A stretch of DNA of 51,112 bases, taken from an archaeon (GTDB lineage: Archaea > Iainarchaeota > Iainarchaeia > Iainarchaeales > JAAZKV01). Location of the stretch: contig JBBSVX010000016.1 of the NCBI GenBank assembly GCA_038046585.1, positions 1-51,112 of the forward strand, read 5' to 3'. Below are positions 1-51,112 of this stretch, piece by piece. Both the position numbers and the translations under genes were made by a program. Under the pieces are notes generated by a model. The model had not been told where the DNA came from and made no database searches. It saw only the letters and a list, made by a program, of their open reading frames with translations. The first letter of the stretch is position 1; each line of letters opens with the position of its first letter.

Positions 1-30
1 AGAAGCGAAACCACAAGTAGGGCTTTCATC

Positions 31-1293
31 ATGAGCATCAGGCCAAGAATGAGCCAGCACGAAGGAAGAGATGCGGAAACTGTGGAAATCAAGCAGGAAC
101 TTGAATCAGGACAACTTGAGACACTAACTGTAAATATTGTTCTAAGACAGCTCGAAAAGGACCCGAGCCTTTCAATTGATAGCATTGCACAGACTCTTGA
201 CACGCTAAATAACACTTACAAGGAAAACATAAAGCTTGAAACAATCCTTGCTGCGCTCAAGAAAAGAGGAATCACAATAGAAAAAGATAGAATATTTGCA
301 AGAGGAGTAAAAGAGGAACTCGATGCCGAAACCAAGGAACTGGAAAAGAAAATAGCATTTGAAAAAACACTTAAAGAAAAAGAAGAAAGAATGAAACACC
401 AAAAAGAAATAAAAGAAAATCTGGAACTTGACGGAATAGAAGGAATAGGCGAAGTTGAAGGTGCTGATGATTTGCAGGGAGAAAAATCCTACGAAGAAAG
501 CGTTGAACTTGTAGCGCTCCAGCCTAATGTCGAAGAGGACGAAGCAAGAAAGAAACTTGCAGGGCTAAGACACAAGAAAATGCTTGGACTGTTTGGCGAA
601 GAAGAGATACTTGACAGATTGAACATGAAATACTCTGCGATATACAAGGTGAAATTCAACTATTTATCAAACAAGAACGCCTACCAAGTTGGAGAAGCAT
701 ATATTGATTCGCTAAGAGGAGAATTCATTCACGACATTAACGGAAAGCTCGTTGAAAGTGAAGGATTGACACTGTTCAAAAATATGAACGATACTGAAGC
801 CGTAGCATTTAGGCTTCTTGATAAGAAAATGAACCTTGAATCGATTGCAAAGCACTTAAAGATGGAAAAGGGAAATGCAAAGCGCGTAATGGACGCGCTT
901 GTTGAACAGGAACTTGTTGCCGAAAATGTTGTGCAGGACAAAAAGAAAGAAATCATTACTTACACAAGAAAACAAAAGGCCGATCTGCCGCACAGCCCTC
1001 TGCACGCCATAATGCCCAGCATCGGAAAAAGACCGATAACTGAAATCGAATCGGTTTCGCTTGTTCAAGGATCGTTAAGCGAAAAAGAAGTTCCCCATCT
1101 CATAAAGAAAATATGGGGAAACGTTTCGGTGAAATCCATAACTCACCTATTCCTGCCGATATGGGAAGGAGTACTAAAAAAGAAGACTGGAGAAGAGAGA
1201 ATAGTAAGAATAGAGGCGATTAACGGCAACATGATTCTTCCAAAACAGGAAAAAATAAAGTCCGGCAAGAAAGAGAAGCGCGAAGAAGAATAA
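31..1293 (+). CDS. hypothetical protein with a K/E-rich coiled-coil linker and a predicted winged-helix segment
   Basis: 420-aa ORF with ATG at 31. The segment NDTEAVAFRLLDKKMNLESIAKHLKMEKGNAKRVMDALVEQELV looks like a MarR-type wHTH. I recognise no family. Confidence 0.5.
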   Translation: MSIRPRMSQHEGRDAETVEIKQELESGQLETLTVNIVLRQLEKDPSLSIDSIAQTLDTLNNTYKENIKLETILAALKKRGITIEKDRIFARGVKEELDAETKELEKKIAFEKTLKEKEERMKHQKEIKENLELDGIEGIGEVEGADDLQGEKSYEESVELVALQPNVEEDEARKKLAGLRHKKMLGLFGEEEILDRLNMKYSAIYKVKFNYLSNKNAYQVGEAYIDSLRGEFIHDINGKLVESEGLTLFKNMNDTEAVAFRLLDKKMNLESIAKHLKMEKGNAKRVMDALVEQELVAENVVQDKKKEIITYTRKQKADLPHSPLHAIMPSIGKRPITEIESVSLVQGSLSEKEVPHLIKKIWGNVSVKSITHLFLPIWEGVLKKKTGEERIVRIEAINGNMILPKQEKIKSGKKEKREEE

Positions 1294-1303
1294 CTCGGCA
1301 AGA

Positions 1304-2191
1304 TCACTTTTTTTCAGTAGCGCCTGGATTTGACGCATTACTTTTTGCAATATCAAGTTTTGATTCCTCTTTTGCCTCTTCAACCCCTTCGATATTTTCA
1401 ATCTTAAGCTCTGAGAATGATTTCAAAGTCTTGTATGATCCAAAGCAAGTTGCTTTACCGCTTTGCAAAACTACTTTTACCCCGGGAAGATAAAGAGTCG
1501 CTTTTACGTAAAGATAATTTGAAAGCAGTTGCAAAAGCAAATCAAGAGAAGGGCCTTCAACAGTAACAATGGATTGTTTTTTCCAAAGATCAGGAACTTT
1601 TGAAAGCACCTGCTCATCCCTTATTTCGGCAATCACTTTTTCTTTTCCAACATACGCCCTTATTTTTGCTATCAAATTCTCGTCAAGGTTTTCTTCAACC
1701 GAGTCATTGAAATCAAGGTTCTTGAGGCTCTCTGATTGGGTGTCTAAAAGTAAGCTCATTCTTTTTAGCGATTTTCTTTTTTCCCGAATTCTTTTTCTTG
1801 CCTCATTTATATCATTGATAGTGAAAGTGGCGTGCTCTTTTGCACTTTTTAGCAAATCAGGATCCTGTGAGCTTCTTTGAGAAAGTACTACAAGCAAACG
1901 AACTATTTCATCAAGACTTTTGAGCGGGTTTTTCATTTCCTCGTTTAGGCGAAATATCAGCTTGTCTTTCATCTCAACATTAATCGAAGCGATTCCCTTG
2001 TCTGTAATAAAAATTCGGCTCCCTTCTTTTTTTACTAGGCCAAAAGAAATCATGTCTTTTAGGGATCTGGCAAGAGCCGAACGTGCGGAAGCGGCGTTCT
2101 TGTACTGGGGCATTATCCTTGCGAATAATTCATTATACTCTAACCCCTTATTTTGCTTGATGATAAGGAGTATTGAGTTGTTGAATGTCAT
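1304..2191 (-). CDS. hypothetical winged-helix DNA-binding protein with a coiled-coil middle region
   Basis: 295-aa ORF with ATG at 2189-2191 (complement). The N-terminus LLIIKQNKGLEYNELFARIM...SLKDMISFGLVKKEGSRIFITDKG is wHTH-like. It converges on the previous gene with a 10-bp gap. Confidence 0.5.
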   Translation of the reverse strand: MTFNNSILLIIKQNKGLEYNELFARIMPQYKNAASARSALARSLKDMISFGLVKKEGSRIFITDKGIASINVEMKDKLIFRLNEEMKNPLKSLDEIVRLLVVLSQRSSQDPDLLKSAKEHATFTINDINEARKRIREKRKSLKRMSLLLDTQSESLKNLDFNDSVEENLDENLIAKIRAYVGKEKVIAEIRDEQVLSKVPDLWKKQSIVTVEGPSLDLLLQLLSNYLYVKATLYLPGVKVVLQSGKATCFGSYKTLKSFSELKIENIEGVEEAKEESKLDIAKSNASNPGATEKK

Positions 2192-2264
2192 GCCAAATAC
2201 CTAGCATTTTGTTGTTAAAAAGGATGACTAAAAAGCAAAAAAGAAAAAATTTGAAGAAGCGCTT

Positions 2265-2543
2265 TTAGTTCTGTGTTGGCTTCTTCATTCTCTTGCCTAG
2301 AGAGTAAGGTATCTTTTTCTTGCAATCTACGCATTCTGCAATATAAGTAGGAGTCTTGTTCTGCTTCTTTACGAGCACAACATACTTGTATTTTCCGAGA
2401 TATCCGTGAGTAGTGTTTCTTATGTGGCGTCTATTACCGGCAGCCATAGTTCTGGCTTTGCCTGACTTGAACTCTTTAAGCTTGTGCTTTGTGTGCTTGT
2501 TGCACTTCTTACAATACAGTTTCTTTTCTTTAGGAAATTCCAT
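2265..2543 (-). CDS. rpl44e: ribosomal protein eL42 (L44e)
   Basis: MEFPKEKKLYCKKCNKHTKHKLKEFKSGKARTMAAGNRRH...CVDCKKK has the CxxC...CxxC zinc ribbon and basic composition typical of L44e. I trimmed the ORF to the internal ATG at 2543, which has GGTGAG 5 nt upstream and a TTTTAAAAA box about 40 nt upstream. Confidence 0.9.
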   Translation of the reverse strand: MEFPKEKKLYCKKCNKHTKHKLKEFKSGKARTMAAGNRRHIRNTTHGYLGKYKYVVLVKKQNKTPTYIAECVDCKKKIPYSLGKRMKKPTQN

Positions 2544-2723
2544 TTTACTCACCAGAATAACAGAAAAGTGAAGGCAAAGCTTTTTAAAAGCATTTAGGGG
2601 GTCTTTTGAAAAAAATCGTCCGGCCAATAAAACGCACATTCTATCAAAAAAAAACAACCCATAAGTAATTTAAATGCCTAATGCTTATTATTAGCAGATA
2701 GAAAAAGACAGGGTTTGATTAGA

Positions 2724-3485
2724 ATGATAGTAAAGTCCATATTTTCTGCAATAAAAGACACTTTCCTTAGACCATTAAACCTAATTCCTATGCTTATAGT
2801 GGCATTAGCCTCTTTGACACTTGGGAACTTGACTTCTTGGGCGCTTGAAAAACCCCTAAGCGATATGATTCTTTACCCTGAAGTGTTCATGACCTCCGAC
2901 CTTTATGTTATCGCATTCAATAATTATTTGCCTGAGATGCTTGTTCTTTTTGCCACAGGAGTAGTTGTCACAGTTCTTTCTGTAATTTCAATGCTTACCC
3001 TTGCAAGAATATCAAAGGGCGATTCGCTAATGGAAGCGATAAATGACTCAACTTCGGAACTCACAAAAAGCACCGCGCTTGTAGTGATTATAACAGTTGC
3101 TTCAATAATTCTTTTTGCTGTACTTGGTGCAATAGCTTCATTGACGGATATCAATTTTAATTTGGCATTTATTTTGGGCGCAATATACCTTATCCTAATA
3201 TTGATTGTTCTGGCAAAAGTGGCCTATACAATTCCTGCGCTTGTCAAAGCGAAGAACGTAAAAATTGCCATACAAGATTCATGGGAATTCACAAATGATA
3301 AGTTCCTATCATCTTTCGCATTCCTTGTTGTTATAATAATTGTAATAATGTTAATCTCGGCTCTTTTAGGACAAGTTGATCTTTTCACAGGAGAAGATTT
3401 TTTCCTCCCTATTTTTATAGCAAATCAAACTATATCAGGGACTTTCCTCGCCTTGGCTTTGGGACACTATTACAATCAAGAGTAG
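2724..3485 (+). CDS. polytopic membrane protein of unknown function
   Basis: Five to six long hydrophobic segments. First ATG at 2724 (the ORF track starts at TTG 2715). It ends 10 bp before the SMC-like gene, so the two are probably co-transcribed. Confidence 0.6.
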   Translation: MIVKSIFSAIKDTFLRPLNLIPMLIVALASLTLGNLTSWALEKPLSDMILYPEVFMTSDLYVIAFNNYLPEMLVLFATGVVVTVLSVISMLTLARISKGDSLMEAINDSTSELTKSTALVVIITVASIILFAVLGAIASLTDINFNLAFILGAIYLILILIVLAKVAYTIPALVKAKNVKIAIQDSWEFTNDKFLSSFAFLVVIIIVIMLISALLGQVDLFTGEDFFLPIFIANQTISGTFLALALGHYYNQE

Positions 3486-3495
3486 GGCTGGTTAG

Positions 3496-6495
3496 ATGAC
3501 TCGCCTAATAAAACTGACTCTAAAGAACTTCAAATCATTCAAAAAAGCTGAAATTCCGATAAGCAAAGGATTCACTTCCATAGTTGGAAGCAATGGATCT
3601 GGAAAAAGCAATGTTCTTGACGGATTATTATTTGTTCTTGGAATCACTTCGCTTAAGACACTAAGAGCTTCAAGGCTTTCCGACCTGGTTAATGACGGAT
3701 CAAAAGAAAGCTACGCCAAGGTTGACTTGATTGTAAAGCATGCCGACAAGCAGTATGAAATAAGCAGGATGATAGACAAGCAGGGAAAGAGCGTTTATCG
3801 ACTTGACGGAAAAAGAACTACTCTTAACGAAATTTCTTCACTTCTTACTGAACTAGGAATAGATGTCACTGGCCACAACATCGTTGCTCAGGGGGATATC
3901 ACAAGAGTGATTGAAATGTCCTCAATTGAAAGAAGAGAAATTATAGATGATTTGGCAGGCTTAAGCGAATTTGACGAAAAAAAAGAAGAAGCCCTTAAGG
4001 AGCTTGACAAGGTTGACTCAAAAATAAAAGAAGCCACCATTATTCTTAACGAAAGGAACGCATTTTTGGTCGAACTTGAAGAAGAAATGAACGCGGCGAA
4101 AGAATTCACAAACCTTGAGACCGAAAAGAAAAGAATCAAGGCAACTATAATTGGAAGAGAAATATCAAGCATAGATAAGAGGCTGCTCGAAGTTGACACT
4201 GAGCTTAGAGGACTTGAAAAACAAAGAACAGAAATCGAAGAAAATATTGTAAAAGCGCGAGAAGAACTTTCAAAGGCGAAGTCCGAATCCTCCGAAATGG
4301 GGAAGATAATGCTCAAAACAAGCGAAGAATTATACATAACTATAGGTCGGGAATTTGAAGAAAAAAAAGGACAATTAAGATTAGAACAGGAAAAGATTGA
4401 ACTAAAAAAAGAATTGATACAAAAGAACAACCAAAAACTTGATGAAAACCAAAAAGAAGCGGAGAGCGCAAAAAAAGAGGCCAAAGAGAATGAAATAAAG
4501 CGAAAACAACACGAACAGGAAAGAAAAGAAACTGAAAGAGAATTTAACGCGGTGCAGAAAAAGAAAGAGGCCCTTGAAAAAGTTGTCAAAGGAAAGAACG
4601 AAGAACTGCGAAAGTTAGAAGCCGAAATTGATTCACTAAACAAAGAGATAGACGAAGGAAGAAAGGAAATATTTGACCTTGAAGTATTTTTCAAGCAGTG
4701 GGATAGGCAAAAAGCATACAATGAAAAGAAACTTTCAGAACTTGCACAAGAAGAAACGAGTCTCTTAGGAGAAATCGCAAAAATAGAGGAGAAAAAAAAG
4801 AAGCTTGGAGAGCATGGAGACGCAGGCAAAATAGAGAAGGATATTGCAACTCTTGAAAAAACTCTCGAGGAAATGGTTGAGGATCAGACCCGTACAAGCG
4901 CCCAAAAAGAAGCCGAAGAGAAGGCAATTAATGACTTAAAAAAAGCGCTTTCAAAATGCCCTGTTTGCGATTCTATGCTTGAAGAAAAGAAAAAGAAAGA
5001 GCTGATTGAAACAAAAAAGAAGCTAATAGAAGAGCATGAAAAGAACGAAAAACGCCTTACAAAAGAAATTGTCGAGCAAAAGCAAAAAACTACCGAAACC
5101 AGAGACAAACTAATGATGATTACAAAGCTCCTGGCAGAAATTGGACACGAAAAATCAGTTCAAACTAGACTTACCGACGCAAGAACAAAAATAACTGTGA
5201 TGAAAAAGGAGCTTGAGCAAAAATCGTTTGATGAGCAATTGGGAAAAAGAAACAGGCTCAATGAAAAGATAAAAATCTCGCTCACAAAAAGAGACGCTTC
5301 CAAAGAAAGGCTTGCAGCGCTAAGAGGGCAAAACATTTTCGAAGAATTTTCTGTAGCAAATAGGGAATATGAAGATCTGTTTAACAAAAAGTCGCTCATT
5401 GAGGCAATCCTTAAGGAACTTGAATCAAACACAAAAATACTTTCCGAAAAAGCGGAGTCTTTGCTAGTGGAAAACTCAGGCCTTGAAAGCGAAGTTGCCG
5501 CCCTCAAAAAAGAAATCCGCGACAAGGAAGACCTCGTTAAGGACCTGGGAAAAGATGTTTCTACAAAAGAGGACGAGCTTGAGAAAGCCAAAAAGAAGAA
5601 CTCTATAATGGGAGATGAAAAGGAAAAACTTGACAAAAAAATAGAAAGAATGGACAAGGATATAATTGCCGATTCAATCAAATCAAGAAAACTTGAGATG
5701 AGACAGAACGAATTTTCTATCGAAAAAAGCAGGATTGAAGTCAGAGTAAACGATCTCAAAGAAGAAGGCAAGGCATACTTGGGATCAGAAACTATAAGCG
5801 AAAAGACAGTTGAAGGACTCCTAGAAAGACTAGATACGGTCGAAAGAAGACTTGGCGAAATAGGCGCTGTAAACCTTAAAGCATTAGGAAACTTCACAAA
5901 TTTAAAAGGCGAAGTAAGTGAAATACAGGAAAAAGCAACAAAGCTTGCTGAAGAGAGACTTGCTGTGCTTGACATGATAGACAAGATAGAATTTAAGAGA
6001 ACGAACGTGTTCATGGATTGCTTTAGCGTAATAAACAAAAATTTCCAGGACATGTTTTTGAAGTTCTTCAATGGGGAAGGAAATCTTACCCTTTCGGAAG
6101 CAGAGAAACCGCTTGAAAGCGGACTCATAATTGACGCAAGACAAAAAGCAGGAAAACTTCAAAACATTGATTCCATGAGCGGAGGAGAGAAGACACTCAC
6201 CGCACTTGCATTCATGTTTGCGATACAATTATACAAACCCGCGCCGTTCTATGCGTTTGATGAAGCCGATGCGGCGCTTGATAAAGAAAACTCGATGAAG
6301 ATGGGCAACCTTATTGAAATGATAGCTGAAAAGAGCCAATTTATTGCAATAACCCACAACGATACCATAACTAAGAAGGCTGATCAGATAATCGGAGTAG
6401 CAAGGGCAAAAGACGGCAGCTCTGTAATAGGACTTAGACTTAAAACAAACGAAGAAGAAATGAGCGCACAAAACCAGAGTCAAGATGCCAATTAA
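3496..6495 (+). CDS. smc: SMC-family ATPase with SMC-type heads, long coiled coil, a central CPVC hook and no recognisable hinge
   Basis: N-terminal head: LKNFKSF, Walker A GSNGSGKSN, VAQGDITRVIEM, AGLSEFDEKK. C-terminal head: MSGGEKTLTALAFMFAIQLYKPAPFYAFDEADAALD and QFIAITHN. About 650 aa of K/E-rich coiled coil lies between them, with CPVC at aa 488-491 (nt 4957-4968). Confidence 0.85.
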   Translation: MTRLIKLTLKNFKSFKKAEIPISKGFTSIVGSNGSGKSNVLDGLLFVLGITSLKTLRASRLSDLVNDGSKESYAKVDLIVKHADKQYEISRMIDKQGKSVYRLDGKRTTLNEISSLLTELGIDVTGHNIVAQGDITRVIEMSSIERREIIDDLAGLSEFDEKKEEALKELDKVDSKIKEATIILNERNAFLVELEEEMNAAKEFTNLETEKKRIKATIIGREISSIDKRLLEVDTELRGLEKQRTEIEENIVKAREELSKAKSESSEMGKIMLKTSEELYITIGREFEEKKGQLRLEQEKIELKKELIQKNNQKLDENQKEAESAKKEAKENEIKRKQHEQERKETEREFNAVQKKKEALEKVVKGKNEELRKLEAEIDSLNKEIDEGRKEIFDLEVFFKQWDRQKAYNEKKLSELAQEETSLLGEIAKIEEKKKKLGEHGDAGKIEKDIATLEKTLEEMVEDQTRTSAQKEAEEKAINDLKKALSKCPVCDSMLEEKKKKELIETKKKLIEEHEKNEKRLTKEIVEQKQKTTETRDKLMMITKLLAEIGHEKSVQTRLTDARTKITVMKKELEQKSFDEQLGKRNRLNEKIKISLTKRDASKERLAALRGQNIFEEFSVANREYEDLFNKKSLIEAILKELESNTKILSEKAESLLVENSGLESEVAALKKEIRDKEDLVKDLGKDVSTKEDELEKAKKKNSIMGDEKEKLDKKIERMDKDIIADSIKSRKLEMRQNEFSIEKSRIEVRVNDLKEEGKAYLGSETISEKTVEGLLERLDTVERRLGEIGAVNLKALGNFTNLKGEVSEIQEKATKLAEERLAVLDMIDKIEFKRTNVFMDCFSVINKNFQDMFLKFFNGEGNLTLSEAEKPLESGLIIDARQKAGKLQNIDSMSGGEKTLTALAFMFAIQLYKPAPFYAFDEADAALDKENSMKMGNLIEMIAEKSQFIAITHNDTITKKADQIIGVARAKDGSSVIGLRLKTNEEEMSAQNQSQDAN

Positions 6496-6513
6496 TTGCA
6501 CAAGTTAATAGAA

Positions 6514-8928
6514 TTATTTCTTAAAAAATATGTCAAGAAGCTTTTTTCGCTTCGCTTTTTCAGCTTTCTCTTCCATGGCTTCCTTTACAACTAGCCCAGC
6601 GGTACCAACTATTCTTTCCACTCTCATTTTTGGCTTACCTGAGCGTCTCAATGTCTTTACTTCTTTTTTCATCTGCGAAACTTGTCCTCTAATGTCCCCT
6701 ATCTCTTTCTCAACCTGCGAAGATTGCTTCTCAAAGTCTTCCGAGAGCATAAGTCCAGACTTGTGATGTTTCTTAATATCAGTAAGTCCTTTTTCAAGCG
6801 CCCTTAATTTGGCTGTGGATTCTTCCAGATTTACTACGCTTGCTTTTCGCGCAAGGCGGTGATTTGAAATTGAATCTATCTCGCTATCGTACTTCTTCTT
6901 CATAAAGAAATATTCAGCGTCAGTAATTTTTTTCTTTGAAAGAGCCTTGTCAAGATTGCCTAAAACCGAGTACAATTTGTCCGCTCTCGCATAATCGCGA
7001 GGAGAGACATCAGGCGTTCTCATTCTTAAGCCTATTATTATCAGAATCAAAAGAACTGCGCAAAGCGAAATAACAATTATTGCAAAGAAGGGAGAGAAAT
7101 TGTCAATTCTCTTATAAGTGATGTCAACAACCGGTTCGTTTGAAACAAAATCTGTCATTTCTGTGAAAGCCAAGTATTCATCAACATCGGCCTTAACATT
7201 CTCCAAGTTCTCGCTAAGAACCGCTAAGTCATAACCGGTTGTAAGATTTGCGCTCCTTTCAAGCTGTTTATTTAGCGACTCTTCATACTTTGAATTTTCG
7301 AGGAAAAAGTGGGCATGATCAAGATATAATGCAGCCCAAAGCGAAGTCAAACTGCCGCTATCCCCTATTCTTGATTCAATGAAAGCAGCAAGCTTATTTG
7401 CATCCATGTTCGAGCGCCTTTTTTCAGCAAAAATAAACGATTCTGCGAAATAGGCATCATAGTACGCCGCAAAAAAGAAATTGTTGTCAAATGATATTTG
7501 GGCAGAATTGAATCTTCTTGTGGCTTCGGTTAGCACGTCCTGAGTTGTGTTTGAGTCCTCTGCAGAGGTCATTACAAGTTTTTCAACATCAGAAAGTTTC
7601 TTCTCGACTTTCATAATGAATTCCGGAGAATAATAAGTGTTCTTTTTTACTTGTGCTTTCTTGGCTTCCCCAAAGAAGTCTTTTGCGACTCCAACCCAAG
7701 CGCTCGCCGAGACATAATCATAAACCTTGTCAAACATCGCTGACTGTATCTCTTCAGTAGTGGCTTCTGCGGGCAAGTCAAGCGATTTTCTTGCGCTAGC
7801 GATTGCATTCTCAGCATAAGCTATTCTTTGCTGAGCTCCTATCATCCATTCAACCTTATCAACTGGAATAAAACTCATTTCGCCTTTGAGTTCTTTTATA
7901 GTGCTTTCAAGCTCTGAGAGTTTCAGTGCAAGAATGCTCGAATCAGGCGACATTAACGAAGGGGTCTTTGCTATTTCCCCTATCGAATCGGCTAATACCT
8001 GGGCGTTGAAAGTGTAATTCGCGGAGGAATACAGATAATTCTGGTCGAGGAAAATGTTTGCAAGTTCAATATTTCTTTCTGCTGCGCCAAGTCTTGGATA
8101 GAACGAGCTTCTTAGAGGATCTTCTAAGGTAGTCACTTCAAGCTCTTTTTTGGCGTCCTCTACCGAACTTCTTGCCTCGTCAATGTAACTTTTTGAAAAT
8201 TCTCTCATCGGAGTCAAAATAGGTTTGTATTGAATTGCAGGGGGGACAAATCCGTTCTGGACATTGGTTACATCCACAACGATGCTGTTTATGTCAGAGT
8301 AAGCATATTTTAGAACATCATCTATTGTGTCTACTTCAACAATCTTCATCCCGAGTTCCTCAGGCCCATATTTTAGTAGATTAACTGATGTTGCTTTTCC
8401 ATTGTCGTTGTATACTTGGTTCGCTTCGCCTCTTGGTATCATTAATAGTTTTATTCCAACTTCTGAAGCAACTTTTGCTTTTGCAAAAACTCCTCCAACA
8501 ACTCCAACTGATCCGTCTGAGTTTATTGTTCCTGTTATTCCAACTTCTTTTGGAAGAGGCCTTTCTTCAAGAACGGAGTACATCAATAACGTCATCGCTG
8601 CTCCTGCGCTAGGACCGTCAACTTCGGATGCATTTGCCTGAATATCAAAAATAAAATTCTTCTTGGAAATATCCACTCCGGTTTTTTCTTGGGCTATATC
8701 AAGCGCGATATTCCCCGTTGTTTGAGTATCTTTTCCGACAAGAGAACTTGAAGTAATGAAAGCAACTTTTCCAGTTCCTGCCATTGTTGTAAGAAACAAA
8801 TCTGCTGCCATTCCGACTTCATCTTCAGTGACAGCGAATACTCTTATTTCGCCCGATTGAAGGATTGCAAAAGCGTTGCATGAAATAAAAATAAGTGCGA
8901 TAAAAAGTGCGATTATTCTTTTGTCCAT
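6514..8928 (-). CDS. extracytoplasmic Lon-like (S16) serine protease with signal peptide, helical ectodomain, one TM segment and a cytoplasmic coiled-coil tail
   Basis: I chose the start at MDKRIIALFIALIFISCNAFA (signal-like). The S16 core is EVDGPSAGAAMTLL...ITGTINSDGSVGVVGGVFAKAKVASEVGIKLLMIP, giving a Ser/Lys dyad context. There is no AAA+ module. TM segment FFAIIVISLCAVLLILIIIGL, and a tail with the SHOCT-like ITDAEYFFMKKKYDSEI. Confidence 0.8.
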   Translation of the reverse strand: MDKRIIALFIALIFISCNAFAILQSGEIRVFAVTEDEVGMAADLFLTTMAGTGKVAFITSSSLVGKDTQTTGNIALDIAQEKTGVDISKKNFIFDIQANASEVDGPSAGAAMTLLMYSVLEERPLPKEVGITGTINSDGSVGVVGGVFAKAKVASEVGIKLLMIPRGEANQVYNDNGKATSVNLLKYGPEELGMKIVEVDTIDDVLKYAYSDINSIVVDVTNVQNGFVPPAIQYKPILTPMREFSKSYIDEARSSVEDAKKELEVTTLEDPLRSSFYPRLGAAERNIELANIFLDQNYLYSSANYTFNAQVLADSIGEIAKTPSLMSPDSSILALKLSELESTIKELKGEMSFIPVDKVEWMIGAQQRIAYAENAIASARKSLDLPAEATTEEIQSAMFDKVYDYVSASAWVGVAKDFFGEAKKAQVKKNTYYSPEFIMKVEKKLSDVEKLVMTSAEDSNTTQDVLTEATRRFNSAQISFDNNFFFAAYYDAYFAESFIFAEKRRSNMDANKLAAFIESRIGDSGSLTSLWAALYLDHAHFFLENSKYEESLNKQLERSANLTTGYDLAVLSENLENVKADVDEYLAFTEMTDFVSNEPVVDITYKRIDNFSPFFAIIVISLCAVLLILIIIGLRMRTPDVSPRDYARADKLYSVLGNLDKALSKKKITDAEYFFMKKKYDSEIDSISNHRLARKASVVNLEESTAKLRALEKGLTDIKKHHKSGLMLSEDFEKQSSQVEKEIGDIRGQVSQMKKEVKTLRRSGKPKMRVERIVGTAGLVVKEAMEEKAEKAKRKKLLDIFFKK

Positions 8929-9074
8929 AAAAACAAATCCTTTTATTTGTGCATTCCAATTCAACATTCAAGTTACTATATACGAAGTGCTTGTGGTTTA
9001 AAAGGCTTTTTGGGGGAGCAATTTTCCAGCCAACCAACATAGACCATTTGAACAAGCATTAAATCGCAGCTCAC

Positions 9075-12000
9075 TCAAGGGCAGTCGCTGTCCCATGAAT
9101 CTAACCGACCATCATAATCATTGTCAACCCCGTCATCACAGTCAAACTCAATTGCATTTCCATCGCCGTCAAGATCTCCAACCCCTATAGATATTGTATG
9201 ATCCGTAGCTATTGGGAAACTCATTTTAAGCGAAAAGTCGCCCGAGCCGTTATTTAGATAAAGATCATTTGTTTGATCCAGATTTCCAGCCACATAGTCA
9301 AGATCACCATCACCATCAAAATCACCTATTCCAAGCGCCCATGTTTGCTTTGTTTCAACAGAACTATCATACAACGTGAAATTTGCCGAACCATCATTTA
9401 GATAAACATTATTTGTTGCGCTACTTCTACCGGCAATAAAGTCAAGGTCGCCGTCAAAATCCAGGTCGCCGACAGCCAAAGCATAAGTGTAATTATTTGC
9501 AACAGAATCTTCCCATGAACCAACTGAAAAGTTTGCAGAACCATTATTTAAATAAACTCGGTTTTTTCCGTTTGTTATGGAAGAAAGATAATCTATATCT
9601 CCATCGCCATCAAAATCACCCACTGCTGTTCGTGTGCCGTTTGATTCGGTAGCAACCCATGATCCAAGAGAAAAATTAGCCGAGCCGTCGTTGATATACA
9701 CTCTATCTAACCCAGAATTTCCTGCGATATAGTCAAGATCACCATCACCATCAAAATCCCCAACACCTATGCTGCCGGTTGAATCCGATTCAACTGAACT
9801 TGCGTAAAGACTAATATACCCGCTTCCATCATTCAAATATACTCTATTAGGACCCTGGCTATTTGCAGTAATAAAGTCTAGATCACCATCACCATCAAAA
9901 TCGCCCATACCCACTCCATCAGTATAATCCAACAGGGTAGATGTAGTGTGCTGGGAAAAACTTCCTGCACCATTATTTTTGTAAACATATTCCCTCTGGG
10001 GTCCGCCGCTACCCAGACCTTTAGTCACAACAACAGCATCGAGGTCGCCGTCATTATCCAAATCTCCTATTCCTATGCCATAACTATAAACCGCACCGAA
10101 ACTTTGGTAAAGCGTAAAATCAGCTGAACCGCCATTCAAATAAACCCTGTCAGGCTGGTCAATGCTTGTTCCCGCGATAAAATCAAGATCTGGGTCAGGT
10201 AGGCAGTCGCCCAAATTTTTATTCTCCCACATAAGCTTGGGAAAGTCAAAACCATCACATACATTACTCCAATTTGAATCAGTTCCAAAATCACCTATAG
10301 ACCAGGGCATTCCAGAAACATATACCGAATGAGACATATTATAAAAATTTGAATCAAGGTACTCTGTAATACACCCCGGAACTGAGGTTGAATTTACACT
10401 ATCACTAAAATTTGTGTCATTCCAATACAGATCCGAAACCGCCCCCCCTGAATAATACCCAAAACCATCTTTGTATGAACTTGAGGTGTAAACTGATCCT
10501 GAAGAAAATAAATTGTTCATTGCTCCACTGTTTATCTCACCAGCAAATGTTCCCACACGCCCTGATGATCCCCCATAAACAAAATTGCGTGCAGCATAGG
10601 ATTTCACTATTTCACCCCACCCTGAATCAAATTCACCCACAAATCCTCCGCTACCTGAGCCGCTCGCATAAACATTGTTGTTTGAAGAATAACAATTCTC
10701 TATGCTCGTCCAATTAAGCCCTATAAATCCTCCCACATTATCAGTACCACGAATATTATTATCAGAGGCAAATGAGTCAGATATCCTAACCATGCTTCCA
10801 GCAAAACCGAAAAATCCCCCAGTCCCATTGCTCCCCGTACCGGCGCCAAATACAGTATTATTTTTCGAATATGAGTTTGAAACGCTTCCATTATTTGCGC
10901 CGCCAAGCCCGCCAATGTTTCCATTCGTCCAATTACCCCAAATATTATTATCAGTAGATGCAAAACGCGTTATTGTAGCGTCGCCTGACCCAAATGCCCC
11001 CCCACAAGTGCTACCACAAATAATTTTATTTCTGCGAGAGTTTATGTCAGATACGATCACACCGTATACACTTAATGTACCAAATACTCCCCCAGAAACA
11101 CTAGCTGCAATTATATTATTGTCTTCTGAACGAATTCTATTGACCTGTTTGTTTGTGGATTGCATATAATATACGATCCCCGCAGCGGCACCTGTAGGGG
11201 AACTTATATTACTCCTAACAACATAAACATCATTGATCGTACCAACATGATAACTGGCAAGTGCGGCGGAATATGTTTTTGAATTTATATTCGCATCAAT
11301 AAATCCCACATTTTTTAAAACAGATGAACTTTTTGTTGAAGAAAACAAGCTCCCCCCATACTCTGCAGGTCTATTAATGTAAAGCCCATTTATTTCAAAC
11401 CCAGCTCCGTCAAAAGTTCCTGAAAAAGAGTTATTATCAAAAAAACCCGAACAAAAATTGTCATCTCCACAATAACCTATCGGCTCAAATCCAGAGCCCG
11501 TATTGAATGGAGTGATATCACAATTAATATCGTTTATCAAAACATAATTCGCATCAAGATATAGATTCATGTTTTGCATCTGATTGCAATCAGAGATTTG
11601 GTAAGGATTCGCCAAAGAAGCGTTACCTCCTGCAAATTCAATCGGTGGCAATGCAGTAACAAAGTAATTCACATCTATTGCAGAGTTTATGTCTGTTTCT
11701 TCATTGTGGCTCGAACTGTTATCAATGCAATTTACATCCCAAATATATACTCCCGAGCTTGGAAGAGTTCGGTGGAAGCCAGTAAATGGAGCGCTCGAAT
11801 TTGTAACGACTGACAAACCATTAAGGATAAGTTCACATGATTGTATTCCTGATACATCACTCACCGTATAATTGAAATCAACATTTCCATCAGTGTCAAC
11901 CGTGTGATTCGCTGGCGAAGTTAAAGTGATAACAGGCGGAGTGGTGTCAACAACAGTCGTCGCATAATTCAAATCCCTTGGTCCGCCCCAACCAATATTG

Positions 12001-12770
12001 TTGTTTCCGTCCATGCATCTAACTTTCCATTGATGAATCCCTGAAGAAAGCGAAGAAACTCTGAAAGCCAAGTTAACCCCTTCCAAAATCGGAGCATACA
12101 CATTATCAGTAATAGAATCGTCAATGTAGAGTTTGCACCACTCAATAGTACTGTTAACATCGGATACAGTAAAATTCAAATCAACAGGAAGAGAAACAAA
12201 AGCATAGCCGCTCGCTGGAGAAGTAAGGGTGACAACAGGGGGAACATGTTCCTTTCCGCTTGAAAGAACAACCAAATCCCAATCGTCAGTATCAACATTC
12301 AAAACACACTCGACAAGTAGCGTGATCTCCCAATTCTTCTCAAGAGTACTAGAAGAAGTCGCATAAACTTTAACTGTTAAACTCTTTTTTTGACCCACTG
12401 CGGTGCAAATACACGTCGCATCAAGCCCGTCCAAATAAAACAACTTATCATCGCCCGACAAAAGCTGCTCTTCGTAAGGCACAAGAGTGGAACAAGTCTC
12501 AATACCAGTAATCTCAAGACCATCACCCGTATTATTCCTCAAGCCAAAAAAAGCGCCTCCATCCGCATCGGCAACAGCCTCTACAAATCCTATCGGACCA
12601 GACATCGCACTAATACTGCCCGCAGCATTACCAATCTGCTCGGAAGGCGCGCCCAAAAAAGAACTGGCAAAAAATACTACAATCAAACCAATAACTACTA
12701 CAACTGCAACAATAACCAAATACTCAATCGTACCCTGCGCTACAGGTCTCTCAAATGACGAAATTTGCAT
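9075..12770 (-). CDS. giant surface protein with class III (pilin-like) signal peptide, 2 Ig-like domains, GLUG-type repeats, a 7x FG-GAP propeller and a Cys/Asp-rich metal-binding-like C-terminus
   Basis: The N-terminus MQISSFERPVAQGTIEYLVIVAVVVVIGLIV matches the archaeal class III signal pattern (QG.IEYL plus a hydrophobic helix). There are tandem ~95-aa domains starting PPVVTLTSPA / PPVITLTSPA, and G-rich repeats (VGGFIGL..., GGFVGEF...). Seven GDxDGDGDxD...NRVYLNDGSANF repeats follow. The protein ends CDDGVDNDYDGRLDSWDSDCP. ATG at 12770, with the TATA-like ATTATATAT about 35 nt upstream. Confidence 0.85.
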   Translation of the reverse strand: MQISSFERPVAQGTIEYLVIVAVVVVIGLIVVFFASSFLGAPSEQIGNAAGSISAMSGPIGFVEAVADADGGAFFGLRNNTGDGLEITGIETCSTLVPYEEQLLSGDDKLFYLDGLDATCICTAVGQKKSLTVKVYATSSSTLEKNWEITLLVECVLNVDTDDWDLVVLSSGKEHVPPVVTLTSPASGYAFVSLPVDLNFTVSDVNSTIEWCKLYIDDSITDNVYAPILEGVNLAFRVSSLSSGIHQWKVRCMDGNNNIGWGGPRDLNYATTVVDTTPPVITLTSPANHTVDTDGNVDFNYTVSDVSGIQSCELILNGLSVVTNSSAPFTGFHRTLPSSGVYIWDVNCIDNSSSHNEETDINSAIDVNYFVTALPPIEFAGGNASLANPYQISDCNQMQNMNLYLDANYVLINDINCDITPFNTGSGFEPIGYCGDDNFCSGFFDNNSFSGTFDGAGFEINGLYINRPAEYGGSLFSSTKSSSVLKNVGFIDANINSKTYSAALASYHVGTINDVYVVRSNISSPTGAAAGIVYYMQSTNKQVNRIRSEDNNIIAASVSGGVFGTLSVYGVIVSDINSRRNKIICGSTCGGAFGSGDATITRFASTDNNIWGNWTNGNIGGLGGANNGSVSNSYSKNNTVFGAGTGSNGTGGFFGFAGSMVRISDSFASDNNIRGTDNVGGFIGLNWTSIENCYSSNNNVYASGSGSGGFVGEFDSGWGEIVKSYAARNFVYGGSSGRVGTFAGEINSGAMNNLFSSGSVYTSSSYKDGFGYYSGGAVSDLYWNDTNFSDSVNSTSVPGCITEYLDSNFYNMSHSVYVSGMPWSIGDFGTDSNWSNVCDGFDFPKLMWENKNLGDCLPDPDLDFIAGTSIDQPDRVYLNGGSADFTLYQSFGAVYSYGIGIGDLDNDGDLDAVVVTKGLGSGGPQREYVYKNNGAGSFSQHTTSTLLDYTDGVGMGDFDGDGDLDFITANSQGPNRVYLNDGSGYISLYASSVESDSTGSIGVGDFDGDGDLDYIAGNSGLDRVYINDGSANFSLGSWVATESNGTRTAVGDFDGDGDIDYLSSITNGKNRVYLNNGSANFSVGSWEDSVANNYTYALAVGDLDFDGDLDFIAGRSSATNNVYLNDGSANFTLYDSSVETKQTWALGIGDFDGDGDLDYVAGNLDQTNDLYLNNGSGDFSLKMSFPIATDHTISIGVGDLDGDGNAIEFDCDDGVDNDYDGRLDSWDSDCP
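9150..10200 (-). repeat. intragenic tandem coding repeat (7 FG-GAP/VCBS-type blades)
   Basis: The GD(F/L)DGDGD-encoding motif recurs at about 9161, 9298, 9441, 9591, 9732, 9876 and 10038, a spacing of 137-162 bp. Three copies share an identical 23-nt core, agatcaccatcaccatcaaaatc. Confidence 0.85.
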
Positions 12771-12853
12771 GAACAAACTACGCTTCTAAGATATATAATA
12801 ATAGCGATAAAAAGAGCCGGTTCTTACGAGTTGATTAAGAGATTAAAATAGAA

Positions 12854-12883
12854 TGAAGGTCGCCCGTAAGGGCGAGCACTTCA
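12854..12883 (-). terminator. hairpin downstream of the P1 gene (candidate terminator)
   Basis: The inner stem tcgccc/gggcga has a GTAA loop, and an outer stem tgaag/cttca flanks it. On the minus strand a T-rich stretch follows. Confidence 0.4.
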
Positions 12884-12898
12884 GTTTCAAAATAGATT

Positions 12899-13186
12899 TT
12901 ATCCGAACAAAGACCCGAGGCCTGCTGCTGCTTCTTCTTCAGTTTTCTTGTTGTCTTCTTCTTTCTTCTCAGCTACAGGTGCTGCGGCTGCTCCAGCTGC
13001 TACTGGTGCTACTGCTGCCTTTGCTATCGCTTCGTCTATGTTGACGTTCTTGATCGCTGCTACAAGAGCTTTTACTCTTGATTCATCGAACTGGGCGTGT
13101 GCCGATTTCATTACTGACGAAACGTTGCTTTCGTTAACTTCCTGCTTGCTTGAGTGAAGCAACATTGCTGCATATACGTATTCCAT
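12899..13186 (-). CDS. rpl12: ribosomal stalk protein P1 (L12e)
   Basis: [11 protein letters not shown]..., an Ala-rich hinge, an acidic stretch and the canonical tail [20 protein letters not shown] lies upstream of the ATG. Confidence 0.95.
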
Positions 13187-13237
13187 TTTTTCACCTCTCG
13201 TTGCTATAAAATTATTTACGCATAACTCCTTTTCATT

Positions 13238-14044
13238 TTACTGTGCCGCTGTTACGGAAGGCTCTGCCTGAGGGGCAGCCGCATCAATTGCTGTCTTGAG
13301 AGCCTTAGCTTCTCTTGCTGCCTTCATTACTATGGCTTCGATTGTTGCGTCTGTGTGGTACTCTGCGTTAACAGCGAGGTTGAATGCCTGCTGGTATGCG
13401 AGAACGAAATTGTTGAACAATTCTTCTTCGTCAACGTCAAGCGCACTTGCCGAGTAGAACTGATTCTCGGTCTTGTCTAAAACTCCGATTATTTTCATTC
13501 CGATTCTTATCGGCTTGATATTTAATTTTCCTAAAACATCAGCAACTTCTTTTGTTATCGGTTCGCCTTTCTTTGTAACTACTTTGTCTTCGGCGATTTG
13601 TATTGTAGCACCCATCTTTATCTTTAAGCCTGCGGCTTTGAGAGTGGATAGTGCTGGTCCTGGAGGAAGTCCAGTGTCCTGTGCAGTAACAAGTATGTCA
13701 AATTCTGCTATGTCTCCGCCTTTTGCTGCTGCTTCTCCTTTGTTCTTCTTTACAAAGCCCCATAGTTCGAATGGGTTTTTCTTTGAAAATATTACTGCAA
13801 CGCTGTTTGTTATGTGAGCGTCGATCTTTGAAGTGTCAATTCCTGATTCTTTGAGAGCTTTTTGTACAACCCTTGTCTTTGCAACAACTATTACTGCTTC
13901 GCCCTGGAGTTTCTTTCTAAGTATTGCAAGTATGTTTGCAGGAAGCTTCTCAAGCGTAGCTACAGCGATAACCGGATATTCCTTTGAAAGCTTGGCAATT
14001 TCTTTGAGCTTAACTTCTTTCCATTTTCTTGTGTGTGATGTCAT
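13238..14044 (-). CDS. rpl10: ribosomal protein uL10 (P0), short form
   Basis: RKWKEVKLKEIAKLSKEYPVIAVATLEKLPANILAILRKKL...VAKTRV is a typical P0 N-domain. The start overlaps the uL1 stop (ATGA). The protein is only 268 aa and ends ...PQAEPSVTAAQ. Confidence 0.9.
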   Translation of the reverse strand: MTSHTRKWKEVKLKEIAKLSKEYPVIAVATLEKLPANILAILRKKLQGEAVIVVAKTRVVQKALKESGIDTSKIDAHITNSVAVIFSKKNPFELWGFVKKNKGEAAAKGGDIAEFDILVTAQDTGLPPGPALSTLKAAGLKIKMGATIQIAEDKVVTKKGEPITKEVADVLGKLNIKPIRIGMKIIGVLDKTENQFYSASALDVDEEELFNNFVLAYQQAFNLAVNAEYHTDATIEAIVMKAAREAKALKTAIDAAAPQAEPSVTAAQ

Positions 14045-14700
14045 TGTGCTTCACCTACTTTTACTGAAGGGCCCATGCTGAGCTTTACGTAAGCATTCTT
14101 TATGTTTTGTTTCTTCTGTGGAAGTGAGTTAAGTACGTTGTCAAATATTGCAACCATGTTTTCTGCGATCTTATTATCGTCCATTTTTTCTGTTCCAACA
14201 ACTGTGTGAACTACCGGCATGAATTTTCCTTTCTTGTTTGAAACAGTGATTTGAGTTCTTGCTTTTGCAAGTGTGTCGTCAAAAGTATTCATGTTAAGTA
14301 TTGGCTTTGGCATTTTTCCTTTTGGAGCAAGCTGTTGTCCAAAGAATCTTGCAACTGTTAGCATTGATGCGCCTTCAGCGAAAAGAGCATCAAAGTTTGC
14401 TATTTCTGCAACTTTTGCCTTGTCTTTTGCGATTGTCTCTATTTCAGAATCAAGAACTACTCTGTCAACTTTTCCCGCAATTTTCTTTGCGAAATCTTCG
14501 TTCTTTGTGAAAACAATAACTTTTCCTGTTCCTTTTCCTGTAGGGTTTGGAAGTTCAACCTTGATGTTCACCTGGTTAACAGGTTTCTTCATGTCTAAGC
14601 CTGTAAAATTAATCATTAGTTCTACTGATTGGGAGAAATTCCTTTTCTTTGAAGTTTCGCGCATTTTTTTCAATGCTGTAACTGCTTCTGTCTGCTTCAT
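14041..14700 (-). CDS. rpl1: ribosomal protein uL1
   Basis: MKQTEAVTALKKMRETSKKRNFSQSVELMINFTGLDMKKP... is typical uL1. I trimmed the ORF to the ATG at 14700, which has AAGGTG 8 nt upstream. Confidence 0.9.
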   Translation of the reverse strand: MKQTEAVTALKKMRETSKKRNFSQSVELMINFTGLDMKKPVNQVNIKVELPNPTGKGTGKVIVFTKNEDFAKKIAGKVDRVVLDSEIETIAKDKAKVAEIANFDALFAEGASMLTVARFFGQQLAPKGKMPKPILNMNTFDDTLAKARTQITVSNKKGKFMPVVHTVVGTEKMDDNKIAENMVAIFDNVLNSLPQKKQNIKNAYVKLSMGPSVKVGEAQ

Positions 14701-14772
14701 TCTAGTACACCTTCCGCCGAAGCGGTATTGCCCCTGCAACGCAAGGACGTCGGCCTAATTAGGCACTTGTCT
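14701..14772 (-). promoter_or_regulatory. structured, GC-rich 5' leader of the uL1-P0-P1 operon (candidate L1 autoregulatory site)
   Basis: On the mRNA strand, the hairpin CCUUGC-GUU-GCAGGG (14732-14746) and the UUCG-capped hairpin CCGC-UUCG-GCGG (14714-14725) lie directly 5' of the SD AAGGUG (14708-14713). Confidence 0.35.
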
Positions 14773-14793
14773 AACAGAAAAACTCTTGTGAAA

Positions 14794-14804
14794 GGTTTTT
14801 AAAT
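14794..14804 (-). promoter_or_regulatory. TATA-like box for the uL1 operon, inside a 9-bp inverted repeat that may also terminate the uL11 transcript
   Basis: Minus-strand ATTTAAAAACC lies about 95 nt upstream of the uL1 ATG. The flanking inverted repeat is aaaggtttt (14791-14799) / aaaaccttt (14811-14819). Confidence 0.4.
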
Positions 14805-14849
14805 GTTCCAAAAACCTTTTCCAAAAATTTTCTTGCTAAAAATAACTAT

Positions 14850-15320
14850 TTACTTGAACTCTGCGTCGTATTTTCCTGTGTTAAATTCTTTGATAGCGTC
14901 TTTTGCTCTCAAACCGTCAATGCTTACTCCCATTGAGTCGCATGTGCCCATTACTTCTTTTGCAGCGGCTTTCATGCTTTTTGCAGTGATGTTGTCGTAC
15001 TTCATCTTTGCGATGCTTATTACTTGTTTCATTGTTAAGTTTCCAACTTTGTCAGCTTTAGGATTTGCTGCGCCTTTTTCTGCCTTGCATTCTTTTTTTA
15101 TGAGTGCGCTCATTGGAGGCATTCCAACTGTTATCTCAAATGATTTGTCTTTGTTTGTTATTATTGTAACTGGAACTTTCATTCCTACAAGTGAAGCTGT
15201 TTTTTCGTTTATTTTTGCAACTACTTCGCCTATGTTTACTCCTGTCGGTCCAAGTGCCGGCCCTAATGGAGCTCCTGCGCTTGCTCTTCCTGCATCAACC
15301 ATTACTTTTAGTTCACCCAT
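14850..15320 (-). CDS. rpl11: ribosomal protein uL11
   Basis: VMVDAGRASAGAPLGPALGPTGVNIGEVVAKINEKT... is the canonical uL11 N-domain. GGGTG lies upstream of the ATG. Confidence 0.95.
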   Translation of the reverse strand: MGELKVMVDAGRASAGAPLGPALGPTGVNIGEVVAKINEKTASLVGMKVPVTIITNKDKSFEITVGMPPMSALIKKECKAEKGAANPKADKVGNLTMKQVISIAKMKYDNITAKSMKAAAKEVMGTCDSMGVSIDGLRAKDAIKEFNTGKYDAEFK

Positions 15321-15359
15321 AATAACACCCTTAAGTTTCTCCTAAAAATCATTTTTCCT

Positions 15360-15797
15360 TTAAGCGAGGACTTTGATATTCTCCGCTTTTATTGTCACAG
15401 GTATTTTCACTGCCGCTTCTAAAAGCTCAACAGTGACTTCTTCCTTAGGAGCATTGACTCTTGTAACTTTTGCTTTTTCTCCCTTGAATGGTCCTGAAAC
15501 AATTTCAACTTTCTGTCCTTCTTGTATGCTCTTCATGAGAGGCTTTGATTCTAGTAAGCTTGAAAGCTCTTCGATATTTACTGCGCCTTTTACTATTCCT
15601 GATCCTTTGATGTGAGGAGTGTCTGTTATTCCTCTTCTTACTGTTACTTCGTTGTCGGCTTCTATTAGGATATATCCTTTTAGTCCGGGAACAACTGAAA
15701 TTGCGTAAATGTTAAGTTCTTCTTTTGAGATTTTTGCGCTGAGTATGTCGACAACCAATTGTTCTTGCCCAACTGTTGTTCTTACAGGGAATATCAT
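15360..15797 (-). CDS. spt5: transcription elongation factor Spt5 (NusG)
   Basis: MIFPVRTTVGQEQLVVDIL... is the NGN domain, and the C-terminal KOW is GQKVEIVSGPFKGEKAKVTRV. I chose the ATG at 15797 because its spacing to GAGG is better. Confidence 0.9.
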   Translation of the reverse strand: MIFPVRTTVGQEQLVVDILSAKISKEELNIYAISVVPGLKGYILIEADNEVTVRRGITDTPHIKGSGIVKGAVNIEELSSLLESKPLMKSIQEGQKVEIVSGPFKGEKAKVTRVNAPKEEVTVELLEAAVKIPVTIKAENIKVLA

Positions 15798-15843
15798 CTT
15801 CATCAACCTCTTTTCGTCCTAATAAAAATAAAAAATTTTCTAG

Positions 15844-16029
15844 TTATGCTCCGATTCCTGAAATTGCAAATATTAGGTATATTATGTAACCCATCATGCC
15901 GATTATTACTATTCCTAGTGCTGTTATGATTGCGATTCTCTTGAATTCTTCCTTGTTGGGTTTTTTTGACACGTAGAATATTCTTCTTGCGTCATCCAAA
16001 AACTTGCTTACGTTTTCAACCGGGTTCAT
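15844..16029 (-). CDS. secE: protein translocase subunit SecE (Sec61 gamma)
   Basis: MNPVENVSKFLDDARRIFYVSKKPNKEEFKRIAIITALGIVIIGMMGYIIYLI has the typical size, charge and single TM segment, and the gene sits in the conserved position upstream of spt5. Trimmed to the ATG at 16029, with GGTGAG upstream. Confidence 0.85.
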   Translation of the reverse strand: MNPVENVSKFLDDARRIFYVSKKPNKEEFKRIAIITALGIVIIGMMGYIIYLIFAISGIGA

Positions 16030-16112
16030 TAACTCACCAAGAATAAACAAAACAGCCAGGAAAACATTTAAAAAGGTCGTGTTATTGGCTACCAAGAAAC
16101 GGGCTTAAATCG

Positions 16113-16430
16113 TCACTTTCTGGCAAACATTACTTTGGCGGCTTCTTTTGCGACTTCTGCCTTGCTAAGTTTTGGCTTGATTGGCTCAAGTCCCTTCCCT
16201 AGTATTCTTACTTTTCCGTTTTCGTGAATTGTCCTTATTTCTGATTGGGGAATTGATCGCTCCATAGTGAGCTTATCATGCGCTCTTGCATAGTTATGAC
16301 CAAACACACCCGCAAGAATCCCAGCAACTATTCCAGCACTTACTATTCTTCGCACAATCTTTCTCTTCTGAGGCAAGCGCTTGCCAAAATCTGCTGTTCT
16401 TTTTTTCCAAAATGCTTGCGGGAGAGGCAT
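16113..16430 (-). CDS. small single-pass membrane protein, unknown function
   Basis: 105 aa with a basic N-terminus, the TM segment IVSAGIVAGILAGVFG and a soluble C-terminal part. A TATA-like TTTTTTATAC lies about 35 nt upstream. Confidence 0.5.
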   Translation of the reverse strand: MPLPQAFWKKRTADFGKRLPQKRKIVRRIVSAGIVAGILAGVFGHNYARAHDKLTMERSIPQSEIRTIHENGKVRILGKGLEPIKPKLSKAEVAKEAAKVMFARK

Positions 16431-16530
16431 AATTGATTACCTGCTTGCGAAGTATAAAAAACTATTTTTCTTACAATTGCGCTGAAAAAATTGACTGGGC
16501 CACGCCAGGAAGAAAATAAAAAAAATAATT

Positions 16531-16611
16531 CTGTTCCAATTGGAACAGATAAAAAAATTGGTCTATCGAGCATTAGCGAAGATAGACCTTTCGCGAGCCT
16601 TAACAAGGCTC
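16531..16611 (-). terminator. three consecutive hairpins 3' of ftsZ, two of them followed by oligo-U
   Basis: Minus-strand order: GAGCCTT-GTT-AAGGCTC (16595-16611, overlapping the stop codon), then GGTCTATC...GATAGACC (16560-16588) followed by T7, then CTGTTCC-AATT-GGAACAG (16531-16548) followed by T8. Confidence 0.5.
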
Positions 16612-17804
16612 TATGCGAATTCTACGCCAAGGTCAACACTGTCGCCGCCTTTAGCTCCTTTTTCAAGGTAAGGGAATCTCCCACCAGCAATTACTACCAT
16701 TGCTTGGATGTGGTTCTTCGCCATCTTTTCGTCTACCATCGCACCCCAAATGATGTGGCTTGCGCTGTGGATTTTTGTTGAAACTGTTTCAACAATCATT
16801 TCTGCTTCTCTTAGTGTCATGTCAGTTCCGCCGACAACATTTACTAATGCTTTGTTTGCGTTTGAAATGTCAACGTCAAGGAGCGGTGAAGTCAAAGCAT
16901 TTTCTACTGCTTCAAGGGCCCTCGCTTCTGAGCTTTCGCCTCTTGATGATTCTCCAAGGCCAATCATTGCTGCTCCGCCTCTTGAAAGAATTGTTCGTAA
17001 ATCCGCGAAATCAAGGTTAATCAGACCTGGCTTTGTAACCATTTCAGTTATTCCTTTTACTGCATTAGTCAATACTTCATCAGCTACTTTGAATGCCGCA
17101 TTAATTGGCAAGTCAGGAGCGATTTCAAGTATCTTGTCGTTTGGTATTACAATTATTGTATCAGTGTGCTCTTGAAGTCTTTCAAGACCGTAGAGAGCGT
17201 TCTCCATTCTTTTCTTTCCTTCAACTGTGAAAGGCAAAGTTACTACGGCAACTGTGAGTGCTTTTAGTCCCTTAGCCATTTCTGCAACTACCGGAGCCGA
17301 ACCTGTTCCTGTTCCGCCCCCAAGTCCGCAAGTGATGAAAACTAAATCAGATTGTTTTAGAACTTCGGTTAATTCTTCGCCACTTTCTCTTGCAGCTGAT
17401 TCTCCTATCTGCGGGTCGCTTCCTGCTCCAAGTCCTCTTGTAAGTTTTTTTCCTATCAAGAGTTTCTTGTCGGATCTTGTTGTAAGCAAATCTTGTGCAT
17501 CAGTGTTTACTGCGAAAGTTGCCGCGCCTTGTATTCCTATTTCGGCCATTCTTTCTATTGTGTTGCATCCGCCTCCTCCGCAGCCTACAACCATTATTTT
17601 TGCCTGATTATTTTCAAGCATTTCGATTAAGTCATTATCAGAATGAGTTACTTTTCTGTTCGATGTTTGCTTCTTGTTTTTTTCAGCTTTTACTGCGACA
17701 TGTTTTGTCGATTTTGATTTTATTCCGCCAAAACCTATTTTTGGCTTCATTGTTTTTAATTCAGACTGTGCTCTTGCGATTGCATTTCTAACAATATGAT
17801 CCAT
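16611..17804 (-). CDS. ftsZ: cell division GTPase FtsZ
   Basis: VVGCGGGGCNTI, the tubulin signature GLGAGSDPQIG and GLGGGTGTGSAPVVA. The N-terminal extension is about 70 aa. I chose the ATG at 17804 because GGGTG lies upstream. Confidence 0.95.
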   Translation of the reverse strand: MDHIVRNAIARAQSELKTMKPKIGFGGIKSKSTKHVAVKAEKNKKQTSNRKVTHSDNDLIEMLENNQAKIMVVGCGGGGCNTIERMAEIGIQGAATFAVNTDAQDLLTTRSDKKLLIGKKLTRGLGAGSDPQIGESAARESGEELTEVLKQSDLVFITCGLGGGTGTGSAPVVAEMAKGLKALTVAVVTLPFTVEGKKRMENALYGLERLQEHTDTIIVIPNDKILEIAPDLPINAAFKVADEVLTNAVKGITEMVTKPGLINLDFADLRTILSRGGAAMIGLGESSRGESSEARALEAVENALTSPLLDVDISNANKALVNVVGGTDMTLREAEMIVETVSTKIHSASHIIWGAMVDEKMAKNHIQAMVVIAGGRFPYLEKGAKGGDSVDLGVEFA

Positions 17805-17946
17805 TTCATCCACCCGTAAAAAAATTCAGTTAAAACAATTCCACCCCCAAACCTATTTAAAGGTAATTACAGGTTCTTGCAGTTAAAAGCGTCCAAGTTA
17901 ACGAGCAAAAAGGAAATTGGGGCAATGCAGGAGTTTGAACTTGGCA

Positions 17947-18264
17947 TCATGAAAGCGTGACGAATACCAATAGTTGCATCAAAAAAGATATCATTGCTAT
18001 GATTGCAAGTACTACGCCGACAAAAAGAGCCTTTTGATTCCCCGAATGTAACGCGAAAATAGTTCTCAAGAATAAAAGTATCTCTAAAAGAACTGAAAAA
18101 ATCATCAGCATGGTTGCGTTGAACATTGAAATGCTTGTTACCCCACTCACAGTTGCTACATAAGTACTAAACCACGGCCCAAGTATTGCCATCGCACCAA
18201 GAACTATGACTACTAATAGAGGCCTATTGCCCAATAATCCCTTTTTTTGTTCCAAAACAACCAT
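17947..18264 (-). CDS. small membrane protein (about 3 TM segments), unknown function
   Basis: Hydrophobic ORF directly upstream of ftsZ on the same strand. First ATG at 18264 (the ORF track starts at TTG 18282). Confidence 0.45.
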   Translation of the reverse strand: MVVLEQKKGLLGNRPLLVVIVLGAMAILGPWFSTYVATVSGVTSISMFNATMLMIFSVLLEILLFLRTIFALHSGNQKALFVGVVLAIIAMISFLMQLLVFVTLS

Positions 18265-18491
18265 TTCCCAATAATCAATCAAACTGTTCTTTTTGCCTTA
18301 AGTAGATATAAAGTAGTATTTAAGGGTTGTTTTTTGAGAAGTCCGCCCCAAGCGCCCCCAAAATCTTTTTTGAAGAAAAAAGCAGGGATATTTATACCTT
18401 TAAAAGGGGGTTTATAAAGGCTTTGGACGTGAAAATACTTAATAATTTAGTAAAATCGGTCTTTCAAAAAGGCCTTTTGGGGTGTTAAAGG

Positions 18492-19052
18492 ATGAAATAC
18501 ACTATCGTGAACATGGTTGCTGCCGCATCTTTGGATCAGATGCTTGACCTCTATTCTTTGGCAGTAGGCATACCAAATATCGAGTATGAACCTGAACAAT
18601 TTCCCGGAGCGATACTTAAAATAAAGGAACCAAAAGTATCAATGCTTCTTTTCAAGAACGGCAAAATAATCTGCTCAGGAGCAAACTCCGAAGAACAGAT
18701 AGCACAAGGAATAAGGAAGGCAAACAAGCTCATCCACGACGTGCAAAAAGAAGTTAAGATTAAGAGAAAAGTTGATTTTGAAATAGTTAATTTCGTTGCT
18801 ACAGCATCGCTTGACATGAACCTCGATTTGTTCGATGTTGCGATGAACCTAGACAACGTTGAATACGAACCGGAACAATTTCCCGGAGCAATACTAAGAC
18901 TTGATGAGCCAAAGCTCACTTTCCTCCTATTCAAGAATGGAAAGATGATCTGCGCAGGAGCAAAAAAAGAAGCTCACTTAAAGCAGGGACTCAAAATCGT
19001 TGAAGAAATGGTTTCGAAGAAAAACAAGAAAAAAAAGAAAATGGTTGAATAA
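18492..19052 (+). CDS. tbp: TATA-box binding protein
   Basis: Two direct repeats (IVNMVAAASLDQMLDL...YEPEQFPGAILKI and IVNFVATASLDMNLDL...YEPEQFPGAILRL). GGGGTG lies upstream of the ATG. Confidence 0.95.
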   Translation: MKYTIVNMVAAASLDQMLDLYSLAVGIPNIEYEPEQFPGAILKIKEPKVSMLLFKNGKIICSGANSEEQIAQGIRKANKLIHDVQKEVKIKRKVDFEIVNFVATASLDMNLDLFDVAMNLDNVEYEPEQFPGAILRLDEPKLTFLLFKNGKMICAGAKKEAHLKQGLKIVEEMVSKKNKKKKKMVE

Positions 19053-19134
19053 ATCAACCATTTTTAGTATTTTTTATTCAACATTCGGGCTTGTAGCCCC
19101 TATTTAAGCCAAAAACAAGGGCGTCGGCACAAGC

Positions 19135-19141
19135 TTTATAA
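19135..19141 (+). promoter_or_regulatory. TATA box of the 5S rRNA gene
   Basis: TTTATAA lies about 25-30 nt upstream of the predicted 5S 5' end. Confidence 0.5.
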
Positions 19142-19164
19142 ACCTAGCATGGCGCAATATATTT

Positions 19165-19279
19165 GAAGGCGGCCAAACCGTGAGGGAAACACCCGGACCC
19201 ATTCCGAACCCGGAAGTTAAGACTCATAGGGATTGGCTTGGCACTGCTTTGTTAAGTGGAGCCTACCAGAAGCTGCCTT
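19165..19279 (+). rRNA. rrf: 5S ribosomal RNA (orphan, not linked to 16S/23S in this window)
   Basis: The conserved core CACCCGGACCCAUUCCGAACCCGGAAGUUAAG is present. The terminal helix GAAGGCGGC / GCUGCCUUC closes the molecule, and a T-tract follows. The ends are approximate. Confidence 0.85.
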
Positions 19280-19446
19280 CACTGAATTTTATCGATTGTC
19301 AAAAAGTCTTTTTCTACAAAAAAATCTTAAAATGTGTTTTAAAAAATTATTTTATCAAAAAAAATGTTTGAAATGAAGTGATATTCATCTATCCCGCGCT
19401 GCAAAGCTATTTAAACTTGACAAATATATTCTAAGAAGGTGATAAC

Positions 19447-19665
19447 ATGCCGTTTAAGATAATACAAAAACATGAAGATTGCATCGGTTGCGGAGCATGC
19501 GTGGCCATTGCACCGGTTGATTGGAAGATGGATGGCGACAAAGCAACACTAATAGGCTCAAAAAAAGAAGGCGGGCTCTTAGTAAAAATAGTTAATGAAG
19601 TTGGATCGAACAAGGACGCGGAAAGCGCTTGCCCTGTTAGGTGCATCAAAGTTGAGAAGGTCTAA
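19447..19665 (+). CDS. small single-cluster ferredoxin
   Basis: 72 aa with CIGCGAC...CP (CxxCxxC plus a distal CP). AAGGTGA RBS and a TATTTAAAC box upstream. Confidence 0.8.
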   Translation: MPFKIIQKHEDCIGCGACVAIAPVDWKMDGDKATLIGSKKEGGLLVKIVNEVGSNKDAESACPVRCIKVEKV

Positions 19666-19746
19666 AATCCTTCTCCGGCAAAATCTTTTTCTAAAAAAAT
19701 CAAAACGCAAATTTAAAAGCACTTCAAACAATAAAGTTGAATAGAA

Positions 19747-21279
19747 ATGAAACAGTTAGATCCTATTTCTGAAAAGAAAATCTATGAACTTCCAAGTGGG
19801 ACAGCGCAGGCGCAGCAGGAAATCTCCTCGGAGAATTCTGAAAACAAGAAAGTAAAACTTGAGCCAAAGAAAAAAAGGCAAAGGCAAAATATCACGCGAA
19901 AATATTTGCGAGCAAGATGGAAACATTTTTTGAGCCAGGACAGCAAAGGCGAACTTTTGATCGAGGGAATACCAATCACCCAAATTGTAAAAAAATACAG
20001 TTCTCCTCTTTATGTGATAATTGAAGAAGAAATACGCGAAAAATGCAGAAAGTTTCTCAATGGATTTGACTATCCGCTACTTCGACCACAATATGCTTGC
20101 AAGTGCAATTCAAATCTCGAAGTATTGAGGATAATTCGAGAAGAAGGATTTGACTTTGATGCGAGCAGCGTCGGGGAGATAATCTTAGGTCTCCTTGCAG
20201 ATTTTGAGCCAAGCCAAGTGACTTTCACAAACCTTTACAAAACAGAAAAGGATATTCTATTCGCTCTCACTGTCGGAGTGAAATCAATCACCATCGATTC
20301 TATGGAAGAACTTGATGAAGCGATTAATGCCGCCCACCGCGCAAAAAAAGAATGCCCAATTTTACTCAGAGTAAACCCAATGATAAGCGAAGGAAAGTTT
20401 ACTACAAAAAAACAGCAATACGGAATACACTATAATGACGCAAAAAAAGCAGTACTCAAAGTGAAAAGCGAGCCGCTCATAAAGCTAAAGGGATTTCACT
20501 TCCACGGATCATATGCGCATAATTTCAGAGGATACTTTTTGGCAGCAGAAAAACTCATGAGACTCATGGTCTTTGCAAGAGAAGAAGGGCTCCACCCTGA
20601 TACAATAGATCTTGGAGGAGGGTTCCCTGTAGAAGCACCTGAAGTTTATCGCCCGGGAAAATATTTTACCCCTAAAGAATTCGGAGACAAATTTATCCCT
20701 TACTTTAAAAGACTCTGCGAAAGAAACGAAATACCCCTACCAATTTTAATTTTTGAGCCGGGTAAATCCATTGTTGCAAATTCAGGAATTGGAATTATTA
20801 GCGTTGTTAGCAACAAAAAGCGCGAAAAAAAAGAAATAGTTGTGACTGATGGTTCCTGCTATTCTATGTTTCCTGATGTTTTAGTATCGCACTGCGATTA
20901 TGAAATGCTCCCAGCGACAAAAATGAGGACAAAAAGCACTTACAAATACGATATTTCCGGAAGCACTTGTGATTGCATTGATGTTATTGCTACTTGCCAA
21001 AAGATGCCAAAACTTACAAAGGGCGATCTGATTGCAGTAATGGATTGCGGAGCATACAGTTTTGTCATGGGCTCAAACTTCAATAATCTAAAGCTCGCCC
21101 CTATCACAATGATAAATGCAAAAGGCGAAATAAGGCTTATCAGACGAAGAGACCGTTACACTGAAATCTTCGGCCCCGAACTTGATGTACTCAAAGTTGC
21201 CGGACAAAACGAAATGAAAAGATTCTATGATCTTCTTCGAAGAAACTATGAAGGAACAAAGAGCGCAGGCACGCAATAG
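19747..21279 (+). CDS. PLP-dependent fold-type III decarboxylase (Orn/DAP/Arg decarboxylase family) with a basic ~65-aa N-terminal extension
   Basis: YACKCNSNLEVLRIIREEGFDFDASSVGEI (the PLP-Lys region), HFHGS, GGGFPV, EPGKSIVANSG and SGSTCDCIDV. Substrate is not assignable from sequence alone. Confidence 0.8.
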   Translation: MKQLDPISEKKIYELPSGTAQAQQEISSENSENKKVKLEPKKKRQRQNITRKYLRARWKHFLSQDSKGELLIEGIPITQIVKKYSSPLYVIIEEEIREKCRKFLNGFDYPLLRPQYACKCNSNLEVLRIIREEGFDFDASSVGEIILGLLADFEPSQVTFTNLYKTEKDILFALTVGVKSITIDSMEELDEAINAAHRAKKECPILLRVNPMISEGKFTTKKQQYGIHYNDAKKAVLKVKSEPLIKLKGFHFHGSYAHNFRGYFLAAEKLMRLMVFAREEGLHPDTIDLGGGFPVEAPEVYRPGKYFTPKEFGDKFIPYFKRLCERNEIPLPILIFEPGKSIVANSGIGIISVVSNKKREKKEIVVTDGSCYSMFPDVLVSHCDYEMLPATKMRTKSTYKYDISGSTCDCIDVIATCQKMPKLTKGDLIAVMDCGAYSFVMGSNFNNLKLAPITMINAKGEIRLIRRRDRYTEIFGPELDVLKVAGQNEMKRFYDLLRRNYEGTKSAGTQ

Positions 21280-21326
21280 TAAATTGAACCAATTCATTTA
21301 AATTAAAAAACAACCAATCCTTTTCT

Positions 21327-22250
21327 ATGAAAATTCTTGTAACCGGCGGATGCGGATTCATTGGAAGCCACATCATAGATGAACTGGTAAAAAACAAGCA
21401 TGACGTCGTTGTCTTAGACAACCTTAGCACTGGAAGCAAAAAATATCTAAACCCAAAAGCAAAATTCTATGAAGCTGATATTCGCGAGGACATTTCGGAC
21501 ATTTTCCTTAAAGAAAAGCCAGAAATTGTAATCCATACTGCGGCGCAGGTAATGCTTCGAAAATCCATTGAAGAGCCGATTGAGGACGCAAAAATCAACA
21601 TATTTGGGACAATTAATGTTCTTGAAGCTTGCAAAAAAAGTAAAGTAAGAAAAATTATTTACACTTCCACCGGCGGAGCAAGATACGGCGAACCAAAGTA
21701 TTTGCCGGTAGATGAAAATCACCCTATCCACCCACTTTCCCCGTATGGAATCTCAAAGCACACTGCCGAGCATTATATCGAATCTTACAGCAACCTTTAC
21801 GGAATTGAATACTTAATTGTCGGATTTGGAAATGTTTACGGACCAAGAGATGACCCCGCATTCAAAAGAGTTATTTGCCTTTTTGCGATGCAAATATTGA
21901 ATGGAGAAACGCCTAAAATATTTGGAGATGGAGAGCAAGTGAGAGATTTTATTTTTGTCAAAGATATCGCGGACTTTATTGCAAGTTGCATTGATAAAAA
22001 ACCCGAACACAAATTATTCAATCTTGCAAACGGGGAGAAAGTCACAGTTAACCAAATCTATTCAATGCTTAAGGAAGTCTCGGGCTTTGCCAAAGACGCC
22101 GAACATATAAATGCAATAAAAGGCGAAGTAAGAGAAATACAACTTGACACCACTCTGGCAAAAAAAGAGCTTGGATGGACCCCAAAAACCAAATTAATAG
22201 ATGGAATTAAAGAAACTTTTGAATGGCTGAAAGAGAATCGAAAAAAATAA
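21327..22250 (+). CDS. NAD-dependent sugar-nucleotide epimerase (GalE-like SDR)
   Basis: MKILVTGGCGFIGSHIIDELV (Rossmann GxxGxxG) and SPYGISKHTAEHY (YxxxK). Confidence 0.85.
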   Translation: MKILVTGGCGFIGSHIIDELVKNKHDVVVLDNLSTGSKKYLNPKAKFYEADIREDISDIFLKEKPEIVIHTAAQVMLRKSIEEPIEDAKINIFGTINVLEACKKSKVRKIIYTSTGGARYGEPKYLPVDENHPIHPLSPYGISKHTAEHYIESYSNLYGIEYLIVGFGNVYGPRDDPAFKRVICLFAMQILNGETPKIFGDGEQVRDFIFVKDIADFIASCIDKKPEHKLFNLANGEKVTVNQIYSMLKEVSGFAKDAEHINAIKGEVREIQLDTTLAKKELGWTPKTKLIDGIKETFEWLKENRKK

Positions 22251-22255
22251 GCAAA

Positions 22256-23095
22256 TTATTTGAAAGACTCAAACGTTTTCTTCATCAGTAGCGCATCTTC
22301 TTCAATAATCGGCGACTCACAAACAATTACCCCTTTGCAGTCAAACCCCGCGAGCGCTTTCATCAGATCCTTATAATTGAAATCTGATTTTTCAAGCGGC
22401 AAGTGTCTTCGCTCACCTTTAGCAGTGTATTCAATTCCTGATACGTGACAGTGGAGATTGTTCAAAAAATCTTTTCCAAGAGCACTTTTTGATTGCTCCA
22501 ATACGTTGCAAAACTCTTTGTAAGTGTTGTACTTTCCGTTGCTCCTTGCGTGCAGGTGTGAAAAATCAATGCAAGGCAAAACATTGTCAAGCTCTGAACA
22601 AAGTTTTAGTAGCTCCTCAAGCGAACCGAACTGCGTTCCTTTACCTGTCGTTTCAGGGCGAATTGTAATTGCAATCTTTTGTTTCTTCATCTCGCCAAGG
22701 ATTATTTCAAATTGTTCCTTAATATCATCAAAAGTTTTCTTTGGAGTTTCCCCCACATAAAACCCAGCGTGGAATGTCATTGATTTTGCCCCCGCTAGCG
22801 CGGCGATTCTTGCTGCATGTATCACTCGTTCCCTTGAAGCATCCATTTTTTCTTTTTCTTCTGCATTAAGGTTGATATAATACTGGCCGTGACAAGTCAG
22901 GTTTACGCCTACATCTAAAGCAGCTTTCTTTACAAGGGGAGCGCTTCTCTCGCTCAAATTAACATTATGAACAAATTCCAGTTCCATCCCGCCTAAACCA
23001 AGCTCCGCTACGCGCTTTATCCCCTCAATAGTAGTTGGATCCTTTGTAGAAAGAGGGATACCTGCCGTTCCGAAATATAATTTGTCAAATGACAT
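22256..23095 (-). CDS. nfo: endonuclease IV-type AP endonuclease (xylose-isomerase-like TIM barrel)
   Basis: CHGQYYINLN, MTFHAGFY, RPETTGKGTQFGSLEELLKL and CIDFSHLHARSNG resemble Nfo metal-binding motifs. Trimmed to the ATG at 23095. Confidence 0.7.
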   Translation of the reverse strand: MSFDKLYFGTAGIPLSTKDPTTIEGIKRVAELGLGGMELEFVHNVNLSERSAPLVKKAALDVGVNLTCHGQYYINLNAEEKEKMDASRERVIHAARIAALAGAKSMTFHAGFYVGETPKKTFDDIKEQFEIILGEMKKQKIAITIRPETTGKGTQFGSLEELLKLCSELDNVLPCIDFSHLHARSNGKYNTYKEFCNVLEQSKSALGKDFLNNLHCHVSGIEYTAKGERRHLPLEKSDFNYKDLMKALAGFDCKGVIVCESPIIEEDALLMKKTFESFK

Positions 23096-25355
23096 GACAA
23101 GATATGAGTTAGGGGGAATAAAAGAGTGTTGGAACAAGGAAAAACTTTTCTTTTTAAATCATTGCTTCCCTAAATCAATCAATCAAATCAATTCAATAAA
23201 AGTGATTATTTTGGAACAAAGCCCCGAAGCACATCAATCACATCACACTCACACAAATTCAAGTGACTTTTTCGCAAATGCTAAAACAAAATTGTGGGAA
23301 AATAGAAAAATAATCATACTTCTAATTGTAATCTTCTTGCTCGCAATGGGCATAAGGGCTCACCTAATGAGATACGAAGGTGACTACCTTTTTGAGCCTG
23401 ATGCTTATTACCACGCAAGAATGATAATGTATTACGTGACAGAAGGATCCGTACCTGCAATTGACTCACACACTTATTACCAATTAGGCGGAATCCCCCC
23501 GCAGCCTTTTTCAGGATACTGGTGGTTTAGCGGAGTGATATATAATTTACTAGCTTTATTTGGAGCCTTTAACAAAGGGCTCTTCACATGGAGCATCAAA
23601 TTCGCGCCAACTATATTTGGTGCACTAATAAGCATCGCAATGTATTTTTTATCAAAAGAAGTGTTCAATAGCAAGAAAGTTGGACTTGTTGCAGCGTTCC
23701 TCGCCGCAGTAACTCCCGCATTCGCTTATAGAACCATGGCTGGAGCGCAAGGAGATAACTCTCTAGGGTTTTTGTGGATGGCAATTGGACTTTACTTTTT
23801 AGTAATGTCGGTTAAGACAAAACATCTAGGTAAAAAAGAAATCATCTATTCGATCGTAGCTGCATTAATGTTCGGAATAATGGCTTGGACTTGGAGAATG
23901 TACTTGCTTGTGCCCATAGTGCTTGTGCTCTACACGATTTTTGCAGCAATAAAGATTGCAAGCGAAATTAAGAATGAAGAGAAATCCTTTTTGAAAAGCC
24001 CAGTAGCTTCTTTTTTAGCAAAGATAATTATCACACTAACAATATTCTCGGTAATTGCATATGCGACAGGAAACAACCCTATCGGAGAAGGAATAGACAA
24101 TCTTGCAAGAACGCTTGACGTAGACTCCACAATTATGCTGATGGCAATAAGTGCAGGGGCCTTGGTTTTCATTACGACGAGCCTATTTGTAGGAAAACTT
24201 TCAGAGGACAACAAGAAGATATTCTCATCACTCGTGGTAGCCGGTCTATATGTAGGGCTTTTGGCGATGACATTCTTGTTCATAACCGAGCCCGATATGT
24301 TTTATAGAGGGGGAGGGAGAGATTCAATAGGCTCAATGGTAGGAGAAGAAAGCGTAGGAAGCAAATTTTTCGGAACAAAATACAACGCACTTATTATACT
24401 GCCCGTTTTAGCATTGATATTTTTGCCCATAATGCTTTATTTCAACAGAAGGGAAGATTCTCACACCCAAATCATATTTTGGTTTTGGACAATAGTTACT
24501 CTATTCATGGCATGGTACAAACTAAAATTCACTTTTGTTTTTGGATTAGGATTAGTTGCTGGCGCAGCAATATTTGCATACCTTGCATTTGAAATGATAA
24601 AAAGATTTGATTTAGGCAAGGGGATCGAGACAAAAACAACAGTTGTAGCATTATTTTTCTTAATGGTTCTTGGAGTCGGATCAGCAGCAATATTCATGCC
24701 AGATTATACTCCTTTTGCAAACTCTGATCCAGCACTCATACAAACAATGGATTGGATCAAATCTAGCACACCGGCAGATGCAAAGTTTTTCAACTGGTGG
24801 AACAATGGACACATGTTTTCGTATGTTACCGAAAGATATTTTTCAACCGATAACAGAAATTACTCGCCCAGAGCGAATCAAGCAATGGCTGAATTTGTAA
24901 CATTAAATGACGTTAATAAAGCATACAGCGTTGCGAAAGATGAAATTGGGGCAGATTACATAATACTCGAAGAAGACATGTTTTTGGCGATGCCGACTTA
25001 TGAGTTCTATGTTCAGGATAAAGTTGATTACAAGGCCGTTCAAAAGTACTATGAAGGGACATACAGGATACTCAGCTGCTACGATACAGGAACCTCAAAG
25101 ATGTGCGATGGATCGCAAATATCCTTCGAACAATTCAACTCGCTGTCAACCGAATGGAAATCCACGCCGGATGACTTCTACAATGGACAATCACCATTAT
25201 ACTACTACCACACGACAGATGAAGTTTACTTATTGAACACTGCAATAAACAACTCAAATCTCGCAAAGGTATGGTTCCACAGCGCTGACACAAACGGCTT
25301 CTACGAAGAAGTATTTGCGGCAAAAGGAATGAAGATATTCAAGATTCTCAAATAA
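23094..25355 (+). CDS. aglB: oligosaccharyltransferase AglB (STT3, GT66)
   Basis: Multi-TM N-domain with LFEPDAYYHARM (EL1 acidic motif) and AGAQGDNSLGF, followed by WWNNGHMFSY at the WWDYG position. The start is uncertain: ATG 23094 overlaps the nfo start, and GTG 23203 or TTG 23212 are alternatives lying just before TM1. Confidence 0.85.
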   Translation: MTRYELGGIKECWNKEKLFFLNHCFPKSINQINSIKVIILEQSPEAHQSHHTHTNSSDFFANAKTKLWENRKIIILLIVIFLLAMGIRAHLMRYEGDYLFEPDAYYHARMIMYYVTEGSVPAIDSHTYYQLGGIPPQPFSGYWWFSGVIYNLLALFGAFNKGLFTWSIKFAPTIFGALISIAMYFLSKEVFNSKKVGLVAAFLAAVTPAFAYRTMAGAQGDNSLGFLWMAIGLYFLVMSVKTKHLGKKEIIYSIVAALMFGIMAWTWRMYLLVPIVLVLYTIFAAIKIASEIKNEEKSFLKSPVASFLAKIIITLTIFSVIAYATGNNPIGEGIDNLARTLDVDSTIMLMAISAGALVFITTSLFVGKLSEDNKKIFSSLVVAGLYVGLLAMTFLFITEPDMFYRGGGRDSIGSMVGEESVGSKFFGTKYNALIILPVLALIFLPIMLYFNRREDSHTQIIFWFWTIVTLFMAWYKLKFTFVFGLGLVAGAAIFAYLAFEMIKRFDLGKGIETKTTVVALFFLMVLGVGSAAIFMPDYTPFANSDPALIQTMDWIKSSTPADAKFFNWWNNGHMFSYVTERYFSTDNRNYSPRANQAMAEFVTLNDVNKAYSVAKDEIGADYIILEEDMFLAMPTYEFYVQDKVDYKAVQKYYEGTYRILSCYDTGTSKMCDGSQISFEQFNSLSTEWKSTPDDFYNGQSPLYYYHTTDEVYLLNTAINNSNLAKVWFHSADTNGFYEEVFAAKGMKIFKILK

Positions 25356-25406
25356 GGCCAAAATCGTACCAACCCTTTTAAAAATAAGAAAAATCTACTA
25401 ATATAT

Positions 25407-26390
25407 ATGCTATACTACATATCAGCAGCGATAGCTGCTATTGCCGTCCTTTTGATAATGCCTCCTTTCATAAGAAGAATGCACAAACAAGATTTTGTGG
25501 GCAAAGACATGAACAAATACTCAAAGCCAGCGATTGCCGAACTTGGAGGAGTAGTAGTTTTTTTGGGATTTGCGCTCGGAATATTTTCCTCGATGTTCCT
25601 CAGCACCTACCTTCAATCATTTTCACTTGATTTCACCCTTCTCTTTGCAGGATTCGCCACAATCGCGATGATTGCGTTTGTCGGATTCATTGATGACATA
25701 ATAGGATGGAAAAAAGGAATAAGACAATGGCAACATGCACTTTTCCCAATCCTTGCAGCGCTTCCATTGATGGCAATAAGCGCCGGGGACACAACAATGA
25801 CTTTACCATTTGTAGGACTCGTAAATCTCGGGATAATTTTTCCGTTAGTAATAATTCCTTTAGGCATAACCGGCGCAAGCAATGCATTTAACATGCTTGC
25901 GGGATTTAATGGACTTGAAGCAACGCAAGGGATACTCATAACAGCAACGCTCACAATAATTGCACTAATTACAGGAAACATGACTGCAGCAATATTAGGT
26001 CTTGCAATGATTGGAGCCTTAATAGCTTTCTTACGGTTCAACTGGTTTCCCGCAAAAATATTCGGAGGAGATTCGCTAACTCTAATGGTTGGAGCAAATA
26101 TTGCTGTAATGAGCATAATTGGAAATATGGAAATAGCAGGCGTAATTTTAATTTCATTATACTTCATCGAATTCATAATCAAAGCAAAGCATAAATTCCA
26201 AAGCGAATGCTTCGGTTTGCCCCAAAAGAGTGGAAAGCTAAGCTACAATCCTAAAGGGGGGTCATTGACCCACCTTGTTCTCAGAATGGGAAAAAATAAT
26301 CTAACAGAACCCCAAGTAACCATAATAATAAGTATTTTTCAGTTATCAATATGCATCATAACGCTAGCAATTTTCTTCTTAAAGATTTAA
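25407..26390 (+). CDS. aglH: Alg7/AglH-type UDP-GlcNAc:dolichyl-phosphate GlcNAc-1-phosphate transferase
   Basis: Polytopic protein with FVGFIDDIIGWKKG and NAFNMLAGFNGLEATQG. This is the eukaryotic/archaeal N..N..AG.NGLE variant, not the bacterial DG.DGL variant. Confidence 0.85.
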   Translation: MLYYISAAIAAIAVLLIMPPFIRRMHKQDFVGKDMNKYSKPAIAELGGVVVFLGFALGIFSSMFLSTYLQSFSLDFTLLFAGFATIAMIAFVGFIDDIIGWKKGIRQWQHALFPILAALPLMAISAGDTTMTLPFVGLVNLGIIFPLVIIPLGITGASNAFNMLAGFNGLEATQGILITATLTIIALITGNMTAAILGLAMIGALIAFLRFNWFPAKIFGGDSLTLMVGANIAVMSIIGNMEIAGVILISLYFIEFIIKAKHKFQSECFGLPQKSGKLSYNPKGGSLTHLVLRMGKNNLTEPQVTIIISIFQLSICIITLAIFFLKI

Positions 26391-26405
26391 ACAAAGGTTT
26401 TTCTT

Positions 26406-27374
26406 ATGCCTAAAGCAAAAGTTGCCTTCAAGAATTTCTGGAGGGAAGCAAAAGATAGCGACAATCTTTACAAACGCTTATTAACCGAAAATTTTGATTT
26501 AGAAGAAAGCGAAAACCCGGATTTTGTCTTTTATTCCTCATTCGCTGACGGAAAGAACACTCACAAAATGGAAAAAATCACCGGAAACTTCACAAAGATA
26601 TTTTGCACAGGAGAAAATATCAAAATAAACATGAAAAATACTGATTGGGCTTTTGGATTTGATTATGAAGATAAAATAAAGAATCCAAAATATATGCGAG
26701 TGCCGCTTTACGCATATTATGGCGCAGGAAATGATCTGGTAAAAACAAAATCAAAAGTGAATGAAGCCCTAAAAAGCGATAGAAAGTTTTGCAATTACAC
26801 TTACTCAAAAGATGCAAAAGAAAGGGTTCTTTTTTTCAAAGAACTCTCAAAATACAAAAAAATAGACGCACCAGGAAAATCACAAAACAATTGCCCCCCA
26901 ATTGTGCCAAAGAACCTTTATCTTTTAACCAAACCAATACAGATTATTGAATCTATGGCTGGCAAATACCCTATTTCCTCGCTCATCTCAAGGCACTCGC
27001 AGAATTGGAAAGAAGACAAAATAGATTTCCTTAGAAATTACAAGTTTACGATTGCTTTTGAAAATTCAGAAGGCGAGGGGTACACCACTGAAAAAATATA
27101 CCACCCAATGCTTGCTAACAGTATTCCTTTGTATTGGGGAAATCCTGAGATACAAAGGGACTTCAATACAAAGAGCTTTGTAAATTACTATGATTATAAT
27201 GATTTTAGGAAAATGGCCGACAAAGTAATCGATCTTGATACAAATACAAAAAAATATGAAAAAACTCTAAACAAACCATGGTTCAACAAAAACAGACCGA
27301 ACAAGTGGTGCGGAAAAAAAAGAATAATTACCCAACTTGAAAAGATACTACAACAAAAATCAAGGAAGCAGTGA
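26406..27374 (+). CDS. GT10-family alpha-1,3/4-fucosyltransferase
   Basis: YKFTIAFENSEGEGYTTEKIYHPMLANSIPLYWGNPEIQRDFNTKSFVNYYDY closely matches the FucT catalytic core motif (FENS..GY.TEK...IP.YWG). Confidence 0.85.
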   Translation: MPKAKVAFKNFWREAKDSDNLYKRLLTENFDLEESENPDFVFYSSFADGKNTHKMEKITGNFTKIFCTGENIKINMKNTDWAFGFDYEDKIKNPKYMRVPLYAYYGAGNDLVKTKSKVNEALKSDRKFCNYTYSKDAKERVLFFKELSKYKKIDAPGKSQNNCPPIVPKNLYLLTKPIQIIESMAGKYPISSLISRHSQNWKEDKIDFLRNYKFTIAFENSEGEGYTTEKIYHPMLANSIPLYWGNPEIQRDFNTKSFVNYYDYNDFRKMADKVIDLDTNTKKYEKTLNKPWFNKNRPNKWCGKKRIITQLEKILQQKSRKQ

Positions 27375-27379
27375 TATTT

Positions 27380-27835
27380 ATGGTAAAAGAAAACATCTGC
27401 ATTGCAGCAAGCGCAGGCGGACACCTCAATGAAGCTCTCCAGCTCAAAGAATCTTGGGCTGGAAAGAAACATTTCTTTATTAGTGATGAAAGGGTAAATG
27501 CAAAAGCTCTTGCACGAACCGAGAAAATGTATTATATAATGCCGGCAAGAAGGAATCCTTTAAGGCTCGCTTATGGATTTCTTCAGACCTCAGGCATATT
27601 TCTAAGAGAAAACCCCTCAACTATCATCTCAACCGGTGCCGAAAGCGCCTTTCCCGCAATAATACTCGGGGTTATACTGGGGAAAAGAGTCGTTTACATC
27701 GAAAGCTTTGCGAGAATAAGTTCCCCAAGTCTTTGCGGCAAACTCGTCTATCCTTATGTCAAGGACTTTTATGTTCAATGGCCACAAGGGAAAAAATGGT
27801 TCCCAAAAGCAAAATACATCGGGAGCGTGTTCTAA
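27380..27835 (+). CDS. Alg14-like glycosyltransferase subunit
   Basis: AASAGGHLNEA and VVYIESFARISSPSLCGKLVYPYVKDFYVQW resemble Alg14 (VYVESLARI..PSLTGK...QW). An alternative GTG start at 27371 overlaps the fucT stop. Confidence 0.8.
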   Translation: MVKENICIAASAGGHLNEALQLKESWAGKKHFFISDERVNAKALARTEKMYYIMPARRNPLRLAYGFLQTSGIFLRENPSTIISTGAESAFPAIILGVILGKRVVYIESFARISSPSLCGKLVYPYVKDFYVQWPQGKKWFPKAKYIGSVF

Positions 27836-28293
27836 TGAAAATCTTTGTCACGGTCGGAAGCATGTTCCCGTTCGACAGGCTCATCAAAGAGATTGACAAG
27901 GTCGCCAAAGAAGGGAAGCACGAGATATTTGCTCAAACAGGGGAAAGCACTTATTTGCCGAAGAACTGCAAATACAAACCTTTTTTGGATTACTCAGAGA
28001 ATATTTCAAAAATGAAGCAAGCCGATGTCATAATCAGCCATGCGGGAGTGGGTACGGTGATTGACATAATGTCAAGCAAGAAGCCCTTCATTTTGGTGCC
28101 GAGGCTTTCAAAATACAAGGAAGCGATAGACGACCACCAGCTGGAGCTTTGCAAATATTTGCATAAAGAATTTGACGCGACATATCTCACAAATGAATCT
28201 GAAATTGTTCCTGCATTAAAAAAAGCCAAGGCAATAAAAAGAGGCAATCAAAACGAGGCACTTTTAAAAGAAATCAAGAGCCTTATACGCTAG
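27835..28293 (+). CDS. Alg13-like glycosyltransferase catalytic subunit (GT28 C-terminal domain)
   Basis: MKIFVTVGSMFPFDRL, ISHAGVGTVIDIM, KPFILVPR and DDHQLELCKYL. The ATG overlaps the alg14-like stop (TAATG). Confidence 0.8.
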   Translation: MKIFVTVGSMFPFDRLIKEIDKVAKEGKHEIFAQTGESTYLPKNCKYKPFLDYSENISKMKQADVIISHAGVGTVIDIMSSKKPFILVPRLSKYKEAIDDHQLELCKYLHKEFDATYLTNESEIVPALKKAKAIKRGNQNEALLKEIKSLIR

Positions 28294-29036
28294 CCCTTGT
28301 GAACCTTAAGCCCAAGAATTGAAAATATTTTTTTCAGCAATCCAAAAACCCTATGTTTGACAAAGAGCACGGCAAATGGAACAAATCCAAAATGTTTCTT
28401 TATTACTGCCTCGGTTTCTCTATAAGATACTGACCCCGAACTAACACCGCCAATCTGAACGGTTGCAATAATCCTGTCAATTTTCTTACCAACAGCGCCT
28501 TTCTTAATTATTCTGCAAAACCAATCAAAATCCGCCGAAGAACGATATGAATTATCAAAAAGATTCTCAAGAAGAAGCTTTCTTCTAACGAAAGTGGCTT
28601 GGTGGGGAGGCATACTGCCTTTTTTTATTTCAGCCATTGACGCAATCCTTGTTATTCGCTTAGATATTTTTTCTTCAGGATAATAAAAATTCACGTCACC
28701 ATAAACAAAATCAATTCCTTTCTCAAATGCTTTGACAGCGTCTGAAACCACATGTTTGCTGTAAAAAACATCATCTGCATTTAGAAAAAACACAACATCG
28801 CCAGAAGCCTTCTTTACAGCGATGTTCATTGCATCATAAAGGCCAGCATCCTTCCCTTCGATAACAACATCAATTCGCTTTCCATATTTTTTAACTATTT
28901 TCAATGTAGAATCCTTTGATCCACCGTCTTTTATCAAATATTCTATATTAGGACAGTCCTGAGAAAGAACTGATTTGATTGTTTCTTCAATCGTTGAAGC
29001 TGCGTTGAAGCAGACGGTAACTATTGATACTTTCAA
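28290..29036 (-). CDS. GT2-family glycosyltransferase
   Basis: VSIVTVCFNAASTIEETIKSVLSQDCPNIEYLIKDGGSKDSTL and FFLNADD (DxD). TTG start with AGGTG 6 nt upstream. Confidence 0.85.
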   Translation of the reverse strand: MKVSIVTVCFNAASTIEETIKSVLSQDCPNIEYLIKDGGSKDSTLKIVKKYGKRIDVVIEGKDAGLYDAMNIAVKKASGDVVFFLNADDVFYSKHVVSDAVKAFEKGIDFVYGDVNFYYPEEKISKRITRIASMAEIKKGSMPPHQATFVRRKLLLENLFDNSYRSSADFDWFCRIIKKGAVGKKIDRIIATVQIGGVSSGSVSYRETEAVIKKHFGFVPFAVLFVKHRVFGLLKKIFSILGLKVHKG

Positions 29037-29046
29037 ATAAACACCT

Positions 29047-30000
29047 TTATTTTTTCAGAGATTTCCACCAAGTCTCGTTTTGTTTGTACCAGTCTATTGT
29101 CTTCTTCAATCCTTCCTCAAAGCAGTATTTTGGCTTCCATCCAAGCTCGCGAAGCTTCGAGCCATCAAGTGAGTACCTAAAATCATGGCCTTTTCTATCC
29201 TCGACGCGCTGTATCATCTCTTCGCCTTTACCAAATTCCTTAAGCACTCTTTTAGTCATCTCAAGATTTGTAAGCTCCTCGCCAGAAGCGATGTTGTATA
29301 TTTCACCTTTCTTTCCTTTCTTTATTGCAGTAAGTATACCTCGACAATTATCCTCAACATGGGTCCACTCCCTCACTTGCTTTCCTTCCCCATAAAGAGG
29401 AACTTTCTTGTTTTCTATTAGGTTTGTTATAAACAAAGGAAGCACCTTTTCAGGAAATTGATATGGGCCGTAGTTGTTCGACGAACGTGTTATCATCGTC
29501 GGCAGACCATAAGTCTCTTTGAATGCATTAACAAACATTTCAGCAGAAGCCTTTGAAGCGCTATAAGGATTTCTTGGGTGAAGCAAATCTTTCTCAGTAA
29601 ACGATCCAGACATTATCTGGCCGTATACTTCATCAGTTGAGATTTGAATGAACAATGAAGCCTTTGAATTTAGGGCTGCGTCAAGTAATGTCGTTGTCCC
29701 TTTTATGTTGGACTCAATGAATGGGTTGAGATCGTTTAAACTTCTGTCCACATGGCTCTCTGCAGCAAAATTGAGTACCACATCAACGCCTTCCATAGCT
29801 TTCTTTACTACACTCCTATCGCAGATGTCCCCTTTCACAAGCTTGTATCTTTTATTTACCTTAATGTCATTAAGGCTTGCTGGATTTGCAGCATAGGTAA
29901 GTTTGTCAAGATTCACTATTTCATAGTCAGTAGTTTCAAGTGCAAGCCTAACAAAATTCGATCCGATGAACCCCATTCCGCCGGTTACCAACAGTTTCAT
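29047..30000 (-). CDS. rfbB: dTDP-glucose 4,6-dehydratase
   Basis: MKLLVTGGMGFIGSNF, AAESHVDRS and PYSASKASAE, sited directly downstream of rfbA. Confidence 0.9.
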   Translation of the reverse strand: MKLLVTGGMGFIGSNFVRLALETTDYEIVNLDKLTYAANPASLNDIKVNKRYKLVKGDICDRSVVKKAMEGVDVVLNFAAESHVDRSLNDLNPFIESNIKGTTTLLDAALNSKASLFIQISTDEVYGQIMSGSFTEKDLLHPRNPYSASKASAEMFVNAFKETYGLPTMITRSSNNYGPYQFPEKVLPLFITNLIENKKVPLYGEGKQVREWTHVEDNCRGILTAIKKGKKGEIYNIASGEELTNLEMTKRVLKEFGKGEEMIQRVEDRKGHDFRYSLDGSKLRELGWKPKYCFEEGLKKTIDWYKQNETWWKSLKK

Positions 30001-30002
30001 AT

Positions 30003-30872
30003 TCAAGCCTCCTTTGCTATTCTAAGCAGATATTTTCCATACTCGCTGTTCTTCATCAAATCTGCAAGTTTTGTAAGCTGCTCTTTTGTTATGAACCTTT
30101 TCATGTAAGCTATCTCCTCAAGACACGCTATCTTAAGACCCTGACGTCTCTCGAGAATTTCAATATAGTTTGAGGCTTCCATCAACGATGCTGGGGTGCC
30201 CGTGTCAAGCCATGCAAAGCCCCTTCCAAGTATTTCGACTTTAAGCTTTCCGCGCTTGAGATATTCCTTATTGATGTCCGTTATCTCGGTCTCACCGCGA
30301 GGAGAAGGCTTGAGATTGTGCGCTATTGTCACAACATCATTATCATAGAAATAAAGCCCTGTGACAGCATAATTGGATTTCGGCTCCTTGGGCTTCTCAA
30401 CAAGTGCCACGGGAGCGCCTTTGGCATCAATTTCCACAACACCAAATCTTTGCGGATCCGGTACAGAATATGCAAATACGGTTGCACCATTAGTAGATTT
30501 CACCGCTTTAGATAGAGTTTGCACAAAGCCCTCGCCGCAGAATATGTTGTCCCCAAGTATGAGACAAACTGAGTCTTTGCCAATGAATTTTTCCCCAATA
30601 GTAAAAGCCTGAGGAATTCCTTTAGGTTCATTTTGAACAGCATAAGTCAACTTCATCCCAAGGGACGAACCATCCCCAAGTAAGTTTTCGAATTGAGGCG
30701 TATCCTTAGGAGTGGATATTATTAGCACATCCTTTATGCCCGCAAGCATAAGCACCGAAAGAGGATAGTATATCATCGGCTTATCGTAAACCGGTATTAA
30801 CTGTTTGCAGCATACCTTTGTTATAGGATAAAGCCTCGTTCCGGCACCGCCGGCAAGTATTATTCCCTTCAT
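30003..30872 (-). CDS. rfbA: glucose-1-phosphate thymidylyltransferase
   Basis: [19 protein letters not shown]..., ILGDNIF and [19 protein letters not shown]. Confidence 0.9.
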
Positions 30873-30878
30873 ACCATT

Positions 30879-31970
30879 TCACCCCAAAAACCTGTTAGCA
30901 GATTCAATAACTTTCATTATATCTTCCTTTTTGTGGAAGTACGATATAGGTATACTCAGAGTGGTTGCATGAATCTCTTCAGATATAGGGCACTTGCACT
31001 TATCTATTATCCCCTTCATAGCGACCTGCTTGTTTGGTGAAACAGGATAATGAACCTCAGTCTTCACGCCATCTTGGAGCATGTGCGCCCTCAACTCATC
31101 TCTGTTCTTGTGTCTGATATTGAATATGTGGTAAACATCAAAGAATCCTTGTTCGACAATCGGTTTAGCATAATCATTAGAAAGCTTTTCAAGATAAATT
31201 TTTGCAAGCATCCTCTTGTGCGCATTTATATCATCAAGCTTTTTCAGCTTCTGCAATAGGAACGCAGCCTGCAATTCATCAAGCCTCGAATTATATCCAA
31301 CAAGCTCGTTGTAGTACTTTACCTTCGAGCCATAATTTCTAAGCATCCTTGCTTTCTCAGCCAAAACATCATCGTTTGTCATTATAGCGCCTGCTTCTCC
31401 AAGCGCACCAAGGTTCTTTGTTGGATAAAAGCTAAATGCGTTAATGGTTCCAAAAGAACCGGCTCTTTTTTTTCCTTGCATTGCGCCGTGAGCCTGTGCA
31501 CAATCTTCTACAACTGCAAGAGAATGTTTTTTGGCTAATTCCATTATTTGTTCCATGTCGCAAAGTTTGCCGTAGAGATGTACAGGCATTATTGCAGATG
31601 TTTTTTTAGTAATCTTCTTTTCTATAAGACAAGGATCAATATTGTATGTCTTAATGTCCGGCTCAACAAGAACGGGCTTAAGACCTGCTTGCAAGATGGA
31701 TATTATTGAAGCAATGTAGGTGTTTGAGGGCACAAGCACTTCTGAATTCTCTTTCAGATTGAGCGCCTTGAGAGATAGGGTAAGTGCGTCAAGTCCAGAA
31801 GCCACTCCGACACAATGTTTAACTCCGCAATAAGCAGCAAACTGCTTCTCAAAGTCCTGCACTGACTGCCCGAGAACGTATCTTTCACTTTCAAGAAATG
31901 ATGCGAACGCTTTCCTATAATCATCGAAAAACGGGGCGTTTGATTTCCTTAAATTTTCGTATTCAATCAT
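30879..31970 (-). CDS. DegT/DnrJ/EryC1-family sugar aminotransferase (FdtB/QdtB-like)
   Basis: PLP aminotransferase pattern: NAFSFYPTKNLGALGEAGAI (Lys region) and RNYG. Trimmed to the ATG at 31970, which overlaps the ketoisomerase stop by 8 nt. Confidence 0.85.
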   Translation of the reverse strand: MIEYENLRKSNAPFFDDYRKAFASFLESERYVLGQSVQDFEKQFAAYCGVKHCVGVASGLDALTLSLKALNLKENSEVLVPSNTYIASIISILQAGLKPVLVEPDIKTYNIDPCLIEKKITKKTSAIMPVHLYGKLCDMEQIMELAKKHSLAVVEDCAQAHGAMQGKKRAGSFGTINAFSFYPTKNLGALGEAGAIMTNDDVLAEKARMLRNYGSKVKYYNELVGYNSRLDELQAAFLLQKLKKLDDINAHKRMLAKIYLEKLSNDYAKPIVEQGFFDVYHIFNIRHKNRDELRAHMLQDGVKTEVHYPVSPNKQVAMKGIIDKCKCPISEEIHATTLSIPISYFHKKEDIMKVIESANRFLG

Positions 31971-32328
31971 CATATCCCTCATCAATGTAATCGTCCTTAT
32001 CATAGTGAGTGGACGCAAGCACCATCAGCACAGCGCCCTTTGAAAACTTCTGCATTGTGTGCCAATCCTTCGGATTGAGGAGAAGAACTTTTTCAAGCGA
32101 ATCAAGCAAGAAAGTCTTTTTTGACGAGCCATCGTTGACAAAGATCTCGCAACTACCACTCACGCTGATTAGAGCCATCATCGTCTTCTTGTGTCTATGC
32201 CCTCCGCGCAGCCCTTTTACATCATGAATATAAAATACCCTCTTTATCTCAAAAGGCAACACCTTGTCAATCACAGTAAGCTTGCCGTCCTTGTCCGCAA
32301 ACGTCTTGACAAATATTATTTCAGCCAT
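31963..32328 (-). CDS. dTDP-4-keto-6-deoxyhexose 3,4-ketoisomerase (FdtA/QdtA/WxcM cupin)
   Basis: LPFEIKRVFYIHDVKGLRGGHRHKKTMMALISVSGSC...WHTMQKFS...MVLAS aligns with FdtA (IKRVYYIFD...RGFHAHKK). Confidence 0.8.
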   Translation of the reverse strand: MAEIIFVKTFADKDGKLTVIDKVLPFEIKRVFYIHDVKGLRGGHRHKKTMMALISVSGSCEIFVNDGSSKKTFLLDSLEKVLLLNPKDWHTMQKFSKGAVLMVLASTHYDKDDYIDEGYDD

Positions 32329-32331
32329 CAA

Positions 32332-33300
32332 TCACACCTTTAGTTTACCAATATCAATAATATTGAGCTCTCCCTTTGCATACCTAATCAAATCTATGAT
32401 TAGTGTCTTTAAGGTCATTTTTGGTACAAAGTTTTCCCCGAAAAACCTCGAATCCACCATATTTAGCCTCTTTCTTGCCGCAAGCACCTGCTTTAGATAG
32501 GGCAAGTAAATGAAGGATTTGAATGATTTAGGAAGCCTATAAGGGCAAAGGTTTGCATTACTACCTTGTATCTTCAAAGCATGAAAATGGAAGAACACTA
32601 TTTTTGTTTTCTTTCCTGTTGTGGGCTCGACTATTTCGTTGTCGCCAATCGCCTCAAACTTTTGCATATTCCATGGCGCAACCCCTGCCCCAATATTTTG
32701 CGACACATAAACTCCCTCAAATCTTTCAGTCCAGTCGTCAAGATATTTCTGGTCACCAAACTTCCCCTCTTCGGGCTTTGCGAAGCACCAGTCAAGGCAA
32801 GCGTTTCTCCACCACCTTAAAGCTTTCATGCCCTTGACCTCGTTTTTGAATGTCATAAACTGAACACAGTACTTACCACTAACGGCGGATTGATCATACT
32901 GTGACGCGTAATTATGTGTTGTAAGTAGTATTGAGGATTTGCCCATCTCAGAAACAAGCTTTGAAGGATCAGAATAAAAAAATGTATCTGCATCGAGATA
33001 TGTGCATTCCTTTTCCTTAAACTTTTCAAGAACATAAAGAATCGTTGATGATGAACAGGTCCACATGTATTCAACTTTTGATCTCGACTTTTTCGCCGAA
33101 AGCAATTGCTTATCTTCGAAATCCTTAAGCGGCACTACAGTAACCCCTTTGAGCTTCATCTTTAAGAACGTAGAATAGACAAGGTCGTCGAACGCAAATA
33201 TATACAGTCTAAAATTCTTGCAATTCTCCTTAATGGATTCATACAGCAATAATCCTCTGTCGGCGTAATATGAATCAAAGAGCGTACAAAAGACCCTCAT
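32332..33300 (-). CDS. GT-A-type glycosyltransferase (family not assigned)
   Basis: YLDADTFF (DxD) and GDQKYLDDW, in operon context. ATGA overlap with the upstream methyltransferase. Confidence 0.55.
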   Translation of the reverse strand: MRVFCTLFDSYYADRGLLLYESIKENCKNFRLYIFAFDDLVYSTFLKMKLKGVTVVPLKDFEDKQLLSAKKSRSKVEYMWTCSSSTILYVLEKFKEKECTYLDADTFFYSDPSKLVSEMGKSSILLTTHNYASQYDQSAVSGKYCVQFMTFKNEVKGMKALRWWRNACLDWCFAKPEEGKFGDQKYLDDWTERFEGVYVSQNIGAGVAPWNMQKFEAIGDNEIVEPTTGKKTKIVFFHFHALKIQGSNANLCPYRLPKSFKSFIYLPYLKQVLAARKRLNMVDSRFFGENFVPKMTLKTLIIDLIRYAKGELNIIDIGKLKV

Positions 33301-34016
33301 TTAGACACCTTTCTGGCAAGAATTACATTGTCAAGGTATAAGTCCCTGCCTTTAGGAAGAATTCCCGATATAACCCCTAACAAGGTTATAATACTCATCA
33401 CAAATATCATAGCAAAGTATTTCAAAAAAGGATTCCAAGATACAAGCTTGAAAATGTACGCATTTAACAGTTGAAATATTGCAGGTAAACCTTGCACTGA
33501 CTTGTGCTGCTCAATTATTGCAAAGCCGTTTCTTTTTAAAAGATCTACTAGGCCATAGGAAGAATACCTTGCATAATCAACCGGCTGTTCATGCTCATCC
33601 CAAACAAAGGGGACGGTTATCAGAAGCACTCCTTGAGGTTTTAGAACCTCCCAAATCTCAGAGACAAATTCATCTGGCCAAAAAACATGCTCCAACACCT
33701 GGTTGCAAAGGACAGAATCAAAACTTGCTGACTTAAAAGGAAATTTCTTGCCGTTATAAAAACAATCTGCCTTTTTGGCAGCCCTGTTCTCAGTGTTCTC
33801 ATATTCCAAGCCGACATATTTTGAGCCTTTGAAAAGGGATTCATAGGGTCTTTCTCCGCAGCCAACATCAAGTAGCTTACCTTTAAGCCTGGGCGAAAGT
33901 TTGAAAATGTTCAAATAAAGCCCTTTCCTTGCGAGATAAAACGGATTGAGGAAAATTCCTGCGAAACCAGGATCATACCTGTTCTTTGCAGCTACTCTGC
34001 GAATCATTCCAAACAT
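33297..34016 (-). CDS. class I SAM-dependent methyltransferase with a C-terminal hydrophobic segment
   Basis: LLDVGCGERPY (motif I), FDSVLCNQVLEHV and LKPQGVLL. Trimmed to the ATG at 34016. Confidence 0.75.
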   Translation of the reverse strand: MFGMIRRVAAKNRYDPGFAGIFLNPFYLARKGLYLNIFKLSPRLKGKLLDVGCGERPYESLFKGSKYVGLEYENTENRAAKKADCFYNGKKFPFKSASFDSVLCNQVLEHVFWPDEFVSEIWEVLKPQGVLLITVPFVWDEHEQPVDYARYSSYGLVDLLKRNGFAIIEQHKSVQGLPAIFQLLNAYIFKLVSWNPFLKYFAMIFVMSIITLLGVISGILPKGRDLYLDNVILARKVSK

Positions 34017-34017
34017 A

Positions 34018-34818
34018 TCATTTCCTCTTAAAGATAAGTGTCTTGAACACAAAATCCCCACCATAATAATCGTTCGACACTTCCTCAGACATTAGCAAAT
34101 ATTTCTTGGAAATGAGATTATAAAGTTCATCTTCGTCGAATATGCGGCAGGGGTAGCTTGAGTCGTATATCTTAGGATTTACTTTTTGCACGCAAATCCT
34201 GCTTTTGCCCTTTATCATCGGCGTCCGCGATATTATCATGAACTGGGGCGCGAGGTTCATTGTGGTTCTAAGAACTGCAAAAGGGTCTTCGATATACTGC
34301 AATACACTTGAAAAAACAGCCACCGAAGGCTTGTGTCCGGCAGAAAAGTCGCCGATTGAGTCATAAAATTTCAGTGACTTGGATTCGAATTCTTTTTTTC
34401 CAGCTTTGACAAATTCAGGCTGTTCCACAACACCCCAAAATAGACCCTTTATCTGTTTCAAAAAATGCTTATTCTTATAATAGAGATTTCCCAAAGCACC
34501 GCCAAAATCAAGGACAACGACTTTCTTTGAATTTTCTGCGACGGCGAAGATAACTGAAAGCAAATCCCAATCATATTCGGGGAAATGGAAAACAACAGAA
34601 TCCCTCTCAAACGCAGCCTCGCCTTTTTTCACCTTGTGCATCGCAGAGATTACTTTCGACAATATCTCTCCCGAATCATAACCCTTTGAGTGTTTCAACG
34701 CTTCGTCCCATGACATGTAATTTCCCACCCATTTAGTGGATTTTGAGAAGTGCCTGCGGTACGCGCTAAGAATGGGTCTTGGAATCAAGAGTATCACTGG
34801 CTTAAGATTAAGGCTCAT
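34018..34818 (-). CDS. putative methyltransferase (resembles the TIGR04325-type family found in glycan clusters)
   Basis: WVGNYMSWDEALKHSKGYDSGEILSKV, VLDFGGALG and an FSSVLQYIEDP-type C-terminal half. Confidence 0.6.
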   Translation of the reverse strand: MSLNLKPVILLIPRPILSAYRRHFSKSTKWVGNYMSWDEALKHSKGYDSGEILSKVISAMHKVKKGEAAFERDSVVFHFPEYDWDLLSVIFAVAENSKKVVVLDFGGALGNLYYKNKHFLKQIKGLFWGVVEQPEFVKAGKKEFESKSLKFYDSIGDFSAGHKPSVAVFSSVLQYIEDPFAVLRTTMNLAPQFMIISRTPMIKGKSRICVQKVNPKIYDSSYPCRIFDEDELYNLISKKYLLMSEEVSNDYYGGDFVFKTLIFKRK

Positions 34819-35717
34819 CTGAGAATCCCTTTTATGGCGTATACTACATCAAATAATATCCTACCAATTATTGATTGGTTGTACAAAAAGAAAAGTGAAA
34901 ACAGCTTCTTTGCTTGCATATCCTCAGTCACAGAAATTTGTTTCAGATCTACATGCGAATCCGACACTTTACCGAAATACTTGTTGATGCGCCCGCTGTG
35001 AGTGCCGCCTGAAGCCGTACCAATGTTAGTGACAAGCGATTTTCCAGGATAGAGCGTGAGCATACCAGCAAGGAATGCAGATGCATACCACCTTATTGCC
35101 CAAGAGCTGTTCTTTCCCTGAATCTGCTGCCTGAGCATTTTGGTATAAGGGTATGTTCCCCAGAAATCGAATTCGTTCGTGAGCTTCTTCTCTTCAAGAC
35201 GCTTAAGGAGCTTCTTTCCATCCTTTTCAAAGTACTTCCAGGCCCTTTTCCATGTGGCCCAACCCCAACAATCCGCACCTTTGATAAAGAAAGTTTCAGG
35301 AAGACCCGGCGCAGGGTATGAGTAAGCCGAAATGCTCGCAACGTCGTTATTTGACACATACTTATTTAAAGCATCATTCATGTACTGCAGAAAATACTTT
35401 GAGGTCACAAGATCATCCTCTACGACAATAACTCTCCCGTGGCTATTTACGATTTTCGTAACTCCATCAATAATCGATTTTGCGAGCCCATAATTTGATT
35501 TGCGCTCTATTATCTTGATCGACTTGAATCCAGAAACTGTGCGAGCATATTTTCTAACGGCTGCAACCCCATTTGATGCTTTTTCATCCTTTGGTGCATC
35601 GGAGAATATTATAAGGTCCGACTGTTTGGCAAGAATATTTTTCTTGAGCGCTTCAATAGTCCTTGCCGCATGATCCGGTCGATTATAAATGAAAAGCAAT
35701 ATAGGAGCAAGTTTCAT
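34815..35717 (-). CDS. GT-A glycosyltransferase, GnT-I (GT13)-like with EDD motif
   Basis: APILLFIYNRPDHAARTIEALKK and VIVVEDDLVTSKYFLQYM resemble the GnT-I fold motifs. Confidence 0.6.
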   Translation of the reverse strand: MKLAPILLFIYNRPDHAARTIEALKKNILAKQSDLIIFSDAPKDEKASNGVAAVRKYARTVSGFKSIKIIERKSNYGLAKSIIDGVTKIVNSHGRVIVVEDDLVTSKYFLQYMNDALNKYVSNNDVASISAYSYPAPGLPETFFIKGADCWGWATWKRAWKYFEKDGKKLLKRLEEKKLTNEFDFWGTYPYTKMLRQQIQGKNSSWAIRWYASAFLAGMLTLYPGKSLVTNIGTASGGTHSGRINKYFGKVSDSHVDLKQISVTEDMQAKKLFSLFFLYNQSIIGRILFDVVYAIKGILR

Positions 35718-35720
35718 CTG

Positions 35721-36845
35721 TCAACACCCTAGTAGCCTAAACGCGGATTCCAGTTTCGCGATATCCACTGATGCGTCATTCGTATTAATAATACGCCTTT
35801 CAGGATCCGCCATAAAGTAACAATAATCAATACCAACAATATTAGAGAGCGCCCAATAGCACACATTTACATAATCAGGATGAAAGAATTCAATGACTTT
35901 CGTGCCCTTATTGCAAAACACAAGGTTGGCTAGAGCTGCACCATGGAATGCAACCACAACTTTTGCAGAAGCGAATAGCTCCGACTGCTCCGTTACGGAC
36001 AGACCTTCAAGCGAAACAGGCGTGAAGCCCAGGTTTGAGAGGAACTTAATCACGTCACTCTCGTTTGATACGCGTCTCTGCAGCACTGACCCTCTCATAA
36101 CATATATTTTCTCATATTTGATTTTCTTTTCTTTGCTCGGCCTCGAGGAAAGTTTTATCCGCAAAAAATCAACTACTTCCGAAGTAGGATTGCCCGTATG
36201 TATCGGCATCGACGGGGCGATAAGCTCCTCGGCAACGAGGTTCAAAGAATCCGACGATGCGATGATGAGTTTTTTAGGAACCCCAACTTGCAAGAGTGTC
36301 TCTTTCTTGAACTTCCTATCTGCTCCTGTCACATAAAGCTGGGGTTTGATGCCTGATTTTTGAATCAACATTGTTCGCGGCAGTGTCTCAAAAAGCCAGT
36401 GGTAATAGTTGTCAGTATCAGGAAGGACAGCGACCTTGCCTTTTACCGATTTCTCGTGCGGCACCGATAGCCTGTAGAATGCCCTACTATTTCGCCTTCC
36501 AAGTAAAGGATTTATTTCGTCAATAAGATTGCCTGCAGGCGTGACGACGAAGCATTCCTTAAAGAGGCACCTGCCTTTTTTTATTTGCAACACAAAGCTT
36601 GGCTCGTAAGAAAAGTCCAAAAGGTCATGAAACTTTTGATGTATGCTCGGCTCTATCGTAAGAGGAAGCTTGCGGCGCAACTTTCCCCCAGTGAACCTCT
36701 TTATTACTTTTGCCACGCCAGGTTCAGATGAAATCACTTTGTTTATGCTCGCTTGTCCAGAAGGGAATCTGCCGAAAAGCACCCTAAAAGGAGGCGTGTT
36801 CCAAACAATCCTTTTTACTGAAATTAAACTGTCTGCGCCAATCAT
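35721..36845 (-). CDS. GT61/DUF563-family glycosyltransferase
   Basis: YYHWLFETLPR and FHGAALANLVFC are hallmark DUF563 motifs. Confidence 0.75.
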   Translation of the reverse strand: MIGADSLISVKRIVWNTPPFRVLFGRFPSGQASINKVISSEPGVAKVIKRFTGGKLRRKLPLTIEPSIHQKFHDLLDFSYEPSFVLQIKKGRCLFKECFVVTPAGNLIDEINPLLGRRNSRAFYRLSVPHEKSVKGKVAVLPDTDNYYHWLFETLPRTMLIQKSGIKPQLYVTGADRKFKKETLLQVGVPKKLIIASSDSLNLVAEELIAPSMPIHTGNPTSEVVDFLRIKLSSRPSKEKKIKYEKIYVMRGSVLQRRVSNESDVIKFLSNLGFTPVSLEGLSVTEQSELFASAKVVVAFHGAALANLVFCNKGTKVIEFFHPDYVNVCYWALSNIVGIDYCYFMADPERRIINTNDASVDIAKLESAFRLLGC

Positions 36846-36912
36846 AATCTTTTCACCACCCGTAGAGATTCCGCCGAGAAATACGCACTGTCTTTGTAGC
36901 AGTATGAAAGCA

Positions 36913-37803
36913 TTAGAATTTCAACCTCTTTAGAAGCTTCTTAAAAAAATCCCTCAAGCCCACAGGCATGAGCGGACTGAGCCTGTCTCTAAACGTCATC
37001 ATGAGCTTCACATTCAACTTGTTGATTAGGGTCAGACGCCCTTTTGAAAAGTGTTTCATATAAAATTTTGTCGGCCCCTGGCAATGAAGACATTTCAACC
37101 TTATTGTACTCCCTTTTGTCTCCCCATAAGGCAGAGAGTCTTTGAAGAGAATCCTCTTCATCCCATTGTCCATCATTATGCCGTTTTGCTCTATGAGTAG
37201 TCCAGCATCATAAACCGCGCCTGCCAACGCATCAGTCAATTCACCGATATTCAAGACTTCCCTTCGCTTCAACTCTTTCCAAAAGCTCATATCAGTAATA
37301 GTATTATTTGATTCATACTCGACCTTTCCCACCTTATGACGGTAGAAATCTAAAACTATTTCACAATATTTGTCAAGGACTTTCTTGTTATTGATAAATG
37401 TAAGACCGGCACTTGCACCCTTCGCGAGGATGACATCAAAACGCGAATAGTTCTTAGAGTCTTTGTTAATGTCTTCAAAAAGCAGGACATCGGAATCCAT
37501 CGTGAAAATGCGCTTGAATTTGCGCTTCTCCATAAAGTCCTTTAGGATGAGCCAGCGTTCTATACAAAAGAGTTCAATCAACGGGTTTGAGGTGTTCTTG
37601 TGGACGTATATCTTCCTCAGTTTACCCGAGTATCTGTTAAAATTTGAAATTGGAAGCTTATCCACCAAGTCGAAGTTTTCCTTCGTGCCCTCGCAAAGAA
37701 GGAAAATCTTTCCGCCGGGATTGTACTTTTTTATGCTAGCAATACAATAATTGAGATAAAAGCTATCGCTCTTATGCAAGATGACTATAGGAATCTTACC
37801 CAT
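36913..37803 (-). CDS. hypothetical protein, possible GT-A glycosyltransferase; first gene of the minus-strand operon
   Basis: IPIVILHKSDSFYLNYCIASIKK and MDSDVLLF (DxD-like). Trimmed to the ATG at 37803. Confidence 0.45.
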   Translation of the reverse strand: MGKIPIVILHKSDSFYLNYCIASIKKYNPGGKIFLLCEGTKENFDLVDKLPISNFNRYSGKLRKIYVHKNTSNPLIELFCIERWLILKDFMEKRKFKRIFTMDSDVLLFEDINKDSKNYSRFDVILAKGASAGLTFINNKKVLDKYCEIVLDFYRHKVGKVEYESNNTITDMSFWKELKRREVLNIGELTDALAGAVYDAGLLIEQNGIMMDNGMKRILFKDSLPYGETKGSTIRLKCLHCQGPTKFYMKHFSKGRLTLINKLNVKLMMTFRDRLSPLMPVGLRDFFKKLLKRLKF

Positions 37804-37931
37804 ACATAAGAAAGGATTTTTGCATTTAAATAGCTTATAGTACAAGTTTGAGCACATTAGAAACTTGCCGCACACTTTTGAACCAGCAATCGTTATAAAT
37901 GCAAGGATTATAATAAATTCAAGCGATTAGC

Positions 37932-38948
37932 ATGAAGATTCTCAACAAGAGCCCTGCAGAAATTGCATTGAAATTATGCGCACCAATACTTAGGATTGCA
38001 ACAGAAGCGGGTTTTCTTGGCACAAAAATTGGGGGAAAATCTAAATCCATTTGGCCAAAAGGAAAAAAACCGAAAATTTGCATTGTTTATCTAGTATCCC
38101 CCAGAAAAGAGACTCACACTGGATCAGCCATGAAAAAAGAGGGCATTTCAAAACTTGATGTGTTCACGGAGAGCCTTAAGTCGGCAAGAAAATTCCTGCC
38201 AGAATATCCGGTGATAATTTTCCATGAAGATTATACAAAGGATGACTTTGCAAAGATAAGAGGGGCAGTGGAAGATAAAAAAATTACTTTTGCAAAGGTG
38301 GATTTTGACTTGTACAAAAGGAGAAGAAACCTTAATCAGTGGCTGAAAGAATCCGGAGCCAAAAGCGGCAGACCTGCAGGATACCAGATGATGTGCCGAT
38401 TCTTCTGCGGTGTCATGCAGTCAAGCAAGCAGCTTGCGCCATATGACTATTATATCCGGCTAGACCACGACTCATTTTTCATTGAGCCGAAGAAATGGGA
38501 AGCGGAAAAACTAATTGAGAAAAACAATTTTGATTATATGTACCGAAGCATATTCAGAGATCCTGTAGAGATAGAGTCACTTTGGAAGTTCACCAAAAAA
38601 TTCGCAAAAGATAACAGCATATCGCTTGACAGATTCAAGCAACTTGGCTTGCTTGACAAAAACGGCAACTACAACGGGTTGTGTCCGTACACGAATTTCC
38701 ACATGGCAAAGCTTGACTTTTGGAAAAGAAAAGATGTTAGAAAGTATCTTAATGAGATAGAGAAGATGGATGGCATCCTGAAACTAAAATGGGATGATGC
38801 GACTATACAAGCGATGCTGCTAGGGCTCTTTGATCCTGTGATAATTGAGAAAACGGATTTCGGGTACAGGCATAATTTCCACTATTCATTACAAGGATCC
38901 CTTAGGATAAGATACATCCAAGGCGGCCGACCCAACGATTGGCCATAA
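37932..38948 (+). CDS. GT15-like (Kre2/Mnt1-type alpha-1,2-mannosyltransferase family) glycosyltransferase
   Basis: Block-wise similarity to yeast Kre2: [31 protein letters not shown] vs [42 protein letters not shown] vs [53 protein letters not shown] vs [41 protein letters not shown]. Confidence 0.7.
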   Translation: [338 protein letters not shown]

Positions 38949-40292
38949 CTATTTTATCTGACGAAACAGACCTGATACTATTCTTGGAAGCCAGAAAGAT
39001 TTCAACAACATGAAAAAAACCGGCCTCGTCTTTGGGAACACCAGTAGTGACAAATAAGCTGAAGCGACGTAGGAAATTAACGTAGCAAATGATGCCCCCA
39101 TTATTCCAAAAGAAGGTATCAATACAAGATTTAGGCAGATATTTGTAACTGCCCCCGCCAACGCATTAAAGAACATTATTCTTGTTTTATTCTCTATTAT
39201 TAGATATCTTTCAAGGGCAAACTTTATTGATACACCTAGCGCGCTCCAAACCGAAACCATAAGCACCGGCCCGGCAGCGGCATATTCGGCGCCATAAAGG
39301 AACACGACTATGAAACTTGAGAACAACGACACGGGAATTATATATGACATTGGAAGCCAAGTCATCAAATCAAAAAATCGTTGAAGCCTAGATGAATACC
39401 GTTCCAACGATTCTTTTTTTGCCAGCATCAGAGCAGGAAACAGAGAGATACATATCGCCCCCGGAATGAACACAAAAAGCTCCGCAATCTTTATCGCAAC
39501 AGAATATATCCCGACCTGCGTTTCATCAAGCATCATTCCAATCATAACTTGGTCTATTCTAAGATACACTAGGACCATTGCTCCTGAAAGCATCAAAGGC
39601 CAGCTCGAATAGAACAGTTTCTTTGCTAAACCAAAACTGAACTTCCACTTTAGAATATCTTGTTTTTCCTTTACATAATAATAGACTAATAGGGTTGAAT
39701 TAAACAATATCTCGAATACACTAGCCGCAACAAAAAAAAGGACTGGAAAGCCAGCAACAAGGAGCCATACTCTCACAACGCTTGAGAGGAATAATGCGAC
39801 GTTTCTGGAGACCACCACTTTTCTTGATTCTACCTTAGCCTCAAACCAACAGCTCAGAATGCCCAAAGAAGATACCACATAGCCGACAGAGTGAACAAGC
39901 ATCACTAAGGATACTTCAATGTTTCCGGGTTTGATTATCCAAACAGACAGGTTCATTACTAATGCTGCAAGCAGACTTGTAAGCAAATTAACCCAAAATG
40001 TCGTCCCAATAAGGGAATATTTCAGTTTAGGGTGGCTGATTATCTCCCTTATTAGCAGATTAGAGATTCCAAGACCTATAAACGGACTTAATATAGCCCC
40101 GATAGCGATTACAAAACTCATTAGTCCGAAATCTGACGGCCCCAAATAGCGCGCTATCCATACGCCCACAAACAGAGACACAACTATCTGAAATATCCTA
40201 TCAAACGAAAGCCAGCCAATGTTCTTTATCACTTTTTTCACATAGGGCCTACCTACAACTTTTTGTTTAAGCTTACTATATAAATCAGTCAT
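38949..40292 (-). CDS. Wzx-like oligosaccharide flippase (MOP superfamily)
   Basis: About 12-14 TM segments with a typical polysaccharide-biosynthesis-protein layout. I chose the ATG at 40292 (GGTGA 5 nt upstream). Confidence 0.75.
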   Translation of the reverse strand: MTDLYSKLKQKVVGRPYVKKVIKNIGWLSFDRIFQIVVSLFVGVWIARYLGPSDFGLMSFVIAIGAILSPFIGLGISNLLIREIISHPKLKYSLIGTTFWVNLLTSLLAALVMNLSVWIIKPGNIEVSLVMLVHSVGYVVSSLGILSCWFEAKVESRKVVVSRNVALFLSSVVRVWLLVAGFPVLFFVAASVFEILFNSTLLVYYYVKEKQDILKWKFSFGLAKKLFYSSWPLMLSGAMVLVYLRIDQVMIGMMLDETQVGIYSVAIKIAELFVFIPGAICISLFPALMLAKKESLERYSSRLQRFFDLMTWLPMSYIIPVSLFSSFIVVFLYGAEYAAAGPVLMVSVWSALGVSIKFALERYLIIENKTRIMFFNALAGAVTNICLNLVLIPSFGIMGASFATLISYVASAYLSLLVFPKTRPVFFMLLKSFWLPRIVSGLFRQIK

Positions 40293-40324
40293 ACCGTCAC
40301 CACGGCAAATTATTTTTTTGAGTT

Positions 40325-41011
40325 TCACTTAAAAACATACAAAAATACTGCTCCTTTAAGTTCCATTGGAAGGAACCAAAGCAAATATTTCTTTAGAGGG
40401 GAATTGGGGTGAGAAACATAGTATCTGTCTAATTTTACGCCTGCACGCCTTGATATTTCAAGCGCTAACGAAGGCGTTACCCAGGACACATGCTCAAGAT
40501 TCGCCACAACAGTCCCTTGGGTAAACAAAAGCATTATTGTTTTGATGAAAAATGGATTTGGCGTAGCAACAAATATTTCACCACCCTTCTTCAAATGGCG
40601 CTTGGCAAACTTCAGCAACCGAACAGGGTCATCCACATGTTCTATAACATCACCAATGTTCACTACGTCAAATTTCTTACCCAAATAAGTATCTGAAGTG
40701 GCATCAGTCAATACAAAATCGTAGCCTTCCGCATTCAGCTTATCCACGAGCTTGGGGAGTATGTCAACACCCTTACAAGACTTTGCAACAGCGCATATCT
40801 TTCCATGCAGCCAATCGGACCTTTCATTCATATGCTCCAAGTCATGCTCACAAGCGCCAATATCCAAAACATCTTTGCCCGCCATCTGCCTTACGACAAA
40901 GTCCTTCAAGTTTCCTTTTTTGTTTATTATTCTGTGAGAAAGAAGAAACTTTAGCACCTGGTCAGATGCGTTCGAATCAAAAGGAGTATCACTTATCTTC
41001 ATCCTATCCAT
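40325..41011 (-). CDS. class I SAM-dependent methyltransferase
   Basis: VLDIGACEHD, FDVVNIGDVIEHVDDP and LKKGGEIFVATPNP. The start (ATG 41011 or 41002) is uncertain. Confidence 0.7.
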   Translation of the reverse strand: MDRMKISDTPFDSNASDQVLKFLLSHRIINKKGNLKDFVVRQMAGKDVLDIGACEHDLEHMNERSDWLHGKICAVAKSCKGVDILPKLVDKLNAEGYDFVLTDATSDTYLGKKFDVVNIGDVIEHVDDPVRLLKFAKRHLKKGGEIFVATPNPFFIKTIMLLFTQGTVVANLEHVSWVTPSLALEISRRAGVKLDRYYVSHPNSPLKKYLLWFLPMELKGAVFLYVFK

Positions 41012-41179
41012 AAAATGCACTTTCCCTAACACCCAATAAAAATAACCTAACAAATAAGATAGCAAGGCGGTATTTAAATTGGTTATGTTACAAAAGCACC
41101 CCTAAAAAAATGAACCCTCAACACAAATTCATTCTTGTACTAGAATGCTTAAAAGAAAGAAAAGAATGAACTACTTAAC

Positions 41180-42487
41180 ATGAAGATAACAGTAATCGGA
41201 ACAGGCTATGTCGGACTTATAACTGGAGTTTGTCTAGCTAAAAAAGGAAACAAAGTTATTTGCCTGGATCTTGATGAGAAAAAAATAGCAAAGCTAAACA
41301 ATGCTGAAAGCCCGATATACGAGCCAGGAGTTGAGGAACTCCTAAAGGAAAGCCTTGATAATAAATCGATAACATTCACTACTAATTACAAAAAAGCAGT
41401 CAGCGAATCAGAAATAATATTCATTGCAGTAGGCACTCCGCAAGGAAACGATGGCTCAGCTGATCTGTCGCAGATATTAAATACTGCAAAAAGAATTGGC
41501 GCAGAAATGAACTCAGAAAAGATAATTGTAAACAAGAGCACAGTTCCTGTCGGAACCGCGAACATAGTCAAAAAAACCATTGCAGAAGAGCTTAGAAAGA
41601 GGAAAGTAGAATTTCCATTTTGGGTCGTATCAAACCCTGAGTTTCTGGCGGAGGGAAGCGCCATAAGGGACTTTGAGACAGAAAGGGTAGTAATAGGCAG
41701 CGACTCTCAAGAAGTCGGTGAAAAAATGGCGAAACTCTATTCAACAGGCTTTGACAAGAACAAGAAGATATTGCTTACCGATAACAAGACAGCCGAAATA
41801 ATAAAATACGCGAGTAATTGCATGCTTGCGCTGAGGGTGTCTTTCATCAACGAGGTCTCAGAGCTGTGCGAAAAGGCAGGCGCAAACATAGACGATGTGT
41901 CATATGGAATGGGTCTTGACGACAGGATAGGCCCAAAATTTCTTAAAGCAGGAATAGGGTATGGGGGGAGTTGCTTTCCAAAAGACATCAGGGCGTTTGA
42001 GAAGACGCTTAAGGATAACGGCTGCAGGGCCGACATAATCGAGAATATTGAACTTGTTAACGAGAGGCAACTCATGAAGAACGCCAAACGCGCAGAAGCA
42101 CTTGTAGGAAAGCTTGACGGCAAGACAGTAGCAATCTGGGGGCTTTCATTCAAGCCAAACACAGATGATGTGAGAGAGTCTCCCGCAATAAGGATTTCTT
42201 CGGAGCTTCTGAGGCGCAAAGCGAAGCTAAGGGTTTACGACCCGAAAGGGATGGATAACGCAAAGAAGGTTCTTGGAAACAGCGTCGAATACTGCAGAGA
42301 CCCATATAGCGCCGCATTAGGATCAGACCTCCTGATAATCGCAACCGAGTGGGATGAATTTTTGAAAGCAGACCTAAAGAAGACTGCAACCTTAATGAAA
42401 TCAAAGAATCTCTTTGATGGCAGAAATATTTTTAACCCGGAGAAAATGAGGGCACTTGGATTCAACTACATCTGCATTGGGAAATGA
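41180..42487 (+). CDS. ugd: UDP-glucose 6-dehydrogenase
   Basis: MKITVIGTGYVGLITGVCLA, NPEFLAEGSAIRDF, GYGGSCFPKD and FKPNTDDVRESP. Confidence 0.95.
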   Translation: MKITVIGTGYVGLITGVCLAKKGNKVICLDLDEKKIAKLNNAESPIYEPGVEELLKESLDNKSITFTTNYKKAVSESEIIFIAVGTPQGNDGSADLSQILNTAKRIGAEMNSEKIIVNKSTVPVGTANIVKKTIAEELRKRKVEFPFWVVSNPEFLAEGSAIRDFETERVVIGSDSQEVGEKMAKLYSTGFDKNKKILLTDNKTAEIIKYASNCMLALRVSFINEVSELCEKAGANIDDVSYGMGLDDRIGPKFLKAGIGYGGSCFPKDIRAFEKTLKDNGCRADIIENIELVNERQLMKNAKRAEALVGKLDGKTVAIWGLSFKPNTDDVRESPAIRISSELLRRKAKLRVYDPKGMDNAKKVLGNSVEYCRDPYSAALGSDLLIIATEWDEFLKADLKKTATLMKSKNLFDGRNIFNPEKMRALGFNYICIGK

Positions 42488-42514
42488 TATAATTCCACAT
42501 TGCCTGCGCAAGAA

Positions 42515-43075
42515 TTAGTTCTTTATTACAAAACCTGTTTCCCAATATCCGCCAGTATTACTCTTAAGGCCGCCGAGCTTGAATTTTTTGCCTGAAAAAG
42601 AATCATAAATTGCTTTTGCGTGAGCTATGGAATTTGCGTCATCAAGCACAAGCACGCCCCCCCTCTTCAAATGCTGCCAGGCTTTTTTTGCGCATTCAGA
42701 CCTATATTCCGCATCCACAAAAACTAGGTCAAACATTCCATGCTTGGCTATCTCGTTTACATAAGCATTTTTGCTTGTTCTTAAAACGACTTTCTTGTTT
42801 TTCATCTTTTTCTTTGACGAAGATTTGAACCATAAGGGATTACCCTCAACGCTTATTATTTCTTTGCAAACACCAGCAAGAAAATCCGTAGAATACCCCG
42901 AAACATATTCGAATACGCGCTTTCCCTTAGCATTACTCAAAAACCACTTTTTTGCGGAGTGATTAATCCAAAAATCATCCTTCTTGTTCATCAATAATTC
43001 CGGAAAAAGCCAAGGCCTTCTTGCAACAGCAAATAGCTGACTAACTACCACAGATCTGAAATATTTGAAGTCCAT
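42515..43075 (-). CDS. class I SAM-dependent methyltransferase-like protein (O-MT family 3 / Methyltransf_24-like)
   Basis: FDLVFVDAEYRSECAKKAWQHLKRGGVLVLDD resembles the C-terminal MT motifs. The N-terminal motif I is weak. Confidence 0.5.
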   Translation of the reverse strand: MDFKYFRSVVVSQLFAVARRPWLFPELLMNKKDDFWINHSAKKWFLSNAKGKRVFEYVSGYSTDFLAGVCKEIISVEGNPLWFKSSSKKKMKNKKVVLRTSKNAYVNEIAKHGMFDLVFVDAEYRSECAKKAWQHLKRGGVLVLDDANSIAHAKAIYDSFSGKKFKLGGLKSNTGGYWETGFVIKN

Positions 43076-43113
43076 ACTGAACACATAAATAAAACAAGCA
43101 CAAGTATTAAAAT

Positions 43114-43833
43114 ATGCAACATACTCTTGATAGCTACAATTCGGGCAAGAGGTACGACTTCATGGAAATTGATTATATTGGAAAGGCGCTTAAGAAACTA
43201 AAACTACTCCCCGAAATAAGGCATGCAAAGATTCTCTTTTCCCAGACGGGGGAAGATGCTTTTCTCAGAGAAGTTTACTTAGAAAAGAAGAAAGGATTCT
43301 ATGTGGATGTAGGCGCACATCATCCAACAAGGTACTCAAATACGTTCATTTTCTACTCTATGGGTTGGAGGGGAATAAACATAGAACCTCAAAAAGAAGC
43401 AATAAGATTGTTTGAGAAAAAAAGACCGCAGGACACAAACCTCAACCTTGCGGTTTCTGACAAAGAAGGAGAAGTTACATTCTTCGAGGCGCCAGATAAT
43501 GCATACAGCACCATACTACCTAGTGTTGCAAAAGACTTCAAGGGAATCAAGACAAGTAGGGTAAAATCAATGCCTCTGTCAAAAATCCTCGACCAATATT
43601 TGCCGAAAGGTACCAAAATTGATTTCTTGAGCACGGATACCGAGGGTAATGACCTAACTGTTCTGAAATCAAACAACTGGAAAAAATACAAGCCGACTTA
43701 TGTTCTTGTCGAGATGATGGAAATGCCGGAATATTCAAAAGAATCAAAGAAGATTTATGATTATTTAAAAAATCAAGGATACAAGTTTGTTGGAAAAACA
43801 AACCTCACAGGGATATTTAAACTAAACAATTAA
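43114..43833 (+). CDS. FkbM-family methyltransferase
   Basis: [31 protein letters not shown] and [16 protein letters not shown] are typical FkbM motifs. Confidence 0.8.
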
Positions 43834-44795
43834 TACTTGCAATTTTTCTCAAACCACTCAATCGTCTCTTTCAACCCTTCTTTAAACGGCACTTTCGCCT
43901 TGAACCCAAATTCTTTTTCAGCTAAAGATACATCAAGGCATCTTCTGGGCTGGCCATTTGGCTTTGATTTGTCCCAAACTATTTCGCCTTTGTATTTCAT
44001 CTCTTCGCAAAGGAGCTCAACTAAATCTTTAATTGATATTTCCATTCCTGACCCGAGGTTTACGGGATCTGTCTTTTCATAACGCTGAGTAGCAAGACTT
44101 ATCCCGCGAGCAGCATCCTTTACATACAAGAATTCTCTTGAAGCGGAACCATCACCCCAAACCGAAATAGAAGGCAAGTTATCTTTCTTAGCGGTTGCTA
44201 TCTTTCTTATGAGCGCTGGAATCACATGGCTTGATTTTGGATCAAAGTTGTCACCCGAGCCATACATATTCACTGGCAACAGAAAGATTCCGTTGAAATT
44301 GTACTGCTGTTTGTATGCTTGAAGTTGAACTAGAAGCATTTTCTTTGCTAACCCATAAGGAGCATTAGTTTCCTCGGGGTAGCCATTCCAAATATCAGAT
44401 TCCTTGAATGGAACTGGAGTGAATTTTGGATACGCGCAAATGGTGCCTATTGCAATAAACTTCTCTATTTTTGCTAACCTAGCCTGCTCAATGAGCTGAA
44501 CACCCATCATTAGGTTGTCATAAAAGAATTCGCCGGGCTTTTCCATGTTCGCCCCGATTCCGCCAACCTTTGCAGCCAAGTGAATTATAATGTCTGATTC
44601 TTTTGCTATCTTTTTGCATGAATCTAGCTGAACCAAGTCATAATCAGGATAAGTCGGAACAAAAATATTATTGGCGCCACTTTGTTTGAGCTCTTCAATT
44701 AAATGCTTTCCTAAGAACCCTGCTCCGCCAGTGACAGTTATTCGCTTGTTTTCAAGTGAGCGTTCTTTGAATTTATTTTTTTCCTTTTGTGCCAT
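43830..44795 (-). CDS. fcl: GDP-L-fucose synthase (GDP-4-keto-6-deoxymannose 3,5-epimerase/4-reductase)
   Basis: [14 protein letters not shown] and [12 protein letters not shown] (YxxxK), downstream of and overlapping gmd. ATG at 44795 with GAGGT upstream. Confidence 0.85.
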
Positions 44796-45783
44796 TAACC
44801 TCGCGCTCCACTTCAGCCATATCAGAATCAACCATTAATTTCACAAGTTGTTTGAAAGTGGTTTTTGGAGCCCACCCCATTTTTTTCTTGGCTTTTGAAG
44901 GATCGCCAATTAGCAAGTCAACTTCTGCAGGGCGCATGTAACGCTGATCAATCTTAACATACTTTTTCCAATCAAGACCTGCGTAAGAGAACGCTTCTTC
45001 AAGAAATTCTTTAACACTGTGAGTTTCGCCTGTAGCGACAACATAATCCTCAGGCTCTTTTTGCTGAAGCATCAGCCACATTGCTTCAACATATTCCTTT
45101 GCGTAACCCCAATCTCTTTTTGCATCAAGGTTTCCTAAATATAATTTGTCTTGCAAACCGAGCTTAATTTTTGCAATCGCTTTTGTAATCTTTCTTGTAA
45201 CAAATGTTTCTCCTCTTCTTGGCGATTCGTGATTGAAGAGTATTCCATTGCACGCAAATATGTTGTAACTTTCGCGATAGTTTCTTGTTATCCAGTAACC
45301 AAATACTTTTGAGCACCCGTAGGGACTTCTTGGATAGAAAGGAGTAGTTTCAGATTGTATAGGCTCTTGAACCTTGCCGAACATTTCGGAGCTTGAAGCC
45401 TGATAAAATTTTGTTTGAGGCGAAAATGATCTTATTGCTTCAAGACAACGAAGAACTCCTAAACCAGTAATATCGCAAGTGTATTCTGGTTCGTCAAAGC
45501 TTACTCTTACATGACTCTGTGCACCCAAGTTATAGAACTCATCTGGTTGAACATCTCTCACAACTTTTCCTATACTCGAAGAATCTGAAAGGTCACCATA
45601 AATCAAATGAAGCTTTGGTTTTTCGTGAGGATCCTTGTAAATGTGATCAATTCGGCCAGTGTTAAATGAGCTCGAGCGTCTAATGATTCCGTAAACTTCA
45701 TAACCTTTTGAAAGAAGGAGTTCAGCCAAATATGAGCCGTCTTGCCCAGTAATCCCGGTGATTATAGCTTTCTTTTGAACCAT
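44773..45783 (-). CDS. gmd: GDP-mannose 4,6-dehydratase
   Basis: [46 protein letters not shown] is the canonical Gmd N-terminus. Also [12 protein letters not shown] and NHESPRRG. Confidence 0.95.
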
Positions 45784-45865
45784 AAAAAAACATAGAGCAA
45801 CTCCTTTTTTAATAGGCAATAGTACAAATATAAATTAAGCAAGAAGACAAGAAACAGTGTTTTTC

Positions 45866-46885
45866 ATGAACTACATCCTTTCCCCAACTTCCTTTTTTGT
45901 TAATGAACTTCATAACCCTACTCTTGGAACCGCCGGCCAGTATTTTTACTATTTGATAGAGAAAAAAGGCCTTAGCCATAAGCAGCTCGTGAAGAGGCTT
46001 GGAGCGAAAGGTTTCTTTTCAGGTGTCAAGGATAGGAATGCGACTACAAAGCAGTGGTTCTGCTCTAATTATCCGATTGATGAAAGGAAAGAAAAGGATT
46101 TGACTGTCACATTCAAGGGAATGGGTAAAGAAAGACTCTTTGTCGGTGCGCATAAGGCGAATGCGTTTGAAGTGGATGTATTTCTTGATGAAGGCGAGTG
46201 GGATAATTTGACCAAGTTCAAGCCAAAGAACGAGCTTGTGTGCAATTATTTTGGAGAACAAAGATTTGATAAGAGAGTGAATGATTTTGCCACCTCATTG
46301 AACGAGAAAAACTACGAAAAGGCACTGAAGATATTTTTGACAGAGAAGAGCGATTATGACTCGGAGCGAAGCAGTGCAATAAAGAAAACTACAATAAATA
46401 ATTGGGGCGATTGGAAGACGATTAAGGAAAGCGAGCACGTGAAAGGGACAAAGAAAGAAGAATTATTTGATTTCCTTGCAGCGCATTCAAAGGATTCTGA
46501 TTGCTTTGAGAAAGCATTTTTTTATGTTGAGAGAAAGAGCCTAAAAGAGTTCATCAAAGCATGCCAAAGCATTAGGTTTAACGCTGCACTCAATGATTTG
46601 GCAGAAAAGAAGCGTCCTAACAACTTTTTCGCTGAAATAAACAAAGCAAAACTAAGGATGAGCGCATCAAAGGCCTTCCCTAGATCCCTATCTATTGAAG
46701 GAACAGAATTTGAAAAAAGTTTAGGGGTAAGAAGAGTTGAAAGAAAGACCTTCTTTGGTGCGTCAAAGTTTAAGGCGAAGAAAATCTCAGGAAACAAAGT
46801 AACTTTGGTTTTTGAGCTTGCGCGCGGATCATACGCAACAGTGTTTTTAGAATTCCTCAAAAGCTATCTCGCATCAAAAAAATGA
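45866..46885 (+). CDS. truD: tRNA pseudouridine synthase TruD/Pus7 family
   Basis: GVKDRNATTKQ (catalytic Asp motif), NYFGEQRFD and ARGSYATVFLEFL. Confidence 0.8.
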   Translation: MNYILSPTSFFVNELHNPTLGTAGQYFYYLIEKKGLSHKQLVKRLGAKGFFSGVKDRNATTKQWFCSNYPIDERKEKDLTVTFKGMGKERLFVGAHKANAFEVDVFLDEGEWDNLTKFKPKNELVCNYFGEQRFDKRVNDFATSLNEKNYEKALKIFLTEKSDYDSERSSAIKKTTINNWGDWKTIKESEHVKGTKKEELFDFLAAHSKDSDCFEKAFFYVERKSLKEFIKACQSIRFNAALNDLAEKKRPNNFFAEINKAKLRMSASKAFPRSLSIEGTEFEKSLGVRRVERKTFFGASKFKAKKISGNKVTLVFELARGSYATVFLEFLKSYLASKK

Positions 46886-46912
46886 CTCTTTTCTCGAGCG
46901 CAAAGTAAAAGG

Positions 46913-46922
46913 ATATATAAAT
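46913..46922 (+). promoter_or_regulatory. strong TATA box for the surface-protein gene
   Basis: The purine-rich AAAGTAAAAGG is followed by ATATATAAAT, about 43 nt upstream of the ATG. The SD-like AAGGGGTG lies in between. Confidence 0.5.
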
Positions 46923-46964
46923 ACTTTCTTTCTAATCAATCCAACAATAAGGGGTGTTGGTAGG

Positions 46965-49649
46965 ATGTATAATTTCAGAGTTTTAGGAGTAATCTTAGTT
47001 TTAATGGCTTTTTTTGCAACGAGCGCTTTTGCTGCCTCATCAATAATTGATTTTAACATTAATAATGATGCGACCTATATCTCAAGCACTTCAGCAACAC
47101 TTTACCCAGCAATAACAGCTGATGCTAACTGTACTATGTGCTTTTCAGAAAACTCTGACTCAAACGTGTGTGCAACATACATCACTTGCGCAAGCACTAG
47201 CCAAGTATTTACCCTTTCTTCAACAGCAGGAACAAAAACCGTCTATCTTTTTGTAAAAGACAATGCAATTCTGACAACTTCAGACAGCGATACAATAACT
47301 CTTGACAACAACTTTCCAACCTACTCAATAAGCGGAGTAACAGATGGAAACTATTACAACACTACTTCATTTACAATAACAATCACCCCCGTAGACAACT
47401 CGGGTATTGCTTCAAGCGCGTACACTCTTAACGGATCAACAGTAACAAGCCCCATAAGCACAGGAACTCTTACTGATGGAAATCATGTCGTTACAGTTGA
47501 CCTAAATGATGTTGCCGGCAATAGAACTCTCGGCGCATTTTGGTTTGTTGTAGACACAAACACTCCAACTTTCTCAACTCTAACTTCGAGTTATTCATCT
47601 TCATACACTAATGATGAAGAGCCTGATTTTAACGCAACTGCAAGCGACATTAATTGGGGAATGACTAGCGGAATAATTGCTTTCTCCTGCGCTAGCAGCG
47701 GAACATATTACACTGCAACTTACTCGCAGATATTTAGCACATTCAACATAACTTCAACAGGATACGACTGCAACACAGCCGACGGAAACAAAATCGTTTA
47801 TGTTAAAGTTAGAGACAGGGCAGGAAACTGGAGTTCTGTAAAGAACGTCAATGTTCTTTATGATAACAATTCCCCTTCAGTACCTAGCGGATTAACTGCA
47901 ACTGCAGGAGACAGACAAGTTGCTCTAGCTTGGACCGCTCCAAGCGCAGATAATTTATCAGGAAACAAAGAGTACAAAGTTTACAAAGACGGATCTGTTT
48001 ATTCTACAACAACAAGCACTTCCCTAACAGTAACCGGACTCACAAACGGAACTTCTTACACATTCAAGGTAGCTACTGTAGATAATGCAGGAAACGAAGG
48101 CTCAGCTACAAGCAACGTTTCGGCCACTCCTAGCGGAGCGACTACTTCAGTATCAGTAAAGAAAGCAGGATCAATCGCATACTATGTAAAAACAGGCGAT
48201 TCACTAGCAATCGAATGTTCCTATTCAGCGACTGCTGATGCTGCAAGAATAAAGTATCGATACCGTTCGCCTGACGTGGACTCGCAAACACTTAGAGGAC
48301 CAACTAATGCCGTGACAAGCCTTTCAGAAAACCACACAGTTATTTCAGGAAATTACGAAAGAATAGAGTTTTGGTGCGAAGGAACAACAACCGAAACAAT
48401 CACTTCAGGAACAGTAACTGTGACTATTGACAATGTAGCCCCTACATTGACTTGGAATGATACCAACACGAAATTTGTCGGAAAGAAAAGAATCGGCGCA
48501 ATAGTAACTGAACCATTCCTAGACAAAGTGGAAATATTATTCAAAGGAACATACATGCAAACAACAAAGGACACCAACAATGGGAACCTTTACTACTATG
48601 ATTTGAACACCATGCTTTACGAGAACGGAAGTTACGCACTAAAGGCGATAGCTTACGATAAAGCAGGAAACCAGAAATCAATCGACATGAATATCACAAT
48701 AGAAAATATTCTTTCAATATCGCAAAAAGCCACAAAAGCAATTGCTGATGCGAAAGCGAAAAAACAGGAAGTTGTAGACATAATGAGCATCTACTCCGAA
48801 AAAGGATTAATATTTGCTGACGAGCTTACAACAAAAAAAGATAACGCAGATAAGTTGCTTTCAGAAGCTGAAAGTACTGTGGCAACTAATGCGACACTTG
48901 CATATGAGAAAGCAAGCCAAGCAAAAAGCCTTTATGATGAGATAAAAATCGTTGCAACAATAACTCCGTTCCCTGATGGAACAAAAACATATGATTACAA
49001 CTCGGACAATTTGCTAAATCAGTTGGCTGCAATTGGACTTACTCCTGCAACCGCAAATGCAGCAAAGGCGTTGATTGAGTCTTCAGGAATAGAGAGGAAG
49101 ATAAGTGTTTTCGAAGTTGGGTCTGGAAAATACCAGGCGAACATCGAGATAACTTTCACTAACGACACAAATTCTGACGAAATAAGAATACTTGAAGTAA
49201 TACCAAAAGAACTGGCTGCTTCGGCATCGCAGATATACTCCGCAACAGCATTCACTGTTGTCCAAGAAGATCCTGTGATTGAGTTTGTCGTACCTGTAGA
49301 AAAAGGAGCAAAAGGCACTGTAACTTATGGTGTTGGAGAAATAACAAAAGAACAAGCAGATATGATAGTGCAGGGCAATTTGATAGCCAAATTTGCCGCA
49401 CCCCCGGTAATATTACCTGAGGGCACAACATCAGATTCGGCGCTTTCACCAATACTTGGCGGAGCAATAGCGGCAGGAATGTTGCTTTTCGTTATGGCAA
49501 TGTTCGCACTTGCCGCAGTTCTGATAGTTTTCTTCGCAAAGATAAATCTATCAGGCAAAGGCGGATTTGGAGAAAATAAAACAATATTTGAGCAATTATT
49601 TTCGCAGGGACCAGCGCCTGAAAAGAAAACCAAATGGGCAAAGAAGTGA
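46965..49649 (+). CDS. secreted, C-terminally membrane-anchored surface protein with Ig-like and fibronectin-III domains (S-layer/cell-surface candidate)
   Basis: Signal peptide MYNFRVLGVILVLMAFFATSAFA; FN3 domain PSVPSGLTATAGDRQVALAWTAPSADNLSGNKEYKVYKDG...YTFKVATVDNAGNEG; C-terminal TM segment AAGMLLFVMAMFALAAVLIVFF plus a basic tail. It carries many N-x-S/T sequons. Confidence 0.8.
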   Translation: MYNFRVLGVILVLMAFFATSAFAASSIIDFNINNDATYISSTSATLYPAITADANCTMCFSENSDSNVCATYITCASTSQVFTLSSTAGTKTVYLFVKDNAILTTSDSDTITLDNNFPTYSISGVTDGNYYNTTSFTITITPVDNSGIASSAYTLNGSTVTSPISTGTLTDGNHVVTVDLNDVAGNRTLGAFWFVVDTNTPTFSTLTSSYSSSYTNDEEPDFNATASDINWGMTSGIIAFSCASSGTYYTATYSQIFSTFNITSTGYDCNTADGNKIVYVKVRDRAGNWSSVKNVNVLYDNNSPSVPSGLTATAGDRQVALAWTAPSADNLSGNKEYKVYKDGSVYSTTTSTSLTVTGLTNGTSYTFKVATVDNAGNEGSATSNVSATPSGATTSVSVKKAGSIAYYVKTGDSLAIECSYSATADAARIKYRYRSPDVDSQTLRGPTNAVTSLSENHTVISGNYERIEFWCEGTTTETITSGTVTVTIDNVAPTLTWNDTNTKFVGKKRIGAIVTEPFLDKVEILFKGTYMQTTKDTNNGNLYYYDLNTMLYENGSYALKAIAYDKAGNQKSIDMNITIENILSISQKATKAIADAKAKKQEVVDIMSIYSEKGLIFADELTTKKDNADKLLSEAESTVATNATLAYEKASQAKSLYDEIKIVATITPFPDGTKTYDYNSDNLLNQLAAIGLTPATANAAKALIESSGIERKISVFEVGSGKYQANIEITFTNDTNSDEIRILEVIPKELAASASQIYSATAFTVVQEDPVIEFVVPVEKGAKGTVTYGVGEITKEQADMIVQGNLIAKFAAPPVILPEGTTSDSALSPILGGAIAAGMLLFVMAMFALAAVLIVFFAKINLSGKGGFGENKTIFEQLFSQGPAPEKKTKWAKK

Positions 49650-49721
49650 CACTTTTTTAGTCACAAATTTACTCCTTCCTACTGGAAGGAGGAAGTATTA
49701 ATTAGAAGTTAGGTCATAAAC

Positions 49722-50891
49722 ATGAACACAATGCACAGCATCGCAATCATAGGAGCAGGCCCCGCAGGTCTTGCCACCGCCATGCGACTTAAAGAAGAAG
49801 GTTTTGATTCTAGCGTTCTTGAAGAGCACGAAAAAGTAGGTTTGCCAGAACATTGCTCCGGGCTCATATCAAAAAAAGGGGTTGTGGAACTTGGGCTTCA
49901 TTTAGGAGATTCATTACAAAACGAAGTAAAAGGCGCAAAAATATTTTCGCCTAACGGAACAATGGTAAAAGTTGAAAGACCTGAAACTGTTGCTTACGTA
50001 GTTGACAGGAAAAAATTTGATCTAATGCTTCTAAGAAGGGCGAGGCTCATGAACATCCATGTTGCAACCCACACAAAACTAATTGATATCAGAAAAAACC
50101 CTAAACTTCCTGAAAGCACTTTATTTGTGCAAGTTGAAGGAAGAGGGGAGCTTAGAAAAGCCGAGCACATCATCGGCGCCGATGGAGCCATGTCAATGGT
50201 TAGGCATTTAATGGGAGTGAAAACAAATAAGGACCAATTTGTTCACACGATGCAGGCGACTTGCACAGGAAAATTTGACAAGCACTTTGTGCATATTTAT
50301 TTTGGGGACTACTCAAAAGGGTTCTTTGCTTGGATGATTCCTATCGGAGAAGACAAGGCAAAAATCGGTCTAGGAAGTTCTCTTGGGGATAACATAGCTG
50401 ATTCTTTTGACAGATTCTTAAAAGATAAATTTCCCGGAGTGACTCATGGAACTGTGCAATCGGCCCTCATTCCTTGCGGAGCACCGCTGAGCGGAATAAC
50501 AAAAAACAATGTCACTCTTGTAGGGGATTCAGCGTTCCACACAAAAGCTACTACTGGGGGCGGAGTAATATTTGGAATAAAATCTGGAAATATTTTGGCA
50601 GAAACTCTTGCGGATGTTTTCAACGGAAAGGCAGGTCTAAATGATTATGAGAAAAGGCTCGCACCGCTATACAAGGAACTACGAATGCACTGGAAGCTTA
50701 GAAGATATGCCAACTCAATCTCCAATGAGGAGATGGACAAATTATTCATGAAGCTTAAAGAAAAAGGAATTGAAGAATTTTTGAACAAGGAAGGAGATAT
50801 GGACAGCCCTTCTACTTTTATTGGAAAGCTTGCAACGAATCCCAAGTACTGGTTTATGGCAAAAACTCTAATTGATATTGCTAGAGCTTGA
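49722..50891 (+). CDS. FAD-dependent geranylgeranyl reductase family protein (archaeal lipid saturation)
   Basis: IAIIGAGPAGLATAMRL (FAD GxGxxG), HCSGLIS, IGADGAMSMVR and LVGDSAFHTKATTGGGV. Confidence 0.85.
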   Translation: MNTMHSIAIIGAGPAGLATAMRLKEEGFDSSVLEEHEKVGLPEHCSGLISKKGVVELGLHLGDSLQNEVKGAKIFSPNGTMVKVERPETVAYVVDRKKFDLMLLRRARLMNIHVATHTKLIDIRKNPKLPESTLFVQVEGRGELRKAEHIIGADGAMSMVRHLMGVKTNKDQFVHTMQATCTGKFDKHFVHIYFGDYSKGFFAWMIPIGEDKAKIGLGSSLGDNIADSFDRFLKDKFPGVTHGTVQSALIPCGAPLSGITKNNVTLVGDSAFHTKATTGGGVIFGIKSGNILAETLADVFNGKAGLNDYEKRLAPLYKELRMHWKLRRYANSISNEEMDKLFMKLKEKGIEEFLNKEGDMDSPSTFIGKLATNPKYWFMAKTLIDIARA

Positions 50892-50907
50892 AACCTTCCA
50901 AGAATCG

Positions 50908-50917
50908 CTTAAAAAGG
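50908..50917 (+). promoter_or_regulatory. TATA-like box for tRNA-Gln
   Basis: CTTAAAAAGG is centred about 30 nt upstream of the tRNA 5' end. Confidence 0.4.
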
Positions 50918-50941
50918 TTGTGCTCCCCAATTTTATTTGAT

Positions 50942-51014
50942 AGCCCTATCGTCCAGCGGCCAAGGATACGAGCCTCTGGAGCTCGGGACCCCAGTTCGAA
51001 TCTGGGTAGGGCTA
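50942..51014 (+). tRNA. tRNA-Gln (anticodon CUG)
   Basis: Hand-folded cloverleaf: acceptor AGCCCTA/TAGGGCT, D arm GTCC..GGAT, anticodon stem CGAGC/GCTCG with loop CT-CTG-GA, and T arm CCCAG-TTCGAAT-CTGGG. Discriminator is A, no CCA is encoded, and there is no intron. A T-rich tract follows. Confidence 0.85.
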
Positions 51015-51112
51015 TTTATTTTTATCAACTAAAGCCACTAAGTCCCTTTGCAAAAGGGACATGAGTCAATCGTTGCCGCCTGGCGAAAAAGGCGCTGCAG
51101 TCAGGGCTATTT

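Follow-up and report, generated by a model that had tools for sequence, protein, structure and literature searches.

In the bacterial modular pilins PilB and PilC of Streptococcus sanguinis (Raynaud et al. 2021, 10.1101/2021.01.27.428410), an N-terminal pilin module is followed by a linker and one or more non-pilin effector modules, with many architectures built on a constant carrier, and a role in tip display for adhesion has been proposed. In archaea, the Epd pilins of Methanococcus maripaludis and other EppA substrates (DUF361/class III signal; TFF 'System 1') have a short leader followed by Gln at +1 and Glu at +5, the published signature of EppA substrates (PMC3875500), and System 1, which has one ATPase and two platform genes, has been reported in DPANN archaea. 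The archaeal class III signal binding proteins use TFF machinery and carry large (several hundred aa) non-pilin passengers on a prepilin-type N-terminus; these passengers are of the ABC solute-binding type and no pilin globular domain is present. PilY1/PilC tip adhesins of bacterial type IVa pili are large pilus-associated adhesins with variable N-terminal modules and a C-terminal Ca-binding beta-propeller, but are not pilins and dock via minor pilins. FG-GAP/VCBS propellers, as in the integrin alpha N-terminal domain and CRTAC1 (PDB 9etn), consist of seven FG-GAP repeats with one DxDxDG Ca-loop each.

Some features of these systems are shared by a 1231-aa protein encoded in the window analysed here, a stretch of 51,112 nucleotides from a groundwater archaeon of the Iainarchaeota, a DPANN lineage as the original prediction had supposed. 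Like the bacterial modular pilins, the protein has a pilin module (residues 1–157) followed by non-T4P domains (two Big_7, Glug and seven FG-GAP repeats). It differs from them in that i) its signal is of the Epd/Flp type (Ala/Gly before the cleavage site, then Gln...Glu-Tyr) and not the IPR012902 N-methylation motif, ii) its pilin domain is a beta-sandwich instead of an alpha/beta roll, and iii) at 1231 aa, with four passenger modules, it exceeds the 860-aa extreme of the survey of Raynaud et al. It would be an archaeal analogue of the modular pilins, not a member of the IPR012902 bacterial set. Compared with the EppA substrates, the residue at -1 is mostly Ala in place of Gly, and Tyr at +6 is invariant, as in bacterial Flp; the present family has a beta-sandwich, while no globular domain is present in the major Epd pilin. 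The pilus operons of relatives resemble System 1 in having one ATPase gene and two platform genes. The class III signal binding proteins lack the pilin domain that is retained in full here, and the passengers here are adhesin-type repeats. The propeller belongs to a family other than that of PilY1, and a Pfam search of the 1231-aa protein gave no PilY1-type match; unlike in other FG-GAP proteins, it is a C-terminal addition to a pilin-GLUG protein. We consider it fairly probable that the product of the gene is a modular type IV pilin belonging to the archaeal Epd/Flp-like class.

The gene and its pilin module

The minus-strand ORF encodes 1231 aa counted from its ATG, whereas an alternative TTG start two codons upstream (12776) would give 1233 aa. 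The TATA-like box (Table 1) suggests that the gene is transcribed from a promoter of its own into an mRNA with a short leader or none, and would favour as start codon the ATG (12770), not the TTG. Since the same gene is present in three assemblies, in identical or 1-aa-different copies (A384G being the single difference), it is not an assembly artefact.

Table 1. Features of the gene for the 1231-aa protein (positions in the window; residues counted from the ATG)
Feature	Positions	Strand	Basis or remark
A/T-rich TATA-like box, ATTATATAT	12791..12800	minus	~25 nt upstream of ATG; read from sequence
Complete CDS	9075..12770	minus	1231 aa plus stop codon (9075-9077)
Leader peptide, residues 1-11 (MQISSFERPVA)	12738..12770	minus	Family logo; predicted prepilin-peptidase cleavage after Ala11
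Mature N-terminus, residues 12-38 (QGTIEYLVI motif and hydrophobic alpha-1 helix)	12657..12737	minus	Conservation, AF2, Pfam
Ser/Gly/Ala-rich flexible linker, residues 39-58	12597..12656	minus	AF2 pLDDT <50 at 40-52
Pilin globular domain, residues 59-157, seven-strand beta-sandwich	12300..12596	minus	AF2, Foldseek, family alignments, hhalign
Ig-like domain 1 (Big_7 type), residues ~176-270, Cys212/Cys252	11961..12245	minus	Pfam, AF2 strands
Ig-like domain 2 (Big_7 type), residues ~274-371, Cys312/Cys348	11658..11951	minus	Pfam, AF2
GLUG-type module, residues ~372-857	10200..11657	minus	Pfam, phmmer, family consensus
FG-GAP Ca-binding beta-propeller, seven blades, residues 858-1206	9153..10199	minus	Pfam, DxDxDG loops, PDB match
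23-nt identical core, AGATCACCATCACCATCAAAATC	9301-9323, 9736-9758, 9880-9902	minus	Encodes DFDGDGDL in blades 6, 3 and 2, respectively
Cys-bounded Asp-rich motif, residues 1207-1231 (C1211...C1230)	9078..9152	minus	Residue positions; no Pfam match

Residues 1 to about 160 form a true type IV pilin module. The leader is short (11 aa) and positively charged (Arg8), with the small residue Ala11 at -1, and is followed by Gln12, Glu16 and Tyr17 at +1, +5 and +6 and by a hydrophobic alpha-1 helix, which spans residues 14–38 in the AF2 model. The model of residues 1–188 has a pLDDT of 84, rising above 90 in the globular domain, in which Cys120, Cys122 and Cys155 are conserved (four family alignments, A1–A4). 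The top Foldseek matches of the module in the PDB (E values from 2e-5 to 3e-3) are a Pyrobaculum pilus (6w8u, E 2.3e-5), 8fk7, the Sulfolobus Aap filament (8q30) and an archaellin (9eq7), with modest TM-scores (0.30–0.46) and a disordered linker of about 20 residues between helix and beta-domain. The predicted beta-sandwich fold best matches the archaeal type IV pilins. The Pfam Class_IIIsignal model (PF04021) scored 14.6 bits at residues 11–33, below its cutoff of 23.7, and the NCBIfam search of the 1231-aa protein gave no match supporting a class III signal. The class III/prepilin N-terminus of the original prediction is upheld by family conservation, by the fold matches and by homology to operon pilins of relatives (see below).

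The protein has no anchor at its C-terminus, so the N-terminal helix is its sole attachment. A second large surface protein encoded in the window has a normal Sec signal and a C-terminal TM anchor, and two types of targeting are therefore distinct in this genome.

The family and its pilus operons

In a logo of 189 family N-termini, position -1 is Ala (86%) or Gly (14%), and Gln at +1, Glu at +5, Tyr at +6 and Leu at +7 are each found in 100%; the leaders have a median length of 9 aa and carry Lys or Arg at -5 to -1 in 80%. The family motif combines the EppA-substrate signature with the Flp-type Tyr at +6. A profile search with the N-terminal module recovered at least 1,516 protein clusters (at 50% identity) with E values of 1e-3 or less, 311 of them at 1e-30 or less. 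An N-terminus of this kind had been expected on pilins of 100–200 aa, making the present protein an oddity; in related genomes, 67 of the 87 complete carriers have at least 400 aa and the median is 569 aa, and a pilin module with a large passenger is the norm in this family. The 1231-aa protein is among the largest members found of this big, unnamed family. Stand-alone versions of the module, of 145–170 aa, also exist (P0038, P0039 and L005:431-895). Among 86 members, of which 17 match Class_IIIsignal at E values of 1e-3 or less, 20 different Pfam families were counted as passengers on the one shared pilin module; Glug is matched by 41 members and the FG-GAP propeller is carried by only 2. The pilin module is constant and the passengers are swapped across the family.

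Small pilins with the same N-terminal motif, which the original prediction had proposed to look for, were found beside pilus genes in related Iainarchaeota. At two loci, genes for a T2SSE ATPase and for T2SSF platform proteins (two of the latter confirmed in L005, one scanned in L041) adjoin a 154-aa pilin with the same N-terminus as the 1231-aa protein, and large carriers lie 4–10 kb from these operons. A scan anchored on the ATPase found the same pilin of about 155 aa 2–3 kb downstream in all 5 of the metagenome loci with enough flank, so that such pilins occur within ATPase/platform operons at 7 independent loci. The operon pilin L005:431-895 passes the Class_IIIsignal cutoff (26.7 versus 23.7 bits), and hhalign aligned it with the N-module profile over 95 columns (probability 98.6%, E 1.4e-15), reaching into the beta-domain. 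The pilin module of the 1231-aa protein is, by these profile comparisons, homologous to the ~155-aa pilins of ATPase/two-platform-gene operons in related Iainarchaeota. Within the window and about 10 kb on either side (~70 kb in all), no pilus ATPase, platform gene or prepilin peptidase was found, and neither an EppA homologue nor any other A24/FlaK/EppA-type peptidase was located among 34 multi-TM neighbours in about 1 Mb of related loci.

The number and location of the carriers bear on a different reading, in which the pilin-type signal would serve for processing and anchoring only, as in the Sulfolobus bindosome. A prepilin peptidase would cleave the protein, its helix would remain membrane-bound or be part of a very short pseudopilus, and the many paralogues would together form a surface coat or nutrient-capture layer instead of decorating long pili. 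The related genomes, of about 1 Mb, have at least 6–8 carriers apiece, mainly large, which is hard to square with all of them being tip subunits; most large carriers do not adjoin pilus operons, and the long flexible linker after the helix would suit a tether. However, the mature N-terminus and that of the small pilin encoded in the operons hardly differ over about 20 residues, as expected for subunits packing in the same filament core, and the beta-sandwich pilin domain, unneeded for a mere anchor, is kept in all family members. We regard anchoring alone as rather unlikely.

Passenger domains

The Ig/GLUG/FG-GAP architecture of the original prediction was recovered by Pfam, with two Big_7, a Glug and seven FG-GAP_3 stretches. 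Big_7 was matched with an E value of 1.6e-10, the best stretch (residues 279–330) lying in the second Ig-like domain, which was modelled by AF2 with a pLDDT of about 80–93; each of the two domains contains one of the predicted Cys pairs, and Foldseek matched the Ig region to tandem Fn3/Ig arrays.

The GLUG module extends from an N-cap (NPYQISDCNQMQ...INDINC) to a closing FDFPKLMWENK, where canonical family members stop, and the family consensus runs through it. The protein itself exceeds the Pfam Glug (PF07581) cutoff marginally (21.0 versus 20.5 bits, with 2 stretches at E values of 1 or less), while phmmer matched the region to the Glug-rich P0009 (E 1e-32), P0010 and P0011, and the L005 carriers that align with it are strongly Glug-positive (E values down to 5e-28).

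The propeller scored 141 bits with FG-GAP_3 (E 1.7e-41; cutoff 26.9), its DxDxDG Ca-loops are located at residues 903, 957, 1005, 1052, 1102, 1150 and 1199 (spacing 47–54), and a sequence search of the PDB matched it to the CRTAC1 propeller (E 5.4e-7). Velcro closure of the last blade is probably provided by the N-terminal strand DPDLDFIAG; the AF2 model of the propeller was not confident, and both this closure and the blade count are read from sequence periodicity. The identical 23-nt core reported for three blades is present (Table 1), but the recent intragenic duplication proposed to explain it was rejected: over all blade pairs, identical residues share codons in 131 cases versus 128 expected from codon bias, and the 8-codon core is the sole unusual stretch. 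Judged by codon usage, the blades are old.

The C-terminal motif CDDGVDNDYDGRLDSWDSDC was likewise confirmed, at residues 1211–1230, but not its resemblance to MopE-type metal-binding modules: the last 39 residues gave no Pfam match, MopE (PF11617) included, even at E values up to 10. The only PDB relative of the tail, a weak one, is the Cys-rich Ca-binding motif of Teneurin-4 (7plp, E 0.16), and the tail is a putative Ca-binding clasp.

Whichever way the passenger is displayed, as part of a modular pilin or by anchoring alone, its function could be mainly enzymatic or nutrient-scavenging, for example in the binding or degradation of polysaccharides by a beta-helix and propeller, and not cell-cell adhesion. 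Residues 497–630 show a weak NCBIfam match to the polygalacturonase PglB (E 0.11), and the passengers of the family include Beta_helix, NosD, Laminin_G_3, SGL and Vgb_lyase-type domains. No catalytic family was significant in Pfam or NCBIfam, however; GLUG, Big_7 and FG-GAP domains typically occur in adhesins and surface proteins, and the GLUG region had no relative in a sequence search of the PDB. A chiefly enzymatic passenger seems improbable to us.

Proposed display on the cell surface

That the N-terminus is an uncleaved signal-anchor (as in type II membrane proteins) or a Sec signal peptide, in either case unrelated to T4P, and QGTIEY a lineage-specific feature with another role, would agree with the sub-threshold Class_IIIsignal score, the lack of a peptidase in the sampled DNA and the lack of pilus genes near this gene, but is very improbable, given the invariant residues that precede the hydrophobic segment exactly at the Epd/Flp signature positions, the same N-terminus on small pilins of the seven operons, a fold that best matches archaeal pilins and the distinct targeting of the other large surface protein.

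As a modular type IV pilin, the protein would be cut after Ala11 by a prepilin peptidase, and the pilus machinery would pull its helix from the membrane into a filament whose main subunit would be the small operon pilin. Because of the bulk of the passenger, it would most likely be a minor or tip subunit, or cap a short pseudopilus. The Ig domains may serve as a stalk, while the GLUG module and propeller may recognize a ligand, probably a glycan or protein, presented by another cell or a surface, with binding that is probably Ca-dependent; it is from the domain types alone that we infer this adhesive role, of which attachment to a host, as named in the original prediction, may be one form. The protein contains 27 N-glycosylation sequons (about 19 expected), AglB and a glycosylation cluster are encoded 10 kb from the gene, and it is probably N-glycosylated.

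More tentatively, the Epd/Flp-type pilin module may possibly be a general surface-display handle in Iainarchaeota, with one small T4 filament machinery exporting and presenting a large and fast-diversifying repertoire of adhesins, lectins and enzymes. The significance of the family would be smaller if its proteins were merely membrane-tethered. Little is known of how DPANN archaea recognize and attach to surfaces or to other cells; the bulk of their surface proteins bear the annotation 'hypothetical'. In one DPANN phylum, the sharply defined signature (A/G)↓QGTIEYLVI singles out an entire set of surface proteins that are probably displayed on pili, and it is linked to an identifiable ATPase/two-platform-gene operon. 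The finding brings the concept of modular pilins from bacteria into archaea. Adhesion assays, tests of peptidase specificity and targeted metaproteomics or cryo-ET of groundwater enrichments can draw on the candidates that it provides. If the module is indeed such a display handle, it would be the main way in which the reduced cells of Iainarchaeota build an interactive surface and choose their partners, and the 1231-aa protein, with an integrin-like propeller added to the GLUG core, would be among its most elaborate versions.

Sequence signature and extent of the family

The window carrying the putative adhesin gene also encodes archaeal ribosomal proteins L44e, P0, P1 and L1, as well as Spt5, TBP, FtsZ, SMC, AglB/STT3 and a long glycosylation cluster. 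Since its FtsZ is 76–85% identical to those of MAGs named Candidatus Iainarchaeum or Diapherotrites, the host is assigned by sequence to the Iainarchaeota, within the DPANN archaea. Because an A/T-rich, TATA-like box can be read ~25 nt upstream of the ATG and a hairpin 3' of the preceding ribosomal P1 gene, the adhesin gene seems to be transcribed on its own, with a short or absent leader. It was found, with one amino-acid difference, in three assemblies that come from the same site, and is therefore not a chimera; the ENA records derive from 'Hain_H43' samples. In assembly ERZ1292640, a 16.9-kb contig stops inside the gene, leaving the C-terminal 731 aa.

A full-length search returned, besides the adhesin itself, only partial matches, which share the sequence AQGTIEYLVI and ~150 following residues but have different C-termini, while the N-terminal 174 residues additionally retrieved short proteins consisting of this N-terminal module (N-module) alone. 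A profile built from nine N-modules and searched against 1.84 billion representative proteins matched 1,516 clusters at E≤1e-3 and 311 at E≤1e-30, the best 150 matches being mostly 450–900 aa long. A scan of GTDB genomes gave 76 loci, several per genome, nearly all in MAGs labelled archaeon, Ca. Iainarchaeum or Ca. Forterrea; one labelled Planctomycetales (L032) looks mis-binned, as it shares a 452-aa carrier of the module with an archaeal locus (L033). Together with the window's own gene, these loci contain 107 carriers, of which 87 are complete, with a median length of 569 aa; only 16 are shorter than 300 aa. Thus, a large protein on the N-module is the norm in this lineage, contrary to the original prediction that such an N-terminus normally belongs to small pilins. 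Those members that are named bear the label 'hypothetical protein'.

The N-terminal signature was computed over 189 non-identical N-termini. The residue preceding the predicted cleavage point is Ala (86%) or Gly (14%), and Gln at +1, Glu at +5, Tyr at +6 and Leu at +7 are each present in 100%; the leader has a median of 9 aa, with Lys/Arg within its last five positions in 80%. EppA substrates of M. maripaludis have leaders of 5–13 aa ending in Gly, followed by Gln at +1 and Glu at +5, to which Flp pilins add Tyr at +6 (PMC3875500). The family thus has a clean signature of the Epd/Flp type. It lies ahead of the hydrophobic stretch, at the place at which class III signals are cut. Codon identity at the motif's synonymous sites is 0.48 between paralogues within a genome versus 0.42 between genomes; what is conserved is the protein sequence. 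With within-genome identity hardly above that between genomes, there is no support for the idea that recombination or gene conversion in the conserved 5' region drives module shuffling.

Two further features of these genomes were recorded. Several carriers have, ~20 residues upstream of the real cleavage motif, a second, degenerate one in an extended leader (e.g. MRRAQGTIEEPFLLKQKTLGKKTIAQGTIEYLVV), which may stem from a duplication at the 5' end or a wrongly called start codon, or may have a regulatory or decoy role. A second class III-like subfamily, (A/G)QGAIEYLLIIGAAILVVA, with proteins of 104–688 aa, occurs in the same genomes and points to two sets of pilins or two kinds of filament.

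Features of the adhesin, its surroundings and related loci
Feature	Position	Remarks
Adhesin gene	window 9075..12770 (-)	ATG start; 1231 aa
817-aa protein gene	window 6514-8967 (-)	directly downstream of adhesin gene
Glycosylation island	window 21327-45819	~25 kb
894-aa surface protein gene	window 46965-49649 (+)	Big_13/fn3 domains
Giant ORF	L078:14915-21170+	>2,203 aa; ~4 kb past right end of window
Truncated adhesin gene	L081:1-2196	ERZ1292640
Small ATPase-like gene	L005:5847-6527	KaiC similarity sub-threshold (E 5e-4, 20.0 bits vs 26.6)
Degenerate second motif	L002:5833-8025, L031:6507-8630, L034:9938-12031, L050:9914-, L055:91-1737, L063:4395-6332, L076:4515-, L039, L053	
(A/G)QGAIEYLLIIGAAILVVA carriers	L006:8968-9888, L007:5455-5823, L025:4826-5140, L026:2666-4732, L052:4941-5882, L063:1193-2530	
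Class_IIIsignal	residues 11-33	Pfam, 14.6 bits, below cutoff of 23.7
Big_7		Pfam, two stretches, E 1.6e-10
Glug		Pfam, 21.0 bits, barely above cutoff of 20.5
FG-GAP_3		Pfam, seven stretches, E 1.7e-41
DxDxDG loops	residues 903, 957, 1005, 1052, 1102, 1150, 1199	seven, by direct inspection
Cys pairs in Ig domains	residues 212/252, 312/348	
Cys pair bounding tail	residues 1211/1230	

Pilin fold and pilus operons

Searched against PDB by sequence alone, the N-module matched nothing. An AF2 model of residues 1–188 (26-sequence alignment, pLDDT 84) consists of a helix (14–38), a disordered linker (40–52) and a seven-strand beta-sandwich (60–156, pLDDT >90). Its best Foldseek matches in PDB are archaeal type IV filament subunits, the first being the Pyrobaculum arsenaticum pilus (6w8u, E 2.3e-5), followed by P. 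calidifontis 8fk7, Sulfolobus Aap 8q30 and Halobacterium archaellin 9eq7. With these, the TM-scores (0.30–0.46) are modest, since the helix is oriented differently relative to the domain.

In two related loci, a T2SSE ATPase gene (E 2e-32 in L005 and 3e-33 in L041) and T2SSF platform genes (two confirmed in L005, one scanned in L041) adjoin a gene for a 154-aa pilin, which begins KGQGTIEYLVII and exceeds the Pfam Class_IIIsignal threshold with 26.7 bits. This operon pilin aligns with the N-module profile over 95 columns, reaching into the beta-domain (probability 98.6%, E 1.4e-15). The pilin-type N-terminus is thereby borne out by signature, fold and homology. The operons resemble the archaeal TFF 'System 1', with one ATPase and a split platform, reported from methanogens and DPANN (10.64898/2026.04.22.720090). 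Three large Glug-bearing carriers lie 4–10 kb from the pilus genes in L005, and carriers abut a second ATPase type in L061 and L067. A scan that started from the ATPase showed a 151–164-aa pilin with [AG]QGTIEYLVIIAIVVV 2–3 kb downstream in each of the five metagenome loci that extend far enough in that direction, and a large carrier within 10 kb in two of the five. The small ATPase-like gene directly beside the pilus ATPase in L005 may encode a regulator of the pilus system.

The original prediction had called for a check for pilus machinery. Neither the window nor the ~10 kb past either end encodes a pilus ATPase, a platform protein or a prepilin peptidase, and the window contains no further ORFs with a class III-like N-terminus. 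A regex and Pfam scan of 34 multi-TM neighbours of related loci, which included transporters, PAP2, CDP-OH transferases and one Rce1-like protein, detected no A24/FlaK/EppA-type peptidase.

Passenger domains

Pfam upheld the proposed Ig, GLUG and FG-GAP make-up of the adhesin, and an NCBIfam scan gave nothing useful. Among 86 family members scanned, the passengers were Glug (41), Peptidase_M26_N (21), Big_7 (7), Laminin_G_3 (5) and SBBP (5), with NHL, Reg_prop, Beta_helix and similar families in others. FG-GAP occurs in two of the 86, the adhesin and a 730-aa protein (P0104) with the repeats directly after its pilin module. Relatives align to the adhesin from about residue 272 or 380 up to 850–857 and then stop, and the family consensus spans a complete GLUG-type module, closing with ...YP.L.W. 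The canonical member thus consists of a pilin module and a GLUG module, to which Ig domains may be added; in the adhesin, a seven-blade FG-GAP propeller and a Cys-bounded, Asp-rich tail have been appended.

By sequence, the propeller region matches the CRTAC1 propeller (PDB 9etn, E 5.4e-7), and the GLUG region has no relative among PDB sequences. The AF2 model of residues 172–1231 (mean pLDDT 55) left the propeller unmodelled, its confident parts being limited to Ig domain 2 and some of the GLUG module; it was used to confirm the Ig array only, its fold matches being tandem Fn3/Ig arrays such as CbhA and the SiiE adhesin. The C-terminal motif, once likened to a MopE-type module, matched no Pfam family at E≤10, and that assignment was rejected; it weakly resembles the Teneurin-4 Ca-binding Cys-rich motif (E 0.16).

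The 23-nt identical core noticed earlier in three blades is real, but recent duplication of whole blades is rejected: across all blade pairs, identical residues share codons in 131 cases versus 128 expected. The blades are old. A local excess of codon sharing was seen only in blades 2, 3 and 6, restricted to an 8-codon core. Since three identical cores would arise through codon bias alone with a probability of ~1e-4 (rough arithmetic from codon counts), a short conversion tract or nucleotide-level constraint at this core is possible.

The adhesin contains 20 cysteines and 27 N-x-S/T sequons versus ~19 expected. The glycosylation island, 10 kb from this sequon-rich gene, encodes AglB/STT3, several glycosyltransferases, sugar-nucleotide enzymes, methyltransferases and a flippase-like protein. 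The 817-aa protein combines a Lon_C (S16) protease domain with a hydrophobic N-terminal segment, a TM segment predicted near residue 620 and a long, charged C-terminal part; it is encoded on the same strand as the adhesin, and this gene order is kept in all assemblies. The giant ORF has an N-terminal TM anchor but neither a Pfam match nor membership of the pilin-module family.

A probable modular type IV pilin

The analysis establishes that the module is homologous to pilins and carries a pilin signature, that it goes together with pilus operons in related genomes, which domains make up the passenger, and that the family is modular. An archaeal modular type IV pilin is the best-supported reading of the adhesin. 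The protein would be cleaved after Ala11, incorporated into the filament of the small operon pilin and displayed at its tip or periphery, where the passenger, probably N-glycosylated, may bind ligands in a Ca-dependent manner. [quoted passage not shown] 2021).

In the main rival reading, the pilin-type N-terminus serves for processing and tethering only, as in the bindosome, and the numerous, large and genomically dispersed paralogues make this plausible. Where the motif lies, and its invariance, make it unlikely that the N-terminus is a plain signal-anchor with no relation to pili. The window's other big surface protein, the 894-aa S-layer-like candidate, has a classic Sec signal and a C-terminal TM anchor, a predicted mode of targeting different from that of the adhesin.

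Among large archaeal proteins, solute-binding proteins are known to carry class III signals, and archaeal TFF loci have been noted to contain 'large adhesin-like proteins'. Literature on Iainarchaeota/Diapherotrites pilins, on GLUG with archaea and pilin, and on DPANN with FG-GAP yielded no description of this family or signature. Host attachment by this putative DPANN adhesin is a reasonable guess, and the family-level pattern is of more interest than the single adhesin gene.

Follow-up and report, generated by a model that had tools for sequence, protein, structure and literature searches.

Split glycosyltransferases of the PssDE family occur in EPS and CPS loci of bacteria; PssD/PssE of Rhizobium, Cps14F/Cps14G of S. 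pneumoniae and EpsE/EpsF of Lactococcus pNZ4000 act on Glc-PP-undecaprenol, and Glc, Gal or GlcA donors have been reported in the literature for characterised members. The eukaryotic module consists of Alg7 (DPAGT1), Alg13/Alg14 and STT3. In Sulfolobus acidocaldarius, the corresponding enzyme is Agl24, the activity of which was shown in vitro (Meyer et al. 2022, PMC8993221). Biochemical or glycan data for DPANN archaea were not found in the literature searched.

The gene block described here is located in a 51,112-nucleotide stretch of DNA (the window) from a tiny groundwater archaeon of the Iainarchaeota (DPANN). Phylum-wide synteny gives good support to the view that this block encodes the conserved core of AglB-dependent N-glycan synthesis. 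A search for sequencing runs found groundwater and aquifer DNA metagenomes only.

Organisation and conservation of the block

A sequence-only reading had described five co-oriented genes, and the ORF calls place them on the + strand in the order AglB, GPT, GT10, Alg14-like and Alg13-like, with Pfam matches above cut-off for all five (Table 1). The gaps, given earlier as 51, 15, about 0 and −1 nt, were computed as 51 nt (AglB–GPT), 15 nt (GPT–GT10), 5 nt (GT10–Alg14-like) and −1 nt. The third gap becomes a 4-nt overlap with the alternative GTG start at 27371, upstream of ATG 27380. The last junction has the 1-nt overlap of stop and start already noted for the two separate polypeptides, with TAA (27833–27835) and ATG (27835–27837) forming TAATG.

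Table 1. Features of the block and the surrounding island, with the matches that identify them
Feature	Position	Strand	Basis
AglB/STT3 oligosaccharyltransferase	23094..25355	+	Pfam STT3 1.3e-16; ORF open from TTG 23082
GPT, Alg7/AglH/DPAGT1-type polyprenyl-phosphate HexNAc-1-P transferase	25407..26390	+	Pfam Glycos_transf_4 (PF00953) 8e-34
GT10 α-1,3-fucosyltransferase-like GT-B enzyme	26406..27374	+	Pfam FucT_N 6.4e-17, Glyco_transf_10 1.8e-16
Alg14-like/PssD-family, N-terminal (acceptor-side) half of split MurG-like transferase	27380..27835	+	NCBIfam PssD 123.9 bits (cut-off 110); Pfam Alg14 9.1e-14
Alg13-like/PssE-family, C-terminal (donor-side) half	27835..28293	+	NCBIfam PssE 125.8 bits (cut-off 120); Glyco_tran_28_C (PF04101) 1.9e-18
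GT2 glycosyltransferase, convergent with the block and conserved beside it	28290..29036	-	PF00535 1.4e-27
Variable outer-glycan operon: RmlB, RmlA, DegT, FdtA, glycosyltransferases, methyltransferases, GT61	29047..37875	-	Pfam and NCBIfam
Wzx/MOP-type flippase candidate	38949..40328	-	Polysacc_synt_3 4.5e-25, Polysacc_synt 2.8e-22
UDP-glucose 6-dehydrogenase (Ugd)	41180-42487
GalE-like epimerase	21327-22250
GDP-L-fucose synthase-like SDR (fcl-like)	43830..44831	-	NCBIfam GDPFucSynFcl, far the best match, 270.5 bits (below 500-bit cut-off)
GDP-mannose 4,6-dehydratase (gmd)	44773..45819	-	TIGR01472 531.8 bits (cut-off 415)

Chance does not account for the block, since the same co-directional order is repeated in related archaeal loci from species-level genomes of the same phylum. 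In 32 archaeal loci, GPT is directly upstream of Alg14–Alg13 and co-directional with them. AglB precedes GPT in all 28 loci that extend far enough upstream, so that AglB, the Alg7-like GPT and both halves of the pair occur together in 28/28; this synteny bears out the earlier description of an N-glycan core module. Besides the window, 15 loci have GT10 between GPT and Alg14; the genomes with GT10 fall into a single clade of the Alg13 tree (91/91) and likewise of the Alg14 tree (100), consistent with one insertion into the core block. In 13 loci of this clade, an orthologue of the GT2 gene (48–61% identity) directly follows Alg13 on the opposite strand. Genes outside the block vary from species to species, a pattern to be expected if the core is fixed and the outer sugars vary; the outer-glycan operon is shared as a whole only with locus L017, and other relatives carry different genes.

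AglB is absent from all 46 bacterial loci. Thirteen of these have an EpsD-type hexose-1-P transferase instead, and three Bacillaceae loci (L075–L077) have a GPT-like gene (30–31% identical) about 6.5 kb downstream. The priming enzyme beside the archaeal pair is therefore of another kind, and this suggests HexNAc-PP-lipid as the acceptor.

AglB also has an AglB_core-like match and 92.6 bits to NCBIfam archaeo_STT3, under the cut-off; its motif is WWNNGH where WWDYG is expected, and relatives have WW[DNGS]xGH. Among solved structures, the GPT is nearest to human DPAGT1 (74 bits with a single sequence, 102.8 bits with a profile, versus 44.7 and 56.9 bits for MraY). Judged by these scores, it appears closer to DPAGT1 than to MraY, in agreement with the proposed Alg7 type. 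The AG.NGLE motif reported earlier is A165-G-F-N-G-L-E171, aligned with AGINGLE of human DPAGT1; the motifs DD, NxxNxLAGxNGLE and GD are invariant in 19 relatives.

The split transferase pair and the GT10 enzyme

In the Alg14-like half, G13-G14-H15 and E108 are invariant; the histidine equivalent to H15 is essential in Agl24 (Meyer 2022, PMC8993221). The top match of its AlphaFold model (pLDDT 90.5) is the E. coli MurG N-domain (TM 0.81), and a MurG N-domain fold is thus predicted. No transmembrane segment or Alg14 membrane anchor was found in this half. The Alg13-like half shares 36% identity with L. cremoris pNZ4000 EpsF (96 bits) and 31% with human ALG13 (56 bits); yeast Alg13 scores 22.6 bits. 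It carries the prokaryote-wide residues R15, P89-R90 and E96 and a four-residue insert at 91–94 (LSKY in the window, consensus LKKF), all missing from eukaryotic ALG13, and a 99/100 branch in the Alg13 tree sets it apart from the ALG13 of vertebrates and yeast. With both curated cut-offs passed, the pair can be classed by sequence as prokaryotic PssD/PssE type. The sequence-only reading had seen a eukaryote-style module with a chitobiose product and early fucosylation; the product and its early fucosylation may apply, but the cut-offs, residues, insert, missing anchor and tree branch do not support the eukaryote-style label. Clustering with bacterial pairs, which that reading had named as an argument against itself, holds only by half, because the pair is a member of the PssDE/EpsEF family, yet the window's Alg13-like clade is outside the bacterial subclade (99/95) that contains Lactococcus EpsF and a Rhizobium protein (glucuronosyltransferase by annotation only). 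EpsF, the only functionally characterised relative placed in the tree, has been reported to transfer glucose.

The GT10 protein matches H. pylori FucT (2nzw) over its full length (3.5e-25), and all 16 Iainarchaeal copies retain the equivalents of the FucT catalytic residues E95, N240, E249 and K250; the fucosyltransferase seen earlier between GPT and Alg14 is confirmed in family and position. The gmd and fcl-like genes are 16 kb from the block. In L001, L017 and L018, gmd is directly between GT10 and Alg14; the SDR beside it in L001-type genomes is not recognisable as Fcl (26.5 bits), so the GT10 donor there could be another GDP-6-deoxyhexose.

Proposed pathway and competing readings

It is probable that the block is the conserved AglB-dependent N-glycosylation core of this Iainarchaeota archaeon. 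From the observed gene identities, catalytic motifs and block conservation, we infer every substrate and the order of the following steps. The GPT (Alg7/AglH-type) would load HexNAc-1-P, most likely GlcNAc-1-P, onto dolichyl phosphate. The anchor-less PssD-type N-half and the PssE-type C-half would then add a second sugar, β-1,4-linked, to HexNAc-PP-lipid, a role suggested by synteny and family; GlcNAc is the most economical guess for the donor. GT10 would attach a 6-deoxyhexose in α-1,3 linkage; the most likely sugar is L-fucose, with GDP-Fuc supplied by the island's gmd and fcl-like genes, and the probable target is the reducing GlcNAc, giving X-β1,4-(Fuc-α1,3)-GlcNAc-PP-dolichol. Characterised GT10 enzymes use acceptors of this geometry; the gene position does not prove core or early action. 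The chain may be completed by the convergent, conserved GT2 together with the variable transferases downstream, the Wzx-like flippase would turn the glycan outward and AglB would move it to Asn. Points against this proposal are the fcl-like score below the NCBIfam cut-off, the AglB motif WWNNGH, the reported glucose specificity of EpsF and the L001-type SDR that is not recognisable as Fcl.

The donor of the second sugar divides the readings. A true chitobiose synthase, converting UDP-GlcNAc to GlcNAc-β1,4-GlcNAc-PP-dolichol as Alg13/14 and Agl24 do, is given somewhat under an even chance. Throughout the phylum, the pair stands directly after an Alg7-like GPT and with AglB; the other superfamily branches (MurG, Agl24, Alg13/14) all transfer GlcNAc, and the need for UDP-GlcNAc alone would be in keeping with a reduced genome. 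Among DPANN sequences, the Glc and GlcA enzymes of bacteria are nested as a derived clade, and a sister position to eukaryotic ALG13 was not rejected by the AU test (p = 0.18). The window's clade has D/E77, A97 and C106, where bacterial members have S/T/G, H and A; acidic residue 77 is common to the window's subclade, ALG13 and MurG, and the EpsF-type His97 is missing. Position 77, however, contacts the ribose in MurG and is not known to contact the sugar, and the PssD/PssE equivalog cut-offs, the higher EpsF score and the 99/100 branch also argue against a chitobiose synthase. Family membership by the curated cut-offs favours, with a similar and still tentative weight, a pair that transfers Gal, Glc or GlcA, thus a hexose or a hexuronic acid, onto GlcNAc-PP-dolichol, in the manner of PssDE, EpsEF and Cps14FG on their own acceptor. 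Identity to bacterial PssE/EpsF is 36–41%, and Ugd and the GalE-like epimerase are within the island. GT10 enzymes of the H. pylori type, structurally the nearest relatives, act on Gal-β1,4-GlcNAc; with Gal as donor, the product would be LacNAc, from which GT10 would make a Lewis-X-like Gal-β1,4-(Fuc-α1,3)-GlcNAc core. Against a hexose or hexuronic acid stand the priming enzyme, and therefore the acceptor, unlike those of all characterised family members, the position of the window's clade outside the bacterial one, and the epimerase and Ugd, which are not conserved beside the block in relatives.

It is also possible, if slightly disfavoured, that GT10 acts on an outer residue of the finished glycan or that its donor is a different GDP-6-deoxyhexose, in which case it would have come to lie between GPT and Alg14 by an accident of insertion. 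About 2.4–2.9 kb separates GPT from GT10 in L019 and L022, a methyltransferase lies between GT10 and Alg14 in L003 and L013, and gmd with an SDR, not Fcl-like in L001, does so in the three loci named above; the family, with 7913 clusters at E <= 1e-3, is a large one, and gene order in archaeal agl clusters is generally not step order. Nevertheless, GT10 stays inside the core block in 15/15 related clade loci while outer-glycan genes change, and the acceptors of characterised GT10 enzymes, GlcNAc or Glc bearing a β-linked sugar, match the expected product of GPT and the pair. Synthesis of a non-protein glycoconjugate (lipoglycan, exopolysaccharide), with AglB adjacent incidentally, would agree with the bacterial EPS and CPS context of the PssDE family and with the Wzx-type flippase; it is very improbable given AglB in every one of the 28 loci, and profile searches detected no Wzy-type polymerase or chain-length regulator within the window.

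Comparison with known systems

The window pair resembles PssDE, Cps14FG and EpsEF in consisting of two polypeptides of about 150 aa, with the N-half gene first and the genes overlapping or abutting, in scoring above the equivalog cut-offs, in the motifs GGH, ES.AR, PR-LKKF-GE and DDHQ, and in its expected addition of a second, β-1,4-linked sugar to sugar-PP-polyprenol. The bacterial systems are primed by a PHPT hexose-1-P transferase and work with Wzy/Wzz capsule machinery, whereas the window has an Alg7/DPAGT1-type HexNAc-1-P transferase and AglB. In the eukaryotic module, the three enzyme families and their logical order are the same; the split second-step enzyme and the AGxNGLE of the GPT are also common to both, but the window's Alg14-like half lacks the membrane anchor, and the prokaryotic insert and PR motif occur in its Alg13-like half. 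The window pair keeps the essential GGH histidine and conserved glutamate of Agl24; Agl24, however, is one fused polypeptide of a separate, exclusively archaeal clade (Meyer et al. 2022, PMC8993221). Both domains of H. pylori FucT (CAZy GT10) align with the window GT10, which keeps the FENSxGxGYxTEK motif, lacks the heptad-repeat tail and has an insert of about 25 residues before FENS; the alignment at the R195 equivalent is ambiguous. Unlike H. pylori FucT, the window enzyme is encoded inside an AglB/GPT operon, so its acceptor is probably lipid-linked.

Organisation and conservation of the core block

The genes for AglB, an Alg7-like polyprenyl-phosphate HexNAc-1-phosphate transferase (GPT), a GT10 fucosyltransferase-like protein and the Alg14-like and Alg13-like halves of a split MurG-like transferase form a block for which gene identity and synteny give good support to the prediction of an N-glycan core module dependent on AglB. 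The sequence-only reading described five co-directional genes with an overlapping stop and start between the Alg14-like and Alg13-like genes; this layout is borne out by the ORFs, the gaps and Pfam matches above cut-off. The intergenic gaps are 51 nt, 15 nt and then 5 nt up to the ATG at 27380; if the Alg14-like gene began at the GTG at 27371, the two genes would overlap by 4 nt instead, but the starts of relatives match the ATG position. The two ORFs of the pair overlap by 1 nt in TAATG and are separated by a stop codon.

Features of the core block and associated sugar-related genes in the window
Feature	Position	Strand	Evidence or description
AglB	23082/23094-25355	+	ORF; Pfam above cut-off
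GPT	25407-26390	+	ORF; PF00953, 8e-34
GT10	26406-27374	+	ORF; both GT10 Pfam domains above cut-off
Alg14-like	27380-27835	+	151 aa; Pfam above cut-off
Alg13-like	27835-28293	+	152 aa; Pfam above cut-off
GT61 domain	35721-36845		8.4e-30
GT15 Kre2/Mnt1-like domain	37932-38948		1.5e-16
gmd + fcl-like SDR	43830-45819		GDP-fucose supply genes

The stop codons of the Alg13-like gene and a convergent GT2 gene overlap in CTAG (window 28290-28293), so there is no intergenic room for a terminator between them. A scan with bacterial promoter and terminator models, which are ill-suited to archaea, gave nothing above shuffled sequences. Genes for TBP, FtsZ and ribosomal proteins L1 and L10P lie around the block; they and the names given to close homologues assign the window to an Iainarchaeota (DPANN) archaeon. 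The GT61 and GT15 Kre2/Mnt1-like domains, members of families known mainly from eukaryotes, share an island with the block. The window comes from a groundwater metagenome, and the sequencing runs found were groundwater and aquifer DNA metagenomes only.

The window proteins were mapped by tblastn to contigs encoding close homologues, to 34 archaeal species-level loci and to 46 bacterial species-level loci from GTDB genomes, the archaeal set taking in one Micrarchaeota and one Hydrothermarchaeota genome. In 32 archaeal loci, Alg14-Alg13 is directly preceded by a co-directional gene for an Alg7-like GPT. All 28 archaeal loci that extend far enough have AglB on the upstream side of the GPT, including one (L041) with a divergent AglB-GPT pair. 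Throughout Iainarchaeota, and in some other DPANN lineages, the split pair is a constant component of the AglB and Alg7-like operon. The bacterial loci are organised differently: tblastn found AglB in none of the 46, and 13 of them, as well as the Lactococcus plasmid pNZ4000, carry an EpsD-type hexose-1-phosphate transferase (PHPT). Neither the window nor any of the archaeal loci showed a PHPT; there the Alg7-like GPT is directly upstream of the pair instead. In three Bacillaceae loci (L075-L077), a GPT-like gene with 30-31% identity is present about 6.5 kb downstream.

The GT10 gene lies between GPT and Alg14 in the window and 15 other loci. These genomes constitute one clade in both the Alg13 (91/91) and Alg14 (100) trees, consistent with GT10 having been inserted only once, into a pre-existing AglB-GPT-Alg14-Alg13 block. 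Orthologues of the GT2 gene (window 28290-29036) directly follow Alg13, convergently, in 13 loci of this clade; beyond GT2, gene content varies by species, and an Rml/DegT/FdtA string is common to the window and relative locus L017 only.

An RHH antitoxin and a PemK toxin gene are inserted between AglB and GPT in one relative (L001 5265-5923; and L002), breaking an otherwise fixed arrangement. In an Aenigmatarchaeota locus (L010 8380-11009), a flippase gene follows the Alg14/Alg13 pair, and GPT and a 531-aa PMT_2-family protein are encoded convergently to the pair, with no recognisable STT3 in that place.

AglB, GPT and the putative fucosylation genes

The individual parts of the block are ordinary members of known families. 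Window AglB possesses an STT3 domain, and its WWDYG motif reads WWNNGH (window 24796-24813). In 28 AglBs of Iainarchaeal, Micrarchaeal and related origin (L001-L045) the motif is WW[D/N/G/S]xGH; the third-position Asp therefore varies freely in this lineage, and the following G-H is fixed.

Among solved structures, the GPT is most similar to human DPAGT1 (74 bits with the single sequence, 102.8 bits with a 19-sequence profile), compared with 44.7 and 56.9 bits for MraY. The DD and GD motifs are invariant and NxxNxLAGxNGLE is conserved, with all of A165-E171 invariant except F167 and G169. The AG.NGLE motif read earlier from the sequence is confirmed: A165-G-F-N-G-L-E171 aligns with AGINGLE of human DPAGT1. 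The bacterial counterpart of AGxNGLE is DGxDGLA. The PF00953 match, the preference for DPAGT1 over MraY and AGxNGLE place this GPT with the Alg7/AglH/DPAGT1-type enzymes of the PNPT superfamily. The window GPT could not be aligned reliably over the loop with which DPAGT1 recognises the N-acetyl group.

The GT10 protein matches Helicobacter pylori FucT (2nzw) end to end (3.5e-25). E95, N240, E249 and K250 of FucT, which together with R195 are catalytic residues of that enzyme, correspond to window E70, N220, E229 and K230 and are invariant in 16 Iainarchaeal copies; the alignment is ambiguous at R195, where the near-invariant Arg of KER fits by eye. Both domains and these catalytic-residue equivalents assign the protein to CAZy family GT10. 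The family is large: a search of 1.84 billion representatives yielded 7913 clusters at E <= 1e-3; the names of the clusters nearest to the window protein are nearly all empty, one being Nanoarchaeota. The Iainarchaeal GT10 proteins share an insert, conserved and about 25 residues long, ahead of the FENS motif (window residues about 160-205; consensus APGKSxNN...PI...LL.K..Q..E...SSL.SRH), which H. pylori FucT lacks, and a short basic tail in place of the FucT heptad repeats. The insert, the tail or both may be related to a lipid-linked acceptor.

GDP-L-fucose could be supplied in the window by gmd (531.8 bits, cut-off 415) and the fcl-like gene, whose best match is GDP-L-fucose synthase at 270.5 bits, below the 500-bit cut-off. 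In relative loci L001, L017 and L018, a gmd directly separates GT10 from Alg14 and is accompanied by an SDR gene that is not recognisably Fcl. This SDR (L001 7939-8808, with equivalents in L017 and L018) scores 26.5 bits against Fcl and has best matches of LegB/GalE type. As this SDR is not Fcl-like, these relatives may make a GDP-6-deoxyhexose other than L-fucose.

Affinities of the split pair

Both halves of the pair exceed the curated equivalog cut-offs of NCBIfam: 123.9 bits against 110 for PssD (Alg14-like) and 125.8 against 120 for PssE (Alg13-like). In the Alg14-like half, G13-G14-H15 and E108 are invariant; the His equivalent to H15 is essential in Agl24 (PMC8993221). A search of its sequence against PDB sequences gave no match; the best match of its AlphaFold model (pLDDT 90.5) is the N-domain of Escherichia coli MurG (TM 0.81). 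The Alg13-like half has 36% identity (96 bits) to EpsF of Lactococcus cremoris pNZ4000 and 31% (56 bits) to human ALG13; yeast Alg13 scores 22.6 bits. R15, P89-R90, E96 and a four-residue insert (positions 91-94; consensus LKKF, with LSKY in the window protein) are common to all prokaryotic members and missing in vertebrate and yeast ALG13. A profile seeded with the yeast Alg13 fragment (PDB 2ks6) retrieved prokaryotic proteins only among the matches listed.

The maximum-likelihood Alg13 tree comprised 94 sequences and about 160 columns, with seven vertebrates and one yeast fragment as the eukaryotes; the Alg14 tree was prokaryotic only. The human ALG13 probe was checked by its 99% match to a sequence named Homo sapiens ALG13, and the trees contain database sequences only. 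A branch with 99/100 support parts the eukaryotes from all prokaryotes. The GT10-bearing sequences are sister to a Helarchaeota sequence (99/96), and all 42 bacterial sequences fall into a single clade (99/95), among them EpsF and a protein from Rhizobium whose annotation is glucuronosyltransferase. In this limited tree, the bacterial clade arises within the archaeal split-pair sequences, nested among other Iainarchaeal and Aenigmatarchaeal members (85/93). Together with the fixed AglB/Alg7-like operon, this indicates a native archaeal N-glycosylation context for the split pair. An AU test on these columns, with eukaryotes represented by vertebrates and yeast only, did not reject a tree constraining the window's clade with the eukaryotes (p = 0.18). 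When E. coli MurG served as outgroup, its branch was 10 changes per column long and joined the window's own branch; this rooting was rejected as long-branch attraction.

The pair thus belongs to the EpsEF/PssDE family, and in the tree it is not nested among the characterised bacterial enzymes. Grouping with bacterial PssDE/EpsEF accordingly holds as to family membership, by the NCBIfam cut-offs, and fails as to a position inside the bacterial clade, since the window lies in the 91/91 Iainarchaeal clade. The description of the module as 'eukaryote-style' likewise stands in part. The Alg7-like GPT and the split pair agree with it; the prokaryotic Alg13 residues, the 99/100 branch and the Alg14-like N-terminus do not. 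Eukaryotic Alg14 recruits Alg13 with a membrane anchor at its N-terminus, whereas the window protein begins MVKENICIAASAGGH, has its first strand from model residue 5 and shows no hydrophobic segment or anchor at the N-terminus. We infer the label, the substrates and the order of steps.

How the eukaryotic Alg7-Alg13/14 initiation complex arose is a matter of dispute. Lombard (2016) considered the archaeal split EpsE/F-like genes to be rare bacterial transfers and suggested a bacterial origin of Alg13/14 (PMC4973528); Meyer (2022) argued for an archaeal origin, on a tree whose EpsE/F part contains the split DPANN sequences, intermingled with those of bacteria, and in which the eukaryotes branch with Asgard sequences (PMC8993221). 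The placement of the pair agrees with the latter and does not fit the former view of few, transferred archaeal sequences.

Candidate core structures and comparison with known systems

Because an Alg7-like GPT precedes the pair, gene order points to its product, a HexNAc-PP-lipid, as the predicted acceptor. Transfer of GlcNAc from UDP-GlcNAc to GlcNAc-PP-dolichol would fit this context, and Alg13/14, Agl24 and MurG all transfer GlcNAc. In contrast, EpsE/EpsF of Lactobacillales add Glc or Gal, beta-1,4, onto lipid-linked glucose (Meyer 2022, PMC8993221), and NCBIfam lists a related fused beta-1,4-glucuronosyltransferase, WelK. The search for donor-revealing residues in the Alg13-like alignment gave clade-specific differences, none of them diagnostic. 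At position 97 the window's subclade has Ala (window 28123-28125), EpsF-type proteins and MurG His, and ALG13 Leu; at position 77 the subclade has D/E, EpsF-type proteins S/T/G/N, and ALG13 and MurG Glu; C106 is a third difference from the EpsF type near the donor site. A97, D/E77 and C106 are leads only, as no role in recognising the C2 substituent is known for any of them. A chitobiose and a Hex/HexA-GlcNAc core are about equally probable products. GT10 enzymes act on GlcNAc bearing a beta-1,4-linked sugar, and either product would be a familiar acceptor. The motif around position 97 reads GEA(V/I)DDHQ in the GT10-bearing clade, the Helarchaeota sequence and L039, and GEHxxDHQ in almost every other PssE-type protein, archaeal or bacterial.

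It is rather improbable that Iainarchaeota build GlcNAc-beta1,4-(Fuc-alpha1,3)-GlcNAc on dolichyl diphosphate before transfer, using one operon of GPT, GT10, the anchor-less pair and STT3/AglB. If they did, no earlier prokaryotic lineage would be known to use the complete eukaryote-type initiation trio, in split form, for N-glycosylation; core alpha-1,3-fucose of the plant and insect type would be made at the lipid stage and not on protein, and A97, D/E77 and C106 might reflect adaptation to a fucosylated acceptor. The three-to-five-gene set is small and expressible, offering a route to testing the disaccharide core of these archaea, and the GT10 variant is a testable case of lipid-linked core fucosylation. 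The searchable literature yielded no N-glycan structure from any DPANN archaeon, and even an unremarkable outcome would therefore be of use.

Among known systems, PssD/PssE (Cps14F/G, EpsE/F) are likewise encoded by adjacent genes for MurG N-half and C-half proteins of about 150 aa each. These bacterial enzymes act after a PHPT of the WbaP/CpsE/EpsD type on Glc-PP-undecaprenol, whereas the window pair follows an Alg7-like GPT. Agl24, of a crenarchaeal clade, is a single fused polypeptide, unlike the two separate ORFs of the window.
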